DNA of 64,000 nt from Spirochaetia bacterium. GTDB taxonomy: Bacteria; Spirochaetota; UBA4802; UBA5550. The notes below the pieces were generated by a model, which did no database searches, was not told where the DNA came from, and worked only from the letters and a program-made list of their open reading frames with translations. The stretch spans positions 15,941 through 79,940 of the forward strand of contig VFJS01000056.1 in assembly GCA_009885955.1 (NCBI GenBank), given 5' to 3'. Of this stretch, positions 1 through 64,000 are shown piece after piece. Each line of letters starts with the position of its first letter. Positions within the stretch are counted from its first letter, which is position 1. The position numbers and the translations under genes were made by a program.

Positions 1-871
1 ATACAGGCTGCATGACCTGGCAATGCACCGGGGCACATCCCTTGATGACACTACTGAAAAGCTCTGGGAGCTTTCATGGTCCGGACAGGTGTCATGCGAC
101 AGTTTCACCCCTGTCAGGAGATGCATCATACAGGGGTTTGCACCTCTGCATGGTGACAGCGGCATAAAGGCCGCAGGCGGAAGGTTAACCGGGAGGTGGA
201 AATCGCCAGGTGAGCCTGCCGGGAACTGGTATATCCTTCCCGGACCCGGCGGCAATGGCCCCCTTGAGGCAGAGGAGCGCCTGAGGCAGCGCGTGCGCCA
301 GCTGTTCAGAAGATACGGGATTTTATTCCGGGAAATCCTTCAGCTTGAGAATTCCGGCACGGGCTGGCCGTTAATTTTCCGCGCCCTCAGGCTCATGGAA
401 CTTTCGGGTGAAATATTGTCGGGGCACTTTTTCAGCGGTATCAGCGGGCTTCAGTTCATGTCCCATGAAGGGTTCAGGTCTCTGAATGAATTGGAAATAC
501 ATGATAGAATTTTCTGGATCAACGCCGCTGATCCGGCGTCGCTCTGCGGAACCGGTATTGATGGTTTTAAGGGCATCCTCCCTGCAAGGGTCCCGTCAAC
601 ATTTATAGTTTTTAAGGGGACAGGCCTGGTCCTTACCGCCAGGCGCATGGGGAGGAAACTCGATTTTATGGTTGGCAATGATGACCCGGATATAAAAAAA
701 TATCTTCTTTTTTTCAGGCATCTTCAGAAGAGGGATTTCAATCCTGCGGGAACCGTGGTAATTGAGGAGATCAATGGCATGCCTGCATCTGAGAGCCCCT
801 ATGCCGGTCAGCTTATGGAATTCGGTTTTATAAAAAACTACAGGGAACTCCATCTGTTTAAGACTTACTGA
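1..871 (+). CDS. C-terminal portion of a larger protein whose start lies upstream of the window; possibly the C-terminal region of an Lhr-like helicase (weak)
   Basis: Reading frame is open back to window position 2 with no stop, so the Met at 23 is unlikely to be the real start. No diagnostic catalytic motif recognised. Confidence 0.3.
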   Translation, partial: YRLHDLAMHRGTSLDDTTEKLWELSWSGQVSCDSFTPVRRCIIQGFAPLHGDSGIKAAGGRLTGRWKSPGEPAGNWYILPGPGGNGPLEAEERLRQRVRQLFRRYGILFREILQLENSGTGWPLIFRALRLMELSGEILSGHFFSGISGLQFMSHEGFRSLNELEIHDRIFWINAADPASLCGTGIDGFKGILPARVPSTFIVFKGTGLVLTARRMGRKLDFMVGNDDPDIKKYLLFFRHLQKRDFNPAGTVVIEEINGMPASESPYAGQLMEFGFIKNYRELHLFKTY

Positions 872-1055
872 CCCTGGGCCCGAAATTATAACCGGTCATC
901 GGGAAAGGGAAAGTCCGGCATGATAAAAAAAATTCGTTTTCAGCTGACAGGTACAGATGCAGGTATTGGTAAAGTTATTGACTAAGGAACGGTCTCATTG
1001 CGCCATGTATTGATTCTCCTGATTTGGGGAATAATATGTTTTTTCCGGGTAACGT

Positions 1056-1367
1056 ATGATGAAAACAACAAAGTCCAGGCCGATACTTCAAATAAAACCT
1101 GCCTCCACCGATGATCCCGAATCTTTGAGGTTATACATGATGGTATGCCAGTCAGTGGAGAGGCTGAACAATTATGTTGCGGATTTTTATGAATCGATAC
1201 AAATACTTTCAGAAAACAGGAATGCCTGCCTGTTCAGGAACGACCGTCCAGGTGCTGAAGAGATCTCCGGTTCAATTGATTTCATGGAGTCCAAAATAGA
1301 TGAAGTTTCAAAATCTATGGAGGCAATTGCCCATGCCATGCCGGAGCTTGTGGTGTATCAGGGATGA
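1056..1367 (+). CDS. hypothetical small protein
   Basis: 103-aa ORF whose stop overlaps the start of the next gene (ATGA), suggesting translational coupling. No recognisable domain. Confidence 0.35.
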   Translation: MMKTTKSRPILQIKPASTDDPESLRLYMMVCQSVERLNNYVADFYESIQILSENRNACLFRNDRPGAEEISGSIDFMESKIDEVSKSMEAIAHAMPELVVYQG

Positions 1368-2137
1368 AAAAAATAACTGCCCTTACTGCATCCCTCTCTT
1401 TTATCCTGGCCGCGTCACACCTCTATTCAATAGAAGATATTGATTACCAGGCCGGCCGCTGCACAGGCGACTGCAAAAGCGGCCCTGGTCAGATGGTCTA
1501 CGGCATTTTCGGAAGGACTATCACCTATGACGGCGAATGGAAGGACGATAAGCCCCATGGCGACGGGAGGATCATATCCTCCGACGGCAGGGAATTCAGG
1601 GGAAAGTTCATGAACGGGAAGCCCCATGGAGAAGGGGTGAGCATGACATGGATCAAGACAAGCGTACTGGAGTCAAAATATACCGGGAACTGGAACCGGG
1701 GCAAGAGGCATGGATACGGAACTGCCCTGAAATATTATGAGAACGGCGCGTTGAGGCAGCAGTACGCCGGAAACTGGAACATGGGGAAAAGGGATGGACA
1801 GGGAGCCCTGACCAGCTATTACAGCAGTGGCCATGATAAATCAAAATATGAAGGGAAATTCGCAAGCGGTTTAATCGAGGGGAACGGCGTTCTGTCTGAA
1901 TTTCTGGAAAGCGGGAAGGCCGATTCCAGGTATGAAGGCGGGTTCATAAAAGGGCTGAGGCATGGGAAGGGGACGTACATACGATACCGTGAAGACGGCT
2001 CCATCATGCATACATACAGCGGCCTCTGGGAGAGCAACTACATGAACGGGCCGGGCGAATTGCTGAAATATAACAGTGAAGGCGAGCTGACTGAGAAGAA
2101 GACAGGTAATTTTCAGAGGGATGAATTTATTGATTGA
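1364..2137 (+). CDS. MORN-repeat protein with N-terminal signal peptide
   Basis: Hydrophobic N-terminus. Multiple Y-x-G-x-W/F-x-x-G-K-x-H-G-x-G repeats (YDGEWKDDKPHGDG, FRGKFMNGKPHGEG, YTGNWNRGKRHGYG and others). Confidence 0.8.
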   Translation: MKKITALTASLSFILAASHLYSIEDIDYQAGRCTGDCKSGPGQMVYGIFGRTITYDGEWKDDKPHGDGRIISSDGREFRGKFMNGKPHGEGVSMTWIKTSVLESKYTGNWNRGKRHGYGTALKYYENGALRQQYAGNWNMGKRDGQGALTSYYSSGHDKSKYEGKFASGLIEGNGVLSEFLESGKADSRYEGGFIKGLRHGKGTYIRYREDGSIMHTYSGLWESNYMNGPGELLKYNSEGELTEKKTGNFQRDEFID

Positions 2138-2146
2138 TTGACTTTA

Positions 2147-2551
2147 TCACATGAAGCATTTGGGTACAATTTTGTTATAGTTGGAATGTTTCATGATGGC
2201 ATTTTCCCATCTTTCCGGGCCAATCTCTTTTAATATACACAGGTTGATAATACGAAAATAGCTTATTTCTTCAGGAAAAAATCCATGTTCAGAATTCAGC
2301 AGGGAGCAGGGAAATCTTTCACATTCGTGGCAGAATTGAACCTCTCTTTCCTGTGAGCACTGGAAAATTCTGCAGTATTTTGTTTCACTCTCATCAGTAT
2401 CATTACAGGTATTCATGACGATGCAGCCTTCGCATGGGACATCTTCAACTGGAATATTCCTGGATACAGAAATTTCAATCTGCATGTCCATATCATCTTG
2501 CGCAAGGAACCTTTTGCAAGTGGTGCAGTGCATGCCGCATGGTGAAATCAT
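2147..2551 (-). CDS. DUF3795-like cysteine-rich protein
   Basis: Starts CGMHCTTCKR; further CEGC, CHECERFPC motifs typical of DUF3795 proteins of anaerobes. Confidence 0.5.
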   Translation of the reverse strand: MISPCGMHCTTCKRFLAQDDMDMQIEISVSRNIPVEDVPCEGCIVMNTCNDTDESETKYCRIFQCSQEREVQFCHECERFPCSLLNSEHGFFPEEISYFRIINLCILKEIGPERWENAIMKHSNYNKIVPKCFM

Positions 2552-2628
2552 TATTTGCTCCTTGATTTAATTACACCTTTATTGTTTAAAATGCGGTTGA
2601 GTTTTAATAAATTTAGCCGGGTAAAACT

Positions 2629-2955
2629 TTAATGTGCATCGACGAATTTTTTCAGATGGGTCCTGGCATCTTTATTTAAATCAGTGAATTGTATTCCTGT
2701 GATATATTTCCCCTTTACTAAATCCGATCTAACCGTTAATCCATCACAGGTTATTTTGTAACTGCCGTTTTTCCCGGGTAACTCAAACATGATATAAAGT
2801 TTTGAATGGGGCTCAATGTATTCATCGCATTCACAGAGGATCCCGCCTTCACTTACATTGGCTCCGGATACGGGAACATAGTTTTCTTTCCCGTACATGA
2901 TGTTTATCATCTGGTTGATAATAATTCTTTTATATTTTCTTTTATCTTTTTCCAT
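2629..2955 (-). CDS. PilZ-domain protein (putative c-di-GMP receptor)
   Basis: About 100 aa. N-terminal KRKYKR-type arginine/lysine motif followed by a beta-rich body with D-x-S-x-G-G, consistent with PilZ. Confidence 0.5.
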   Translation of the reverse strand: MEKDKRKYKRIIINQMINIMYGKENYVPVSGANVSEGGILCECDEYIEPHSKLYIMFELPGKNGSYKITCDGLTVRSDLVKGKYITGIQFTDLNKDARTHLKKFVDAH

Positions 2956-3095
2956 TGCTTCTACTGTTTGTATATACCGGTATTAAATATAAAAAGGTAA
3001 TTTTTTATATTTTTTTAATTATTATTTTTAATACTATTACTTTAGAATAGGGTATTTTACCAATAAAATCAAGTTAAAATTTGAATTATGCTCTA

Positions 3096-3722
3096 TTATT
3101 TCCCGGTATGTATATCTGCTCCGCATATTGCTGCCATTTTAACCAGGTCGGGAAGTGATTTCGCCTTCATCCTGCTCATTATTTTTTTCCTGTGGATTTC
3201 TACTGTCCTGTGGCTTATGTTTATTTTTTCCCCAATCTCTTTATTGGAGTATCCAGAAACAATCAGATGCATTATTTCTTTCAGCCTGCCGGTAAGGTTA
3301 TTATACAGGGCTTCAATTTCTGATTTTTCACCATCAGATTTCCTGGTACCCAAATCCCTTGCAATGGCTGTCTGGATGAGTTCCATAAGAACCTGGGTCC
3401 TGAAGGGTTTTTCAAGGAAATCAACAGCACCGGCCTTCAGGGCCTGGACTGATTTTGGGACGTCGCCGTATCCTGTTATGAAAATAATGGGGATTTTGAT
3501 TTTTCTTTCAATGAGAATCTGTTGAAGTTCAAGGCCGTTTGTACCCGGCATGTCGATGTCCAGAACAAGGCAGCATGGATTCCCGGTATTATAGTTTTTG
3601 AGGAACTCGTCTGCCGAGGGATAATGTTCAACATCCATGCCCGTTGATTGTAAAAGCTGCGCAAGGCCTTCCCTGAAGGTATCTTCATTATCCACAATAT
3701 ATATTACTGATCTGTTTTCCAT
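3096..3722 (-). CDS. response regulator, REC plus LuxR/FixJ-type HTH
   Basis: N-terminal receiver domain (IYIVDNEDTF ... LDIDMPGTNGLEL) and C-terminal LuxR HTH (ISHRTVEIHRKKIMSRM). Confidence 0.9.
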   Translation of the reverse strand: MENRSVIYIVDNEDTFREGLAQLLQSTGMDVEHYPSADEFLKNYNTGNPCCLVLDIDMPGTNGLELQQILIERKIKIPIIFITGYGDVPKSVQALKAGAVDFLEKPFRTQVLMELIQTAIARDLGTRKSDGEKSEIEALYNNLTGRLKEIMHLIVSGYSNKEIGEKINISHRTVEIHRKKIMSRMKAKSLPDLVKMAAICGADIHTGK

Positions 3723-3929
3723 AATAACTCTTAAAATTAATTTATTTGATATATCAGTATTTACCCTTAATCAAGCTAATATGTCAATTAAATTTTATTG
3801 CCGGTAAATTATTTTTGTTCAGTTAAAGATTGACATATAATATATTCAAATATTGATATACAAAGAAATAAAAGAAATAATCATATATACAGATTTCCAT
3901 GGCCACTGGTATTTTTAAGATTAATACAT

Positions 3930-6900
3930 ATGATAAGAAGCAATCTCAAAGATTATTATAAATATGTAATTTTTGCAGTTTTTCTCCTGCTGCTGAGCAT
4001 CATTATACTCTTCAATCATAATTATGACCAGGGAATAAATTTTTTAAAAAAAGAATTCATGAAACAGCAGATGCTCATTGCAAGGCAGACTTCCGTCGGG
4101 ATTGAGGAAAACATCAAGTCACTGTCAAGGGTTCTTGCTAACATGGCAAAAAACCGGGCAGTGGCATCATCCGGTAAGCGGGCAATGGATTATTTTTTCA
4201 GGGAACAAGCAGAAGAATTGAAGAATTTTGATATTACCGATATCCTGGTAATTAATAACCGGGGGGTTGTATCCTATGTGCTAAATGCTGCTAACCTTTC
4301 CGGAAGGGGTTTCAGTTCGAGGAAATTTTTTACCGAAAGCTCTCATTTAAAGACCAATACCCCTGTGTATGATTTTTCCACCTATGGCGATATTGGAGAT
4401 CCCGGCAAGGATATAATTGTAGCAATGCCCCTTTTTTCTGAACTGAAAAATTTTAGCGGGGCTATTGTATGCGTTGTAAGGTCTGAAGAATTATTTAAAA
4501 AATTCATACCCGGGGATTCAGACGAAACTGTTTTCAATGTGATGGACAGGGACCTCAATGTTCTTTTCCATCATGGAGAAGAGGGCGGGTTTTCATCAAA
4601 ATTCGTGCTTCAGGATGAAGAGCATCAGAAGTCTTACAGGGAATTTATCAGGCAGCTGAAGAATGGTGACTCTTTCCAGATGGAATACTCCGCGCCTGAC
4701 GGGACCGGCAAAATTTCATCGGTTGCCGCAATTTCCCTGAATGGCTCCTCCATATCAATTGTTGTCACTACACCGGTAAGCTCTGTCTTAAACAGGCTCG
4801 ATCATATAACCGCAGAATTTATGACCTCGGCTGTTGCAGCCATAGTGGTGCTTTTCCTCTGTGCCGTGATTGTGATATTCTTTCTGGGCAGGTTCAATAG
4901 CAGGCTCATGAATGAAATCGGGAGCCGTGAGGAGGCAGAGACGGTACTACGGGAGGGTGAAGAGAGGTTCAGGGCGCTCTTTGACAAGGCATCGGACTGC
5001 ATATTTATGCTTGAGATCGATGAAACAGCCGGTCCAATGATAAAGGACATGAACATTGCCGCTTGTGAAGTTCACGGGTACAGGCGGGATGAAATAGCCG
5101 GTAAGCCTGTTAAATTTATCGCGCATCAGGATACGGTTAAAAGCTATTTCGCCAGTTTCATGAATCCGGTAAGCGGCGACGGGATCCGGTTTGAGGGGGA
5201 GCATCTCAGAATGGACGGTTCAGCTTTTCCGGTGGAAATATCAGCGCAGAGAATAAAACTCGGGGATAAACAGTATGCGATAGTAAGCTGCAGGGATTTA
5301 ACAAAGCAGAGAAGTGATGATATCATGATGAAAAGGTATCACGATGAACTTGAGCTCAGGGTCAGGGAGAGGACCAGTGAGCTGAGGGAGGCAAACAACC
5401 TGCTCCTCATGGAAATTATTGAAAGGAACAAAACTGAAGAGCTCCTGGTAAACCAGAACGAGCTTATAAAAAATACCCTTGAGGCCATTACTCATCCCTT
5501 TTATGTTGTTGATGTCAGGGATTACTCAGTCGTGATAGCTAATTCTGCAGCAAACAGCACTACTCTTAAACAGAAGTGGAAATGTTATGAACTGGTAAAG
5601 AAATTGAAAGAGCCCTGCTGCGGGGAGGACAATCCATGCCCCATCCTTGAAATTCAGAGGACAAAAAAGCAGGTGACCTATGAGCATATCCAGTATTCCC
5701 ATGATGAGAATGCGAAGTTCTACGAAGTGCACGGCTATCCCATTTTTGACCTGAAAGGGGAAGTCGTCCGGATAATTGAGTACATGATCGATATCACAGA
5801 TAGGAAACGCCTTGAGGACCAGCTCAACCAGTCGCAGAAGATCGAATCCATCGGGAGGCTTGCGGGAGGTATTGCCCATGATTTCAACAACCTTCTCTCG
5901 GTCATCCTGACCTACTGCGACCTGGCCGTGATAAAGATGGAAAAGACCCATCCTGCCATGGAGAGCATCAGGACCATCATGACCGCTGCGGAGAAAGCGG
6001 CGCAGCTTCCGAAACAGCTCCTTGCCTTCAGCAGAAAGCAGATGCTCAAGATGAGGGTCATCAGCCTTAACCTGGTAATTGACAGGATGATAACCATACT
6101 TGAGAGGATGATAGGCGGGGATATCCTCATAGAATTCCACCGAACCGGAGATCTGAGGAATGTAAAGGCCGATACAGGCCAGATAGAACAGATTCTGATG
6201 AACCTCGCGGTCAACGCAAGGGATGCAATGCCCCTCGGCGGGAAACTCCTGATTGAGACCGGCAATGCAGAAATTGACTCTTCCTATTCAAGAAAGCATG
6301 ATGGTGTATTCCCGGGTAATTATGCGTTGATATCGGTTACCGATACCGGGATCGGCATGAGCAGGAAAGTTCAGAAGAGGATATTTGAACCTTTTTTTAC
6401 AACAAAAAATGACATGGGTACCGGCCTTGGCCTGGCCACTGTTCATGGAATCGTCAAGCAGCATAGCGGGCATATCTCGGTCTACAGTGAGCCCGGTATA
6501 GGCACAACATTCAAGATATATTTACCAGCCACCACTGAGCCGGCTGAGGCAGTGATGCAGCAGGTTGAGAGCGCGGTGGAAAAAGGGAATGAGACAATCC
6601 TAATCGTCGATGATGATGCCTCTATCAGGAGTCTTGCCATAGACTCACTCAAACCCCTGGGCTACAACATACTCACAGCCTCCTCGGGGGAAGCGGCTGT
6701 AAAAAAATGTGAAGATGCCGGCCTGAGCATTCAGCTCCTACTCACCGATGTGATAATGCCGGGAATGAACGGCGGGGACCTTTCGGAAAATATCAGGAAA
6801 ATCATACCTTCCATAAAAATCATATTTACCTCGGGATATTCCAGCGACATCATATCCTCAAGGATACATATGGATGACGACAGGAATTTTATCCAGAAAC

Positions 6901-6953
6901 CTCTGACGCCGGGGAAGCTTGCAAGAAAAATACGGGAAGTCCTTGACACATGA
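3930..6953 (+). CDS. hybrid sensor histidine kinase (TM, periplasmic Cache-like, TM, PAS, HisKA, HATPase, REC)
   Basis: Two TM segments flank a roughly 270-aa periplasmic domain. PAS-like regions. H-box IAHDFNNLLSVI. G-boxes DTGIGM and GTGLGL. C-terminal receiver (ILIVDDDASIRS ... DVIMPGMNG). Divergent from the response regulator. Confidence 0.9.
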   Translation: MIRSNLKDYYKYVIFAVFLLLLSIIILFNHNYDQGINFLKKEFMKQQMLIARQTSVGIEENIKSLSRVLANMAKNRAVASSGKRAMDYFFREQAEELKNFDITDILVINNRGVVSYVLNAANLSGRGFSSRKFFTESSHLKTNTPVYDFSTYGDIGDPGKDIIVAMPLFSELKNFSGAIVCVVRSEELFKKFIPGDSDETVFNVMDRDLNVLFHHGEEGGFSSKFVLQDEEHQKSYREFIRQLKNGDSFQMEYSAPDGTGKISSVAAISLNGSSISIVVTTPVSSVLNRLDHITAEFMTSAVAAIVVLFLCAVIVIFFLGRFNSRLMNEIGSREEAETVLREGEERFRALFDKASDCIFMLEIDETAGPMIKDMNIAACEVHGYRRDEIAGKPVKFIAHQDTVKSYFASFMNPVSGDGIRFEGEHLRMDGSAFPVEISAQRIKLGDKQYAIVSCRDLTKQRSDDIMMKRYHDELELRVRERTSELREANNLLLMEIIERNKTEELLVNQNELIKNTLEAITHPFYVVDVRDYSVVIANSAANSTTLKQKWKCYELVKKLKEPCCGEDNPCPILEIQRTKKQVTYEHIQYSHDENAKFYEVHGYPIFDLKGEVVRIIEYMIDITDRKRLEDQLNQSQKIESIGRLAGGIAHDFNNLLSVILTYCDLAVIKMEKTHPAMESIRTIMTAAEKAAQLPKQLLAFSRKQMLKMRVISLNLVIDRMITILERMIGGDILIEFHRTGDLRNVKADTGQIEQILMNLAVNARDAMPLGGKLLIETGNAEIDSSYSRKHDGVFPGNYALISVTDTGIGMSRKVQKRIFEPFFTTKNDMGTGLGLATVHGIVKQHSGHISVYSEPGIGTTFKIYLPATTEPAEAVMQQVESAVEKGNETILIVDDDASIRSLAIDSLKPLGYNILTASSGEAAVKKCEDAGLSIQLLLTDVIMPGMNGGDLSENIRKIIPSIKIIFTSGYSSDIISSRIHMDDDRNFIQKPLTPGKLARKIREVLDT

Positions 6954-6993
6954 AATGGCTGGCCTAACATCTGATTATGAAGGGAATGTTTAA

Positions 6994-8010
6994 ATGAAAA
7001 AAGCGGAACATCTGTCAAAAAAAGATCTCCTGTCATGCATAGAACTGGGCAAGGCGATTGTCTCTGATCTGGATTCGGGCCGGCTCTTTGATATAATTTT
7101 GGGCAGATTGACAGAACTTATCCCAGCCGACAACTGGTCACTTATGCTCATAGATCATGAGACCGGGGAGCTCTGCTTCAACCTCTGCGCGGGAATAAAT
7201 ACCGAGGAGCTGAAAAATACAAGGCTGAAGCCCGGGGAGGGGATAGCTGGCAGGGTTGCCCTTGAACAGAAACCGGTTATTATTGAAGATGTGGCTGCAT
7301 GCGGATTTTTTTCAAACAGGATTGATGTGATTTCGGGATTCAGGACATCATCAGTCATATGCGTCCCTCTCATCATGCGCGGGGTCACGGTAGGTGTCCT
7401 GGAGGCGATCAATCCCTCAAGCCTTGCCGGCAGGGTCATTCTCCTCCTGAAACATATTGCTGACTACACGGCAATTGCCGTTGAAAACATGAGGCTCTTT
7501 CACAGCCTGGAAGTATTGGTTGATCATGACAATCTGACAGGTTTTTATAATACACGGTTTATGTACCGTGACCTTACTGAGAGGATTGAAATATGCAGGA
7601 AGGGTAACGGCAATTTTTCCCTTATTTTCATGGATATTGATAATTTCAAAAAAGTTGTTGAGCAGTACGGGCACATAAATGCAAGCAGGGCCATCAGGGA
7701 TGTGGCAGCGGCCGTCGCCGATATGCTCATGCCCCGGGAGTACTGTGTCAGTTATGCGGGGGATGAGTTTGTTATTGTAATACCGGATGCCGGCGGCGAT
7801 AAAGCCATGGCCCGGGCCGATGAGATGAGGCAGCGCCTGAGCGAAAAATCATTTATTGTGAAAACCGGTGTTTCGATAAAATTGAGCGCAAGTTTCGGCA
7901 TTGCCACATTTCCTCATGATGGCGATACCCTGGCCACACTTCTTTCAAGGGCGGACATCGCAATGTTTAATGCAAAGGATGCGGGGAAAAACAGCGTCAA
8001 ATCGTGTTGA
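6994..8010 (+). CDS. GAF-GGDEF protein (diguanylate cyclase-like, A-site reads AGDEF)
   Basis: N-terminal GAF domain. C-terminal GGDEF fold with motif YAGDEF in place of the canonical GG(D/E)EF. Confidence 0.85.
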   Translation: MKKAEHLSKKDLLSCIELGKAIVSDLDSGRLFDIILGRLTELIPADNWSLMLIDHETGELCFNLCAGINTEELKNTRLKPGEGIAGRVALEQKPVIIEDVAACGFFSNRIDVISGFRTSSVICVPLIMRGVTVGVLEAINPSSLAGRVILLLKHIADYTAIAVENMRLFHSLEVLVDHDNLTGFYNTRFMYRDLTERIEICRKGNGNFSLIFMDIDNFKKVVEQYGHINASRAIRDVAAAVADMLMPREYCVSYAGDEFVIVIPDAGGDKAMARADEMRQRLSEKSFIVKTGVSIKLSASFGIATFPHDGDTLATLLSRADIAMFNAKDAGKNSVKSC

Positions 8011-8016
8011 AGGGTA

Positions 8017-9081
8017 TTATTTTTTCCCCCATCTTTCCATCCACTTCTTCCGTATTTCAGGATTTACCGCGTAAGGCGGCCATTTTCCCTCAAGGGCATA
8101 GACTGCCTGTTCCATGGCCCTGTGCCAGAATGCCTTTTCCGAATCGGCCGTGGCTGAGAACCATCCGCTGTGCCCGGTCAGTATGACCCCCGGTACATTA
8201 AGTATCGGGGCGCCGGCAGGAACCGGGTCATTCTCGGTTACGTCAAGACCGGCGCCTGAAATCACATTGCCCGTAATGGCATTGATCAGATCCGGTTCAT
8301 TGATGATTTCGCCCCTTGCCGTATTTATGATATATGCAGTAGGCTTCATTTTCTTCAGCGTATGCATGTCAAACCTGTTCCTCGTGCTCCCGTTCAGGGA
8401 TGAGTGGATCGACAGGTAATCTGATCTCGCGAGGAGTTCTTCAAAATCAACCGGCTCAATTCCGCAGCTCTCTATCACTTCATCAAGGACATGGGGGTCA
8501 TGGGCAATGACAGTCATGCCAAGCCCCTTTGCCTTCATGGCTGCGGCCCTGCCTATCTTCCCGAATCCGAAGATCCCCGCTGTCTGGTCACTCAAGCGGA
8601 ACATGGGGCTGAGAATTTCGGTAACGTTTTTTCTGGCAGGCGGAACAAAATTGACATTTTTCTCCCTCACTGCCCGGTCGCACTGAAAAAGTTTTCTCCC
8701 CAGGGCAAGCATGAGGGCTATGGCCTGGGCCGAAACCTCATCGATACAGTAAGCAGGGATATTTGTAACGGCAATGGCTGAATCTGCTGCTGCATCCAGA
8801 TCAATCCTGTCATATCCAACTCCGAGGCTGGCAATGATACGGCATTTGGCCAGGGATTTTATTACCCTTCCGGTCCATGGCTGAACAGGGCCTGAACATA
8901 TGACCGCATCTGCATCGGCAGCATTGGCTATGATCTCATCCTCTGTTCTGCCCATTGCGTTGACCAGAGTGGAACCGGTCCCGGCCAGGAGTTTTTCTCC
9001 GAAATCCATGCCCGGAAGGTGGATGGTGTTGACAACTTTGAAACCCATAAATGATCTCCTTGCGGCTGAAGAGAAATGCAC
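8017..9081 (-). CDS. D-isomer-specific 2-hydroxyacid dehydrogenase family (phosphoglycerate dehydrogenase/glyoxylate reductase-like)
   Basis: NAD-binding GFGKIGRAAAMKAKGLGMTV and the catalytic R/E/H arrangement typical of the family. The true start is probably the internal Met in MGFKVVN. Confidence 0.85.
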   Translation of the reverse strand: MHFSSAARRSFMGFKVVNTIHLPGMDFGEKLLAGTGSTLVNAMGRTEDEIIANAADADAVICSGPVQPWTGRVIKSLAKCRIIASLGVGYDRIDLDAAADSAIAVTNIPAYCIDEVSAQAIALMLALGRKLFQCDRAVREKNVNFVPPARKNVTEILSPMFRLSDQTAGIFGFGKIGRAAAMKAKGLGMTVIAHDPHVLDEVIESCGIEPVDFEELLARSDYLSIHSSLNGSTRNRFDMHTLKKMKPTAYIINTARGEIINEPDLINAITGNVISGAGLDVTENDPVPAGAPILNVPGVILTGHSGWFSATADSEKAFWHRAMEQAVYALEGKWPPYAVNPEIRKKWMERWGKK

Positions 9082-9429
9082 ATGAAAAAAAGTCTCAAAA
9101 ACCGTAATTGTTTAATATTCAGGGATGAAAAGATGTTTTATATTCATGCCCCTGATATACAGTGGAAAATTATTATTTTCGTTACCCTGATTCAATACTC
9201 TACGGGAAAAATTTTTTGTCAATGAGTAAAATCAGAGGTTTTTTCTACATAAAGGAACGGAGATTCCTTTAAAATATTATTATTGACAAATAATATGAAA
9301 AATTATAAAAGTAAATCAAATTCATGATGTTAATGGATTTTCAGGCTTTGATATCATAACTTTTCAATATAATCATGTTCTTTATCATAACTCTCAAGGA
9401 ACTTATCAATGTCATTCAGTTTTATGCCC

Positions 9430-9730
9430 AAGGAAGTGAAATTTTTCGAATTGATTGAGCAGTCGGTCAAGTACCAAGCTCTGGCCCGTGGACGGATTTT
9501 GCGCTGAATCGGGCGCTGCCATCACCCTGTTCATCGCTTCCGGATTCGGTATCCCGGTAAGCACGACACATACCATAACCGGGGCTATCATGGGAATCGG
9601 GACACTGAGAAGGTTTACCGCTGTGAAATGGGGTATAGCAGGTCAGATTGTCTGGGCATGGGTACTTACCATTCCATGCGCTGGAATAATTTCAGCCATA
9701 ACCTGTCTTGCGATAATCAAAATTAAGTAG
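9430..9730 (+). pseudogene. deletion scar fusing the first ~16 codons of a DUF47 (Pit accessory protein) gene to the last ~85 codons of a PitA/PiT phosphate transporter, in different frames
   Basis: Frame A reads MPKEVKFFELIEQSVKYQALARGRILR then stop (DUF47 N-terminus). The overlapping frame gives a PiT C-terminus (GIPVSTTHTITGAIMGIG ... IVWAWVLTIP) with no N-terminal transporter body. Confidence 0.55.
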
Positions 9731-9935
9731 AATAGGAACACATTGTTCTTTTGATAAGAAAATTCCTGTATCATGATAACCCGGTTGCTTTTATCATTCA
9801 TCGATGATTAACCGGGATATCTGCAGAAAAAGTCCCAGTCACTCTCCTGAGATGGCAATTGATTGGACATATATATTTCACCATGTATCATTCCGGTTAT
9901 TAAAATGATGAAAATGAGATATAATGAGGAAAGCC

Positions 9936-10073
9936 ATGAGCGGATACCGGGTACTGTTTCTCTGCATTCATAATTCATCAAGAAGCCAGATGGCAGAGGC
10001 TTCCCGGATTCATTTTCTTTCAGCGGGAGCGATGAAGATAAGCTTGAAAAAACAAGAAAGGTCAGGGATATGA
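9936..10073 (+). pseudogene. possible remnant of an ArsC/LMW-PTP-family gene (N-terminal 45 codons only)
   Basis: MSGYRVLFLCIHNSSRSQMAEA resembles the ArsC P-loop (CTGNSCRSQMAEG, a C-x5-R motif). The frame stops after 45 aa with no continuation. Confidence 0.3.
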
Positions 10074-10146
10074 TAAAAAATAGAATTGAGGGCTGGATGA
10101 GGGATCTCAGATGACAATAGAAAATATCAGCGGGAATCTGTAGAGC

Positions 10147-10437
10147 ATGGGTTCCGTGGGGAAAAAGGATAATATGGAAATGTATGATCCGTGTTTTAAG
10201 GAATACAGGCGGCTGGGCGGGATCCATGATGAAGATGAGTTTATGCGGTACATAGACATATTGTCAGGGATTATAAAAGTTTACCAGGAAGTAAGGCATC
10301 AGTGCAATGCTGAATCCATTTTTTCCGAGTTAATCTCTTCCAGTGATCTTTTTCAGAAATGGGTAAATTATACAGGATCAATTAAGGAAGCAAAGATTTA
10401 TATAAAGTCTCTCTGGAAAATTTTCCCATCTGGATAA
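10147..10437 (+). CDS. hypothetical small protein (uncertain)
   Basis: 96-aa ORF in an otherwise degraded AT-rich stretch. No domain recognised. Confidence 0.25.
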   Translation: MGSVGKKDNMEMYDPCFKEYRRLGGIHDEDEFMRYIDILSGIIKVYQEVRHQCNAESIFSELISSSDLFQKWVNYTGSIKEAKIYIKSLWKIFPSG

Positions 10438-10440
10438 TGC

Positions 10441-11376
10441 CTATTTAGCTTTTTTTTGATTAAGGACCGCCTGAATTTCAAGGTGATTGCTTTTCTGCAC
10501 AAAATTAATTATTCTTTCATCATCAATTTCAGCAAGCTCAAGGTATTCTTTCATATCAAGGGTAACAAGCTGCATCTTGTCAAAGGTAAAGTCGAAGATC
10601 TTGCTGAATTTCTCCCTTACTGCCGGATCTTGTTCAGCCTTGAGGGCCTTCACACAGCAGGCTATTACTCTGACAAAAATTTTTGGATTCAAAACAGCGG
10701 TATTAACCAGGAGGAGCTTTTCAAGAGGTGTATTTTTCAGTATTTCCGTCATTTTCTCGTCGCTGAATTTATATTGCTCAATCATCTGGTTTATTTCCCT
10801 GATTCTTTCTACACTGCTCGATTCAAGGAGTTTTACAACATATTCCGTCTTGTCTTTCGGGAGCATCATCTTGGTCTGGACATCCTCGCTGTTGCTCGTG
10901 GCCTCAATATAATCTGAAATTCTTTTATCATCGATTTCGGCAAGTTCAAGGAATTCCTCCTTGCCGAAGTTTATCATATGCAGCCTTTCGCATGCAATAT
11001 CCAGTATTCTACGGCATTTGTATTTAAGCTTTTCATCACTGCTTTTTTTAATGACATTTACGCAGCTGGCAATTATCCTTACAACCGCCTTGGGCCGTAT
11101 AATACTCAGGTTTATGCTGAGTATGCCGTTGATGGGGGCAAGTTTTATGATTTCGCCGAGGTTCATGCTGCTGAACTTGTAGGTCTCCATCAGCGCGTTT
11201 ATCTTTATTGTGCTTTCATCACTGCCTGATTTTATCAGCTCAACAACTTCATTAATTTTATCGTCGGGCAGCGGCGGCCTGACGGTTGCAGCAGTATATT
11301 TTTCTGTGCTGGTAGGTTTGAACATATCTCCTCCCGTTTTATATTCATGCCTGAATTCATGGCTTACTACAGCCAT
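10441..11376 (-). CDS. hypothetical protein made of two tandem ~140-aa internal repeats
   Basis: Repeat 1 (..YKFSSMNLGEIIKLAPINGILSINLSIIRPKAVVRIIASCVNVIKK .. EEFLELAEIDDKRISDYIEA) aligns with repeat 2 (..YKFSDEKMTEILKNTPLEKLLLVNTAVLNPKIFVRVIACCVKALKAE .. KEYLELAEIDDERIINFVQK). Confidence 0.5.
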   Translation of the reverse strand: MAVVSHEFRHEYKTGGDMFKPTSTEKYTAATVRPPLPDDKINEVVELIKSGSDESTIKINALMETYKFSSMNLGEIIKLAPINGILSINLSIIRPKAVVRIIASCVNVIKKSSDEKLKYKCRRILDIACERLHMINFGKEEFLELAEIDDKRISDYIEATSNSEDVQTKMMLPKDKTEYVVKLLESSSVERIREINQMIEQYKFSDEKMTEILKNTPLEKLLLVNTAVLNPKIFVRVIACCVKALKAEQDPAVREKFSKIFDFTFDKMQLVTLDMKEYLELAEIDDERIINFVQKSNHLEIQAVLNQKKAK

Positions 11377-11464
11377 GAATATATATAAGACAAAAAATCA
11401 CTTATTTTCCGGCTACAAATTAATATAAAGTGCAATAAAAGTACACAATAATTTTTCTGCAGAC

Positions 11465-13132
11465 CTATTTTTTTATTTTTTCCAGTTCCATTGCCCTCAG
11501 TTCCCTTCTCAGTATTTTTCCAATGTTACTCTTGGGGAGTGAGGATATGAATTCAACCACTCTCGGGACTTTATACTTTGCCAGCTGTCCGCTGCAGTAT
11601 TCAATCACTTCACCGGCAGTCATGGTTTCACCCTCTTTCAGGACAATAAATACCTTTACGGTCTCACCCCGGTAATCATCGGGAATTCCAATGGCGCATG
11701 CTTCAAGGATTTTCGGGTGCTCAAAGAGTATTTCATCTATGTCCCTTGGATAAATGTTGAAACCGCCGGCTATTATCATATCTTTTTTCCGGTCAACGAT
11801 ATACAGGTAGCCTTCGTCATCAAATTTTCCAATGTCGCCGGTGTAGAGCCATCCGTCTTTGAGCACCATGGCCGATTCGTCGGGCATCTTGTAATAGCCT
11901 TCTGTGACCTGATGGCCCTTGATTATCACCTCACCGCTTTCACCGTTCGGCAGCTCCCTGGAACCGTCCTCCAGATCTACAATTTTTATGTCAGTATCGA
12001 AAATGGGGAGCCCCACTGAGCCGGGCTTGGTTATTCCGCCAAGGGGATTTATTGTCACAACAGGGCCGGTTTCAGAAAGGCCGTAGCCCTCGCATATCTG
12101 CGAACCTGTCTTGCCTTCGAACTCCTTTATCACCTCCACTGGCAGCGGCGCAGCGCCTGAAAAGCATCCTTCTATCGATGATATGTCGTACTTTGAAAGC
12201 CCGGGGTAGTTGAGTAAACCGATGTAAATTGTTGGTACAGCAGGAAAGAAGTTGATTCTATACTTCTGGATTGCCTCCAGGATTGTTTTTGTTTCCGGCC
12301 GGGGGATCATGATAATTGTGGAACCGTGCCACAGGCAGTAGTTCATGACGCATGTCAGGCCGAAGGAATGAAAGAACGGTAGCACACCCAGCATTGTCAT
12401 TTCACCCCTATTGTATTGTGGAAACCATTGTAACAGGTGCTGTATATTATAAGAAAAATTTTTATGTGACATCATGACACCCTTGCTCACGCCGGTGGTG
12501 CCGCCGGTATATTGAAGATTGGCCAGGGAATTGATATCAGGCCTTATCCCCGGGTTAGTTGACGGATATTTTTTTAAAAGGCCCATCCATTCGTAGACGT
12601 CCTTCTGGGGCGGGATCTCCCTGTGCTTGCTTTTTGCAACAATAGGCAGCAGCTGTTTTTTCGGGAATTTCAGGTGGTCCCGTATATGTGCAATGATGAT
12701 TTTCTCCACCCCGGTTTTTTTTCTGAGGGCAATCATCCTCGGCCCGAGAAGGTCAATTGTCACAAGTACTTTTGTCCCGGAATTATTCAGCTGATATTCC
12801 AGTTCATGGTCGGTATAGAGCGGGTTGTTCATGACAACTACGGCGCCTGCCTTCCATGCTCCATAGGTGGCTATGACAATCTGGGGCATATTCGGCATCA
12901 GCATTGCCACCCTGTCCCCAGGTTTTACCCCGAGGTCTATGAGGGCATTGGCGAAGCTGTTGACCATATCATTTAATTTAGCATAGGTTATAGCGCTGTC
13001 AAGAAAGATGAGAGCAGATTTCTCAGGGAATTCCTTTACGCTTAAAGAAAAAGCTTCAATAAGCGTAGTATCCTTGTAATTCAGGCTTTTCGGTATGCCC
13101 GGCGCATAGGATCCATGCCACAATTTTTCCAT
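11465..13132 (-). CDS. long-chain-fatty-acid--CoA ligase / AMP-dependent acyl-CoA synthetase
   Basis: AMP-binding motif YTGGTTGVSKGVMMSHKN. Adenylate-forming core (GYGLSETG), C-terminal lid. Confidence 0.9.
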   Translation of the reverse strand: MEKLWHGSYAPGIPKSLNYKDTTLIEAFSLSVKEFPEKSALIFLDSAITYAKLNDMVNSFANALIDLGVKPGDRVAMLMPNMPQIVIATYGAWKAGAVVVMNNPLYTDHELEYQLNNSGTKVLVTIDLLGPRMIALRKKTGVEKIIIAHIRDHLKFPKKQLLPIVAKSKHREIPPQKDVYEWMGLLKKYPSTNPGIRPDINSLANLQYTGGTTGVSKGVMMSHKNFSYNIQHLLQWFPQYNRGEMTMLGVLPFFHSFGLTCVMNYCLWHGSTIIMIPRPETKTILEAIQKYRINFFPAVPTIYIGLLNYPGLSKYDISSIEGCFSGAAPLPVEVIKEFEGKTGSQICEGYGLSETGPVVTINPLGGITKPGSVGLPIFDTDIKIVDLEDGSRELPNGESGEVIIKGHQVTEGYYKMPDESAMVLKDGWLYTGDIGKFDDEGYLYIVDRKKDMIIAGGFNIYPRDIDEILFEHPKILEACAIGIPDDYRGETVKVFIVLKEGETMTAGEVIEYCSGQLAKYKVPRVVEFISSLPKSNIGKILRRELRAMELEKIKK

Positions 13133-13472
13133 ATTCCATCTCCCTGCAGTAAATTTGATAAAAAACTATACAATTACAATGAAATACTCTATCAGGGTAA
13201 GCACAATTGTTTATATTATAAAACATAGATAAAAAAATTGTCAACAAGTATATGAGCATTAAATGGCGCTATAAAGATTTACCTGAATATTTTATAAAAT
13301 TATCATTTATAAGTATATTTACTTATTGACTTTTATTAGTTATTCATAAATTGTACCCTGTCTGAATGCTATAAAATTTATATAGTACAGCTTTTATATG
13401 GATTCAATGATCATTTCAATATTCTAAAGTCATAATTATTTTTAAAGAAACAATTTTCAAGATTTTGATATT

Positions 13473-14813
13473 TTGAGGTATAAAATTGTGGAATGTCAGC
13501 GCAATATCATAAGAATATTAAGGTTACTGATTTTTTATTCTCTGTTTACCATCATTAATCCGGGGCAAGGCGAGGCTGCATCTAATTACAGCGGCTCTCT
13601 GGAGACTGCAGCATATACCTACAGTACAATGAAAAAAGATCTCAGCGGCACAGAGACAAATTACAGGCTCTATGAAAATGTTCTGTTCGATTTTAAATTT
13701 AATGACAGGGTGAGTTTCAGTACCAATAACAGGGTTATATACAGGGGCCTTGAAACCAGGAAAGATGCAAATGAGGATCCTCAAAGGCTGGACCTCAACA
13801 ACTACTATACATATTTTGACTTTAAAATCAGCGATTCTTTCAGCAGTCAGGTCGGGCGTATCATGGATGTGAACAACCTTGTTTTTTCCTACTATGACGG
13901 AATCAATGTCATCTATAAAAAGAAGTTCGGGGAGTACAGGCTCGGATTAAACATATATGGCGGCCTCCTGGTAGATGATGATTATCTTGAGGATGATAAC
14001 AGGGTATATGGATATAACAGCTTCGATGTACGAAATTTTTATATAGAACAGAGAAAGGGTGATTACATAAGCGGCGCTAAATTAAATCTTGCATCGAATA
14101 AAATCGGCGTCTTTACCCTGGATTACCAGACCACCATGAATGACAAGGCCATGGCTGAAAATTACGTCTCCATTGACTTTGACACCATGTTTTCAAAGCT
14201 GTTCAAAGCCTACGGCTACGGGACCTACGACATTGTTGACAAGAAATTATCCAATGGGCTTGGCGGGATGAGGCTATCACCGGGGAATCTTATTTCACTA
14301 TCGGCTGAGTATCAATATTACAGGCCCGTCTTTATTAAGGACAGTTTTTTCTGGGTCTACTTCACGCCGTACGGCCACCATGCGGTAACCGGTTCGCTGC
14401 TCCTCTTCTTTACACCAATTATAACATTTGATGTTAAATATTCCAGGCTGATTTTTGAAGGGGCCAATGAAACAGGCGATGAATTTTCAGCATCACTGGA
14501 AGACCGGAGCATCCTGGGATTCGGAATATTGATAACCGGCAGCGGCCTTAAAAGTCCCCTCGGAGACAAATACACCGGCCTGTGCACAATCAAAAGGCGC
14601 TTTTTTAATATTCTGGACATCAGCGTCGGCGGAGGTGCTGTATATTTTGATGAAACTCCTGAATCAACTATCCTGTCCAAGGCCTATGTGGGAAGAGCCG
14701 GTATCGGTCTCAGGATGGGCAATCTTATTATATCAGGAGACGCGGAATATTTTAACAATCCCAAATATAAGTATGATACCAGGGCCATCGTATCAGCTAA
14801 ATTTATATTTTAA
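13473..14813 (+). CDS. putative outer-membrane beta-barrel (porin-like) protein
   Basis: Signal-like N-terminus. Alternating aromatic/hydrophilic amphipathic beta pattern throughout, rich in Y/G/N/D. Ends with a C-terminal Phe (..AKFIF). Its stop is 16 bp before the multiheme cytochrome gene. Confidence 0.55.
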   Translation: MRYKIVECQRNIIRILRLLIFYSLFTIINPGQGEAASNYSGSLETAAYTYSTMKKDLSGTETNYRLYENVLFDFKFNDRVSFSTNNRVIYRGLETRKDANEDPQRLDLNNYYTYFDFKISDSFSSQVGRIMDVNNLVFSYYDGINVIYKKKFGEYRLGLNIYGGLLVDDDYLEDDNRVYGYNSFDVRNFYIEQRKGDYISGAKLNLASNKIGVFTLDYQTTMNDKAMAENYVSIDFDTMFSKLFKAYGYGTYDIVDKKLSNGLGGMRLSPGNLISLSAEYQYYRPVFIKDSFFWVYFTPYGHHAVTGSLLLFFTPIITFDVKYSRLIFEGANETGDEFSASLEDRSILGFGILITGSGLKSPLGDKYTGLCTIKRRFFNILDISVGGGAVYFDETPESTILSKAYVGRAGIGLRMGNLIISGDAEYFNNPKYKYDTRAIVSAKFIF

Positions 14814-14828
14814 CACAGGATAGAACTT

Positions 14829-16439
14829 ATGAAAAGATTTCACAGATATCTGTTTTCCATACTATTGATAATCGGCATATCCGCCACACTCCTTTTTTCC
14901 CAGAAGGAGAAAATTTTTCCTCATAAGACCCATAAAGACAACGGCGTGGACTGCGTGACCTGCCATCCCAATGCCAAAAAAAGTGTAAAGGCCGCCGATG
15001 ACCTTCTCCCGAAAGATGACGGTGTCTGTTCAAAGGAGTGCCATGACAAGGGCTTTTTGAGAAAGACAAAAATGTTCCGGTCAAAACCTGAATACGGCCT
15101 CAAATTTAATCACCAGGTCCATGTGGAGCAGGATCTGAAATGCATAAAATGCCACAAGGGGGTTGATGAAGCCGCATTCAAGACCGGTACAGCATTTCCA
15201 GGCATGAAGCTCTGTTTTGAATGCCATGATGATAAGAATGCCCCGAAGACATGCACCCTGTGTCATGTTGATAAAGTCCCGTTTGTTCACAAAGCCCATG
15301 CTGAAAAGAAAATTGACTGCAAAGTATGCCATAAGAAAGTTGATAAAAGCACCAAAACAAAAGACAATAACCTCCCCGATCCGGGGCTTTGCCTTGAAAA
15401 ATGCCATAAGCGGGATACCCTTGCTGTTACAAAGATGACCCTTTTCCCTGAAAAATCAAAGATAATTTTCAACCACCAGGTACATCTCGACCAGGATATT
15501 AAATGTATTCTCTGCCATGATGGCCTGGAAAAAGCTGCCTACAAAACCGGTACGGCATTTCCGAAAATGTCAGTCTGCTTTAAGTGCCATAACAACAAGG
15601 ATGCTCCGAAAAAATGTACCCTTTGCCACAGTGAGCCTGAGCAGTTCCCCCACGTTACCCATATCAAGAATGGACTTGACTGCGCAGGATGCCACAAGAC
15701 TATAAAAGTAAGCACAACAACCACCGGGGGGAGGGACATCCCGAAAAAAGAAATATGCAATGAGTGCCATGAAGCAAAGGACAAATATTCCGACGTGGTA
15801 TCGTTGCCTTATAAGCAGACATACCATTTCAACCACAAGGTGCATGTCACCGGCCAGTCGCTTGACTGCAAAGAGTGCCACAAGGTATTGTATGAGAAGA
15901 ACAGGTTTAGCCAGGCTGAAAACTTACCGAAAATGGAGTATTGTTTCGGATGCCACGACAATTCAACGGCCACACAGTACTGCATGCTTTGCCACCTGAA
16001 TCCGACCAAACCAAAGGACCATTATTTCGACTGGGGTACTATACATAAAGCAAAGGGAAACAGCGATCTGAAAGATTGTATATCGTGCCACATGAGTAAA
16101 AATTTCTGCATTTCCTGCCACAAGGGGATAAAGAAACCTGAAAATACTCATAATTCAAATTTTGAGATTACCCACAAGTTCGAAGCCAGGTCAAGTTTAA
16201 AAAACTGCTTCTCATGCCATACGGAGAGGCAGTGCAGGAACTGCCATATATCCAATAAGATCAGCATGAGCAGTTCGGAGCAGTATAAAAATCCCCATCC
16301 CTCAGGGTGGATAGACAGGACCAGCCCGAATTTTCATAAGAAACAGGCAAAGATGAATCTCAGGTCCTGCACCGCATGCCATACGAAAAATGACTGCGGA
16401 TTCTGCCATATCCCCCTGGGGCCTATAAAGAAGCGGTAA
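14829..16439 (+). CDS. multiheme cytochrome c (about 19 CxxCH plus 2 CxxxCH motifs)
   Basis: Sec signal peptide. Reiterated modules of paired heme-binding sites (CVTCH, CIKCH, CFECH, CTLCH, CKVCH, CILCH, CFKCH, CAGCH, CNECH, CKECH, CFGCH, CMLCH, CISCH x2, CFSCH, CRNCH, CTACH, CGFCH, and others). Confidence 0.9.
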   Translation: MKRFHRYLFSILLIIGISATLLFSQKEKIFPHKTHKDNGVDCVTCHPNAKKSVKAADDLLPKDDGVCSKECHDKGFLRKTKMFRSKPEYGLKFNHQVHVEQDLKCIKCHKGVDEAAFKTGTAFPGMKLCFECHDDKNAPKTCTLCHVDKVPFVHKAHAEKKIDCKVCHKKVDKSTKTKDNNLPDPGLCLEKCHKRDTLAVTKMTLFPEKSKIIFNHQVHLDQDIKCILCHDGLEKAAYKTGTAFPKMSVCFKCHNNKDAPKKCTLCHSEPEQFPHVTHIKNGLDCAGCHKTIKVSTTTTGGRDIPKKEICNECHEAKDKYSDVVSLPYKQTYHFNHKVHVTGQSLDCKECHKVLYEKNRFSQAENLPKMEYCFGCHDNSTATQYCMLCHLNPTKPKDHYFDWGTIHKAKGNSDLKDCISCHMSKNFCISCHKGIKKPENTHNSNFEITHKFEARSSLKNCFSCHTERQCRNCHISNKISMSSSEQYKNPHPSGWIDRTSPNFHKKQAKMNLRSCTACHTKNDCGFCHIPLGPIKKR

Positions 16440-16539
16440 TGTCGTGATGATGTATTAAAATTTAATCGTTCTGTTTTTTTTCTCTTGACTTGCGGATTAT
16501 GATAATTATTTTGATTTTCTAAATTTCAATTATTAATAC

Positions 16540-17277
16540 GTGAAAGAGGCTTTTATGATCAAGATTCAAAAAAGGGTGATATTTATATCCGCTATTATTT
16601 TCAGTTCTGTTCTGGCTTTTTCAGGAACCATCTATGCTTTGAAAGTCGTCATGAACGGGACTCCGCAAAAAAATGGTTTCAGGGACGACGTATTTACAAA
16701 TCTTAAAAGGGCTCAATGTGAGACATGCCACGGTGCTTCCCTGGCTGACAGGCACCATCAGCTCAAATCCGGGGCATCAAAAAATTGCAGCGGGTGCCAC
16801 GCAATCAATAACAAGTCCGGTGAAATGGGGGTAAATTTAAAGAAAGAATGTTCAGATTGTCATAAAGTCAGCCCTCACCACAAGACAAAAGCCGCTGTTG
16901 AAAAAAAATGCAGGGAGTGCCATGAATCATCAGGGGTAAGCGAATTCAAAATGCAGGGCCCGGAATATAAATTTTCAAAAATTACCCCGACCGTTAATTC
17001 CTGTTCTAAATGCCACAGGGCCGGTGATGTCGGCGGAGGCAGGGTTTATGGAATGAAGGATACCCATCACGGGACTCAGATCCAGGACTGCAATATGTGC
17101 CATGATGAAAACAAATCCAACACGAGCATCAGGGTGTGTGAAAGATGTCATGACGTTAAGGCTTTACATGCTGTAGAGGGCCACATCAAGAGCGAAAACT
17201 GCGCGCATTGCCATGATATGGAGGAGAAACAGCCAAATTCAAAATATGATGAACCGGTAAAAGAGTTAAAACAATAG
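16540..17277 (+). CDS. octaheme cytochrome c
   Basis: Signal peptide plus 8 CxxCH motifs (CETCH, CSGCH, CSDCH, CRECH, CSKCH, CNMCH, CERCH, CAHCH). Confidence 0.85.
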   Translation: MKEAFMIKIQKRVIFISAIIFSSVLAFSGTIYALKVVMNGTPQKNGFRDDVFTNLKRAQCETCHGASLADRHHQLKSGASKNCSGCHAINNKSGEMGVNLKKECSDCHKVSPHHKTKAAVEKKCRECHESSGVSEFKMQGPEYKFSKITPTVNSCSKCHRAGDVGGGRVYGMKDTHHGTQIQDCNMCHDENKSNTSIRVCERCHDVKALHAVEGHIKSENCAHCHDMEEKQPNSKYDEPVKELKQ

Positions 17278-17304
17278 CATACTTTTTTTAGAGACAATGA
17301 TACA

Positions 17305-17337
17305 AGCCCTCCATTGGAAAATGGAGGGCTTTTTTTG
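17305..17337 (+). terminator. rho-independent terminator after the cytochrome operon
   Basis: Perfect hairpin AGCCCTCCATT-GGAAA-ATGGAGGGCT followed by TTTTTTT. Confidence 0.6.
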
Positions 17338-17466
17338 TTAATTAAATCATTGACTTTGCAGGAATATGTTTGAACACTATCAATTGGATATCAATATACA
17401 TTATAAAAGGGTATTTTTAGTGACGGATATTTCAAAAACAGCCATAAAAAAAATGAGGGGTTCACC

Positions 17467-18303
17467 ATGAGAATTACAATTGAATCACTTTTAGAAAAGA
17501 AGAAATCCAGCCGGAAGATCTCAATGCTTACAGCCTACGATTATTCCTTTTCTTCAATTGTTGACAAGGCAGGCATAGATATCATCCTTGTCGGCGATTC
17601 CATGGCCAATGTAATACTCGGCATGGAATCAACAACAGAGATTTCCCTTGATGAAATGATAAACCATACAAAGGCTGTTGTCAGGGGGTCGTCAAGGGCG
17701 CTGGTCGTGGGAGATATGCCCTTCTGTTCATATCAGCATACAGGGGTATCGGCTGTAGAGAGCGCCTGGAGATTCATAAAGGAAGGGGGGTGCCAGGCGG
17801 TGAAGCTGGAGTGGTTTGATGATATTATTCCGGTCACGAGAAAACTTGTCGACTCGGGAATTCCTGTAATGGGCCATATTGGATTTACGCCGCAGACTGC
17901 GGATAAACTCGGCGGCTCGGTAGTGCAGGGGAGGGACCTGGAAACTGCGAAAAAGCTTATAAAGCAGGCGCATATGCTCCAGGATGCAGGATGTTTCAGC
18001 ATGGTGCTGGAGTGCGTGCCCTGGCAGATAGCCAGGATTATCAGCGAAAAGCTTACGATTTTCACTATCGGCATTGGCGCCGGGAAGTACTGCGACGGCC
18101 AGGTGCTTGTGATAAATGATCTCCTGGGGCTCTTCAAAAGGTTTATCCCCAAATTTGTCAGGGTCTATGATGATATATTCCAGAGCTCAGTTGATGCAAT
18201 AGTGAGATATAGAAATGATGTGGAGAATGGGGATTTCCCTTCCATTAAAGAAAGCTTTACCATGAAGGAGGAGGATTTTGAAAAGCTGAAAGGCGAGCTG
18301 TGA
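17467..18303 (+). CDS. panB: 3-methyl-2-oxobutanoate hydroxymethyltransferase
   Basis: Family-typical N-terminus (..ISMLTAYDYSFSSIVDKAGIDIILVGDSMANVILG..) and length (278 aa). Confidence 0.9.
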   Translation: MRITIESLLEKKKSSRKISMLTAYDYSFSSIVDKAGIDIILVGDSMANVILGMESTTEISLDEMINHTKAVVRGSSRALVVGDMPFCSYQHTGVSAVESAWRFIKEGGCQAVKLEWFDDIIPVTRKLVDSGIPVMGHIGFTPQTADKLGGSVVQGRDLETAKKLIKQAHMLQDAGCFSMVLECVPWQIARIISEKLTIFTIGIGAGKYCDGQVLVINDLLGLFKRFIPKFVRVYDDIFQSSVDAIVRYRNDVENGDFPSIKESFTMKEEDFEKLKGEL

Positions 18304-18320
18304 TTAATCACGTTAGCTTT

Positions 18321-19475
18321 TCAAATATGGAGAAAGCATCTTTCAAGCGTTGCAAGGAGAGAAATGTTATGCTCGTTTGCAGCTTCAATGACCCCGGCAT
18401 CATTGAGCGAACCGGCAGGCCATACAATGGCTGTTATGCCGTGGGCCGCCACGGTGTCTATACAGTCCCTCTGCGGAAAGAAGGCATCCGATGACATAAC
18501 AGCTCCTTTGAGGTCATGGCCTTTTTTTATTGCCTTGTCAAGAGCCTTCTCAACAGCTCCGATCCTCTCCTGTTCGCCGGTACCCACTGCTACTGATGCT
18601 CCGTTTTTAACGAATACGATGCCGTTTGACCGTACATTGATATTGAGATACCATGCCGTAAGGCAGTCATCGAGCTCAATCATGGACGGCATTCTCCCTG
18701 CAACGAAATCCCTCCCTCCGTTTTTGCCCGGGTCGCTGTTCGGTATCATCGGATCGGTAATAAAATCCGCCGAGCTCCGGATCCTTGTGAGGTATGGCAC
18801 CTCAAATGTCAATGACCCGTCAACAAGATTCCTGATATTGAAATAGCCGGTTATGTCATCGCCGATATATTTTGGAACTTTCCCCATGTTTCCGGATTTT
18901 ATCACCCTGATTGAGTTGTTTAATTTTTTCGTCCCTTCATTCTTTTTTAGAACTTCAATTGCATCATCATCATATTCCGGCGCCAGTATTCCCTCAACAA
19001 AGCTTTCCATGACTGCACCGGCGGTATCAGCATCGACCTTTCTGTTAAAGCCTACAATAGAACCGAAAGCGCTCCTTTCATCACAGCCTCGGGCGATTTT
19101 ATAAATTTCATGGAGCTTTTCCCCCTTTGTTTCAATTTTGAAACCGCAGGGATTAACATGTTTCATCACTGTACATGCAGGCCTTGAAAAATATTTCAGA
19201 ATATTAATCGCCTGACTTATATCCTGAAGATTAGTAAGTGAAAGCCCCTCCTTACCCCCTTTAATGATATCCAATCCGCCAACGGAGAGATTTCCGCTCC
19301 CCGAGGGCGCAAAGGCTTTGAAGGGCTGGTGGGGATTGGTCCCGTATCTCAAGGCATAACTTACCGCTTTAAACCTGTATTCCTTGTCTCCAAGTTTAAG
19401 AACGGCATCATCTGGAAATTCTCCCTGGATGGCTTTTTTATAGGCATTTTTAAATGATGATACATCTGTTGGCAT
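18321..19475 (-). CDS. AICAR transformylase-domain protein (PurH C-terminal domain only, no IMP cyclohydrolase/MGS domain)
   Basis: LRYGTNPHQ motif. C-terminal SDAFFPQRDCIDTVAAHGITAIVWPAGS..HNISLL matches the C-terminus of bifunctional PurH. Only 384 aa. Confidence 0.7.
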   Translation of the reverse strand: MPTDVSSFKNAYKKAIQGEFPDDAVLKLGDKEYRFKAVSYALRYGTNPHQPFKAFAPSGSGNLSVGGLDIIKGGKEGLSLTNLQDISQAINILKYFSRPACTVMKHVNPCGFKIETKGEKLHEIYKIARGCDERSAFGSIVGFNRKVDADTAGAVMESFVEGILAPEYDDDAIEVLKKNEGTKKLNNSIRVIKSGNMGKVPKYIGDDITGYFNIRNLVDGSLTFEVPYLTRIRSSADFITDPMIPNSDPGKNGGRDFVAGRMPSMIELDDCLTAWYLNINVRSNGIVFVKNGASVAVGTGEQERIGAVEKALDKAIKKGHDLKGAVMSSDAFFPQRDCIDTVAAHGITAIVWPAGSLNDAGVIEAANEHNISLLATLERCFLHI

Positions 19476-19513
19476 ATGAGTTTCTCCACCGGAATTTATT
19501 GTTTAACCTGTAT

Positions 19514-19876
19514 TCAGGATAGCGGCCTTATTATTTCTACCGAAGCAAAATCGGCGTTTTTTGCAGCCAGTGCGCCCCTCTTTCTTATCCTGACCATGAT
19601 TCTGTCAATACTGAACCGGCCCAGGATTTCATCAGCAATAGATTCTGCAAGTGATTCAATAAGGTTATAATGGCGTTTATTTACAACAGTATCAAGGGCA
19701 TCATGAATTTTTACATAATCAACACTGTTATGTATATCATCGCTCCTCCCTGCCTTTTCAGTGCTCAGGTAAAGTTCAATATCGGCTTCAATCTCCTGAC
19801 TGTGTAATTTCTCTGCATCAAGTATCCCGACTGAACAGGCAAACCGGGCATTTTGTATTGTTATCTTATCCATCAT
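19514..19876 (-). CDS. folB: dihydroneopterin aldolase
   Basis: 120 aa. ITIQNARFACSVGILDAEK .. VDYVKIHD pattern of the FolB family. Adjacent to folE. Confidence 0.8.
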   Translation of the reverse strand: MMDKITIQNARFACSVGILDAEKLHSQEIEADIELYLSTEKAGRSDDIHNSVDYVKIHDALDTVVNKRHYNLIESLAESIADEILGRFSIDRIMVRIRKRGALAAKNADFASVEIIRPLS

Positions 19877-20457
19877 CCTATTAATTTCAGAAATTCCTCT
19901 CTGGTTTTGATATCATTCCGGAAAATTCCACGAACAACCGAAGTAATGGTCTCTGCCCCTGATTTTTTTATGCCCCTCATCTCCATGCAGAGGTGCCTTG
20001 CTTTTACAACAACGGCCGCGCCTTTTGGCTGGAGGCTGTTCATTATCACCTCTGCAATTTCAGTGGAAAGCCGTTCCTGGACCTGGAGTTTTTTACTGAG
20101 GGTTTCCACTACCCTGACTATTTTGCTGATGCCGACGATCTTTTTGTCCTTGGGGACATATCCCACGTGACAGTTTCCGAAGAAGGGGACCATGTGGTGC
20201 TCGCACATTGAGTAAAAAGGGATGTCCTTGATAATGACCATTTCATCGTGCTCAAGTTCGTGGGTTGTAAGCAGCAGTTTTTCTGCAAGCTTGCTGCTGC
20301 CGGAATAGATTTCTTCAAACATATTGGCCACCCTTTTAGGCGTGTCTCTCAGCCCGTCCCTGGCGGGATCTTCACCGATGGCCAGTAGTATTTCCACTAT
20401 TGCCTTTCTGATTCTTTCCTTATCCAAGTCCTTCCTCCAGCGTATCTCTTGTAACAT
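19873..20457 (-). CDS. folE: GTP cyclohydrolase I
   Basis: YSMCEHHMVPFFG, the family active-site motif. 194 aa. Confidence 0.9.
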   Translation of the reverse strand: MLQEIRWRKDLDKERIRKAIVEILLAIGEDPARDGLRDTPKRVANMFEEIYSGSSKLAEKLLLTTHELEHDEMVIIKDIPFYSMCEHHMVPFFGNCHVGYVPKDKKIVGISKIVRVVETLSKKLQVQERLSTEIAEVIMNSLQPKGAAVVVKARHLCMEMRGIKKSGAETITSVVRGIFRNDIKTREEFLKLIG

Positions 20458-20779
20458 TGATCTTAACCTGGTATGTAAGATATCAGGTTAAATACGGTCA
20501 TCCAGGTTTCCCGTAGTTTATTTATCATTCCTGTAAAATACAATCAAATATTTATAAAATACCTGAAAAAAAATATTATTTTTTCATACATGGTATGGGT
20601 GTGAATGATTATCAGTGTACTCTTGCCGTATATTTTGATATACATCTGAACATATATTTCTTGACAAAAACAAATAATTCAATAAATTAATCCCATATTC
20701 AGTTATAGGAATTTTTAAAAATAATTTTATTTTACCTGTTACCCGGGCAAATATAAGGATTTACTTAGTATTAAAGCAT

Positions 20780-21967
20780 ATGAAGATAGTCTATTTTTCG
20801 GATCAATACTGGCCTGTCATCAGCGGAGTATCCGTATCTATTGATTCATTTAAAAATGAACTTGCCGGGAAAGGGAACGACGTATACCTTTTTACTACAG
20901 ATTATCCTGGTGCAAGAGAGTTTGATGAAAAGGTCAGGAACAGGAATATTCTACGGTTCAAATCACACAGACTTTTTTTTAATGAAGAAAACCGCCTTGT
21001 AAACCGTTCTGAGAAACGGGAGGTCTTCAGCGCGCTGGATAAAATAAGGCCCGATGTTATCCATGTGCATACTGAATTCAACATGTTCAGGATAGCGGTA
21101 AAATACGCCAGGAGAAATAAAGTTCCACTGGTTGTTACAGCCCATACCAATTGGGAACAACTCGTCAACCATTATATAAAATTCATGCCTGGCTGGATTG
21201 GCAAAATGTACTGCCGGTTCAAGCTCAGGTATACCTACAATAAAGCCGACCTGGTCATAGTCCCCACATCGCTTATGGAAGTTCTTCTTCAGTCCTATTT
21301 TATTTTCAGGCCGATTCATGTTATCCCGACTGGTATTGACAAATCAGAATTTAAAAGGGACGGGAGAACAGTTCATGATTACCGGCAGGCCCTCATCAGG
21401 GAATATCCCGCGCTTGAAGGAAGGAGAATTCTTTTTTCACTGGGCAGGCTGGGAATGGAGAAGAATATTACCCTCCTTATCGATGTGGTTAAAAACATAC
21501 TGAAAAGCAGGGATGATATTATGCTTGTCATTGCCGGGGACGGGCCTGCCAGGCAGGAACTGATGAAGTATGCCGCGGAACAGGACCTGGACAGGCATGT
21601 TATTTTCACCGGTTATGTTCCAAGGACCAGGATAAAGGATTATTTTTCCGCAGCAGATGTTTTCGTATTTGCATCAATGGTTGAGAGCCAGGGTATGGTA
21701 GTCCTGGAGGCCATGAGCTGCGGGATTCCCGTTGTTGCAGTCGGGAAAATGGGGACACGGGAAGTCATGGGCGGAGACTTCGGAGGATTTATGGTGGATG
21801 ATGATCCTGAACAGTTTGAGAAAAAAATTTTACTCCTCCTGGATGACAGTGAACTGCATGCTGAAAAATGTGTTGAGGCCATTGAACACGCGGCCAAATG
21901 GGGGATATCCCCGCTTGCAGAAAAATTGCTGAAGGTATATGAATCTCTTGTCCAGGATAGAAACTGA
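20780..21967 (+). CDS. glycosyltransferase family 4 (GT-B fold)
   Basis: N-terminal Glyco_trans_4-like region and C-terminal Glycos_transf_1 (E-x7-E-like EAMSCGIPVVA). Confidence 0.85.
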   Translation: MKIVYFSDQYWPVISGVSVSIDSFKNELAGKGNDVYLFTTDYPGAREFDEKVRNRNILRFKSHRLFFNEENRLVNRSEKREVFSALDKIRPDVIHVHTEFNMFRIAVKYARRNKVPLVVTAHTNWEQLVNHYIKFMPGWIGKMYCRFKLRYTYNKADLVIVPTSLMEVLLQSYFIFRPIHVIPTGIDKSEFKRDGRTVHDYRQALIREYPALEGRRILFSLGRLGMEKNITLLIDVVKNILKSRDDIMLVIAGDGPARQELMKYAAEQDLDRHVIFTGYVPRTRIKDYFSAADVFVFASMVESQGMVVLEAMSCGIPVVAVGKMGTREVMGGDFGGFMVDDDPEQFEKKILLLLDDSELHAEKCVEAIEHAAKWGISPLAEKLLKVYESLVQDRN

Positions 21968-21976
21968 TTTACCATT

Positions 21977-22687
21977 TCAGAATAAATCATGGAGGAGAAC
22001 CGGTTTATATCCATTTCTCAACAGGCCCTGTGCCGCTGACTTGAAGAGCTCCATTGACGATGGAATTTCAATATCGCACCGGTGAATTGCTATTCGCACA
22101 CCTTTTCCCCTGATCAAAACTGAAATCAGATACACGAGCCTTCCCAGTTTTCTTAGAAAAAAGAGTTCCAAAAGGACCGGGCTTCCCAGTGAGATAACAG
22201 GAGAAAAAAATTTCCTGTCACCATAGCTGATTGTAAGGAGTGATTCAACAAAGAGTGGTTTCAGACTCTTGAAAAAGCGCACGTTGTTTTTATGGGCCAG
22301 CCAGCACGGGGGGCATATGCCTGCGCGTATTCCAAAGAGAGACTGTATTTTTCCAAAGGCCGTCCCGGTATTGCGTCGAAGCTCGTCACCGTCATCCAGG
22401 TATTCAGCCTGATATTTGTGATAGAATGACAGGAGGCGGTGATTTTTTTTTAAGCAGGCGTGGGTAAGGCCGTGAAAAACCAGTTCTATCCTTTTATCAT
22501 CAATCCTTTTTTTAAGATAGGCATAGAGAGGGGTGCCCCTGTGTATCATCCCGTCAAAAATAAGATGTACAGAGAGGGGATGGGGAAAATTTTCCAGTAA
22601 GCTGTCAATGATTCTGATAGTATCATCAGGGTTTGAAACCCTCAGGTCATGTATTGAGATTGATAATTTTTTTTGGCGAAGGGTCAT
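21977..22687 (-). CDS. hypothetical protein, possibly DUF2334/polysaccharide-deacetylase-like
   Basis: His-rich motifs (FHGLTHAC); weak resemblance only. Confidence 0.35.
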   Translation of the reverse strand: MTLRQKKLSISIHDLRVSNPDDTIRIIDSLLENFPHPLSVHLIFDGMIHRGTPLYAYLKKRIDDKRIELVFHGLTHACLKKNHRLLSFYHKYQAEYLDDGDELRRNTGTAFGKIQSLFGIRAGICPPCWLAHKNNVRFFKSLKPLFVESLLTISYGDRKFFSPVISLGSPVLLELFFLRKLGRLVYLISVLIRGKGVRIAIHRCDIEIPSSMELFKSAAQGLLRNGYKPVLLHDLF

Positions 22688-23430
22688 TTTTTCGGATTAA
22701 CAAGTTCATTTGATGTCCACTTCCCGTTATCGTCCATCTCTTCATATTTCACAAACCTGTGGGGCGGCGCTGAATCGAAGTAGAAAATGAATTTCCCCTT
22801 GACAAATACCGATATCAATCCCGTTACCGTGAGCTCAAGCCTGTAGCAGTCAAATGTCCCTGCCGGCACGGTAACGTTCTGCCTGGATATGCTGGAGAGC
22901 TTCATTGTCATATCGCCGTTGGTTTCGTACATGTATGTCTTAAAAACAGCGAATGATGAAAATTGAAAGGGGAACCCCCTGAAAGCAACAAAATAGGCAT
23001 ACCTGGAATAGATGTTGCTGTCACTCACGGTGAAATATTTATCGATTTTTTTGTCCCTGTTGAAAAGATATGCCCTGCCTGCGCCGTCGTAGCTGTACGC
23101 TTCCAGCAGGGCGTTTGTTTTTGCATCATACCTTTTTTCCGATATTGTTGTCAGATCATCATGATTGATTTCAACATCATTTATATAAAGGTTGCCTTCG
23201 CGGACTACCACATGATAATATTTTATTCCATCCCTGTTTTTAAGATTTATTGATGCCTTTGCAGTAACATAGCCCACGTCACTGCTGATAAAATCGGTTA
23301 TTTCGAAATATTCTGATGCGGGGATGCCGGGATTCCTGAAAACCGGCCCGGCCAGGATGATATGCTGGAATACGATTAGTATCATCAGCACTGCCGGAGG
23401 TATTTTTAATATTTTCCAGTTTTTTATCAT
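22684..23430 (-). CDS. hypothetical secreted protein
   Basis: N-terminal signal peptide, beta-rich composition. Overlaps the downstream gene by 4 bp. Confidence 0.4.
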   Translation of the reverse strand: MIKNWKILKIPPAVLMILIVFQHIILAGPVFRNPGIPASEYFEITDFISSDVGYVTAKASINLKNRDGIKYYHVVVREGNLYINDVEINHDDLTTISEKRYDAKTNALLEAYSYDGAGRAYLFNRDKKIDKYFTVSDSNIYSRYAYFVAFRGFPFQFSSFAVFKTYMYETNGDMTMKLSSISRQNVTVPAGTFDCYRLELTVTGLISVFVKGKFIFYFDSAPPHRFVKYEEMDDNGKWTSNELVNPKK

Positions 23431-23477
23431 TTCTCATATTACTCCACTTTTTAGTTGTCATTAATTAAAAAATATTT

Positions 23478-23509
23478 GTTCACGGATTCACAGGGATAGT
23501 TACGGTATA
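23478..23509. promoter_or_regulatory. TCACGGATTCA-family motif, site a
   Basis: TTCACGGATTCACAGGGATAGTTACGGTATAC in the divergent intergenic region upstream of the RACo-like gene. Confidence 0.3.
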
Positions 23510-23753
23510 CATCATTTCATTTCTGATTAATATGTTCATTATTACCGGGTAGAATCCGGCCGGGAATATTTTTGTCAAGCTGATTATTCCGTATTTCAGC
23601 ATGCCTGAACTGTTTTTGAAAAGGATGACTTTTTCACGGGAACTGAATTTATTGTTGAAATAAATTCATTGTTTTACATATTATTGAAATGTAAATATTC
23701 GCGGCTGATGAACCCTTGACAGGGGTTTGATATACAGGCGCTGCCGATAAAAT

Positions 23754-26042
23754 TTGCCGCGGCCTGCTGGAAATAGTACATTAATAAAACCAGGGAAATT
23801 ATTCAGCAGATTGATATCATACAATCAGCCCGTTAAAAAGGAGAATGTATTAATGGACCCAGTATGCTACAAGGACAAGAATGTAACGGCCAGTTACTAC
23901 TGCGCAAAATACAGCAGGTACCTTTGTGAGAACTGCCTTGCCTGCCAGGATCCGACAATATACTGCAAATTCCGCAAGATGTGTATGATATGGGAAGTCA
24001 TAAGATTCGGCACTCCGGAGATGCAGGAAAAGGCTGTTTCAAACCTGTTAAAGGATAAACCAAATCTTGCCGCAGATGTAAAGCCCGCGGCTGAAATAAA
24101 AGGGGCTGATAAGGCTGAATCAGCTGAAATAGTATTTCTTCCCAATAACAGGGGCTTCAAGGTGGAATCGGGTAAAACTATTCTTGAAGCCGCAAGGGAC
24201 AATGAAATTTATATAAATGCCAGGTGCGGGGGGAAAGGGGTCTGCGGCAGCTGCAGGGTAAAGATCCTGGAGGGCAGGGCTGATATCAAGGGCACAACCC
24301 ATCTGACTAAAGAAGACATTGACATGGGTTACGTCCTTGCCTGCACTACAAAAATTACGGGCAGCATTACAGCCGAGGTCCCTGAAGAAAACAAGGCCAG
24401 GGCGCTTAAAATTGTTGAGGAAGGATTTAAGATCAGGGAAAAGCTCCTTGCCGGGAAAACGGCTACACCCTTTGTTTCGGTATATCACCTGGAATTGCCT
24501 GCTCCCACTCTGGACGACCCGTCAAGTGATCTTGACAGGGTAAACAAGGTTTTAAAAATCCATGGCGTAGACTGCGACGCAAACTGCATAAGCCTTCCGG
24601 CTCTTGCGGAACTGTCATCGGACTTGAGAAGATATAACTGGAAGGTCAATATCACACTCCTTGACAGGGGATACTCCAGGGAGATAATCAGGACAACACC
24701 TTATGATACCGAAAGGAAGCATTACGGCCTTGCAGTGGACATGGGTACAACCTCTGTTGTGGCCTATCTTGTTGATCTCACGAATGCCGAAGTGGCCGGC
24801 GTAGCATCGACCCAGAACAGGCAGGTGGTCTTCGGTGAGGATGTCATATCCAGGATTATAAGCGCAAAGGGGGCCGAGGGGCTTGAGAGGCTCCATGGGT
24901 ATGCGATGAAAACCATTAATGGCCTTATCAACGAACTGGTCACCGTGGGGAAGATACACAGAAGGGACATCCTCTCCTTTGTTGTCGCGGGAAATACCGT
25001 AATGACCCAGTCGGTCCTTAAGCTCGACCCGAGCAGCATAAGGACCGAGCCCTATGTCCCGGTTGCAGTCAGGTTCCCCATATGGCAGGCCAGGGACATT
25101 GGCCTGGACATTCACCCCCATGGCGGCGTTTTCGTTGTGCCGGGAAATGCCGCCTATGTCGGGGGGGACATCACAGCCGGCATCATTGCCTCGGGCCTTA
25201 ATACGAAGGAAAACATAACCCTTTTCATCGATGTGGGGACAAACGGCGAGATGGTACTGGGCACCAAAAACTGGATGATGACGGCCTCCTGTTCCGCGGG
25301 ACCCGCGTTTGAAGGGGGCGGAATCCGTCACGGGATGAGGGCGCTTCCGGGAGCCATTGACGATGTTACCATTGATCCCGTGTCGCTTGAGCCGTCAATC
25401 AGCGTAATCGACGGCTTCCCTCCCGCGGGAATCTGCGGCAGCGGCATGATTTCCCTCATAGGCTCGCTTTATCTTGCCGGGATACTCGATTCCTCGGGGA
25501 AATTCAACGAAAATCTCATGACTGACAGGGTGGCCTCTGATGAATACGGCAAGAGGTACATCATTGCCAGGGAGAAGGACTCGGGAATCGAAGAGGACAT
25601 CTTCCTGGCAGAAAGCGATATCGCAATCCTGATCCAGAGCAAGGCCGCCATATACAGCGGATTCATGACCCTCCTTAAAAGCGCAGGTGTGACAATCAAT
25701 GAGGTGAACGAGTTCCTCATCGCCGGGGGTTTCGGGAGATATATTAATTTTAAAATGGCCATACTGATGGGGCTCCTCCCAGATATTGATCTGGAAAAAT
25801 TTAAATATCTTGGAAACAGCTCAATAGCCGGGGCCTATCTTGCCCTGGTCTCGGCGGATATCAGGAAAGAGCTCTGCGAGATATCGAAAAAAATGACCTA
25901 TGTCGATTTTTCATCATCAACGCTATTTTATGACGAGTACAGGCAGGCCATGTTTCTTCCGCATACCGATGTTAAAAGTTTTCCCAGCGTCATGGAGATA
26001 GTCAATGATAATAAGAAACTTCAGAAGAAGCGGCAGGTATAA
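23754..26042 (+). CDS. RACo-like reductive activase of corrinoid proteins (2Fe-2S ferredoxin plus ASKHA ATPase/DUF4445), with an extra N-terminal Cys-rich segment
   Basis: Plant-type ferredoxin motif CGGKGVCGSCRVK. ASKHA nucleotide-binding segments (GLAVDMGTTS, IDVGTNGE, GGFG). The real start may be the internal MDPVCYKDKN. Confidence 0.75.
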   Translation: MPRPAGNSTLIKPGKLFSRLISYNQPVKKENVLMDPVCYKDKNVTASYYCAKYSRYLCENCLACQDPTIYCKFRKMCMIWEVIRFGTPEMQEKAVSNLLKDKPNLAADVKPAAEIKGADKAESAEIVFLPNNRGFKVESGKTILEAARDNEIYINARCGGKGVCGSCRVKILEGRADIKGTTHLTKEDIDMGYVLACTTKITGSITAEVPEENKARALKIVEEGFKIREKLLAGKTATPFVSVYHLELPAPTLDDPSSDLDRVNKVLKIHGVDCDANCISLPALAELSSDLRRYNWKVNITLLDRGYSREIIRTTPYDTERKHYGLAVDMGTTSVVAYLVDLTNAEVAGVASTQNRQVVFGEDVISRIISAKGAEGLERLHGYAMKTINGLINELVTVGKIHRRDILSFVVAGNTVMTQSVLKLDPSSIRTEPYVPVAVRFPIWQARDIGLDIHPHGGVFVVPGNAAYVGGDITAGIIASGLNTKENITLFIDVGTNGEMVLGTKNWMMTASCSAGPAFEGGGIRHGMRALPGAIDDVTIDPVSLEPSISVIDGFPPAGICGSGMISLIGSLYLAGILDSSGKFNENLMTDRVASDEYGKRYIIAREKDSGIEEDIFLAESDIAILIQSKAAIYSGFMTLLKSAGVTINEVNEFLIAGGFGRYINFKMAILMGLLPDIDLEKFKYLGNSSIAGAYLALVSADIRKELCEISKKMTYVDFSSSTLFYDEYRQAMFLPHTDVKSFPSVMEIVNDNKKLQKKRQV

Positions 26043-26043
26043 T

Positions 26044-27201
26044 TTATTTTCCCTTTAATATATCAGAAAGTTGTTTTGTAAATTCCATGACTTTCACGCT
26101 TAGCGGGATGCTCAGTGAACCTGCGCCGCAGCTCGGCGTGATAATGGACTGGGACAGAACCATGTCCTCACTGAAACCCTTTTTTGCGCATGCTTTTAAG
26201 ACCGCCCGGAAATTTTTTTCCACTTCCGCGATGGATAGGCTCTCTATTTTTTCAGCAAGGGTGGGGACAATGCCCCAGGCAATAGCCTTTCCCTTTTCAA
26301 GGTACTCCCCCAGATTCGATGAATTAATGAATTTATCTGTGATAACATCGTCAGATGCGTCAAAATTTATTATCTCCAGGTCAAGGCCGAGCAGTTCCTC
26401 CCAGTCGGCATTGCCGCAGCAGTGCATTCCGGGGATGCCACCGGCATCAATGATTCCCTTAATGATCTCCCTGAAGGAATCCATGGCTGTATCCTTTTCA
26501 ATGGAATAAAATCCTGAACCGATAATGGACAGTGACGGCTCATCAATGAATATGACAACATCGGGATGGAGTTCCTTCAGCTTTTGTATCTGCCACCTGG
26601 CTGTCATGATTCCGTTTTTTATAATTGCATCGAATAGTTCCGGCTTGTAGATTGCCAGTTTCCCGTCGGCCCTGTCAGTGATAACTCCGTGGGTCATGGG
26701 GCCGACTATCTGCCCCTTTACCGCAAAAGCATTTTTCATGTCTTTTGACTGAGCATTTTTCATGAAGGCATAAAACCCTGAACCGGAATTTTCATCGATA
26801 CCGAAATATTCAATATCATCATTTATTATTTTCGTATAGAATTTATCAAGCTCCATGGGAAGGTCACCGGTGGTGTCGAATCCCGATTTTTTATTTTGAG
26901 GATCAATATAAAATGTGGGGAGTTTTTTGCTGAACTGGTTGTTGAACTCTTCGTATATGCTCATTTTTGGAAGTTGGGGCCATGCAGGCAGACGGGGTAT
27001 GGTTTCAAATATAATTCTGCATGCCTCATCCGGATCGGTATGGGGGAGGCTGCCAATGGCTGATGCAATTGCTTCCGGTTTTTTTTTCATTTCTTTCACC
27101 TTTTTTATAAATAAGCCATGATGCATTCTATGAAACAATTTAATTTTTTGACAGGGTGTCCACTCCTGCCGAAACCTGTGATGATGAATATAATTTAGCA
27201 A
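26044..27201 (-). CDS. UroD/MetE-like methyltransferase-family protein (cobalamin-independent methionine-synthase-like or corrinoid methyltransferase-like)
   Basis: IGSLPHTDP and LPAWPQLP N-terminal region typical of the MetE-like/UROD TIM-barrel family. Start probably at the internal MKKKPEAIASAIG. Convergent with the RACo gene. Confidence 0.45.
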   Translation of the reverse strand: MLNYIHHHRFRQEWTPCQKIKLFHRMHHGLFIKKVKEMKKKPEAIASAIGSLPHTDPDEACRIIFETIPRLPAWPQLPKMSIYEEFNNQFSKKLPTFYIDPQNKKSGFDTTGDLPMELDKFYTKIINDDIEYFGIDENSGSGFYAFMKNAQSKDMKNAFAVKGQIVGPMTHGVITDRADGKLAIYKPELFDAIIKNGIMTARWQIQKLKELHPDVVIFIDEPSLSIIGSGFYSIEKDTAMDSFREIIKGIIDAGGIPGMHCCGNADWEELLGLDLEIINFDASDDVITDKFINSSNLGEYLEKGKAIAWGIVPTLAEKIESLSIAEVEKNFRAVLKACAKKGFSEDMVLSQSIITPSCGAGSLSIPLSVKVMEFTKQLSDILKGK

Positions 27202-27472
27202 ATAGCCCCTTTCATGTCCAATGAAAATATACCCGCAGTTAAATTTTTCGCATCTTTTTAACAGGTAAATATAACAAGTATCATTGAACCGCCTGTTTTA
27301 ATAATTCGGATTTCCCTTGATTCCATTTTTATATTATTCTATTATGCAAAATATAATCATTATAAATGGTTATTTACTTGACAGAAATTTTTCACTTTTC
27401 AATATAAAGTCAATGATTTGCAATTTTTTAATATTTTTCGCTCTGTTCAATGTATGCGATGAGGTTTGATTT

Positions 27473-28084
27473 ATGAATATTGATCTTATTGTCCACAGGC
27501 AGATTAATGCCAGGGATATTCTGGTCAGTGGCGATAAGTGGAAGGAGTTGTATGATTTTTTCCAGGAAGGCGTAAAGAAGTACGGTATATATTTTTATAA
27601 CTATAAAGACAGCCCCATGCCGTTCTACATCGGCAAGTGTACAGCCAAATCCTTCAACATCCTCGGGAAAGTTTGGGACGAACTTGACGACTGCGAAAGG
27701 GGCTCCACGTGGCTCGGAAGGGATATTTCGCTTTTACAGGAGTATGAGCCCTTTAATGAGGATGATGAAGAAGGCAATTCCCTGAATCCATGGAAGAAAC
27801 TTACCGGAAAAAATCTGAAGAACCGCATAAAAAGGTTCATGAACTATATCACAGTCACCTTTACCTTTGTCAACATGAATGAGGAGGCCAGGGTGGTGGA
27901 TAAAATTCTCACCGACCTGGAGGTTGTTTTGCAGGAGCGTATGATCGAGAGAAATGTCCTGAATGTCAAATGGGTGAATGCATCCAACCTGAACAATATC
28001 GAAATTGCAAAGGATTATACGGTCACCATGAAATACAACATCGACGGGAATTATATTATAATTGATCCATCCCTTTTTATCTGA
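27473..28084 (+). CDS. hypothetical protein with a GIY-YIG-like motif, AT-rich
   Basis: KKYGIYFYNY-x8-FYIGKC resembles the GIY-x(10-11)-YIG spacing. No downstream conserved Arg/Glu confirmed. Lone plus-strand gene between minus-strand neighbours. Confidence 0.35.
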   Translation: MNIDLIVHRQINARDILVSGDKWKELYDFFQEGVKKYGIYFYNYKDSPMPFYIGKCTAKSFNILGKVWDELDDCERGSTWLGRDISLLQEYEPFNEDDEEGNSLNPWKKLTGKNLKNRIKRFMNYITVTFTFVNMNEEARVVDKILTDLEVVLQERMIERNVLNVKWVNASNLNNIEIAKDYTVTMKYNIDGNYIIIDPSLFI

Positions 28085-28103
28085 TCCGATCCTTTTTCAG
28101 CAG

Positions 28104-29000
28104 TCATCCCCTGAGCTTTCCCGTTAAGGCTGCGAGTTTTTCCCATTTCATGTCGGTTTCAATCTGAATCTTTTTAATGTCCCTTTTTTTTAAATGTGAA
28201 AAGCGGCCCTGCATGTTCAGGTATGATTCAACAGGCAATCCTGCCGGTTTAACAGTCAAATGATATTCCTCTCCGTTTACTATTTCAAAAAGGGGAAAAA
28301 TTTTTGTATCCGTGGCAAGCCTGGCTGCCTTGATGGAATGTTCCGACGGCATCTTCCATCCCGCAGGGCACGGGGAGAGGAGGTGGATAAAGCGAAGGCC
28401 TCTGAGTTTTTTTGCCTTCTCAAGCTTGGTAATATAATCGTCGGGAAATGCTATATTGGCTGTTGCTATGTAGGGTATGCCGTGGGCAGCCATGATCGCG
28501 GTAATATTTTTTTTTGGCCCCTCCTTGGGGTGGTTTGACGGAGTGGTTGTTGTCCATGCCATTTCGGGCGTTGCCGAGCTTCTCTGGATTCCGGTGTTCA
28601 TGTAGGCTTCATTGTCGTAACAGATATACAGGAAGTTCTCATTCCGTTCAGCTGCCCCGGAGAGAGCCTGGAGCCCGATATCCATGGTGCCTCCGTCGCC
28701 GGCCCATGCCAGTACGGTTGTATCCCTTCTCCCCCGGATCTCAAGCGCGGCGGATACTCCCGATGCAGCAGAGGCTGCGGTTTCAAAGGCGGTATGGAGC
28801 ACAGGGACATTGATCGACGTCTGGGGATAGGGCCCGCATATGACCGATGAGCAGCATGCCGGCAGTACCAGGATTGTTTTCGGCCCCAGTACATTCAGGG
28901 CCATCCTGAGGCCCACCGATGCCCCGCAGCCCTGGCATGCCAGGTGGCCCGGAGTTATCATCTCATCATTGGTTAAAAAACGCTCCCTGGTGTTCATCAT
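28104..29000 (-). CDS. porB: pyruvate/2-oxoacid:ferredoxin oxidoreductase beta subunit (TPP-binding)
   Basis: HLACQGCG .. LPACC Fe-S/TPP region and GDG TPP-binding motif (WAGDGGTMDIG). Confidence 0.9.
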   Translation of the reverse strand: MMNTRERFLTNDEMITPGHLACQGCGASVGLRMALNVLGPKTILVLPACCSSVICGPYPQTSINVPVLHTAFETAASAASGVSAALEIRGRRDTTVLAWAGDGGTMDIGLQALSGAAERNENFLYICYDNEAYMNTGIQRSSATPEMAWTTTTPSNHPKEGPKKNITAIMAAHGIPYIATANIAFPDDYITKLEKAKKLRGLRFIHLLSPCPAGWKMPSEHSIKAARLATDTKIFPLFEIVNGEEYHLTVKPAGLPVESYLNMQGRFSHLKKRDIKKIQIETDMKWEKLAALTGKLRG

Positions 29001-30163
29001 GCACCTCCGCCTTTATTAAGCCCCTTCCATATGATGGATTTGCCGGAGCGTGAATCTGATTCAGAGTCAATGATGATTGATTTTATCAACTCCGGAGTGA
29101 CATCCCTGCCGCCCAGGCCCGCGATGATCCCGATGACATCCGGGGGATTCGGGGCTGAATAGAGCGCGCTTTTCACCTCCTGCGCGAAGATGCCTCCCAG
29201 TCCCGGAGAGAGGTTTCTGTCTATCACTATGGCAAGTTTTTTTCCGTCCAGAGCCCTCCGTATCTCCTCTGCCGGGAACGGGCGGAAGAGCCTTATTTTC
29301 AGGAGGCCCACGCGTTCACCATCCTTTCTCATGGCGTCAATGACGGATCGCACTGTCCCTGCCATGGTACTTGCGCAGATTATCACTTTCCCGGCATCGT
29401 GGAGCATGTATGTTTCAATGATGCCGTAACCTCTTCCGAATATTTCATTGTATTCACCGGCTGATCCGGTGAATACTTCTTCAACTTTTTCCATGGCACA
29501 CTGCTGGTCATGGCGCATCTCCATGAAGTATTTCGGTGAAGCCATGCTTCCCAGGGCCGCGGGATGTTTTATGTCCAGGAATACACCGGGGCTGTATGCC
29601 GGGAGAAAGGAGTCAACTTCACCCTGTTCCGGGATGTCCACGGGTTCCGATGTATGGGAGAGGTAGAAGGCATCATAGGCAATCATTACGGGGAGCATGA
29701 CCGTTTCGGCAATGCGGTATGCCATGACGGTCAGGTCAAAGATCTCCTGCCCGGTCTCGCAGTAGACCTGGATCCAGCCGGTGTCGCGCTGCGACAGGGA
29801 ATCGGTCTGGTCGGCCCAGATGTTCCACGACGGCGCAAGGGCCCTGTTGACGTTTACCATGACAACGGGAAGCCGCGCGCCCGATGTCCAGTGGAGGAGC
29901 TCATGCATGAGCGCAAGCCCCTGGGACGATGTGGCAGTGAAGGTCCGTGCCCCGGCTGATGAGGCCCCGATGAGGCTTGCCAGGGCAGAATGTTCTGATT
30001 CCACCTTGAGAAATCGGGCTTTCAAATCCCCACTGCCGCAAAGTTCCGAGAGGAATTCCACAATCTGGGTCTGCGGGGTTATAGGATATGCGGATATCAC
30101 CTCCACCCTTGAACGGAGCACGGCATAGGATGCTGAATAATTTCCAATGATAACTTTTTTCAC
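28997..30163 (-). CDS. porA: pyruvate/2-oxoacid:ferredoxin oxidoreductase alpha subunit
   Basis: GNYSASYAVLRSRVEVISAYPITPQT N-terminus characteristic of the OFOR alpha family. Overlaps porB by 4 bp. Confidence 0.9.
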   Translation of the reverse strand: MKKVIIGNYSASYAVLRSRVEVISAYPITPQTQIVEFLSELCGSGDLKARFLKVESEHSALASLIGASSAGARTFTATSSQGLALMHELLHWTSGARLPVVMVNVNRALAPSWNIWADQTDSLSQRDTGWIQVYCETGQEIFDLTVMAYRIAETVMLPVMIAYDAFYLSHTSEPVDIPEQGEVDSFLPAYSPGVFLDIKHPAALGSMASPKYFMEMRHDQQCAMEKVEEVFTGSAGEYNEIFGRGYGIIETYMLHDAGKVIICASTMAGTVRSVIDAMRKDGERVGLLKIRLFRPFPAEEIRRALDGKKLAIVIDRNLSPGLGGIFAQEVKSALYSAPNPPDVIGIIAGLGGRDVTPELIKSIIIDSESDSRSGKSIIWKGLNKGGGA

Positions 30164-31917
30164 CGGTCACCCTCCATATCCATCCGTATGAATCCGCCCG
30201 GGCACTCCTCGGCGCAAATTCCGCACCCCTTGCAGTGGTCATAGTCAATTACAATGCCGGTGCCGTCCTTCTGTTTCGTTATGGAATAATCCGGGCAGAA
30301 GAGGATGCAGTTTCTGCACAGTGTGCATTTACCGCACTGGAAACACCGCATTGCCTCGGAAACGGCGCTCTCGTTATCCAGCCCTGATTTGATCTCTTTA
30401 AAGTTTGTTTTTCTCGCTTCCGGGTTCAGCTTATGTCCGGCTTTCCTGACGCCACGTCTATAATAGGCATGGTTTATTTTTATTTCAGCGCATGATGCCT
30501 GTGCCTGTATGCCTCTTGTATCAGCCGGTTTTTTTATGAGGTCAAGGTATCGCATAAAGGAGTGGCCTCCGCTGCAGATGGATGTTTTATCAAATACTTC
30601 ATCCAAGTTCAGCCGGTTGATATGCGCATCCATGAATATGGCAGCCTTTTTTCCCGATGCAAGGGCGTTCACCACGAGCCGTGGATGGGGCAGGATGTCG
30701 CCCCCGGCAAATATGCCTGCCATGGATGTCCTCCCGAACCTGTCAGTAATGATGCCTGAAGAATCATGGGCGATGAAATCTTCCCCCCACGGGATGCCGG
30801 CTGCCTCCCCGATCGCTGAAATAACATCATCGGCCCTGAGTGAAAACTCCGACCCCTTTAATTCTGACAATATCCCTTTCCTTTTTTTTCCGCTATTGCC
30901 CGGCGACACCCTGACGCATGTAACACCTGTTATTTTACCTTTTTTTGTTATGATTTCCCTGGCAATAGAGCCGGTGATTATCTCAACACCTTCTTCAATA
31001 GCATCCTCCACCTCATTCCTGAATGCAGGCATATCATCCAATTCTCTTCGATAAAGGATAAGCGGTTTTTTTCCGGCCCGGAGGAGGCTCCGCGCAGTGT
31101 CTATGGCAGTGTTTCCTCCACCGATTATTATCACATTGTCCCCGAAGGTCCCGGCTATTTCCCTTCCGGTCATCGCAAGGACTTCTTTCCCAGGCCTCAC
31201 AAGAGAATTATCCCCTGATATGCCTTCAGGTTTAATGGAATTACCTGCGCCGGTTCCAAGGAAGATGTATTGATATTTTTTCAGATCACCGAATGTAAAG
31301 TCTTTTCCCAGGGATTGTCCCGGGATAATTTCAGGCTTCAAAGCAAGAAGATCTTTCAGCGAGGAATCGAGGATTTTTTCCGGGAGCCGGTATTCCGGTA
31401 TTCCATACCTGAGGATTCCGCCGATTTTGCGGCCAGCATCGAAGATGGTAACCCTGTGCCCCAGGAGGAGAAGATAATATGCGGCAGCAATGCCCGAAGG
31501 GCCACCGCCTATAACGGCAATTTTTTTACCTGCAGCCTTCCTGATCCTATGGGGTCCCGGTGACGGTTCATCGCCAGAAATCCTCTCCAGCGCATGGATT
31601 GCAATGGCCTCATCGAAATCCTTCCTGGAACAGCTCGATTCGCAGGGGTGCGGGCATACCCTCCCGCATATGGAGGGCAGGGGGTTTTCCCACCGGGCCA
31701 GGGCTGCCGCTTTTTTCATCCTCCCGCTGCCGATTTCCTTTATGATAGAGGACACCGGCACCGCAAGGGGGCAGGCTGCTTCGCATGGCGAAATCCTTGA
31801 TGCCGCTTCAGGAAAGACATATCCCCAGTTTCCCGTGTAATTATTTTTCATGGATATGTTTGATACAGATACCATGGGTATCACAGGGCTGTTGGAACTA
31901 TTTTTTTTTATTGTCAT
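30160..31917 (-). CDS. GltD-like NAD(P)H-dependent FAD oxidoreductase fused to a C-terminal 2x[4Fe-4S] ferredoxin (delta-subunit-like) domain
   Basis: N-terminal Cys cluster (CEAACP .. CGRVCPHPCESSC). Two dinucleotide-binding motifs (IAVIGGGPSGIAAA and IIIGGGNTAIDTA). C-terminal CFQCGKCTLCRNCILFCP and CKGCGICAEECP. Overlaps porA by 4 bp. Confidence 0.8.
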   Translation of the reverse strand: MTIKKNSSNSPVIPMVSVSNISMKNNYTGNWGYVFPEAASRISPCEAACPLAVPVSSIIKEIGSGRMKKAAALARWENPLPSICGRVCPHPCESSCSRKDFDEAIAIHALERISGDEPSPGPHRIRKAAGKKIAVIGGGPSGIAAAYYLLLLGHRVTIFDAGRKIGGILRYGIPEYRLPEKILDSSLKDLLALKPEIIPGQSLGKDFTFGDLKKYQYIFLGTGAGNSIKPEGISGDNSLVRPGKEVLAMTGREIAGTFGDNVIIIGGGNTAIDTARSLLRAGKKPLILYRRELDDMPAFRNEVEDAIEEGVEIITGSIAREIITKKGKITGVTCVRVSPGNSGKKRKGILSELKGSEFSLRADDVISAIGEAAGIPWGEDFIAHDSSGIITDRFGRTSMAGIFAGGDILPHPRLVVNALASGKKAAIFMDAHINRLNLDEVFDKTSICSGGHSFMRYLDLIKKPADTRGIQAQASCAEIKINHAYYRRGVRKAGHKLNPEARKTNFKEIKSGLDNESAVSEAMRCFQCGKCTLCRNCILFCPDYSITKQKDGTGIVIDYDHCKGCGICAEECPGGFIRMDMEGDR

Positions 31918-31963
31918 GGGTTTATTATTTCAAGTTATGGCAACTATTTAGTTAATAATATTT

Positions 31964-31977
31964 ACTCACGGATTCAA
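31964..31977. promoter_or_regulatory. TCACGGATTCA-family motif, site b
   Basis: TTACTCACGGATTCAAAG about 50 bp upstream of the GltD-ferredoxin fusion gene start, immediately followed by REP copy 1. Confidence 0.3.
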
Positions 31978-31989
31978 AGATCTATTCAT

Positions 31990-32029
31990 GCCCTCACCCC
32001 CGTCCCCTCTCCCGAAGTAGGGCGAGGGG
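31990..32029 (+). repeat. REP-like GC-rich palindromic element, copy 1 (solo)
   Basis: GCCCTCACCCCCGTCCCCTCTCCCGAAGTAGGGCGAGGGG. Lies inside the por cluster between the gamma gene and the GltD-fusion gene. Confidence 0.8.
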
Positions 32030-32049
32030 TGTCTGTTTCCAGTTTTGTA

Positions 32050-32610
32050 TCACCCTTTTGAATAGAGTGCGACTGTGTCAAAGGCCTCCCGTGCGGCCAA
32101 TGCATTTTCCTTCTGCTTGAACGGGACCTCCTGGTGTATGGCCTCTTCTATGGAATCGAATTTCAGCATCCCGGTAAAAGATGCAAAGGCCCCGGCAATG
32201 GCGGTATTGATGATGGGGGATGTTGCGGTCCCGAGCCCGTGTTTCAGAGCTATTGACGTTGCATCCACATAGCCGGTTCTGAATCTGCCAAAATCCATAC
32301 CGGCGATCCTCTTTTCGCCTGCATTGATAAGGATGGTCCCCTTTTCACCGAGCCCCTCGCAGACATTTACGGCCTCAACAAGGGTATGGTCCAGTACAAT
32401 GATATGCCCGGGGGTATAGACTTCAGACCTGAGATTGATGGGCACGGTGTCGATACGGACAAAGGCGCAGATGGGCGCGCCCCTTCGCTCAACCCCGAAA
32501 GCAGGAAAGGACTGGACCTGGAACCCTTCAATGTAAAAGGAGACAGCGAGGATTTTTGAAGCTATAACAGCCCCCTGCCCCCCGCGCCCATGGATCCTTA
32601 TCTCAATCAC
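32050..32610 (-). CDS. porG: pyruvate/2-oxoacid:ferredoxin oxidoreductase gamma subunit
   Basis: IEIRIHGRGGQGAVIASKILA N-terminus typical of OFOR gamma. 186 aa. Confidence 0.9.
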   Translation of the reverse strand: MIEIRIHGRGGQGAVIASKILAVSFYIEGFQVQSFPAFGVERRGAPICAFVRIDTVPINLRSEVYTPGHIIVLDHTLVEAVNVCEGLGEKGTILINAGEKRIAGMDFGRFRTGYVDATSIALKHGLGTATSPIINTAIAGAFASFTGMLKFDSIEEAIHQEVPFKQKENALAAREAFDTVALYSKG

Positions 32611-32658
32611 ATTTAGAAATCCTTTGGTAAAATAAAAAACATTATTCAGTATTAATAA

Positions 32659-32692
32659 TTGCTCACGGATTCAATGGGATGTTCACGGATTA
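32659..32692. promoter_or_regulatory. TCACGGATTCA-family motif, site c (direct repeat)
   Basis: TTGCTCACGGATTCAATGGGATGTTCACGGATTA about 50 bp upstream of the porG start. Confidence 0.3.
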
Positions 32693-32713
32693 TTTTTTTC
32701 CCTTCAAAACTGT

Positions 32714-32758
32714 GCCCTCACCCGCGCTCTGCGCGCCCTCTCCCAGTAGGGCGAGGGC
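32714..32758 (+). repeat. REP-like element, copy 2
   Basis: GCCCTCACCC-GCGCTCTGCGCG-CCCTCTCCCAGTAGGGCGAGGGC. Confidence 0.8.
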
Positions 32759-32787
32759 TTCTTAAATATAATTTTTAATAACCACTA

Positions 32788-32889
32788 CCCCCCTCTCCCT
32801 ATTCCGGGAGAGGCGACAAGCAGGATGCTTTAGTGTCGAGCGCGGACACGGATGTCCAAAAAAGCGCTCGACGAGACGGGGGTGAGGGC
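32788..32889 (-). repeat. REP-like element, copy 3 (inverted partner of copy 2; carries a ~60-bp insert with its own palindrome)
   Basis: CCCCCCTCTCCCTATTCCGGGAGAGG .. GTCGAGCGCGGACACGGATGTCCAAAAAAGCGCTCGAC .. GGGGGTGAGGGC. Confidence 0.7.
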
Positions 32890-32899
32890 ATTTTCATAG

Positions 32900-34099
32900 T
32901 TATGCTTTCAAGGCAAAGTTTTTCCCGTATTCAAAGCATTTTGCCGCAGTATCGCCGTCGGGGTTCCACTGGGACCTTAGCCCTTCATCTGACACCTCAA
33001 ATCCCGACTCTGCCAGGAGCCCGTTCAATAGCTTTACCGATTCACCGCTCCACCCGTAGGTGCCGAAACTTCCCCCTTTTTTACCCTTAAATCCCAGGCC
33101 CTTTATCTCTTCCATGATCCCGGCAACGCCGCTCAGTATCCCCCTGTTTACCGTGGGAGACCCGACGATGAGACCCTTTGATTTAAAGACCTCGGTTATA
33201 ATGTCATTCTTGTCTCCGGTGGATATCTTGAGCATTTTCACCACAACCCCGGGGTCGCCCTCGCGGATCCCCCTGACGATATTCTCGGCCATGATCCTTG
33301 TGCCGTTCCACATGGAATCGTAGATGACGGTTATCTGGTTTTCTTTATAAGAATCGGCCCATTCCATATACTTTTTAATGATCTGCGCAGGGTCCTTTCT
33401 CCACATGACGCCGTGGCTCGGGCAGATGATGTCCAGGGGGAGGTTCATGGCAGTGACGTCCTGGATTTTTTTCGTCACCATCTTATTGAAGGGAGTGAGG
33501 ATGTTGGCATAGTACTTGATACATTCATGAAGGAGCTCGTACTGGTCCACCAGGTCATTATACATCAGCTCCGACGCATAGTGGTGGCCGAAGGCATCGC
33601 TGCTGAAGAGGATGTTGTCGCCTGTCAGGTAGGAGAACATGGTGTCGGGCCAGTGGAGCATTGCCGCTTCAACAAAGACAAGGTCCTTTGAGCCAAGGTT
33701 CAGCCTGTCCCCGGTTTTAACAGTTTTATAATTCCACTCTTTATGGTACTGCCCCTTGAGAGATTTTACCCCGTTTGCAGTGCAGTAAATGGGTGTTTCA
33801 GGGATGAGCCTCATGAGCTCGGGCAGAGAACCGCTGTGGTCCACTTCACCGTGGTTCACGATGATGTAATCTATCTTCTTCAGATCCACGGTTTCGGAAA
33901 GCCTGCTGATAAATTCTCCTGAAAACGGCTCCCATACCGTGTCTATGAGGGCGGTTTTATCCTCCGTAATCAGGTATGAATTGTAGGATGACCCTTTGTG
34001 CGTGGAATATTCGTCGCCGTGAAATTTTTTCAGTTCCCAGTCGATTTTCCCCACCCAGTGTACATTGTTTTTTATATTGAAACTCATTATTTTCTCCAT
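32900..34099 (-). CDS. flavodiiron protein (class A FDP / rubredoxin:oxygen oxidoreductase-like)
   Basis: Metallo-beta-lactamase-like diiron site H-x-E-x-D-H (VNHGEVDHSG) followed by a C-terminal flavodoxin-like domain. 399 aa. Confidence 0.9.
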   Translation of the reverse strand: MEKIMSFNIKNNVHWVGKIDWELKKFHGDEYSTHKGSSYNSYLITEDKTALIDTVWEPFSGEFISRLSETVDLKKIDYIIVNHGEVDHSGSLPELMRLIPETPIYCTANGVKSLKGQYHKEWNYKTVKTGDRLNLGSKDLVFVEAAMLHWPDTMFSYLTGDNILFSSDAFGHHYASELMYNDLVDQYELLHECIKYYANILTPFNKMVTKKIQDVTAMNLPLDIICPSHGVMWRKDPAQIIKKYMEWADSYKENQITVIYDSMWNGTRIMAENIVRGIREGDPGVVVKMLKISTGDKNDIITEVFKSKGLIVGSPTVNRGILSGVAGIMEEIKGLGFKGKKGGSFGTYGWSGESVKLLNGLLAESGFEVSDEGLRSQWNPDGDTAAKCFEYGKNFALKA

Positions 34100-34215
34100 G
34101 GATTTATAGCATTAATTTCAAAATAGCAGGATAAAAAGATATGTCAATTAAATATTTAAATAATTGTATCTTGAAATGTAGCAATACTATATAATTTGTT
34201 TCTCCTCTACTTAAT

Positions 34216-34255
34216 GCCCTCACCCCCGTCCCCTCTCCCGGAATAGGGAGAGGGG
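34216..34255 (+). repeat. REP-like element, copy 4
   Basis: GCCCTCACCCCCGTCCCCTCTCCCGGAATAGGGAGAGGGG. Confidence 0.8.
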
Positions 34256-34415
34256 TGCCTTTTTCATGTTTTTGTATTAAAGCAAAGAATAATTTATATC
34301 TATTTCAATTTTATACTCAATCCGTAATAATAATCAATAGAGGTAGTTAATTCATATTGTGGTGTAATTTTTTAATATCGGAAATTATTTTTTATTATGC
34401 AGTTCATGCCTCAGT

Positions 34416-34465
34416 GCCCTTCTCCCTACCGGGAGAGGGGCGCGCCAGCAGGCGGGGGTGAGGGC
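34416..34465 (-). repeat. REP-like element, copy 5 (inverted partner of copy 4)
   Basis: GCCCTTCTCCCTACCGGGAGAGGGG-CGCGCCAGCAGGC-GGGGGTGAGGGC. Confidence 0.8.
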
Positions 34466-34479
34466 ACGGGGTTCATTTT

Positions 34480-35208
34480 TCACTTAAATTTCCCAGTCAG
34501 GATTTTGAACAGCACCGGCCCATAGTTCTTCCTGTGGCTTTCTATGGATCCAATGGGGAGTTCAAAGGTGATGAGGTGGATATTGTTCTCCTCTGCCCAT
34601 GTGCCGAAGGAACCGGGGGTTGCATATCCGATGCTCCCCACAAGGGGAAGGCCGGTCTCTCCTGAGAGCCAATTGCCTCGAACGGACAGGCGTGGGTCGT
34701 CTATGCAACCCAGGGGGGCATGGATTGATATGATGATCTCAGGTGAAATCTCTTCAACAAGTTTTATGATTGCCGGGGTTTCCGGTTCCGATCCGGGAGA
34801 GGTCCCCGGGCTCAGTACCGTGTCCATGGGTTCGTCGCTGAACCAGTTGTGGCATACGGGCTCAGGGGACCAGTTTGCCGTGGGAAAGTTCCTGTTCAGG
34901 TCAACTCCGGCACTGTTGCCCCTGGTGCCACGTGCTATGCCGTCGGGATTGAGCGATGTAACTGCAGATGCTGCCAGCCTGTTCCGGGGAATCATCCGGA
35001 GCACTGAAGAGAGGAGTACCGTGCCTTCGGGCTCGGTGCCGTGCTGGCCGGCTACTACAAGGCACCGGGGCTGCCCGGCGCCGGGCCCGAATACCTCCAG
35101 CGGGGCCCCCATCCTGCTCCTGCCGAAATTTCTCACGGCATGGTCTATGCTCCCCCGTTTCTGCCTGGGAAGGTGCCGGATATCAATTATTTTAATATTA
35201 TCAGCCAT
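34480..35208 (-). CDS. M14-like zinc carboxypeptidase / succinylglutamate desuccinylase-aspartoacylase family protein (GC-rich gene)
   Basis: HGTEPEG (H-x-x-E metal site) and a later SIHAPLG His. Local GC clearly above window average, which also creates a long spurious antisense ORF. Confidence 0.45.
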   Translation of the reverse strand: MADNIKIIDIRHLPRQKRGSIDHAVRNFGRSRMGAPLEVFGPGAGQPRCLVVAGQHGTEPEGTVLLSSVLRMIPRNRLAASAVTSLNPDGIARGTRGNSAGVDLNRNFPTANWSPEPVCHNWFSDEPMDTVLSPGTSPGSEPETPAIIKLVEEISPEIIISIHAPLGCIDDPRLSVRGNWLSGETGLPLVGSIGYATPGSFGTWAEENNIHLITFELPIGSIESHRKNYGPVLFKILTGKFK

Positions 35209-35404
35209 AATAATCAGCCTGTATTATTGATTTATTCATTGGCAATACTTTTATAGGTCATGAAATACGCCATTTACCGTAAGTCAATAGAATATAACAT
35301 GATATATTGTTGTAATTGTTTTCCTGTATATAAAAAAAATTTGACAAACCTGGAATTATCGGTATATTGAATTATGAGAAAAATTTGAAATCAGGAGGTT
35401 TTAC

Positions 35405-35827
35405 ATGTCAGATGTACAAAGACCAACATTATTAACAATATTGGGGGTTCTTGCAATAATCGGCGGTGTCTTGAGTATTATTGGTGGGATTGTCTTCCTC
35501 ATAGCTGCATTCGGCGCATTTACACTCAGCGTAATCTGGGGTCTTCTCGCCTTGATTGTTGCTGCTCTTACCCTGGGCGGCGGGGTTATCGGACTCATGG
35601 CAGGCATCAAGATCATGGGCAATAAACCCAAAGGTGTCAGCCAGCTGAAACTTTACACCTATATCGGTATCGGGTCTTCCATTCTGTGGCAGATAATTTC
35701 CGCGGGCGCATTGAAACAGCCTTTTTCCGTGGGCGATTTATTCAAAAATCTGATAATACCGGTAATAATTTTAGTTCTGCTCTTCACCCAGCAGTCTGTT
35801 AAGGATTATGAGCAGAAAGTAGGGTAG
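35405..35827 (+). CDS. small integral membrane protein (DUF4064-like?)
   Basis: Four predicted TM helices rich in G/I/L/A. RBS GGAGG 8 bp upstream of the ATG. Confidence 0.45.
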   Translation: MSDVQRPTLLTILGVLAIIGGVLSIIGGIVFLIAAFGAFTLSVIWGLLALIVAALTLGGGVIGLMAGIKIMGNKPKGVSQLKLYTYIGIGSSILWQIISAGALKQPFSVGDLFKNLIIPVIILVLLFTQQSVKDYEQKVG

Positions 35828-35838
35828 GTTCTGCTCAT

Positions 35839-35878
35839 GCCCTCACCCCCGGCCCCTCTCCCGAAATAGGGAGAGGGG
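35839..35878 (+). repeat. REP-like element, copy 6
   Basis: GCCCTCACCCCCGGCCCCTCTCCCGAAATAGGGAGAGGGG. Confidence 0.8.
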
Positions 35879-35983
35879 TGTTAGTTTTACCTATAATTCC
35901 TTAAAAATAAATAATTGTCATTACTATTTATATAGGAAATAATTTAAAGATTTTAATTGAAAATATTTAAAACATGTATAATA

Positions 35984-36028
35984 GCCCTCGCCCTACTGGG
36001 AGAGGGTGCGCAGAGCGCGGGTGAGGGC
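35984..36028 (-). repeat. REP-like element, copy 7 (inverted partner of copy 6)
   Basis: GCCCTCGCCCTACTGGGAGAGGG-TGCGCAGAGCGC-GGGTGAGGGC. Confidence 0.8.
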
Positions 36029-36040
36029 ATTAGTTTTATC

Positions 36041-38467
36041 CTACCCCTTAATCCTATACCTCTTCAAACTCAGGGAATTCGTCACAACCGATACCGAACT
36101 GAAGGCCATGGCTGCACCTGCAATAATCGGGTTGAGAAGCCCCATGGCAGCAAAGGGTATTCCAATGACATTATAGAAGAAGGCCCAGAAGAGGTTCTGC
36201 TTTATCTTCCTCATGGTCTTTTTTGACAGGAGTATGGCCGATACAGCGTTCTTCAAGCTGCTCCCTGCAAGGGTGATGTCGCCCGATTCTATGGCAATGT
36301 CGCTCCCGGTCCCCATGGCCATGCCGATGTCCGCGGTGGCAAGGGCAGGGGCGTCATTGATCCCGTCTCCCACCATGGCCACAACCATCCCCTTATTCTG
36401 GAGCTTTTTAATTTCGGCAGCCTTGTTCTCGGGAAGCACCTGGGAGATTATATGGCTGCTCTCTATGCCGGCCTGGGCCCCGATGGCGGCGGCGGTTCTT
36501 GCATTGTCTCCGGTCATCATGTAGACCTGTATGTTCATTGCCTGTAATTTTCCGATGGCCTCTGCCGAGTCTTCCCGTATGGTGTCTGCAACGGCGATGA
36601 TACCCATGAGCTTTCCGTCAGCGGCAATATAAATTGCGGTTTTCCCCTCTCCCTCGAGCCGATGAGAAATGGAATCTTCCGTAGTTATGGAGATATTATC
36701 CTCGGCCATGAGCGACCTTGTGCCTGCAAGGATGGAAAGGCCTTTGTACTGCGCCTTCACCCCCTTTCCCGGTATGGCAATGAAGTTTTCGGGGTCGTCG
36801 ATGCTGCCGGTCCTAACCTTTCCCATGGCATAGATGGCCCTCCCCAGGGGGTGTTCCGATTTTTTTTCCGCTACAGAAGCATATTCAATAAGGAGCCCTT
36901 CGTCTGTCCCGCCAAGGGGGATGATGTCGGTCACCGACGGTTCGCCCCTGGTTATGGTGCCGGTCTTGTCCAGGACCACGGCATGTATCTTCAGCGCCAG
37001 CTCCAGGCTCTCCACGTTTTTAATGAGAATGCCGTGTTCCGCACCAAGGCCTGTGCCCACCATGATGGCCGTGGGCGTTGCAAGCCCCAGGGCGCAGGGG
37101 CAGGCGATGACGAGCACCGAGACTGCTGCGATGATCCCCATGGAGGTATTCCCGAAAACAAGGCTCCAGAGGGCAAAGGTGATGATGGCGATGAGGAGCA
37201 CTGCAGGCACAAAGACCCCGGCAACTTTGTCTGCCAGTTTCTGTATGGGGGCCTTTGACCCCTGGGCCTCCTCCACTACTTTTATTATCCTTGCAAGTAC
37301 GGTATCCTTCCCGATCCTTGTGGCTTTAAAAGTAATGGACCCGTTCCGGTTTATGGTGCCGCCGATGATTCTATCTCCTTCCTTTTTGTCCACGGGCATG
37401 CTCTCGCCGGTAATCATGCTCTCGTCAACTGCTGAGAAGCCGCTCACCACCGTGCCGTCCACGGGGATCCTCTCGCCGGGCCGCACTGATATGATATCGC
37501 CGGTGATTACGCGTTCAATGGGGATCTCGGTTTCTTTCCCGTCCCTGATTACCGTTGCCGTTTTCGGCTGGAGCCCCATGAGCTTTTTTATGGCCTCGGA
37601 AGTCTTTCCCTTGGCCCCGGCTTCGAGATATTTTCCCAGGAGGACAAGGGTGATGATGAGCGCCGATGCCTCAAAGTAGAGGTCGCCTTTCACTCCCGCT
37701 GGAAGTTCCTTGAAAAATCCATTGTAAATGCTGAAAAAATATGCAGCGCTTGTGCCCATGGCTACCAGGAGGTCCATTCCGGGGCTCAGCGACTTCAGGC
37801 TTTTCCACCCGTTCCGGTAAAATCTCCACCCGATGAAAAACTGGACTGGAGATGCCACAATAAGCTGGAATAAGGGGTGGTGTAGGATATCGATATGGAA
37901 ATTGATGATCTCCAGGGTCATGGCAAGGATGAGAGGGGAACTGAGGACAATTGACAGTATGAGCCTCAGCCTGAGCCCGCGGATCTCTTTTTCACGGGCT
38001 TCTTTTTCATGGTCCCTGGAATCATGGCTTATCTCTTCGGCTTTGTACCCTGCGGTTTCAACAGCTTTTATCATTTCAGTTACAGAAGAGTTCAGGGGAT
38101 CATATTCCACAGTTGCCCGTTCCGTGGCCAGGTTTACTGAGGCATTTGTTACCCCGGGCACGCCTTTCAGGGCCTTTTCAACCCTGGCGGAACAGGAGGC
38201 GCAGGTCATGCCGAAAATGGCAATCTCAGCAGCGGCAGGACCTTCGACTGGCCTCTCCTTTTCTATAACTCCGAAGCCCAGGCCCCTGATTTTATCCATA
38301 ATTGCGGGTTCATCTATGACAGTATCGTCATATTCAACAGCAGCCCGTTCCATTGCGAGGTTTACGGCCACGCTTTTTATTCCGTCCTGTCCACCCAGTG
38401 TTTTCTCAATCCTGAGGGCGCACGAGGCGCAGGACATTCCGGTTATTCCAATGACATCTTTTTTCAT
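36041..38467 (-). CDS. copA: copper-translocating P1B-type ATPase with two N-terminal HMA domains
   Basis: GMSCASC and GMTCASC metal-binding motifs, CPC ([11 protein letters not shown]), DKTGT phosphorylation site, and GDGINDAP. 808 aa. Confidence 0.95.
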
Positions 38468-38602
38468 ATGGTTATTTCACTCCAGAAGGCATATACTCAT
38501 ACTCCCTAGGAGTATATATAGTAATTTGTACACCTGAAGTCAAGCTTTTAATTGTGAAATAGTGTTTAAAATTAGGAACATCCCGGTATTTTCCAGTTGC
38601 GG

Positions 38603-38737
38603 AGACATTACTCTGAGCTGGTGGTAAACGGGTAGGGTTTGCTCTGAGCCAGAGGCGTTACTCTGAGCATGGCTAGTTGGTTAAGGTTTTGCTCTGAGCA
38701 AGGCTAAGTAATTGAGACATTAGACATTACTCTGAGC
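38603..38737. promoter_or_regulatory. array of five (T/G)(A/G)CTCTGAGC motifs in the copA/thiS-like divergent intergenic region
   Basis: Motif starts at 38610, 38640, 38659, 38690 and 38728 (spacings 30, 19, 31, 38 bp). Two copies are preceded by GACAT. A TTGACA/TTGACT promoter-like region follows at 38778-38826. Confidence 0.4.
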
Positions 38738-38875
38738 ATCATTTCTAAAAAAATTCCATTTTTCTAAAAATTTTTCCTTGACAAAAAAAGGCAATACTTG
38801 ACTATTCTTATCAAGTTAGTAGGATTGTTTGTTTCAATCATTTATTGACCCTAAATTATATTACACGAGGCTGGT

Positions 38876-39094
38876 ATGAAAATAATAATTAATGGAAAAG
38901 AAGATTCAATAACTCCTTTGGATGGGAAGATAAATATTAACGAACTTCTTGCAATAAAAAATGTTGAAATGCCGGATATGGTATCGGTAGAACTGAATGA
39001 AGTTATATTGAACAGGGCCGATTTCGTTAATACCTTTATAAATCATGGTGATAGGGTGGAATTCCTCTATTTCATGGGCGGAGGGGCTGCCTGA
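38876..39094 (+). CDS. ThiS/MoaD-family sulfur carrier protein with a C-terminal extension after Gly-Gly (..FMGGGAA)
   Basis: 72-aa beta-grasp-sized protein. Ends in GG followed by extra residues (G)AA, as in CysO/HcyS-type carriers that need JAMM processing. Confidence 0.7.
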   Translation: MKIIINGKEDSITPLDGKININELLAIKNVEMPDMVSVELNEVILNRADFVNTFINHGDRVEFLYFMGGGAA

Positions 39095-39134
39095 GATTAA
39101 CCCCTGGTTTAGGGTAAAACTATGGAGGCTGAGT

Positions 39135-39962
39135 ATGGATTTTACAGAAGAACAGGTTGAGAGGTACAGCAGAAACATCCTTCTTGATGATGTGGGCGGC
39201 ACAGGCCAGAGGAAGCTCCTCGATTCCAGCGTCCTGATAATAGGCGCCGGCGGGCTTGGATCTCCGGCTGCGCTTTATCTGGCAGCTGCCGGCGTGGGCA
39301 CTATCGGAATTGTTGATGATGACCATGTTGAGCTCTCAAATCTGCAGAGGCAGGTAATCCACTTTACTTCGGATATCAGCAGGCCCAAGGCCGAATCGGC
39401 AGCGGAAAAGATGAGGCTCCTCAATCCCGGTGTAACAGTCATCCCTGTCATGGAGAGGCTCATGGCCGGGAACATAGTATCAGTCATAAAGGATTATGAC
39501 TTCATCATCGACGGCACCGATAATTTTCCTTCCAAGTTCCTCATTAACGATGCCTGCGTGCTTGGAGGAAAACCATTTTCCCATGGCGGCATCCTGAGGT
39601 TCTACGGGCAGACCCTGACCTATGTGCCGGGGTCAGCATGCTACCGGTGCCTCTTTCAGACTCTGCCGCCCAGGGGGACTGTCCCTTCATGCGGTGAAGC
39701 CGGCATACTTGGCGTGGTGGCCGGTATCCTCGGGATGATCCAGGCATCGGAAGCGCTCCGGTACATCCTGGGCATCGGGGAGCTCCTCACCAACAGGCTC
39801 CTGTATATGGACCAGCTTACCGTGGAGTTCAGGAAACTGAATACAAAGCCCAACCCCAACTGCCCGGTGTGCGGCGAAAACCGCACCATTCTTGAGCCAG
39901 TGGACTATGAACAGCCGGCCTGCAGTTTGAAAGAGGGGCCTGCCGCAAAGGTAAACCTTTGA
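39135..39962 (+). CDS. ThiF/MoeB-family E1-like adenylyltransferase (no rhodanese domain)
   Basis: RBS GGAGG then ATG at 39135. Nucleotide-binding GAGGLGSPAALYLAAAGVG. Zinc motif CYRC .. CPVC. Confidence 0.85.
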   Translation: MDFTEEQVERYSRNILLDDVGGTGQRKLLDSSVLIIGAGGLGSPAALYLAAAGVGTIGIVDDDHVELSNLQRQVIHFTSDISRPKAESAAEKMRLLNPGVTVIPVMERLMAGNIVSVIKDYDFIIDGTDNFPSKFLINDACVLGGKPFSHGGILRFYGQTLTYVPGSACYRCLFQTLPPRGTVPSCGEAGILGVVAGILGMIQASEALRYILGIGELLTNRLLYMDQLTVEFRKLNTKPNPNCPVCGENRTILEPVDYEQPACSLKEGPAAKVNL

Positions 39963-39990
39963 TGATGATCATAAGAAGAGGAGCATAAAG

Positions 39991-42702
39991 GTGGCAATGA
40001 GAATAAAGAGCAGTATAATCGCCGGGATGATAAGACACGCTGAAAATGATGCCCCCCTGGAAGCCTGCGGATACCTTGCCGGCAGAGGCAATCATGCGGT
40101 AAAAATGTACGCCATGGCCAACATGGATGGCAGCCCTGAGCACTATACCTTCAGCCCGGAAGAACAGTTCCGCGTGATAAAGGATGCAAGGAAAGAGGGG
40201 CTGGATATTGTCGCGGTTTATCACAGCCACCCCCGGTCGCCTTCTGTAATGTCTGCAGAGGACATGAAGCTTGCCTTTGATAAATCCATAAGCTATGTTA
40301 TCATCTCCCTGGAAAAGGGGACGGCGGACCTGAAATCCTACAAGTTTACAAAAGGGACTGTTGAACAGGAGGACATTGAAGAAGTGAAACTGAATTTTTA
40401 TGAAATACCTGAATTGTACATACACGAGCTCGATGCCTTTGAGAAAGTGACGAAGGACTTCATAGAAGGGTCTCTCGCCCAGGTGGAATACAGGGCCCAC
40501 AGGGTCAGTTTCGGGATCTATGAGCAGAGGACAAACGGCACCTACATGGTTCGTATCCGCTGCACGGCCGGCGGCATGACCCCTGCCCAGCTCGCCGTTA
40601 CCGCTGATCTCGCCGGCCGATACGGTTCAGGCAGGATCCATGTGACAACGAGGCAGGAGGTCCAGATTCATGACGTGAAGGTTGACGGGCTGGGCCCGGT
40701 ATTGAGGGAGCTTTTAACCATCGGCCTTTCCACGCGGGGGGGCGGCGGTAATACTGTGCGGAATATTACGGTTCCGGAGGATTCAGGCATCAGTGAAGAC
40801 GAAATTTTTGATGTGACACCCCATTCAGTTGCTCTAACCTCCAGGCTCATCAGGGACCAGGATTCATGGAACCTGCCGAGGAAATTCAAGATCGGTTTTG
40901 CTTCAGCCCCGGGGCACCGGGAGAGAATTATCGTGCAGGACCTGGGATTTGAAGCAGTGATCAGGGACGGGAGAAGGGGCTTCAGGGTATTCGGAGCAGG
41001 CGGGATGGGCGCGAAGCCCATGATGGCAGAACTTATACATGACTTCATCGAAGAGAAGGATATATACCGCGTCTCAACGGCAATGAAACGGCTTTTTGAC
41101 AAACATGGGAACAGGAGGAACAGGTATGCTGCAAGGCTCAGGTTTGTCTGGAAAAATCTTGGAAGGAAGGAATTCCTCAGGCTCTACAACGGGGAGCTGG
41201 ATCAGCTTGATAAGGATGATATGGGTCTGTTGTTCAATGAAATAATAAATGAAGGGACATCGACGGCGCTGGAATCCGTGAACGGAGAGGGACCTGAATT
41301 CGAATTATGGAAAAGCAGATATGTACTGGGTCAGAAGCAGGCCGGGCTTACATCGGTCCTTATCCCCCTTAGCCTGGGTGATATAAGCTCAGTGGATGCT
41401 CTGGAACTTGCGCGTTTTCTTGAACCCTTCGGGGAGAATGTACTACGCTTTTCCCAGGCGCAGAATATAGTCCTGAGAAATATACCGGAAGGGCTCCTGG
41501 GGAATGTCAGCCGGCATGTGGCAAAGCGCTATCCCCTTGCATCGGGGCCGTCGCTTTCAGGAAATGCCGTGTCATGCGCAGGCGCGGACACATGCAGGCT
41601 GGGCCTGTGCCTCTCCAGAAATCTCCTCTCCGCCGTTTACTCTGAGCTTGGAAAGACCGGTGTGGATCTGGATGGATTGAAGGATGTGAAAGTCCGGATT
41701 TCCGGATGCCCCAATGCCTGCGGCCAGCACCACGGCGCAGACATAGGCTTTTTCGGAAAAGTTTCGCGGAAGGATGACAGGTCTTATCCTGCATATTATA
41801 TTGTCGCGGGCCAGGGGCTGAACAGCGGTACTCCTGTTTTTGCCGAAAGGCTGGGTGAGATAAGCGCAAGGAATGTACCATTATTTTTACGCGAGATTCT
41901 TGAAGCCTATGCGGCTGCGGGAGGCGCGGAAACAGGTTTCAGTGGATTTATTGAATCCGGAAGGAATGGTAAGATCAGGACAATCCTGGACAAATACAGC
42001 CAGGTCCCGGGTTTTGATGAAGATAAAAATTACTATTTTGACTGGGGGGCCGATGAGGCCTTCTCCATCGCGGGCATGGGAAGGGGGGAATGCGCTGCCG
42101 GGCTCTTTGACATCATAGACCACGACGCCGACCTGATCAGGAAAAATATTGAAGGCCTCAGCTCTGAAAGGGATGAGGATAAAATCAGAACGTCCCTGGC
42201 GGATATTGTCTTTTCATCATCAAGGATGCTCCTTGTGACAAAGGGGATTGAGCCTCGTGGCAGGGCCGAAGTTTTCAGCCAATTCATTGGTTCATTCATT
42301 AAAAAAGGATTGGTTGAAGAAAAATATTCAGGCATTGTGGAGATGGCCGGTGACGGAGATCTGGACGGCCTTCTAAAAGAGAGGGATCTGGTTGTTGAAC
42401 TTTCACAGGCAGTAACCGCCCTTTATAATTCCATGGATAATTCACTCAGGTTCCCCGGGGAGGGGGAGTTAAAAACCCCTGCGGCAAAATTCAAGGACCT
42501 GAGAGGGGTGAAGTGCCCTTTGAACTTTGTCAAGGTAAAGCTCATCCTTGAAACCATGAAGGGCGGTGAGACACTTGAGATATTCCTGGACAACGGGGAG
42601 CCTATAGAAAATGTCCCCAGGTCGATTCAGAATCAGGGCGATGAGATTGTTAGCCGGAAAAGGAACGGGGATTACTGGTCAGTGACAATTAAGAAATCAT
42701 GA
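39991..42702 (+). CDS. tri-domain fusion: JAMM/MPN+ metalloprotease, siroheme-[4Fe-4S] sulfite(/nitrite) reductase hemoprotein, and TusA-like sulfur-relay domain
   Basis: JAMM motif E .. HSHPRSPSVMSAED (H-x-H-x7-S-x2-D). Sulfite reductase ferredoxin-like half-domains (GTYMVRIRCTAGGMTPAQL .. RIHVTTRQ) and the siroheme/Fe-S Cys motif CAGADTCRLGLC .. SGCPNACGQH. C-terminal TusA-like LRGVKCPLNF .. GETLEIFLDNGEPIENVP. The start is GTG 39991 or ATG 39997. Confidence 0.85.
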   Translation: MAMRIKSSIIAGMIRHAENDAPLEACGYLAGRGNHAVKMYAMANMDGSPEHYTFSPEEQFRVIKDARKEGLDIVAVYHSHPRSPSVMSAEDMKLAFDKSISYVIISLEKGTADLKSYKFTKGTVEQEDIEEVKLNFYEIPELYIHELDAFEKVTKDFIEGSLAQVEYRAHRVSFGIYEQRTNGTYMVRIRCTAGGMTPAQLAVTADLAGRYGSGRIHVTTRQEVQIHDVKVDGLGPVLRELLTIGLSTRGGGGNTVRNITVPEDSGISEDEIFDVTPHSVALTSRLIRDQDSWNLPRKFKIGFASAPGHRERIIVQDLGFEAVIRDGRRGFRVFGAGGMGAKPMMAELIHDFIEEKDIYRVSTAMKRLFDKHGNRRNRYAARLRFVWKNLGRKEFLRLYNGELDQLDKDDMGLLFNEIINEGTSTALESVNGEGPEFELWKSRYVLGQKQAGLTSVLIPLSLGDISSVDALELARFLEPFGENVLRFSQAQNIVLRNIPEGLLGNVSRHVAKRYPLASGPSLSGNAVSCAGADTCRLGLCLSRNLLSAVYSELGKTGVDLDGLKDVKVRISGCPNACGQHHGADIGFFGKVSRKDDRSYPAYYIVAGQGLNSGTPVFAERLGEISARNVPLFLREILEAYAAAGGAETGFSGFIESGRNGKIRTILDKYSQVPGFDEDKNYYFDWGADEAFSIAGMGRGECAAGLFDIIDHDADLIRKNIEGLSSERDEDKIRTSLADIVFSSSRMLLVTKGIEPRGRAEVFSQFIGSFIKKGLVEEKYSGIVEMAGDGDLDGLLKERDLVVELSQAVTALYNSMDNSLRFPGEGELKTPAAKFKDLRGVKCPLNFVKVKLILETMKGGETLEIFLDNGEPIENVPRSIQNQGDEIVSRKRNGDYWSVTIKKS

Positions 42703-42735
42703 AAATAAAAATAAAATCGTAAAAAGGCGGATTCA

Positions 42736-42963
42736 ATGGTTGAACAGCGCTGCAGAAGCATAGTCAAAACTCTATCGTGGAGAATAACAGGTACGATAGC
42801 TACCACACTGATATCCTTCCTGATAACCGGGAGCTTTGCCTTTGCATTATCAATAGGAACCTTTGAGTTTATCGCAAAAATGTTCCTCTACTATTTTCAT
42901 GAAAGGCTCTGGAACAGGATTAACCTGGGAAGGACTGCTCCGAAGAATGACTATCAGATATGA
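42736..42963 (+). CDS. DUF2061-like small membrane protein
   Basis: 75 aa, two TM helices. TLSWRITGT .. FLITGS pattern. Confidence 0.4.
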   Translation: MVEQRCRSIVKTLSWRITGTIATTLISFLITGSFAFALSIGTFEFIAKMFLYYFHERLWNRINLGRTAPKNDYQI

Positions 42964-43065
42964 TCATTTTAGAAAAAATACAATTTGCCACAGAGGCTCA
43001 GAGACACAGAGAAATGGTAATGGATTTAATAAAGGCTGGAATAAGTCAGTCATGAAGAAAGAAAT

Positions 43066-43088
43066 TACTCACGGATTTGCACGGATAA
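43066..43088. promoter_or_regulatory. TCACGGATTCA-family motif, site d
   Basis: TACTCACGGATTTGCACGGATAA about 120 bp upstream of cysH. Confidence 0.3.
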
Positions 43089-43134
43089 ACATGGATAAAA
43101 TTGAATATGAATGATATCAATATTTGGAAAAAAA

Positions 43135-43168
43135 AATCCGTGAAAATCTGTGTGAATCCGTGAGCAAA
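43135..43168. promoter_or_regulatory. TCACGGATTCA-family motif, site e (inverted relative to site d)
   Basis: Reverse complement reads TTGCTCACGGATTCACACAGATTTTCACGGATT. About 40 bp upstream of cysH. Confidence 0.3.
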
Positions 43169-43203
43169 TATCAAAAACTGAAAAGTTCAATTGGATAAAG
43201 ATT

Positions 43204-43944
43204 ATGATAATGCCTGAAGATTTGAAATCATTGCAGAGAGAGTTTTCCGGTGCAAAGCCCCGGGAGCTGCTTGAACACTTCATGAAGATACACGGTTCCC
43301 GGATAGCCCTTGCATCGAGCCTGGGGGCTGAAGACCAGGCCCTGACACACATGATGCTGGGGATAGACCCCGGGGCAGTGATATTCTTCATCGATACCGG
43401 TAGGCTCCATCAGGAAACCTATGATACTGCTGCGAAGACCATGAAAAGATACGGCATGAGATACCAGGTCTTTTTTCCTGACAACAAGAGGGTCGAGGAG
43501 ATGACCGGCGCCCACGGGCCAAATTTATTTTATGAGTCCGTGGCGCTGAGGGAGACATGCTGCCAGGTAAGAAAAGTTGAACCCCTGGAAAGGGCCCTCT
43601 CGAATATGGATGCATGGGTCACTGGCCTGCGCAGGGAACAGTCCCCTGCAAGGGCCGGACTGGAAGTCATTGAGTGGGACCCGGCGCGGAAGATGGTAAA
43701 GCTGAACCCCCTGGCATCATGGAGCAATGAGGAGCTCTGGAGCTACATCAGGGAACATGCGGTACCGTACAACAGCCTCCATGACCGCAACTTCCCCAGC
43801 ATAGGATGTGCGCCCTGCACCCGGGCAATAGGGGAAGGCGAAGATACACGGGCAGGGAGATGGTGGTGGGAGGATTCAGGGGAAAAAGAATGCGGCCTCC
43901 ATGTAAAGAGTCAAGAAACAGATGACAGGGGGGGATCGATATGA
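43204..43944 (+). CDS. cysH: adenylyl-sulfate (APS) reductase, thioredoxin-dependent, Fe-S type (CysH family)
   Basis: PP-loop SLGAEDQAL. Cys pair CC (ETCCQVRK) plus CAPC for a [4Fe-4S] cluster. C-terminal KECGLH catalytic motif. Confidence 0.85.
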
Positions 43945-44822
43945 TAATTCTTGATGAGCTGGAAAGCCAGAGTATCTATATTCTGAGAGAGGCCTACAGG
44001 GAATTTAAAAGCCTCTGCATGCTCTGGTCAATAGGAAAGGACAGCACGGTGTTATTATACCTGGCGCGGAAAGCCTTTTTCGGCCATGTTCCCATGCCGC
44101 TGGTACATATCGACACCAGGTATAAGATACCGGAGATGATAGAGTACAGGGACAACCTGGTGAAGGAATGGAAACTGAACCTCATATACGGCATGAACCG
44201 GAAAGCCATTGATGAAAAGAGGACCTTTCCAGACGGCAATGTTGACCGTTTAACCTGCTGTAAAAGTCTGAAGAGCGACGCACTGAGGCAGACGCTGAAC
44301 GGGGAGGGGGAGAGGTTCATCTTCAGTCATTCGGCCGGGAAATACATCCCCGATACCTCGCGCGAGGCCTATACCGGGGTCATCGTGGGAGTACGGGCGG
44401 ATGAGGAGGGGAGCCGTTCCAAAGAGCGCTATTTCTCTCCAAGGGACAGTGAGAGCGACTGGCGCATCGAGGACCAGCCGCCGGAATTCTGGAACCAGTA
44501 TAAGACTGACTTTTCCTCCGGCACCCACGTGAGGATCCACCCCCTCCTCGACTGGACCGAACTGAACATATGGGAATATATCGAAAGGGAGAACATCGGT
44601 GTCGTGTCACTCTATTTCGACAAAGGGGAAGGGATCCGGTACCGGTCACTGGGGTGCTACCCGTGCACGAAACCTGTGGAGTCCAAATCGAAAAATGTCC
44701 CGGAAATAATCGAAGAACTCAGGAGCGGCAGGTTCTCCAATATAGCCGAGAGGTCGGGAAGGGAGCAGGATAAAGACGGGGGCGGGACCCTGGAGACATT
44801 GAGGCGTGAGGGATATATGTAA
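43941..44822 (+). CDS. cysD: sulfate adenylyltransferase subunit 2
   Basis: PAPS-reductase-like fold with SIGKDS PP-loop. 293 aa. Its stop overlaps the cysN start (TAATG). Confidence 0.9.
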
Positions 44823-46654
44823 TGGAACAGATGGAACAGATAAAACAGACAAAACAGATAAAACAGATAGATCAGATGAATATCGTGGTGATAGGCCACG
44901 TGGACCACGGCAAGAGCACGGTGATCGGCAGGCTCCTCTCGGACACGGGCTCCCTGCCCGAAGGCAAACTGGAACAGGTGAAGATGCAGTGCCGTAAAAG
45001 CTCCAGGCCCTTTGAGTACGCCTTTCTCCTTGATGCCCTGAAGGACGAGCAGTCACAGGGGATAACCATCGATTCGGCCAGGTGCTTCTTTAAAACAGCA
45101 AAGAGGAATTATATCATCATAGACGCTCCGGGGCACATAGAATTTTTGAAGAACATGATAACCGGAGCATCCAGGGCAGAGGCCGCGCTCCTTGTCATTG
45201 ACGCGAATGAAGGGGTCCAGGAGAATTCACGGAGGCACGGTTTCATGGCTTCCCTCCTGGGGATCAAACAGCTCGTTGTCCTGGTGAACAAGCTCGATAT
45301 TTCAGGATACAGCGAGTCTGTGTATAACGGGATCAGGTCCGAGTTCACCATGTTTCTTGATAGCATAGAGGTGAGCCCTCTGGAATTTATTCCCATATCG
45401 GCGCGGGAGGGGGAAAACATCGCGGTGAAGTCGGATAAGATGCCCTGGTACAGGGGGATGACCGTGATCCAGCGGCTCGATGAATTCAAAAAGGAAAAGC
45501 CCCTTTTTCATAAGCCCTTCAGGATGCCTGTGCAGGACATATACAAGTTCACCATGTACGGCGACGACAGGAGGATAGTGGCTGGTACCGTATCCTCAGG
45601 GAAAATAAGCGCCGGCGATGAAGTTGTATTCCTCCCTTCGGGAAAAAAATCAGAAATAAATTCGGTAGAGGCTTTTAACTCTCCTGTTGAGGTCTCCGTT
45701 TCGGCAGGCAGGGCCGCTGGATTCACCCTGAAGACCCAGATATACATCCACCCCGGGGAGATCATGTGCAGGACTGGCGATGAGCTTCCATTCACCTCAA
45801 CGGCCTTCAGGGCGAACCTCTTCTGGGTCGGGAAGAGCCCCATGATACCGGGAAAGAAGTACAAGCTCAAGGCCGGAACCATGAAGGCCTCGGTGTACCT
45901 CAAGGAAATAATCAATATCATCGATGCCTCATCCCTTGACGAGGGCGCAAGCAGATCGGAGATCCTCAGGCACGACGTTTCGGAGTGTATTTTACAGACT
46001 CTGAAACCCGTATCCTTTGACCGTTTCAGCGACAATGAGCTCACGGGAAGGTTTGTTATCGTGGACGGATATGAAATTGCCGGCGGCGGGATAATCATGG
46101 AGCCCGTACAGGAATCCCTTTCCTATCTCGCGGAACATGCGGTGCGCAGGGACTACCGTTGGGTCAAGGGGAATGTGGCTATGGCCGCGAGGCACACACG
46201 GTTCAGCCAGAAGCCCCGGATCATCGTGTTCACCGGCGAAGAAACATTGGAATGGGAGGGTCTGGCGCAGGCCCTGGAACAGGACCTCTGGAGGGAGGGG
46301 CGGAATGTCTATTACCTGGGGCTTTCGAACATTTTGAGAGCCATTGACAATGACGGGCCCCGGGCATCCATAGACAGGGAGGAGGAGATATGCCGCCTCG
46401 GGGAATCGGCCCACCTCCTTGCCGATGCAGGCCTCATTGTCATAACCACCATTTCGGGACTGGATAATTACGAGTACGGCATGCTGAAGCTCATCTGCGA
46501 GCCCCATGAGATCCTTCTTATCAATGCAGGGATCGTTTCAGCTGACACCATTGACGCTCTGTCCATTGACAGCGGCCTGGAAGCCGGTGAGGCCCTTTCA
46601 AAGATAAAAACCTCTCTCAGGGATAGGGATATCATCCCCGACTTCCAGATTTGA
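44822..46654 (+). CDS. cysN: sulfate adenylyltransferase subunit 1 (GTPase) fused to a degenerate APS-kinase-like C-terminal domain
   Basis: G1 box [19 protein letters not shown]-terminal ~190 aa aligns with CysC, but the P-loop is replaced (GLSGSGKST becomes GEETLEWEG) and the DGD motif is lost. N-terminal [18 protein letters not shown] is encoded by a 9-bp-unit microsatellite. Confidence 0.85.
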
Positions 46655-46800
46655 AATGTTTTATTTCTGCCATCCAGCTGAGCCATGGGCCCGGTGGGTA
46701 TATGCCGAAGGCGATTCCGAAGAGGCATATGACACATGTTACCCTGACCCACCGGTGTCTGAACCAGCCCCGGCTTGTCCATATTGAATATATGTTCGCA

Positions 46801-46827
46801 GTGAAATCCGAGTAAATCCGTGAACCG
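46801..46827. promoter_or_regulatory. TCACGGATTCA-family motif, site f
   Basis: Reverse complement reads CGGTTCACGGATTTACTCGGATTTCAC. About 170 bp upstream of the LarE-like gene. Confidence 0.3.
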
Positions 46828-46985
46828 ATATTTATATTCCCGGATAGAGCGAAAAAATCCCAAAATTTTTTTCTTGTAAAAAATAATCAATTATTACAAT
46901 TGTAACTGGTTTATCAGTCACGATATGCCGGCCTGAAGTTTATTATCGGCATAGAGTAATTCATGTTGCGCAGACAGATGAAGCA

Positions 46986-47864
46986 TTGGAGAATTCAATG
47001 AAACGCATAGATTCCCTTAGATTCGATGACCGGGAACTGAATAAAAAAATTGACGGCCTTGCCGCTATCCTCAGGGATATGAAGAGCCTCGTCGTGGCCT
47101 TTTCCGGCGGCGTGGACAGCACATTTCTCCTGAAAGCGGCATGGGATATTTTAGGCGGAAATGTCCTGGCAGTTATTGCCAGGTCCGAGACCTATCCCGA
47201 AGGTGAATACCGGGACGCCCTTGCCTTTGCCGCGGAAATTGACGCCCCCTTCCTTGTCATAGATACCGGGGAGCTGAAAAACGAAAACTTTTCATCAAAC
47301 CCCCCTGACCGGTGTTATTACTGCAAAAGCGAGCTTTTCTGCAAGCTTACTGAAATAGCCCGGGAAAGGGGCCTGGCTTTTGTTGCCGACGGCTCGAACC
47401 TTGATGACACTGAAGATTTCAGGCCCGGTACAAGGGCATCCAGGGAGATTGGCGTGAGGAGCCCTTTAAAGGAGGCCGGGTTCACCAAGGATGACATCCG
47501 CCGCGTTTCCAGGGAACTGGGCCTCTCCTCCTGGGACAAACCCTCGCAGGCATGCCTCTCGTCTCGGTTTCCCTACGGTACGGAAATTACGCAGGAGAGG
47601 CTCGACATGATTTCCCTTGCCGAGGAATTTCTTGCAGGCCTGGGCCTCAGGTGCTGCAGGGTAAGGTATCACGGCGACATAGCGCGCATAGAAGTGCCGG
47701 CTGCGGATATGCAGATGTTTATCGACCCTGAACTGGCCGGCAGGATATACGGCAGGTTCAATGAAATCGGTTTTACCTATGTCACACTGGACATCAAAGG
47801 CTACAGGACCGGAAGCATGAATGAGGTCCTTCCGGATTCAGTAAAAGATATCAGGTCAGCATGA
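46986..47864 (+). CDS. LarE-like PP-loop ATP pyrophosphatase (sulfur transferase family, TIGR00268-like)
   Basis: PP-loop VAFSGGVDS. Cys motif CYYC .. C (PDRCYYCKSELF .. SQACLSS), suggestive of the Fe-S-dependent LarE subgroup. The start may be the internal MKRIDSL. Confidence 0.7.
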   Translation: MENSMKRIDSLRFDDRELNKKIDGLAAILRDMKSLVVAFSGGVDSTFLLKAAWDILGGNVLAVIARSETYPEGEYRDALAFAAEIDAPFLVIDTGELKNENFSSNPPDRCYYCKSELFCKLTEIARERGLAFVADGSNLDDTEDFRPGTRASREIGVRSPLKEAGFTKDDIRRVSRELGLSSWDKPSQACLSSRFPYGTEITQERLDMISLAEEFLAGLGLRCCRVRYHGDIARIEVPAADMQMFIDPELAGRIYGRFNEIGFTYVTLDIKGYRTGSMNEVLPDSVKDIRSA

Positions 47865-48274
47865 TTTCAGTTTCATCAAAGGGGATCTACGGGCTTGCGG
47901 CGCTCTTTATTCTGGCCCGGAACTACGAGAGCGGGCCCCTCCGCATAAAAGATATCTCCTCGGGCGAGGGAATACCCAGGCAGTACCTGGAGCAGCTGCT
48001 TATAAAGCTCAAGAAAAGCGGGCTGGTAAAGAGCTACAGGGGCAAGGACGGGGGGTATTCGTTGAAAAAAAGGCCTTCCGAGATTACCGTGTACGAGGCG
48101 CTGGTCTGCCTTGAAGGGCCAATGGAGCTTGCTTCATCAACCACCAGAACCGGCACTCTCCATTTTTTCTGGCAAAGGGCGCAGCAGGAAATCATAGAAA
48201 TTTTCGACATCACCCTCGAAGACCTCATCATGGAGCATGACAGGCTCAACAACCAGGTTGTTTATGATATATGA
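47861..48274 (+). CDS. Rrf2-family transcriptional regulator without the Fe-S Cys triad (CymR-like)
   Basis: wHTH (SSGEGIPRQYLEQLLIKLKKSGLVKSYRGKDGGYSL). Only one Cys in the region where IscR-type proteins have three. 4-bp overlap with the LarE-like gene. Confidence 0.85.
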   Translation: MISVSSKGIYGLAALFILARNYESGPLRIKDISSGEGIPRQYLEQLLIKLKKSGLVKSYRGKDGGYSLKKRPSEITVYEALVCLEGPMELASSTTRTGTLHFFWQRAQQEIIEIFDITLEDLIMEHDRLNNQVVYDI

Positions 48275-48334
48275 TTATTTAATAATGCATGTCGGGAAAT
48301 GTAGTTATTTAAGTAATTATATTTTACAAAAAAT

Positions 48335-48374
48335 GCCCTCACCCCTGACCCCTCTCCCGAAATAGGGAGAGGGG
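48335..48374 (+). repeat. REP-like element, copy 8
   Basis: GCCCTCACCCCTGACCCCTCTCCCGAAATAGGGAGAGGGG. Confidence 0.8.
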
Positions 48375-48398
48375 TAGTAGTGACATTTTAAAATGAAA

Positions 48399-48442
48399 CC
48401 CTCGCCCTACCGGGAGAGGGTGCGCGGAGCGCGGGTGAGGGC
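48399..48442 (-). repeat. REP-like element, copy 9 (inverted partner of copy 8)
   Basis: CCCTCGCCCTACCGGGAGAGGG-TGCGCGGAGCGC-GGGTGAGGGC. Confidence 0.8.
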
Positions 48443-48538
48443 ATAGTTTTTAAGTCAGCATGTTATTGTGTCTTTCAGGTATTTCGGAATGGACCAAATT
48501 TGCCAGTAATCAATTTTAAAGATGGGAAAAAGGAGTTC

Positions 48539-49924
48539 ATGAAAAGTAAAACTATTTTTATCAGAATACTTACTGTGGTAATGCTTATTGCAATAACTGC
48601 GCTCCATGCCGGCAGCAGGGAGAGCAGTGACAATGTGAAAGCCCTCATGGAGGCGAGCGGCATCACCTCCGGTGATATCAGCTCTTCTGAGGGGAGGAAG
48701 GAGCTGAACCTCTTTAATGTATTTGCCATGGCAGTGGGCCACAGCAACCGGCTCATCATAAAGAAAGAGGATATCAACAGGTCAGAGGCCAAAAAAGACC
48801 AGGCCTTCGGCGCATTTCTTCCCAGGATCTATGCCAGGGGCCAGATTATTTACCCGGAGAACAACACCTACACCGGCGTGAAGACCGGGTTGAGCCTGAA
48901 CCTGCGCCAGCCGATCATGACCGGCCTCGATGAAATTTCCGCCTACAAGGGGTACAAATCAGAAATTTTAATGAAAAAATATGACCTCCTCCACTCCATC
49001 AACCTTCTCCTTTCCGATGTGAGCGGTTACTTTTACCGGGCATCATCCATTGAAACTGACTTGAAGAGCAAGAGGCATGTCCTCTCCCTCTATTCCAATG
49101 TCCTCAGAGAGCTGGAGAGGAGGGTAGCCCTGGGAAGGAGCAGGAGGAGCGAGGTCCTCAGGATTAATTCGGAGATATACTCGCTCCAGTCTGCCATAAA
49201 GTCATCGGAGAACGACCTGGCCAGCGCCATGCTGAACCTTTCGAGCCTCACGGGAATTCCTGTCAATGCCGGGCTTCTAAACAGCCATACATTCCCGGAC
49301 CCCGATGACCCTGAAAAGAACATAACCTCCATTATCGAAAACAGGTGGGATGTGAAATCTGCGCGCGAGGCGGTAAAGGTTGCCGAAACCAGGCTCCTTG
49401 CGGCAAAGGGGCTCCATCTTCCCTCCTTGTACCTTGAAGGCGCCTACATGCTCTATACAAAAGACAAAAAGGATAGGGACTATTATGGTTCTATAGGAAT
49501 CGATATCCCCATATTCAGCGGCGGCATGGTCATGGCCAGGATCAGGGAGGAGGAGTCCTCGAAAAAACAGGCCGACGTTAACCTTGCCGAAACATTGCGC
49601 AATGCAAGGAATAATATAACCGACGCTTTTCAGACATGGAAAAATTCCCGGGAAGAAGTGGAAGCCTTCAGGCTTGCCCATGCCTCATCGGAGAACAACT
49701 ATAACGTGGTATTGAATGAATTCAGGCTCAACCTGGTGACCATTATTGATCTTTTCAATTCCCTGACCATTCTGCAGAACGCAAAGCAGAACTATGAGAA
49801 TACGCTTTTAAGATTCAGCTATAACAGGGTGAGGGTGAGCATTGAAGTGAACGGGATTACCGGGAAAAAAATCGGCCTTTTCAGGGATTCAATGCCCGCG
49901 GAATCGGAAAAAAAGGCCCGGTAG
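48539..49924 (+). CDS. TolC-family outer-membrane efflux protein
   Basis: Signal peptide (start at the internal MKSKTIFIRIL, RBS AAGGAG). Two-repeat architecture with coiled-coil segments typical of OEP/TolC. Confidence 0.65.
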   Translation: MKSKTIFIRILTVVMLIAITALHAGSRESSDNVKALMEASGITSGDISSSEGRKELNLFNVFAMAVGHSNRLIIKKEDINRSEAKKDQAFGAFLPRIYARGQIIYPENNTYTGVKTGLSLNLRQPIMTGLDEISAYKGYKSEILMKKYDLLHSINLLLSDVSGYFYRASSIETDLKSKRHVLSLYSNVLRELERRVALGRSRRSEVLRINSEIYSLQSAIKSSENDLASAMLNLSSLTGIPVNAGLLNSHTFPDPDDPEKNITSIIENRWDVKSAREAVKVAETRLLAAKGLHLPSLYLEGAYMLYTKDKKDRDYYGSIGIDIPIFSGGMVMARIREEESSKKQADVNLAETLRNARNNITDAFQTWKNSREEVEAFRLAHASSENNYNVVLNEFRLNLVTIIDLFNSLTILQNAKQNYENTLLRFSYNRVRVSIEVNGITGKKIGLFRDSMPAESEKKAR

Positions 49925-49966
49925 GCCCCTCTATCAAATAAACCGGTTAACATGCAATGAAGTATC

Positions 49967-50482
49967 TTATTTTCTTTTTCCGGTATGATTTACAAATGTA
50001 TCAATTTCTCTTTCAAAATTATCGGTGAAAATGCCCTGGCCTTTGTTTTGAATGATATCATCCATATCCCAGAACTTCACCGCGTCAATTTCTTCTTTAT
50101 TAAATTCAAAACCGCCTTCATGTTTTCCAAGAAAGGTTGTAACCAGTTCCGATTCTGCAGTTCCGGTAAAAATATATTCATAGAGGTAATCGATATCGCC
50201 GGGGCCTGTTCCCAGTTCCTCCTTCATCTCTCGAATAGCAGCAGCCAGGACCGATTCGCCCGGATTTACATGGCCGCCGACCGAGGAATCCCATTTCCCG
50301 GGCCCGGTGTCTTTTTTGATTGAACGTTTCTGCAGAAGAAGCTCCCCTGCGGAATTGAATATGAGTACGTGGACCGATCTGTGTAAAAGGGCAGGATTGC
50401 CATGTAATTCAGTTCGTCTGGCCTTTCCGGTCACATTGCCGTAGGCGTCCACGGTTTCCAGAATTTCAATGTCCCCTGTCAA
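49967..50482 (-). CDS. NUDIX hydrolase
   Basis: Nudix box GGHVNPGESVLAAAIREMKEELG. Confidence 0.85.
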   Translation of the reverse strand: MTGDIEILETVDAYGNVTGKARRTELHGNPALLHRSVHVLIFNSAGELLLQKRSIKKDTGPGKWDSSVGGHVNPGESVLAAAIREMKEELGTGPGDIDYLYEYIFTGTAESELVTTFLGKHEGGFEFNKEEIDAVKFWDMDDIIQNKGQGIFTDNFEREIDTFVNHTGKRK

Positions 50483-50496
50483 CTGTCCCCCTTCAG

Positions 50497-51177
50497 CTAC
50501 AACTTGGACAGCGGTATGAGAATCTTTGCGTATGTCTTGGACTTGTTGTCCGTAGAAAGTGTTAAATTTTTATGGGAGAGGTTGATATTTTTCAGCAGAA
50601 CAATTATCATTGAGAGCCCGAGCCCCATGCCCTCGGCTTCAGGGTCCGGATTCTCCATGTAGATCTGGGCGATGTTGTCGTATTTTGAGGCCTGTTCGAT
50701 CTTTTCAGTCATCCGGTTGTATTCCTTTTCGGACAGGGGGAGGTTGTTGATTACTTCAACAATCAGATTTTTCGATTTAACCTTGAAGTAAATCCTTGTG
50801 GAGAGTTTTTTGTCCTTGGCCTTTATGCCGTATTCAAGGAGGGAGTTTTTGTTCAGGATCGATCTCACCTTCTGAACCACTTCCATGGGATCGTCAGGAT
50901 TTTTTATCACCCCTTCGTCAATGAGTATTTTTTTTGCGGTGGCCTTTGTGGCATTGGCTATGAGCTCCTTGATGCAGGAAAGTACGGCGGTGAAAATATC
51001 CACCATATTATGTTTTTCAAGAATTTTGGCCAGGGTGAAGACAATTTTTTCCTCCACCTGGTCCAGGGCTGAGTAGGTTATGAATACAATATCCTCCTGG
51101 TTCCTGATGGCTGTAAGGACTATCCGGTGAAAATCTTTGCTGAGGATAGATTCACTTTTTTTAATTTCATCATTCAT
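50497..51177 (-). CDS. GHKL-like (histidine-kinase-like ATPase) domain protein, stand-alone
   Basis: N-box-like IKELIANATKA and G2-like EAEGMGLGLSMI. Paralogous to the N-terminal half of the protein at 59973..61466. Confidence 0.4.
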   Translation of the reverse strand: MNDEIKKSESILSKDFHRIVLTAIRNQEDIVFITYSALDQVEEKIVFTLAKILEKHNMVDIFTAVLSCIKELIANATKATAKKILIDEGVIKNPDDPMEVVQKVRSILNKNSLLEYGIKAKDKKLSTRIYFKVKSKNLIVEVINNLPLSEKEYNRMTEKIEQASKYDNIAQIYMENPDPEAEGMGLGLSMIIVLLKNINLSHKNLTLSTDNKSKTYAKILIPLSKL

Positions 51178-51455
51178 TTTTTTTCCCGTTTTGATATTTC
51201 TCAGGGATACTTAAGCCTGTTGGAGCTTTTCTTAAATAAAAGGCAAATCTATAATTATTTAATGAAATTTCAACTAAAATTAAAGGGGTATTGAAAATTT
51301 GAATATTTTCAAGCCCTATTTAACGATTTGATGCATTAATCAGGTATGATAAGGGCTGGATAATGAATAAAAATTACTTGACTCAGATCCATGGTTTTAT
51401 AAGAATGAGGCAATCATGGAATATTCTGCTGTTAAATGCCTGAGTTGTTATTGAG

Positions 51456-52472
51456 ATGATTGCTGATTATGAAATAACAGGTGTAAAAAAGGCGGCTGCC
51501 CTGCTTATTGCCCTTGGACCTGAAATAGCCTCAGAAATATTCAGTTATCTGGATGAAGATACCATAGAAAAGATTTCAGGGGAAATTGCGAAAACACAGG
51601 GGCTCTATTCCGATGACCGGGAAGAGCTCATCGGTGAATTCATCAACAATCTCAAGAAGTTGAAAAATAACTCCTATGGCGGAGAAGCAAAAGCCAAGGA
51701 TCTCCTGGTTAAGGCCTTCGGGAGAGACAGGGCCGATGATCTTCTTAAAAAGCTGACAATTATTGATGTGGACAGGGAATTCAGCTATTTTAAGAATGCT
51801 GAACCTGAAATTTTAGCGTCCCTCCTTGTGACCGAGCACGAACAGACAACGGCTGTGACCCTTGCCCTTCTGCCTCCGGAAATTTCAGGGAGGATTTTAA
51901 GGATATTCAGTCCGGATCTGGCCAAACGGGTTGCGGTAAAAATGGCAAGAACCGGCAGGATAAATCCAGAGGCTGCGGCGCAAATCGCCAGGAAGCTGAA
52001 GTCCCGGTACAAGGAGATCCTTGCGAAAAGGGAGAATGCCGAATCCTCAGGGGGAGTGGGAACGCTGGCCGACATTCTCAGCTATATGAAAAGCGAGGAT
52101 GAAAGGAAACTGATGAATTTTTTTGATGCATCAATGCCCGGCCTTTCCACGCAGATCAGGAATACGCTTTTCAACTTTGAGAATATTTCCAACCTCACGA
52201 ATATCGAGGTCAGGATCCTGATCGATGAGATAAAGGATGATGACCTCCTGGCCAAGGCGCTGAAAGGGGCCGGGGATGAGGCGAGGTTCAAGATTCTGCG
52301 CAACATGAGCCAGAACAGGGCAACGGATATAATCAATACAATCAATATGACCGGGCCCCTCAAAATTTCTGACGTGGAGAAGTGCAGGGACGAGATTGTT
52401 TTGAAGATGAGGAATTTGAATGACAGGGGCTTGATATCCTTGAAAAAGGACGGAGAGATTTACATCGATTAA
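51456..52472 (+). CDS. fliG: flagellar motor switch protein FliG homologue (orphan)
   Basis: N-terminal KKAAALLIALGPEIASEIFSYLDEDTIEKIS and C-terminal torque-helix region (IRNTLFNFENISNL .. ALKGAGDEARFKILRNMSQNRA) match FliG end to end. No other flagellar gene in the window. Confidence 0.8.
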   Translation: MIADYEITGVKKAAALLIALGPEIASEIFSYLDEDTIEKISGEIAKTQGLYSDDREELIGEFINNLKKLKNNSYGGEAKAKDLLVKAFGRDRADDLLKKLTIIDVDREFSYFKNAEPEILASLLVTEHEQTTAVTLALLPPEISGRILRIFSPDLAKRVAVKMARTGRINPEAAAQIARKLKSRYKEILAKRENAESSGGVGTLADILSYMKSEDERKLMNFFDASMPGLSTQIRNTLFNFENISNLTNIEVRILIDEIKDDDLLAKALKGAGDEARFKILRNMSQNRATDIINTINMTGPLKISDVEKCRDEIVLKMRNLNDRGLISLKKDGEIYID

Positions 52473-52512
52473 AAATAAAATAAAAATAAAATATAAAGCG
52501 AATAAAAAAATT

Positions 52513-54231
52513 ATGAAATTTTCTGAATTTAATCTGGATAAAAAAATATTAAAGGGTACCGATGAGGCCGGTTTCGTTGATTGCCTGGAAGTGCAGGCGG
52601 TAACCATTCCCCATGTACTTAACGGGAAGGATGTACTTGTGCAGTCCCAGACAGGGACAGGCAAAACTGCGGCATTTCTCGTCCCCCTTTTTCAGCGGAT
52701 CATGACCAGCACAACAAAAGGGAAGGCGCTTATCGTTGCCCCTACACGGGAGCTGGCAGTGCAGATCGAAAAAGAGGCGTCAATGCTCGGGAAGCATACC
52801 GGGCTGAAGTTCGGATGTTTTTACGGGGGCGTTGGGTATTCGGCGCAGGAAAAGCTGGTCTCCGACGGCATTGATATCATAATCGGTACACCGGGGAGGC
52901 TTATTGATCTCAACAACAGGAGGACCCTCCCTTTCAAGGATGTGGCCTTTGTCGTGATAGATGAGGCAGACAGGCTTTTTGACATGGGGTTTATGCCCGA
53001 TTTAAGGAAGATACTGAAAAAACTGAAACCCAAGTCGGAAAGGACTACCATGCTTTTCAGCGCCACATTGAGCTTCCAGGTCAAGTCCCTTGCCAGGGAC
53101 TATATGAATGAACCTGTTGAAATAGAGGTGAACCCTGAACAGATGACCGTGGATAAAATAAACCAGGTACTCTACCATGTAGGAAAGAAAGAAAAGATAT
53201 ACCTCCTGCTCGGCCTGCTTAAAAGGGAGAATCCGAAAAACGGCATAATCTTCGTCAACACCAAGAGGGGGGCCTATGAGATTGCCTCCAGGCTTATGCA
53301 TAACGGCTATAAATGCGAATACCTTATGGGCGACCTTGATCAGAAAAAGAGGCTCAAGATCCTGGATGATTTCAAAGCCGAGAAAGTGCCATTCCTTGTC
53401 GCTACCGATGTTGCATCAAGGGGGCTCCATGTGGAAGGCCTGGAGCTTGTTGTCAACTATGATCTTCCCAATGATACGGAGAGCTATGTTCACCGGATCG
53501 GAAGGACTGCCAGGGTGGGCAAATCGGGCAAGGCAATAACCTTTGCCTGCGAGGAGTTTGTCTATAGCCTGAGCGCTATTGAAGATTTTATAAAAATGAA
53601 AATTCCGGTAATCTGGGCAGATGAAGGGCTCTACGCCGAGGATTCAAGCGAGGGCCTTCATTTCAGGCTCAGCAGGGATGGTACCCCGATCAAGAAGGGC
53701 AGGGAAGGGAGAGGAACGAGGGATAGAAAGGACTCAAGGGAGACCAGGGATAGAAAGGATCCAAGAAGTTCAAGAGAAAGGAAGGATCCAAGAGAATCAA
53801 GGGAAAGGAAGGATCCAAGGGAGGCCAGGGAAGGAAGAAAACCGGCTGACAGGATAAAGAAGCTGCCTGAAGAGGAGATGGTTAAATCCGCCCGCCCTGA
53901 AAAAAGCCGAGACCCAAGACCTGACAGGAAAAGAAATCAGAGTCCCGGGAATGACAGGGCCAGGCATAAGGAATCGGCACGTACTGAGAAGTCTCCGGCA
54001 GTTAAAAAGGAATGGAAGGAGAGAGAGCATCATCATGATAGAAAATCCGGCAGTAAAAAGCCTGAGCATAAGAAAAAAGGCAGATCCCTTGATGAGAGGC
54101 TTGAATACTATAAGAGCAAGTACGGCGATAATTTTAAACCCACTGATGAACTCATCCAGGAAGAAAAGAAGCGGAAAGAAAACAGTTCAATTGTCAGGAA
54201 AATCCTTGGATTATTTTCAAAAAAGAAATAA
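52513..54231 (+). CDS. DEAD-box ATP-dependent RNA helicase with a repetitive Arg/Lys/Asp/Glu-rich C-terminal tail
   Basis: Q-motif, Walker A SQTGTGKT, DEAD (VIDEADRLFDMGF), SAT, HRIGRTAR. The tail contains reiterated RKDPRESRE units encoded by ~27-30-bp tandem repeats. Confidence 0.9.
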   Translation: MKFSEFNLDKKILKGTDEAGFVDCLEVQAVTIPHVLNGKDVLVQSQTGTGKTAAFLVPLFQRIMTSTTKGKALIVAPTRELAVQIEKEASMLGKHTGLKFGCFYGGVGYSAQEKLVSDGIDIIIGTPGRLIDLNNRRTLPFKDVAFVVIDEADRLFDMGFMPDLRKILKKLKPKSERTTMLFSATLSFQVKSLARDYMNEPVEIEVNPEQMTVDKINQVLYHVGKKEKIYLLLGLLKRENPKNGIIFVNTKRGAYEIASRLMHNGYKCEYLMGDLDQKKRLKILDDFKAEKVPFLVATDVASRGLHVEGLELVVNYDLPNDTESYVHRIGRTARVGKSGKAITFACEEFVYSLSAIEDFIKMKIPVIWADEGLYAEDSSEGLHFRLSRDGTPIKKGREGRGTRDRKDSRETRDRKDPRSSRERKDPRESRERKDPREAREGRKPADRIKKLPEEEMVKSARPEKSRDPRPDRKRNQSPGNDRARHKESARTEKSPAVKKEWKEREHHHDRKSGSKKPEHKKKGRSLDERLEYYKSKYGDNFKPTDELIQEEKKRKENSSIVRKILGLFSKKK

Positions 54232-54252
54232 TACTATGAGCGGCTTGTCTGC

Positions 54253-54648
54253 ATGAAGTCAATAATCAGGGCTGCATTAATTATTTTGGCAGCTGCATAC
54301 GTCTATGGTATGCCCTTTTCCTTTTCCCAGGATATTGAAAATATCAGTATCAATGAATTGATAAAGAATATTGAAAAATTCAGGAAAAAGAAAATTACTC
54401 TTACGCTGAAACTCAAAGGCATTGACAATATTTTTGAAAAGATCGTTTTTTATGATAAAAAAAAGAGCGAAATTGAGTTTGATATTTCTTCTAAGGATGC
54501 AAAGGGGCGTATCAGCCAGGACATGCTGAACATCCATGAAGGAATGGATTTTAATGTCACGTTTATTGTTAACGGCGTGGGAAACCTGGGATGGATAATA
54601 GCTGATTTAATCTCCTTTAAGCCCGTGGTGCTGGATAAATTGCCCTGA
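54253..54648 (+). CDS. hypothetical secreted protein
   Basis: 131 aa. N-terminal signal peptide (MKSIIRAALIILAAAYVYG). Confidence 0.35.
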   Translation: MKSIIRAALIILAAAYVYGMPFSFSQDIENISINELIKNIEKFRKKKITLTLKLKGIDNIFEKIVFYDKKKSEIEFDISSKDAKGRISQDMLNIHEGMDFNVTFIVNGVGNLGWIIADLISFKPVVLDKLP

Positions 54649-54948
54649 GCAGGGCATCGTAGTTCATAATCAATTTTTTCTGAAATATTTGAAAATTTTG
54701 CCACAGAGGCTCGGAGACACAGAGAAAGGGTATGTGCCCTTTATTTAAAAAGTCCCATTATAAAAAGAAGGCAGGATAGCTGGGCGGCTATTCTGCCTTC
54801 TTAAATTACGTACAGTGCCAAGAAAATAATATGATATTATCGGGAGGGATAACCATATTACTGCTTGATCATTATTATTTATCGGTTTGGGATTCAGGAA
54901 ACTTTAATATTTTTTATCGCTCAGCCAGGGAAAAAATAGGAAAAAAAA

Positions 54949-55014
54949 TTGCTCACGGGTCGGCACGGATAATCACAGATAGAATAAACCGTAAGTAGAC
55001 CTGTGAATCCGGTG
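54949..55014. promoter_or_regulatory. TCACGGATTCA-family motifs, site g (two half-copies)
   Basis: TTGCTCACGGGTCGGCACGGATAATCACAG and, in reverse complement, CCGGATTCACAGG. About 50-100 bp upstream of rsgA. Confidence 0.3.
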
Positions 55015-55054
55015 CGCGAATAGGTTGTCGCAGAGTAAATAATGAAATTTTAAT

Positions 55055-55975
55055 TTGATGAAAGGAAGAATAATAAAAGTTTTTGGACAGATATATACCG
55101 TTGAGTATGACGGTAAAAGCTATAATTGCGTGCTCAGAGGAAAGTTCAGAAGGGATAAAAGGCTGGAGAGTTTTTCGGGCCCTGCGGTGACAGGGGATAT
55201 CGTCGATTTTGATTTTGATGATAATAATGAAGGTATCATAGAGACTGTCCATGAAAGGCGGAATATTTTTTCAAGGAAAGAGCACGGAAGCAGGAAAGAA
55301 GACATTATTGCTTCCAATCTTGACCTCATTGTGGTAATTCAATCCTTTAAGAATCCCAGGCTCAATCTCCGGTTTGTGGACAGGCTCCTCATAAGGGGTG
55401 AAAAGGAGAAAATCCCGGTACTCCTCTGCGCAAATAAGTCTGACCTGGCAGCGAAGAAGGATATTCAGTATGTAGATACATACTATGCGGGAACGGGCAT
55501 TTCAGTAATTAAAACCAGCGTGGTTAAGGGGCGGGGTTTTGATGTTCTGCTTGATTTCCTGGCTGACAGGATATCAATATTTACCGGCAACTCAGGCGTG
55601 GGTAAATCGAGCATCATCAACCTTATAATGCCCGAAACAGGGCTCAGAATAACACCTGTATCTGAAAGCACGGGAAAGGGAAAGCATACCACGACAAATG
55701 TTGAAATGGTGAGCTCCGGCGCAATGAGGATCATTGACACTCCGGGCCTCAGGGAATTCGGGCTTCCCGATATAGACCCCCCGTCACTGGGGTATTATTT
55801 TACAGAATTCCGGAAGTACGCGGAGAGCTGCAATTTCCGCGCATGCACCCATGATCATGAACCTGGATGCGAGGTGAAAAAACAGGTTGAAGCAGGGAAT
55901 ATCAATCACGACAGGTATATATCCTACCTGAATATCTACAATTCTCTGAAGGAAAACCTTGACAATCTCTATTGA
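55055..55975 (+). CDS. rsgA: ribosome small-subunit-dependent GTPase A
   Basis: Circularly permuted GTPase (NKSDL before GNSGVGKSS). C-terminal zinc finger CTHDHEPGCEV. Confidence 0.9.
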   Translation: MMKGRIIKVFGQIYTVEYDGKSYNCVLRGKFRRDKRLESFSGPAVTGDIVDFDFDDNNEGIIETVHERRNIFSRKEHGSRKEDIIASNLDLIVVIQSFKNPRLNLRFVDRLLIRGEKEKIPVLLCANKSDLAAKKDIQYVDTYYAGTGISVIKTSVVKGRGFDVLLDFLADRISIFTGNSGVGKSSIINLIMPETGLRITPVSESTGKGKHTTTNVEMVSSGAMRIIDTPGLREFGLPDIDPPSLGYYFTEFRKYAESCNFRACTHDHEPGCEVKKQVEAGNINHDRYISYLNIYNSLKENLDNLY

Positions 55976-56763
55976 AGAAATGGATACACCCGGCTGCTGA
56001 TAAAATGATAACCATAAAAGATCTCTCCATCTCCTTCGGCGGAAGAAAAGTTATCGATACCGTATCTTTTGAAGTGCCTGCAGGGAGCACTACTGTCCTC
56101 ATGGGCAAGAATGGTTCCGGGAAATCAATAATATTAAAAGCCATAGCAGGCCTGAACAGGGATTACAGCGGAGAAATCTGTATCAACGGCAATGATATAA
56201 GGAATATTGACAGGAACCGGTCCGGACCGGCAAGGCCGGGCCCCGGGGATTTTAAGCTTGCCTATGTATTTCAGAAGGGCGGACTTTTCGATTCCATGGA
56301 TGTCTATTCCAATGTGGCCTTCGGCCTGAACAGGCTGGGCATTGACCCTGAGAGTATACCCGGGAAAATTGCAGAGTCCCTGAGGAAGGTCGGCCTTTCC
56401 GGGAGCGAAGAGAAGCTCCCTTCGCAGCTGTCCGGGGGAATGCAGAAGAGGGCAGGCCTTGCAAGGGCCATATCCCTTGAACCGCAGCTTATACTCTATG
56501 ACGACCCCACGGCCGGGCTTGATCCAATACTATCCGATTCTATTGGAGATCTGATGGTTGAGATTAAAACGGTCCTCAGGTCCACGGCAATTGCCGTCAC
56601 CCATGATATGAATATCGCTGAAAAAATCGGGGATTCCATTATTCTGCTCTATGACGGGAAAATTGTATATTACGGTACCGTTCATGAATTTTTTTCCGGA
56701 ACAAATCCCTATGCAGCCCAGTTCATCAAAGGTGATATAACAGGGCCCATTGATATTTTATGA
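55972..56763 (+). CDS. ABC transporter ATP-binding protein (MlaF-like), with a ~25-aa insertion after Walker A
   Basis: Walker A GKNGSGKS, signature LSGGMQKR, Walker B LILYDDP. Insert RNRSGPARPGPGDF between Walker A and the Q-loop. Confidence 0.85.
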   Translation: MKKWIHPAADKMITIKDLSISFGGRKVIDTVSFEVPAGSTTVLMGKNGSGKSIILKAIAGLNRDYSGEICINGNDIRNIDRNRSGPARPGPGDFKLAYVFQKGGLFDSMDVYSNVAFGLNRLGIDPESIPGKIAESLRKVGLSGSEEKLPSQLSGGMQKRAGLARAISLEPQLILYDDPTAGLDPILSDSIGDLMVEIKTVLRSTAIAVTHDMNIAEKIGDSIILLYDGKIVYYGTVHEFFSGTNPYAAQFIKGDITGPIDIL

Positions 56764-56765
56764 AT

Positions 56766-56811
56766 GCCCTCACCCCGCCTTCGGCGCGCCCTCTCCCGAT
56801 AGGGCGAGGGC
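56766..56811 (+). repeat. REP-like element, copy 10
   Basis: GCCCTCACCCC-GCCTTCGGCGCG-CCCTCTCCCGATAGGGCGAGGGC followed by TTTTTG; terminator-like context after the ABC gene. Confidence 0.8.
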
Positions 56812-56847
56812 TTTTTGAACATAGAATAATTGATGATTTCAATTAAC

Positions 56848-56888
56848 ACCCCTCTCCCTATTTCGGGAGAGGGGACGGGGGTGAGGGC
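56848..56888 (-). repeat. REP-like element, copy 11 (inverted partner of copy 10)
   Basis: CCCCTCTCCCTATTTCGGGAGAGGGG-ACG-GGGGTGAGGGC. Confidence 0.8.
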
Positions 56889-56955
56889 AATGTTGCAAAA
56901 TGTAATTGCAAAGAACTATTTATGTAATACTATTTTTTATCTGGAGAACTTACAT

Positions 56956-57949
56956 GAGTTTAAATGTGAAAAAAAATGCCCTATACGACGTCATGGGGAT
57001 CGGCTCGGCCCTTCTCGATCTCACTATGAGTACCGATGATGCCATGCTTGGCAGGCTCGGATTGAAAAAGGGGGAAATGCATCTCATAGATGCCGGAAGG
57101 AGCAGGGAAATTCTTGAAATGCTCAGCGGTCTGCCTATGGATGTGACTCCCGGCGGCAGTTCGGCGAATGCCATAGCAGGTGTTATGAATTTCGGGGGTT
57201 CTGCCATTTTTAATGGAAAAGTGGGAAGTGACCCCCATGGAGATCTTTACATAAACGAGACCAGGAAAACCGGCGCCCATGAAAGCATAAAAAGAGACAG
57301 TGGTATGACAGGACATGCAATAACTTTTATAACCCCGGACTCTGAGAGAACCTTTGCAACGCATCTCGGCGCTGCGATCCGTTTCAACCGGGACGATGTG
57401 GACCTTGAGTTGCTTAAAAAAAGCCGCATCCTCCACCTTGAAGGCTATCTCTTTGAGCCCCCGGATTTAAAAGAGGCCTGCATGACAGCCATGAAGGCAG
57501 CCGGGGAGAACGGCGTGCTTATATCAATTGACCTGTCGGATCCCGCGCTTATAGGAAGGATTCACGACACATTCACCGAGGTGCTGATGAATTATGCCGA
57601 TATCGTCTTTGTAAACGAAGAGGAAGCGCTGGCATTTACCGGCAAGAAGAGGGAGTCGGCGCTTGATGAACTCTACAGCCTCTGCAGTTTCGCAGTGGTT
57701 AAGCTCGGCAGCGAGGGGAGTATGTTAAAATCAGGCGGCGTCATTCACCGGATACCTGTTTTTAAAACAGACGTGGTCAATACCAATGGAGCAGGTGATA
57801 TGTTCGCCGCAGGCACCCTTTATGGAATATCACATGGCTATGATTCATACAGGTGCGGCCTGCTGGGCAGCTTTGGGGCTTCGCTTGTGGTTTCGGAAAA
57901 GGGGGCCAGGGTCCGGGAAAAAATCGATACGGGAAAAATCATATTATGA
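56956..57949 (+). CDS. PfkB-family carbohydrate/nucleoside kinase (adenosine kinase / ribokinase-like)
   Basis: GG motif near the N-terminus. C-terminal DTNGAGDMFAAG anion hole/catalytic Asp motif. Start taken as the internal MSLNVKK, downstream of the REP elements. Confidence 0.8.
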
Positions 57950-57972
57950 CGGATAGTTAAAAGCGTTTCGGC

Positions 57973-58962
57973 CTATTCTTTTTTGAAGAGCCTCTCCATT
58001 TTTTCCAGGGCCTGCCTGTATGACTCTTCAAATGGGAGTTTGGACTGATAACCGGCGGCATTTTTATGTCCCCCGCCATTGTTTTCTATGGCAATATCTG
58101 CCACGTTGTAGTTCCCCTTTGTCCTCATGCTGACTTTTACCGGGCCCTTCCCGTCGTGCTTCACGAGCAGGCTTGCCACAACCCCCTTAACCGTGAGCGG
58201 GAGGTTGATCGTAGGCTCACCTTCGGCAAATGACGCGCCTGTCTGGTCGATCATATCAGATGTCAGTTTCATGGATATGAGCTTGCCTCCATGGTGGATC
58301 TCCATGGTTGAAAGGATTTCCCTTCTGAGCTTGAAGCTTTCAATTGAATTGTTTTCATAGAGGTACTCGTGTATCAGAGGGGGGTTTACATTCATGTCAA
58401 CGCAGTGGCCTGCGATCCTGTATGTATCGCCCGATGTTTTCGGGTATTTGAATGAGCCGGTGTCAAAGACAAGGCCTGTGTAGATGGCCTGGGCGGCTTT
58501 AAATGAAAGTGGTTTTTTAAAATACTGTATTGCCCCGTAGATAATTTCCGATGTCGATGACGCGTTGGCCATGATAAAGTTGGAATAGAGCTTGCTGTCG
58601 CCGCCTTCGTGGTGATCAATAATAAACAGGTCCCTGACCCTGTCTTTCAGCATCATGTAGGCTATGCCGATGTTGTCATAGTCGTGGGTATCCAGGACAA
58701 ATTGCGCATATTCCTCAATATTATCCGGAATTTTGTATCCATCATTGATTACATTGATCTCTTTATCGATATCAAAGAAAAAAAGCGTATCCGGGGTCGG
58801 ATCCGAGTTGATGATTATCGATTCTTTCCCCAGGGATGTAAGGAGGTCCCTGAATGCGATGCATGACCCGAGCCCGTCTGCATCGGGGCTCTGATGCGTG
58901 GAAAGGACGAACTTGTCGTATTTTTCTATATAGTCGCCGATCAGTTTATATTTTTCATTCAT
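57973..58962 (-). CDS. nrnA: DHH/DHHA1 phosphoesterase (NrnA-like oligoribonuclease / pAp phosphatase)
   Basis: DHH motifs (SPDADGLGS, DHHEGG) and DHHA1 GGGH at the C-terminus. Confidence 0.8.
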   Translation of the reverse strand: MNEKYKLIGDYIEKYDKFVLSTHQSPDADGLGSCIAFRDLLTSLGKESIIINSDPTPDTLFFFDIDKEINVINDGYKIPDNIEEYAQFVLDTHDYDNIGIAYMMLKDRVRDLFIIDHHEGGDSKLYSNFIMANASSTSEIIYGAIQYFKKPLSFKAAQAIYTGLVFDTGSFKYPKTSGDTYRIAGHCVDMNVNPPLIHEYLYENNSIESFKLRREILSTMEIHHGGKLISMKLTSDMIDQTGASFAEGEPTINLPLTVKGVVASLLVKHDGKGPVKVSMRTKGNYNVADIAIENNGGGHKNAAGYQSKLPFEESYRQALEKMERLFKKE

Positions 58963-59856
58963 TTATTTTAATACCGCTGCTTTGCCGAGAAGCGGGAAAC
59001 CCATTTCACGGCGAATCTCAATATATTTTTCAGCGCACCGCCTGGCTATGTTTCTGACCCTGGTAATATATCCCACCCTCTCGGTAACTGAAATTGCGCC
59101 TCTCGCATCAAGCATATTAAATGCGTGGGAGCACTTGAGCACGAAATCGTAAGCCGGAAGGACAACATTGACGGTGCCGTTATCAAGGATTGCATTGCAT
59201 TCCTTTTCAAAAAGATCAAAGAGCTTGAAATACATGTCAGGATTGGAGATATTGAAATTGTAATGGGAAAATTCAAATTCACTTTGAAAATGGATATCCC
59301 GGTAGGTAACATCCTTGTTCCATTTAATATCAAAGACGCTGTTGACCCCCTGGATGTACATGCATATCCTCTCAATTCCGTAGGTAAGTTCTACAGTCAC
59401 CGGATCGAGTTCTATGCTTCCGCACTGCTGGAAATAGGTGAACTGGGTGATCTCCATGCCATCGAGCCAGACCTCCCACCCGAGTCCCGATGCTCCAAGT
59501 GTCGGGGATTCCCAGTCGTCCTCGACAAACCGGACATCATGCTCCTTGAGGTTGATCCCGAGATACCGGAGGGATTCCAGGTATCTGTCCTGAATATCAA
59601 CAGGAGAAGGCTTTAATACGGCCTGATACTGGTAGTAATGCTGCAAACGGTTTGGATTCTCGCCGTACCTTCCGTCTGTAGGCCTCCTTGAAGGCTCCAC
59701 GTATCCGGCATTCCATGGCTCCGGACCGAGGACCCTGAGAAAAGTGGCCGGATTGAAAGTACCGGCCCCAACCTCCAGGTCGTATCCCTGTACAATTACA
59801 CATCCGTTACCGGCCCAGAATTCGTTGAGCTTTGCTATAAGTTCCTGAAAATACAT
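58963..59856 (-). CDS. glyQ: glycine--tRNA ligase alpha subunit
   Basis: [41 protein letters not shown], a family-specific N-terminus. 297 aa. Confidence 0.9.
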
Positions 59857-59972
59857 AATTCCGTCACAGTTTTAATTTTCTTGAAGCGGTCTTTAATAAT
59901 TGTTGTAATATTTTACTTTTTCGTCAAGTATTTTAATGCAGGATTAATAATTAAATATAAAAATTTATGGCG

Positions 59973-61466
59973 CTATGCGTATTCCTTTTGTATTGTCATG
60001 TGCAATGATTCAAAATTATTTTTTTTGCTGATATTGAAAAAATCAAGCACCGAGTCATCTACTATTTCAAATCTGGTTTTGTGTTCTTCAATATCAAGAA
60101 AAACTTCTGCAAGATGGACAATAAATATTAATTGTTTATAATTTTTTGGAGATAACTGGGGCCGGTGATGGAATTCAACAGCCTTGACAAGGGCATCATC
60201 GAATTTCCATCTTTCACATATCATGGCGCCCAGGGAACCGTGGCTTATCCCCAAACTTATCTCTTCCAGCAGATCCGAATTTTCAATCCCCTTGAATCCG
60301 GCAATTTTTTTCAGCTCCTGTATCATATGCTGGTCAATGGAGAGGAAAATAATGCTCCCTATATCTGCCAGAAGCCCGGCCAGGAATGCTGATTCGGTTA
60401 TGTCGGCATAATTATAATGGAGTGCGAGTTTGCGCGAGTAAAAGGCTCTTTTATTTGATCTTTTCCAGAGAATTTCATATTTCCTGTACTTTGCGCTGAT
60501 TATTTTTGTTACACCCGATGCCACCAGCAGCGTGTTAATTCCCTTAATGCCGATAACACCAACGGCTTCATGAATGCTGCTGATTGTATTTGCTGTAACA
60601 TAGCTTCCGGAATTGGACAGTTTTAATATGGACGCGGTCAGCGCCGGGTCATGTACAATTGTTTCGATAATTTGTTCGATAGGAGGCTCCGGGATTAAAC
60701 AGAGCTCCTGGATTTTTTTTATGTTATCAGGCAGTGACGGTATGTCGTTTATCTCATCAAGGAGTTCCTTGGCAATCCTGCTCCTGGTGCCGGCCTTGAT
60801 CATCCTCTTCGGTATTTTTATCGCAGCTGATGTTTCATCTCCGTTTCTTGAAATGGCCAGTGTGGAAGCCGGGAGGCCCGAATTTTTAAAGAGCATCATA
60901 GCCATGATAAGGCCAAGGCCTGCGCCTTCAGTATCGTCAAGGGTATCCTCAAAAGCCTCGGACATGTCCTTGTATTCATAAGCCCGTATGATCCTTGCAT
61001 TGACTTTTTTCAGTTCCCCGTCGAGGATCGGTATATTGTTTATAATATATATTTCTATATGCTCTTCTGTAACATTGAACCTGACTTTTACCGTGAATTC
61101 GGATTTCTGAAGTTTGTCAAATATTGCCGTGTCCTTTGTCTGGTAAGACTCTATTTTGAACGATGCCATCCCCTTTTCATAGTCTTCAGGTGAGAATATA
61201 TCGAGCCCCTTTACCCTGAAATAAAGCCTTTTAAGATTGGCCTTTACGGCATTGTTGACAATTTCCTTTACAATGCTGATCATTGTATTTTTCATGTAGA
61301 GGATGTCATACACTTCAAGATACCGGTGAATTATCTTGGTTAAAACAGTTTCAGTATCGCTTGAGAAAACATGGAAAAGTATATGAAATTCTTTTTTTTC
61401 ATTAATTGCTTTTGTGAAATCGGCAGGTACCGATGTATAATTTTTTTTAATGGTTTGTTTTTTCAT
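59973..61466 (-). CDS. GHKL-like ATPase domain fused to an HDOD domain
   Basis: N-terminal half paralogous to 50497..51177 (EIVNNAVKAN; DTEGAGLGLIMA). C-terminal HDOD (IPSLPDNIKKIQELCLIPEPPIEQIIETIVHDPALTASILKLSNS ..). Confidence 0.55.
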   Translation of the reverse strand: MKKQTIKKNYTSVPADFTKAINEKKEFHILFHVFSSDTETVLTKIIHRYLEVYDILYMKNTMISIVKEIVNNAVKANLKRLYFRVKGLDIFSPEDYEKGMASFKIESYQTKDTAIFDKLQKSEFTVKVRFNVTEEHIEIYIINNIPILDGELKKVNARIIRAYEYKDMSEAFEDTLDDTEGAGLGLIMAMMLFKNSGLPASTLAISRNGDETSAAIKIPKRMIKAGTRSRIAKELLDEINDIPSLPDNIKKIQELCLIPEPPIEQIIETIVHDPALTASILKLSNSGSYVTANTISSIHEAVGVIGIKGINTLLVASGVTKIISAKYRKYEILWKRSNKRAFYSRKLALHYNYADITESAFLAGLLADIGSIIFLSIDQHMIQELKKIAGFKGIENSDLLEEISLGISHGSLGAMICERWKFDDALVKAVEFHHRPQLSPKNYKQLIFIVHLAEVFLDIEEHKTRFEIVDDSVLDFFNISKKNNFESLHMTIQKEYA

Positions 61467-61622
61467 AATTATCCAGAGAACCCTTTTATCATGGGTTCAT
61501 GTATCAATAAAGAACTTTTTTAGTAATTTGTATATTTATTATCGTTTGTTTTACTCAATAATCTTAATCCATCTTTATGAATTTATAGGCATGTGAAGGA
61601 TTTGTGTAATAATTTATTAAAA

Positions 61623-64000
61623 TTACAGATGATTTATCCTGTTTCTACGGTTCTGGAGCATGCTGTCTAAGATAGAGCTGAAGCCCCAATACCACTGCTT
61701 TTCTCCGGGATCCTTGAATCCCCTGGCATATCCGGTGAAAAGAATAAAGTCATAATTATATCCGGCAGTGATTTTCATATTCATTTCTATGCCGGCGCTC
61801 GATTTGAAGTCTCTGAAAAATTCCTTCCGGGAGGTTGAATTTTTTAAGCCGGGATTTTTATCCCACACATCCCCCCATTCAGCAAACATGTTCAGCCAGA
61901 TGTCCCTGAACATGAGGGGAACAGTTTTGATCCCTGAATCCCTCTGTATCAGCGGCGCCCTGTATTCAATGGTCATTATGGCCGAATTGTCGCCGTATTT
62001 TGATCCTGCCGGATAGCCCCTGATTCCCCACTCGGCCTTTTCCATGGGGTCATCGGAACTGTTATTCTTGAATTTTCCCAGGTTGTACCTGGAGAGGTAA
62101 TCCTGGTTGTCCCTGGAATATCCCCCCCTTGCCCTTGCCATGAATATATGGTTCAGATCGAAACCGGGCAGGAATTCGGAATATTCCATCCTCCCTTTTA
62201 TTGTCCTGTTGTCGGATCCTATTTTTGAATGATAATAGTCGGCAAGGAGAAGTACGGTTCTTCCGTTTTCAAGGCCTATTGAATAGGTATAGGTCCTTGC
62301 ATTGTTGAAAATGTAGATCCACTGGACCCTGGGGAACGTGGCTTCGTAGGCGCTGACACCGCTGCCGGGGACAAAAAGGTCAATCCTTGCCTTTTCATAA
62401 ATATAGGAGAGCTGGGAGTACTGCTGATAGTTGAAATGGATGAAGGGGAAGTAGAGGCTTAAAAAGCCGAACCTCCGAAGCTCCCTTTCCAGCTCGTGTC
62501 TGTTTTTATCCTCCCATGGGAATGTGTCTTTGCCGTAAAAGAGCATTTCGTCCTTGTATCCTGTATGTATGTCAGGATAGAGGCCGGAATAGGTGTAGCT
62601 TGCTGTAACTGAGGCCCTTTTCTGGCGCACATGGGCAGCAGCGTCTATGGAGTAGGAATGGTTCATGAACGTATCCATGCCCATGACAATAAATCCCGGG
62701 GTAATATCGTTTTTACCGGGATACATCTCTTCTGTTAAAACATACGGCACCCTGACCGCAGGCATGATGGAATAGATGGGGCTGTAGGTATCAGGTTTCA
62801 GGATTGCCTGCGGTGTTGTGTATTCCTGTTTTTCCTCTGCCGCAAAGAATCCCGGCTCCAGCTTCGATGATGCCATGGCCTCTCCCTTCTGATTTACCGG
62901 CGGGTAGTCCATCAGGGCTATCATGCGGCCCTTCCCCCCGTATGATGCAAAGGCCAGGGTCTTCCCGTCTCCAGATACGTCCGGTGAAAATGCGCCGCCC
63001 AGGAGGTTGGTGATCCGGTACATCGTCCTGTCATCGAGCCTGTATTCGTAAAGATTATATACGCCGTCGCGGTCCGATGAAAAGACAATCCTTTTACCGT
63101 CGGGATGCCACGCCGGATCAATATCATTCTGCGGGTCGTTGGTCAGCCTTGTGTATTCCATGTTGCCGATATTCAAGAGCACAAGGTCGCTCCTCCCATT
63201 GGAATCCCTGACGACGAAGACAATCCCGCTTCCGTCCGGAGATATCCTGGGGTTGCCGATCTGCAAAGGCGAGTCTTTAATCAGAATTTTAATTGTTTTA
63301 AATTGCAGGTCAGTTATTTCCAGTGTGCTGTTTCCAAGCCTGTTTTTCAAAACGAGTGCCCTTTTTCCGTCCGGGAATATGTCCACATGGCTCCCCCTGA
63401 GGCCCGTGGTAATGCGCCGGTATTTTTTATCATACACATGGATGTCATAAAAGGTGGAGAAGGTGTTATAGAACTCGATATCCGAGATATACGCCTCCCC
63501 TGAGGGTGATAGGGAGAGGCTGTTAGGATAATTTACGCGGCTGAGTTTTTCCATTTTCCCTGCGGGGAGTTCGTATTTTATCAGCATGTCGTCAGTGCGC
63601 GGGGAGTTGCTGATAAAATATATGGACTTCCCGTCCCTTGCAAACCTGGGCAGAATTGAGTCATCTTCCGGCGGCGATATGGTCCTGGACTGCGTAACCG
63701 TTTTCAGCCTTATATCTTCTATCTGCCGGTTATATCTCTCCTTTATGGATTTTTCCCACTCCCTCCAGAGTACCGGAAAGGATTTTTTATATACATCCTT
63801 CACATCCTTGTTGAAAAAGTAGGGTATGGGATAAATATTATCGGAAAAGGGGACTATGTTGTCGGAGTTTCTATGGAAGAATTTTTCAATTGAACCAGCG
63901 CCGTATGTCTGTTCCAGGTATCCAATGAACATGCCGCCGTAAAGGTACGGGACATTTCCCCTGGGCCATTCCCTGGGGAAATGGGATGCCTGATCTATGG
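61623..64000 (-). CDS. large TolB-like beta-propeller (PD40-repeat) protein, 5' end beyond the window
   Basis: Repeated PD40-type units (SPDGSGIVFVVRDSNGRSDL, HPDGKRIVFSSDRDGVYNLYEY, SPDVSGDGKTLAFASYG). Reading frame stays open to position 64000. Confidence 0.55.
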   Translation of the reverse strand, partial: IDQASHFPREWPRGNVPYLYGGMFIGYLEQTYGAGSIEKFFHRNSDNIVPFSDNIYPIPYFFNKDVKDVYKKSFPVLWREWEKSIKERYNRQIEDIRLKTVTQSRTISPPEDDSILPRFARDGKSIYFISNSPRTDDMLIKYELPAGKMEKLSRVNYPNSLSLSPSGEAYISDIEFYNTFSTFYDIHVYDKKYRRITTGLRGSHVDIFPDGKRALVLKNRLGNSTLEITDLQFKTIKILIKDSPLQIGNPRISPDGSGIVFVVRDSNGRSDLVLLNIGNMEYTRLTNDPQNDIDPAWHPDGKRIVFSSDRDGVYNLYEYRLDDRTMYRITNLLGGAFSPDVSGDGKTLAFASYGGKGRMIALMDYPPVNQKGEAMASSKLEPGFFAAEEKQEYTTPQAILKPDTYSPIYSIMPAVRVPYVLTEEMYPGKNDITPGFIVMGMDTFMNHSYSIDAAAHVRQKRASVTASYTYSGLYPDIHTGYKDEMLFYGKDTFPWEDKNRHELERELRRFGFLSLYFPFIHFNYQQYSQLSYIYEKARIDLFVPGSGVSAYEATFPRVQWIYIFNNARTYTYSIGLENGRTVLLLADYYHSKIGSDNRTIKGRMEYSEFLPGFDLNHIFMARARGGYSRDNQDYLSRYNLGKFKNNSSDDPMEKAEWGIRGYPAGSKYGDNSAIMTIEYRAPLIQRDSGIKTVPLMFRDIWLNMFAEWGDVWDKNPGLKNSTSRKEFFRDFKSSAGIEMNMKITAGYNYDFILFTGYARGFKDPGEKQWYWGFSSILDSMLQNRRNRINHL

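Follow-up and report, generated by a model that had tools for sequence, protein, structure and literature searches.

A JAMM protease–sulfite reductase–TusA fusion protein in a putative protein-thiocarboxylate sulfate-assimilation operon of a spirochaete

In the window, a stretch of 64,000 nucleotides from an uncultured Spirochaetia bacterium, a single gene encodes a JAMM protease, a sulfite reductase (SiR), a HEPN-like linker and a TusA domain. The protein is an end-to-start fusion of a JAMM protein (JAB) and an SiR-linker-TusA protein, which occur elsewhere as a pair, and it is special only in one lost gene boundary. Based on its domains and its gene neighbourhood, it probably (at roughly 80%) acts as the central enzyme in an operon for protein-thiocarboxylate sulfate assimilation of the Wolinella type (HcyS/HcyD/HcyF/Sir/MetY), with the HcyD-like JAMM and Sir genes joined end to start. 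The most likely predicted function is sulfite reduction with delivery of the sulfur to the C-terminus of a small carrier protein, which the protease would unmask and recycle. The gene and its parts are as follows.

39991..42702, + strand: fusion ORF of 903 aa, JAMM protease + sulfite reductase + HEPN-like linker + TusA (ORF listing, Pfam)
39991..40389, + strand: JAMM/MPN+ metalloprotease domain, aa 1-133 (Pfam Prok-JAB, Foldseek)
40390..42060, + strand: ferredoxin-type siroheme-[4Fe-4S] sulfite reductase core, aa 134-690 (Pfam, PDB matches)
42061..42480, + strand: HEPN-like helical-bundle domain, aa 691-830, with no Pfam family
42481..42699, + strand: TusA/SirA-type sulfur-carrier domain, aa 831-903, with C842-P843

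Four parts of one chain

All Pfam domains of the fusion lie above the curated cut-offs, with values far beyond chance; the scan that the initial annotation had called for returned Prok-JAB, NIR_SIR_ferr, NIR_SIR and TusA. Prok-JAB (PF14464) covers aa 9-109 (E 1.3e-21; 77 bits against a cut-off of 25), and the JAMM motif HSHPRSPSVMSAED occupies aa 78-91. This motif had already been read as intact, and indeed the pattern E ... H-x-H-x7-S-x2-D is present with all five catalytic residues (E24, H78, H80, S88 and D91) in place, invariant in 14 fused homologues. The MPN fold is recovered with a target-normalised Foldseek TM score of 0.92 to Pyrococcus JAMM1 solved with SAMP2 (PfJAMM1, 5lda), and the domain is 40% identical to DSY2949 (2kks; TM 0.81). 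The closest NCBIfam models, 'desampylase' (JAMM) and 'SAMP-activating enzyme E1', are both under their cut-offs.

In the SiR core, the first residues (from aa 134) align with the N-terminus of the relatives' separate SiR proteins, and NIR_SIR_ferr (3.4e-27) and NIR_SIR (9.1e-36) each match two stretches of the one chain. The siroheme-[4Fe-4S] cysteine motif proposed for the second half-domain holds, as C529-x5-C535 and C573-x3-C577. A careful alignment, suggested earlier as a check for lost SiR catalytic residues, shows no loss: the four cysteines are kept in 81 of 81 relatives together with R188, R221, R257, K298 and K300. Four of these residues, R188, R257, K298 and K300, form the anion-binding Arg/Arg/Lys/Lys set, in which the second Lys tells SiR from NiR, and are presumably the equivalents of E. 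coli R83, R153, K215 and K217. The sequence and fold matches in the PDB are plant nitrite reductase (NiR), M. tuberculosis NirA, maize SiR and E. coli SiRHP, and the Foldseek TM scores to tobacco NiR, NirA and SiRHP are 0.77-0.79. It is K300 that marks a predicted sulfite-type active site, since this lysine stands at the position of tobacco NiR N226 (PRKFK here, PRKWN in NiR); PDB 3vlx is the N226K mutant of the tobacco enzyme. All NCBIfam equivalogs are under their cut-offs for this core (NirA family, 211 against 523; sir, 75 against 732), and the core therefore represents a distinct subfamily.

The initial annotation was correct in calling JAMM, SiR and TusA, as Pfam confirms, but overlooked a fourth part. 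The linker that separates SiR from TusA (aa ~690-830) is a distinct conserved domain with the invariant motif G-E700-C701-x-x-G704-x-x-D707, and its fold is a four-helix up-down bundle with HEPN topology. Pfam gave no HEPN match to it at E 0.01, and the R-x4-6-H nuclease motif was not found in it, the conserved R745 being followed by MLLVTKG with no His. For these reasons, the linker is HEPN-like in fold only, and an assignment as a HEPN RNase is ruled out. Standalone linker-TusA proteins were also considered and rejected; the ~250-aa matches all begin at one internal SiR motif and resemble truncated gene calls. A literature search returned no description of the linker or its cysteines, nor of a JAB-SiR fusion, and the HEPN-like domain of the SiR-linker-TusA family is previously undescribed.

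At the C-terminus, the TusA-type Cys-Pro motif noticed at the outset is present as KC842PLNF within a Pfam TusA match (aa 836-902, E 6.3e-17), with the Cys-Pro at the start of helix 1 of a two-layer alpha/beta fold. By an alignment-based count, C701 and C842 are near-invariant throughout the SiR-linker-TusA family, and every member examined has the HEPN-like domain and both cysteines. In one sub-lineage, the C-terminal module is apparently a rhodanese instead of TusA (P0367 by Pfam, P0349 by motif).

Soundness of the frame and relatives, fused and split

The ORF begins with GTG, preceded at 8 nt by the Shine-Dalgarno-like AAGAGGAG, and is read through 903 codons without an internal stop, in agreement with the continuous frame claimed for it. 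An alternative ATG at 39997, two codons past the GTG, gives the 901-aa version found as an NCBI entry (P0001). Two independent read-set assemblies (SRR9952633 and SRR8670878) contain this 901-aa gene unchanged and in the same neighbourhood, and the identical protein is also encoded on a 105-kb NCBI contig. The concern that the ORF might be a chimeric assembly can thus be answered: owing to this recurrence in independent assemblies, and to the same in-frame architecture in 27 other protein clusters, a chimera is very unlikely. At the JAB/SiR junction, CTG (Leu134) stands at the site of the relatives' SiR ATG and the JAB stop codon is absent, and the JAB C-terminus runs straight into the SiR N-terminus with no linker between them. 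Since JAB and SiR lie in different frames in the split relatives, such a clean junction is not obtainable from a single base error. A full-length AlphaFold2 model of the fusion has a pLDDT of 89.4 and a pTM of 0.80.

A total of 4256 proteins match at E <= 1e-10, TusA being present in all of the best 120, and at least 579 relatives occur in species-representative genomes of many phyla. The three-way architecture had been thought unfamiliar; this did not stand, because an identical protein is in NCBI, the four Pfam domains occur together in 28 of the best 120 clusters (90% identity; the cluster of the window protein included), and the parts are operon partners already named in the class 4e text of PMC1779556. 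Some fused homologues carry the NCBI names 'Mov34/MPN/PAD-1 family protein' and 'sulfite reductase (ferredoxin)'.

Most relatives are split. Of 81 related loci, 73 hold a JAB gene together with the SiR-TusA gene, for the most part on its upstream side and adjoining or overlapping it; in 3 of 3 loci picked without regard to JAB, a JAB gene immediately precedes SiR-linker-TusA. A Helicobacter-labelled metagenome-assembled genome also has the pair. In the split form, a JAB gene and a gene for an SiR-linker-TusA protein of ~780 aa usually abut or overlap by a few bases, whereas the window has one gene; over the SiR-linker-TusA part identity is 45-51%, and the invariant residues and the neighbouring genes agree. 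SiR-linker-TusA is thus the standard single protein of the operon, and JAB is the adjoining gene. JAB-SiR fusions arose in at least three phyla and thus recur as a minor variant within a known system; this count comes from a neighbour-joining tree without support values, in which three or more groups are backed by taxonomy and by differing junction lengths.

Relatives conserve the gene order ThiS-MetY-ThiF-JAB-SiR.TusA-DUF2061-CysH-CysD-CysN. Their carriers share the FLYFMGGG + tail design, with residues past FMGGG in about 58 of 61, and two tailed carriers are fused in frame to MetY. Such tails and fusions after FMGGG imply that a protease is needed. With the MetY of a fused-type operon as query, PDB 3ri6 scores 426 bits and the second-best MetY 288 bits; we take 3ri6 to be the Wolinella MetY. 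According to one paper, the thiocarboxylate-using Wolinella enzyme is the only MetY whose structure has been described.

Operon context and a proposed route of sulfur

The genes that surround the fusion in the window are as follows.

38876..39094, + strand: ThiS-like sulfur carrier, 72 aa, ending ...FLYFMGGG-AA (Pfam ThiS 2.2e-08; NCBIfam thiS 46 bits against 37.45)
39135..39962, + strand: E1-like adenylyltransferase of the ThiF/MoeB/UbaA type, 275 aa (Pfam ThiF 7.5e-81)
42736..42963, + strand: DUF2061 small membrane protein (Pfam DUF2061 2.8e-22)
43204..43944, + strand: CysH, APS-reductase type (NCBIfam TIGR02055 'adenylylsulfate reductase, thioredoxin dependent', 254 bits against 235)
43941..44822, + strand: CysD, sulfate adenylyltransferase small subunit (NCBIfam NF003587, 345 bits against 195)
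44822..46654, + strand: CysN, sulfate adenylyltransferase GTPase subunit (NCBIfam TIGR02034, 355 bits against 336)
47861..48274, + strand: Rrf2-family regulator, CymR/IscR-like (Pfam Rrf2 6.4e-28)

One cluster thus holds a carrier whose Gly-Gly end is masked by two alanines, a JAB protease and an E1 without rhodanese, as well as a SirA/TusA domain, a sulfite reductase, CysH, CysD and CysN; an acceptor enzyme, MetY and/or cysteine synthase, is missing from it. In the E1, ThiF is the sole Pfam domain above cut-off, the translation shows two CxxC pairs and a Cys in PSCGEAGILG, and the closest PDB matches are E. coli ThiF and MoeB. CysH shows CC...CxxC and ECGLH. CysN ends in a degenerate APS-kinase-like domain (APS-kinase model, 54 bits against a cut-off of 163). 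DUF2061 lies directly downstream of the SiR-TusA gene in four related loci as well (L003, L016, L030 and L084) and is found in many of the 81 loci. The Rrf2 gene recurs in many related loci; its product passes the NCBIfam rrf2 superfamily model and is under the cut-off of the CymR model. A repeat motif upstream in the window is absent from every related locus, and hence no link to the Rrf2 regulator is drawn. Over the whole window, Rfam detected no riboswitch or other RNA family, and the promoter/terminator scan gave no decisive signal. GlyQ assigns the window to Spirochaetota, against a Desulfobacterota origin that its cytochromes had suggested.

The following mechanism may be proposed. Sulfate would be converted to sulfite by CysD/CysN and CysH, as their family membership suggests, and the SiR core would reduce the sulfite at its siroheme-[4Fe-4S] centre with ferredoxin electrons, consistent with the conserved catalytic residues. 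The JAMM domain would trim the two C-terminal Ala residues of the carrier and bare its Gly-Gly, to judge from the masked end and from what is reported of HcyD, and the rhodanese-less E1 would adenylate the carrier. Reduced sulfur would then pass to the carrier adenylate to form carrier-COSH. In the version that we prefer, Cys842 of TusA may be the persulfide carrier and Cys701 of the linker the resolving thiol: the C701-C842 disulfide would react with HS- to give C842-SSH, C842-SSH would attack the acyl-adenylate, and C701 would free the thiocarboxylate and restore the C701-C842 disulfide. Finally, by analogy, a PLP sulfhydrylase encoded elsewhere in the genome would consume the thiocarboxylate, and the JAMM domain would hydrolyse the carrier-amino-acid adduct and thereby recycle the carrier. 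The fusion itself probably only fixes the stoichiometry and proximity of two proteins that already cooperate. The 64-kb window has no MetY or cysteine-synthase gene; the consumer of the thiocarboxylate in the spirochaete could differ from that of the relatives.

The product of sulfite reductase is S(2-), whereas the cargo of TusA is S(0); because of this mismatch, a relay from SiR to TusA requires an additional, postulated redox step. In the Wolinella study, the thiocarboxylate was reportedly made with free bisulfide, so existing data do not demand a protein relay. Nevertheless, it is plausible that TusA takes up sulfur and serves the carrier C-terminus, as initially proposed; this idea agrees with the 2006 prediction of SirA acting in place of the rhodanese that the E1 lacks, and is supported by the apparent replacement of TusA with rhodanese in a relative. 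A bolder proposal, which we regard as rather doubtful, is that SiR-linker-TusA hands reduced sulfur straight to C842, with C701 resolving and no free sulfide, and that this persulfide makes the thiocarboxylate from the carrier adenylate held on the E1. On this view, the triple fusion would unmask the carrier, reduce sulfite, and load and recycle the carrier, all on a single chain, and in this spirochaete the loaded carrier may serve a LarE-type thiocarboxylating enzyme instead of MetY or CysM. DsrC at DsrAB is a loose analogue of such a direct hand-over, which, if true, would amount to sulfide-free sulfate assimilation in anaerobes.

The same pathway might also run with no relay at all, which we consider possible but appreciably short of even odds. 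Free sulfide from SiR would attack the adenylate in solution, TusA and the linker would have another role, such as delivering sulfite or thiosulfate, sequestering sulfide or sensing redox, and the JAB fusion would be a neutral outcome of overlapping genes. However, C701 and C842 are almost absolutely conserved across phyla and TusA is apparently swapped for rhodanese, both of which point to cysteine-based sulfur carrying; also against this reading, the E1 lacks rhodanese exactly where SirA/TusA always occurs, according to the class 4e text (PMC1779556). An unlikely alternative is that the operon serves a new purpose in this lineage: after loss of MetY and cysteine synthase and insertion of LarE next to the regulator, the carrier thiocarboxylate or sulfide would feed another acceptor, for instance in the thiocarboxylation of a nicotinate-derived cofactor, and not the synthesis of homocysteine or cysteine. 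A search of the 64 kb in every frame found no MetY or PALP (cysteine synthase) homologue, whereas both are present in L016, the nearest relative, which is collinear; LarE, an ATP-dependent sulfur transferase, is encoded by a gene overlapping the Rrf2 start by 4 nt (NCBIfam LarE, 337 bits against 150), and a preprint names LarE among the genes clustering with ThiS/ThiF near Thi4. However, the view is limited to 64 kb and MetY or CysK may lie elsewhere in the genome, a gap of ~330 nt separates CysN from LarE, no larB or larC occurs among the window ORFs scanned, and LarE matches are found in 0 of 81 related loci, so that the adjacency may be accidental.

Two further readings concern what the domains are. 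It is highly improbable that the JAMM domain serves as the deconjugase in a ubiquitin-like, SAMPylation-like system of protein modification, in which the carrier would be conjugated to targets, perhaps the reductase itself, and would not transfer sulfur. The SAMP2-bearing JAMM1 structure is the top fold match of the JAB domain and the nearest NCBIfam models bear SAMP-related names, albeit under their cut-offs; yet the genes conserved beside it encode sulfate-assimilation enzymes and PLP sulfhydrylases, with no E2/E3-like or proteasome genes among them, and the Wolinella and M. tuberculosis precedents give the same gene sets sulfur-carrier roles. Scarcely credible is the last reading, that the core is a nitrite reductase or that two genes were merged into the single ORF by an artefact of assembly or sequencing. 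Plant nitrite reductases are the top PDB sequence matches, and 'NirA family' and 'ferredoxin--nitrite reductase' come nearest among the NCBIfam models, each scoring under cut-off. Against this, M. tuberculosis 'NirA' matches equally well and is a sulfite reductase (Schnell 2005), and the nitrite-reductase reading is rejected on K300 at the N226 position and on neighbours that are all sulfate-assimilation genes. Although most relatives have two separate genes, the artefact is likewise rejected: the ORF is identical in three independent assemblies, 27 other clusters are fused in frame, and the differing JAB and SiR frames of the split relatives would require more than one base error.

The fusion is mainly confirmatory, a natural 'Rosetta stone' indicating that the JAMM protease and the TusA-bearing SiR of the thiocarboxylate pathway act together, which was already implied by comparative genomics in 2006. 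The pathway is easily mis-annotated, and as of November 2017 it was missing from MetaCyc and KEGG (Price et al. 2018). The candidate cysteine relay of SiR-linker-TusA, as read from sequence, is more interesting than the fusion. The unfused family appears large and is a more useful subject; it is the place to test how sulfur travels from a six-electron SiR to the thiocarboxylate of a protein.

Comparison with known systems

We take the operon type of the window to be that of the Wolinella succinogenes HcyS/HcyD/HcyF/Sir/MetY pathway, the protein-thiocarboxylate methionine pathway of Krishnamoorthy and Begley (2011). The two are said to share a tailed ThiS-like carrier, a JAMM protease, a rhodanese-less E1, and a sulfite reductase clustered with sulfate-activation genes; unlike Wolinella, the window has protease and reductase in one polypeptide and no MetY in the cluster or in the 64 kb. 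The M. tuberculosis CysO/Mec+/MoeZ/CysM cysteine pathway, which Burns et al. are said to have described in 2005, reportedly also has a ubiquitin-like carrier, an adduct-hydrolysing JAMM, an E1 and a PLP sulfhydrylase acceptor. It differs in that MoeZ has its own rhodanese, no TusA-bearing SiR is known in the cluster, and the acceptor is CysM and not MetY. The DsrAB-DsrC and TusA-DsrEFH-DsrC relay likewise reportedly combines a siroheme sulfite reductase with a small cysteine sulfur carrier, TusA taking part, whereas it is dissimilatory, made of separate proteins, built on another reductase family (DsrAB matches are weak, E ~1e-7) and not known to involve a ubiquitin-like carrier.

The class 4e of Iyer, Burroughs and Aravind (2006), as its text sets out, comprises ThiS/MoaD-like, JAB, E1, SirA, sulfite reductase, PAPS reductase and ATP sulfurylase genes, with the E1 always lacking rhodanese and SirA always present in a predicted rhodanese-like role (PMC1779556). 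The gene set of the window is identical to the one given there, both diagnostic features (no rhodanese on the E1, and SirA/TusA) included; the class 4e text treats SirA as a component of the neighbourhood and mentions neither a JAB-SiR fusion nor a helical Cys domain (PMC1779556). ThiS-SiR fusions of actinobacteria are noted in the same source. These fusions (PMC1779556, in the part concerned) and the NirA/Sir-rhodanese proteins of Halobacteria (PMC11237513) have other partner domains and no JAMM, yet they share with the window protein an assimilatory core covalently tied to a sulfur-carrier module.

Reading frame, domains and identity of the fusion

It is probable (about 0.8) that the JAB-SiR-TusA fusion joins a protease that processes and recycles the carrier to the sulfite reductase (SiR) of a thiocarboxylate-dependent sulfate-assimilation route, this estimate covering both identity and pathway. 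As the initial annotation described, the open reading frame at 39991-42702 (+) runs for 903 codons from a GTG without internal stops. An ATG two codons past the GTG gives a 901-aa form, which is 100% identical to the public protein P0001 (NCBI and Logan; longest contig 105,395 bp); the stretch AAGAGGAG ends 8 nt before the GTG, and the GTG is the better-placed start. Independent assemblies of two read sets both contain this gene, unchanged and among the same neighbours, and a chimeric assembly is therefore very unlikely. In the Pfam scan, curated thresholds were passed by Prok-JAB (aa 9-109, E 1.3e-21), by NIR_SIR_ferr (3.4e-27) and NIR_SIR (9.1e-36), each as two stretches, and by TusA (aa 836-902, 6.3e-17). 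The three-way architecture, which the initial annotation did not recognise, is in fact already present in public databases, as is the exact protein, under generic names.

The motifs first read from the sequence were borne out by an alignment of 14 proteins of the same architecture, which are 43-49% identical: the JAMM residues E24, H78, H80, S88 and D91, the cluster/siroheme cysteines C529, C535, C573 and C577, and the TusA pair C842-P843 are all invariant. The anion-binding residues of SiR are likewise retained, R188, R257, K298 and K300 being invariant in the 14 proteins, and all SiR functional residues are kept in 81/81 loci. In the alignment with tobacco nitrite reductase (NiR), PRKWN of NiR underlies PRKFK of the window, and K300 therefore occupies the position of N226; PDB 3vlx is the N226K mutant of the tobacco enzyme, and the second lysine at this position is the signature of a SiR. 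Mycobacterium tuberculosis 'NirA' is an equally good match to the SiR core in sequence and fold, and it is a sulfite reductase (Schnell et al. 2005). None of the NCBIfam equivalogs reaches its cut-off for the SiR core, which thus belongs to a subfamily of its own within NirA/Sir. The AlphaFold2 model of the full-length protein is confident (pLDDT 89.4, pTM 0.80), and the JAB region in it can be superimposed on Pyrococcus JAMM1, whose structure was determined with SAMP2 (TM 0.92), and also on Desulfitobacterium hafniense DSY2949 (40% identity).

Fused and split forms across bacteria

When genomes were scanned, each species being represented once, at least 579 relatives were found, and the best 80 of these come from Desulfobacterota, Planctomycetota, Omnitrophota, Acidobacteriota (including the cultured Telmatobacter bradus), Bacteroidota, Spirochaetota, Fibrobacterota, Campylobacterota and others. 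After the ORFs had been re-derived in every one of the 81 loci, a separate JAB ORF was counted alongside a SiR-linker-TusA ORF in 73/81; it mostly abuts or overlaps the latter upstream, and in a minority lies several hundred to ~3000 nt off, sometimes downstream. In-frame fusions occur in only five of the 81 loci, from Sedimentisphaerales (twice, L003 and L012), Desulfobacterales, Pirellulales and one further planctomycete, and the JAB domain is fused in 28 of the best 120 protein clusters. Because the locus ranking favoured JAB-bearing loci, three SiR-TusA proteins whose rank came from their own sequence were also examined; the JAB gene lies 0-2 nt upstream in 3/3 of these loci, and two of them have the full order ThiS-MetY-ThiF-JAB-SiR.TusA-(DUF2061)-CysH-CysD-CysN.

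The junction in the window reads ...VEQEDIEEV-K-L-NFYEIP.... In the alignment, its left half matches the ends of separately encoded JAB proteins (...VEKEEIDII*) and its right half the beginnings of separately encoded SiR proteins (MKFYDIP, MNFYEIP), a CTG codon taking the position of the ATG in the split relatives; in other fused lineages, inserts of up to ~45 residues are found here. In a SiR-linker-TusA distance tree computed without support values, the fused forms make up one larger group of 13 sequences, another of 10 and several singletons, and the nearest neighbours of the window are split forms. By its GlyQ, the window belongs to uncultured Spirochaetota. We conclude that JAB and SiR became fused on separate occasions in three or more phyla; since the tree has no support values, no finer claim is made. 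At the junction (40367-40386), an AGGAGG is located 11 nt 5' of a GTG that is in frame (Val132). This AGGAGG may be what is left of the ribosome-binding site of an ancestral SiR gene, and a separate SiR-TusA product could arise from it.

The operon and its carrier

The genes of the operon lie on the same strand as the fusion:
38876-39094 (+): ThiS-like carrier, 72 aa, ending FLYFMGGG-AA
39135-39962 (+): E1 adenylyltransferase, ThiF/MoeB-type, 275 aa, without a rhodanese domain
42736-42963 (+): DUF2061 small membrane protein, directly after the fusion
43204-43944 (+): CysH, passing the APS-reductase model; Fe-S APS-reductase type
Between CysH and CysN (+): CysD
44822-46654 (+): CysN with a degenerate APS-kinase-like tail
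46986-47864 (+): LarE-type PP-loop, ATP-dependent sulfur transferase (NCBIfam TIGR00268, 337 bits)
Start overlapped by the LarE-type gene (+): Rrf2 regulator, last of the operon (38876-48274)

DUF2061 is found directly 3' of the SiR-TusA gene in many phyla, as in the related loci L003, L016, L030 and L084. The C-terminal APS-kinase-like domain of CysN scores far under its cut-off, and GEETLEWEG stands at the expected position of the kinase P-loop. This degenerate domain, together with the Fe-S APS-type CysH, suggests a PAPS-independent route.

Among 61 ThiS-like carriers of the related loci, ~58 have residues past the conserved F-M-G-G-G (1-3 in ~36 and 4-25 in 20), and just three stop at the glycines. 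This explains why JAB is a fixed member of the operon, and the pattern matches the HcyS-Ala/HcyD logic of the Wolinella system, in which HcyD is the JAMM protease counterpart. Two of the ~58 (L075, 5690-7153; L082, 5037-6473) are fused in frame to a MetY-type sulfhydrylase that begins right after ...FLYFMGGG, and release of the carrier from MetY would fall to the JAMM protease. The PLP enzyme of a fused-type operon matches PDB 3ri6, the Wolinella MetY enzyme, at 426 bits, versus 288 bits for the next MetY. The Wolinella enzyme is reported to use a carrier thiocarboxylate, not bisulfide.

The closest SiR relative is L016, a collinear spirochaete MAG with separate JAB and SiR.TusA genes in the order ThiS > MetY > ThiF > JAB > SiR.TusA > DUF2061 > CysH > CysD > CysN > Rrf2 > PALP. 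MetY and PALP (cysteine synthase) are present there, whereas neither has a homologue anywhere in the 64-kb window (tblastn in all six frames; Pfam scans). The window also carries a LarE gene, placed between those for CysN and Rrf2; a LarE match occurs in 0 of the 81 other related loci; the gene follows CysN after a gap of ~330 nt, overlaps the Rrf2 start by 4 nt, and encodes a CxxC and a third Cys. The acceptor enzymes may be encoded elsewhere in the genome; that the operon feeds a different consumer here seems unlikely.

Upstream of the carrier gene (38603-38744), a ~19-23-nt repeat occurs five times, at spacings of 19-38 nt, and has TT(A/G)CTCTGAGC as its core. The core is palindromic (GCTC-N-GAGC), and an A/T-rich direct repeat comes after the array. 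The search pattern catches three TTACTCTGAGC copies, against a chance expectation of 0.12 per window, and was found at none of the related loci. The array may be an operator array.

Elsewhere, the window encodes a multihaem c7/c3-type cytochrome (14829-16439, 536 aa), which seems unexpected for Spirochaetota, and a RACo-type corrinoid activator (23754-26042). At E 1e-5, Pfam gives no match for six larger ORFs of 226-446 aa, including:
10441-11376 (-)
13473-14813 (+)
21977-23430 (-)
26044-27201 (-)
50497-51177 (-)

The linker, sulfur transfer and known systems

An unannotated domain separates SiR from TusA:
42061-42480 (+): HEPN-like helical domain, aa 691-830 of the fusion

The near-invariant Cys701 lies in its G-E-C-x-x-G-x-x-D motif. 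When the linker by itself was the query of an exhaustive search through 1.84 billion proteins, just 231 representatives were recovered. The full-length matches are ~780 aa long and have the domain at roughly residues 550-700, as expected for SiR-linker-TusA proteins, and the domain family is essentially confined to these. The shorter matches inspected all start at one internal SiR motif and resemble truncated gene calls, not standalone proteins. A cysteine is found at the C701 position in 133/135 and at C842 in 107/108 of the search representatives, and both are kept in 80/80 related loci. In the protein P0377, Ser replaces the TusA cysteine. After the linker, P0367 (265 aa) has Pfam Rhodanese (1.8e-13) where TusA would be, and P0349 (791 aa) has a CRTGRRS active-site motif, judged by eye; in one sub-lineage, the C-terminal module thus appears to be a rhodanese in place of TusA. 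In addition, P0352 (841 aa) carries a porphobilinogen deaminase (HemC, tetrapyrrole synthesis) N-terminal to SiR-linker-TusA and could be a genuine fusion or a chimera.

How sulfur reaches the carrier can be stated only tentatively. Passage along a relay of cysteines, as opposed to sulfide diffusion, has close to an even chance or slightly less. The relay is favoured because C701 and C842 are near-invariant across phyla, because a rhodanese apparently takes the place of TusA in one sub-lineage, and because E1 has lost its rhodanese in the very place where TusA is always found (PMC1779556). A redox-neutral C701/C842 cycle would fit: HS- would open the C701-C842 disulfide to give C842-SSH, this persulfide would attack the carrier adenylate, and C701 would resolve the acyl disulfide, releasing carrier-COSH and restoring the disulfide. 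DsrC captures partly reduced sulfur at DsrAB, and by analogy a more radical alternative would be that partly reduced sulfur is captured at the siroheme. The putative SiR-linker-TusA relay to which the fusion draws attention is a testable step in sulfur assimilation, and the fusion of two abutting operon genes will not surprise the specialist.

The Wolinella succinogenes system (HcyS/HcyD/HcyF/Sir/MetY) is said, by Krishnamoorthy and Begley in 2011, to make homocysteine via a carrier thiocarboxylate. In the literature searched, no description was found of the JAB-SiR-TusA fusion, the HEPN-like linker or the linker cysteine. The parts, operonic linkage and pathway are already known (2006, 2011): in Iyer, Burroughs and Aravind (2006; PMC1779556), the gene set of the window is a major class of ThiS/MoaD-JAB-E1 neighbourhoods, with Wolinella succinogenes among the example genomes ('Wsuc' in the table). 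A ThiS-SiR fusion in actinobacteria is also described there, and a NirA-rhodanese fusion is known from Halobacteria (PMC11237513).
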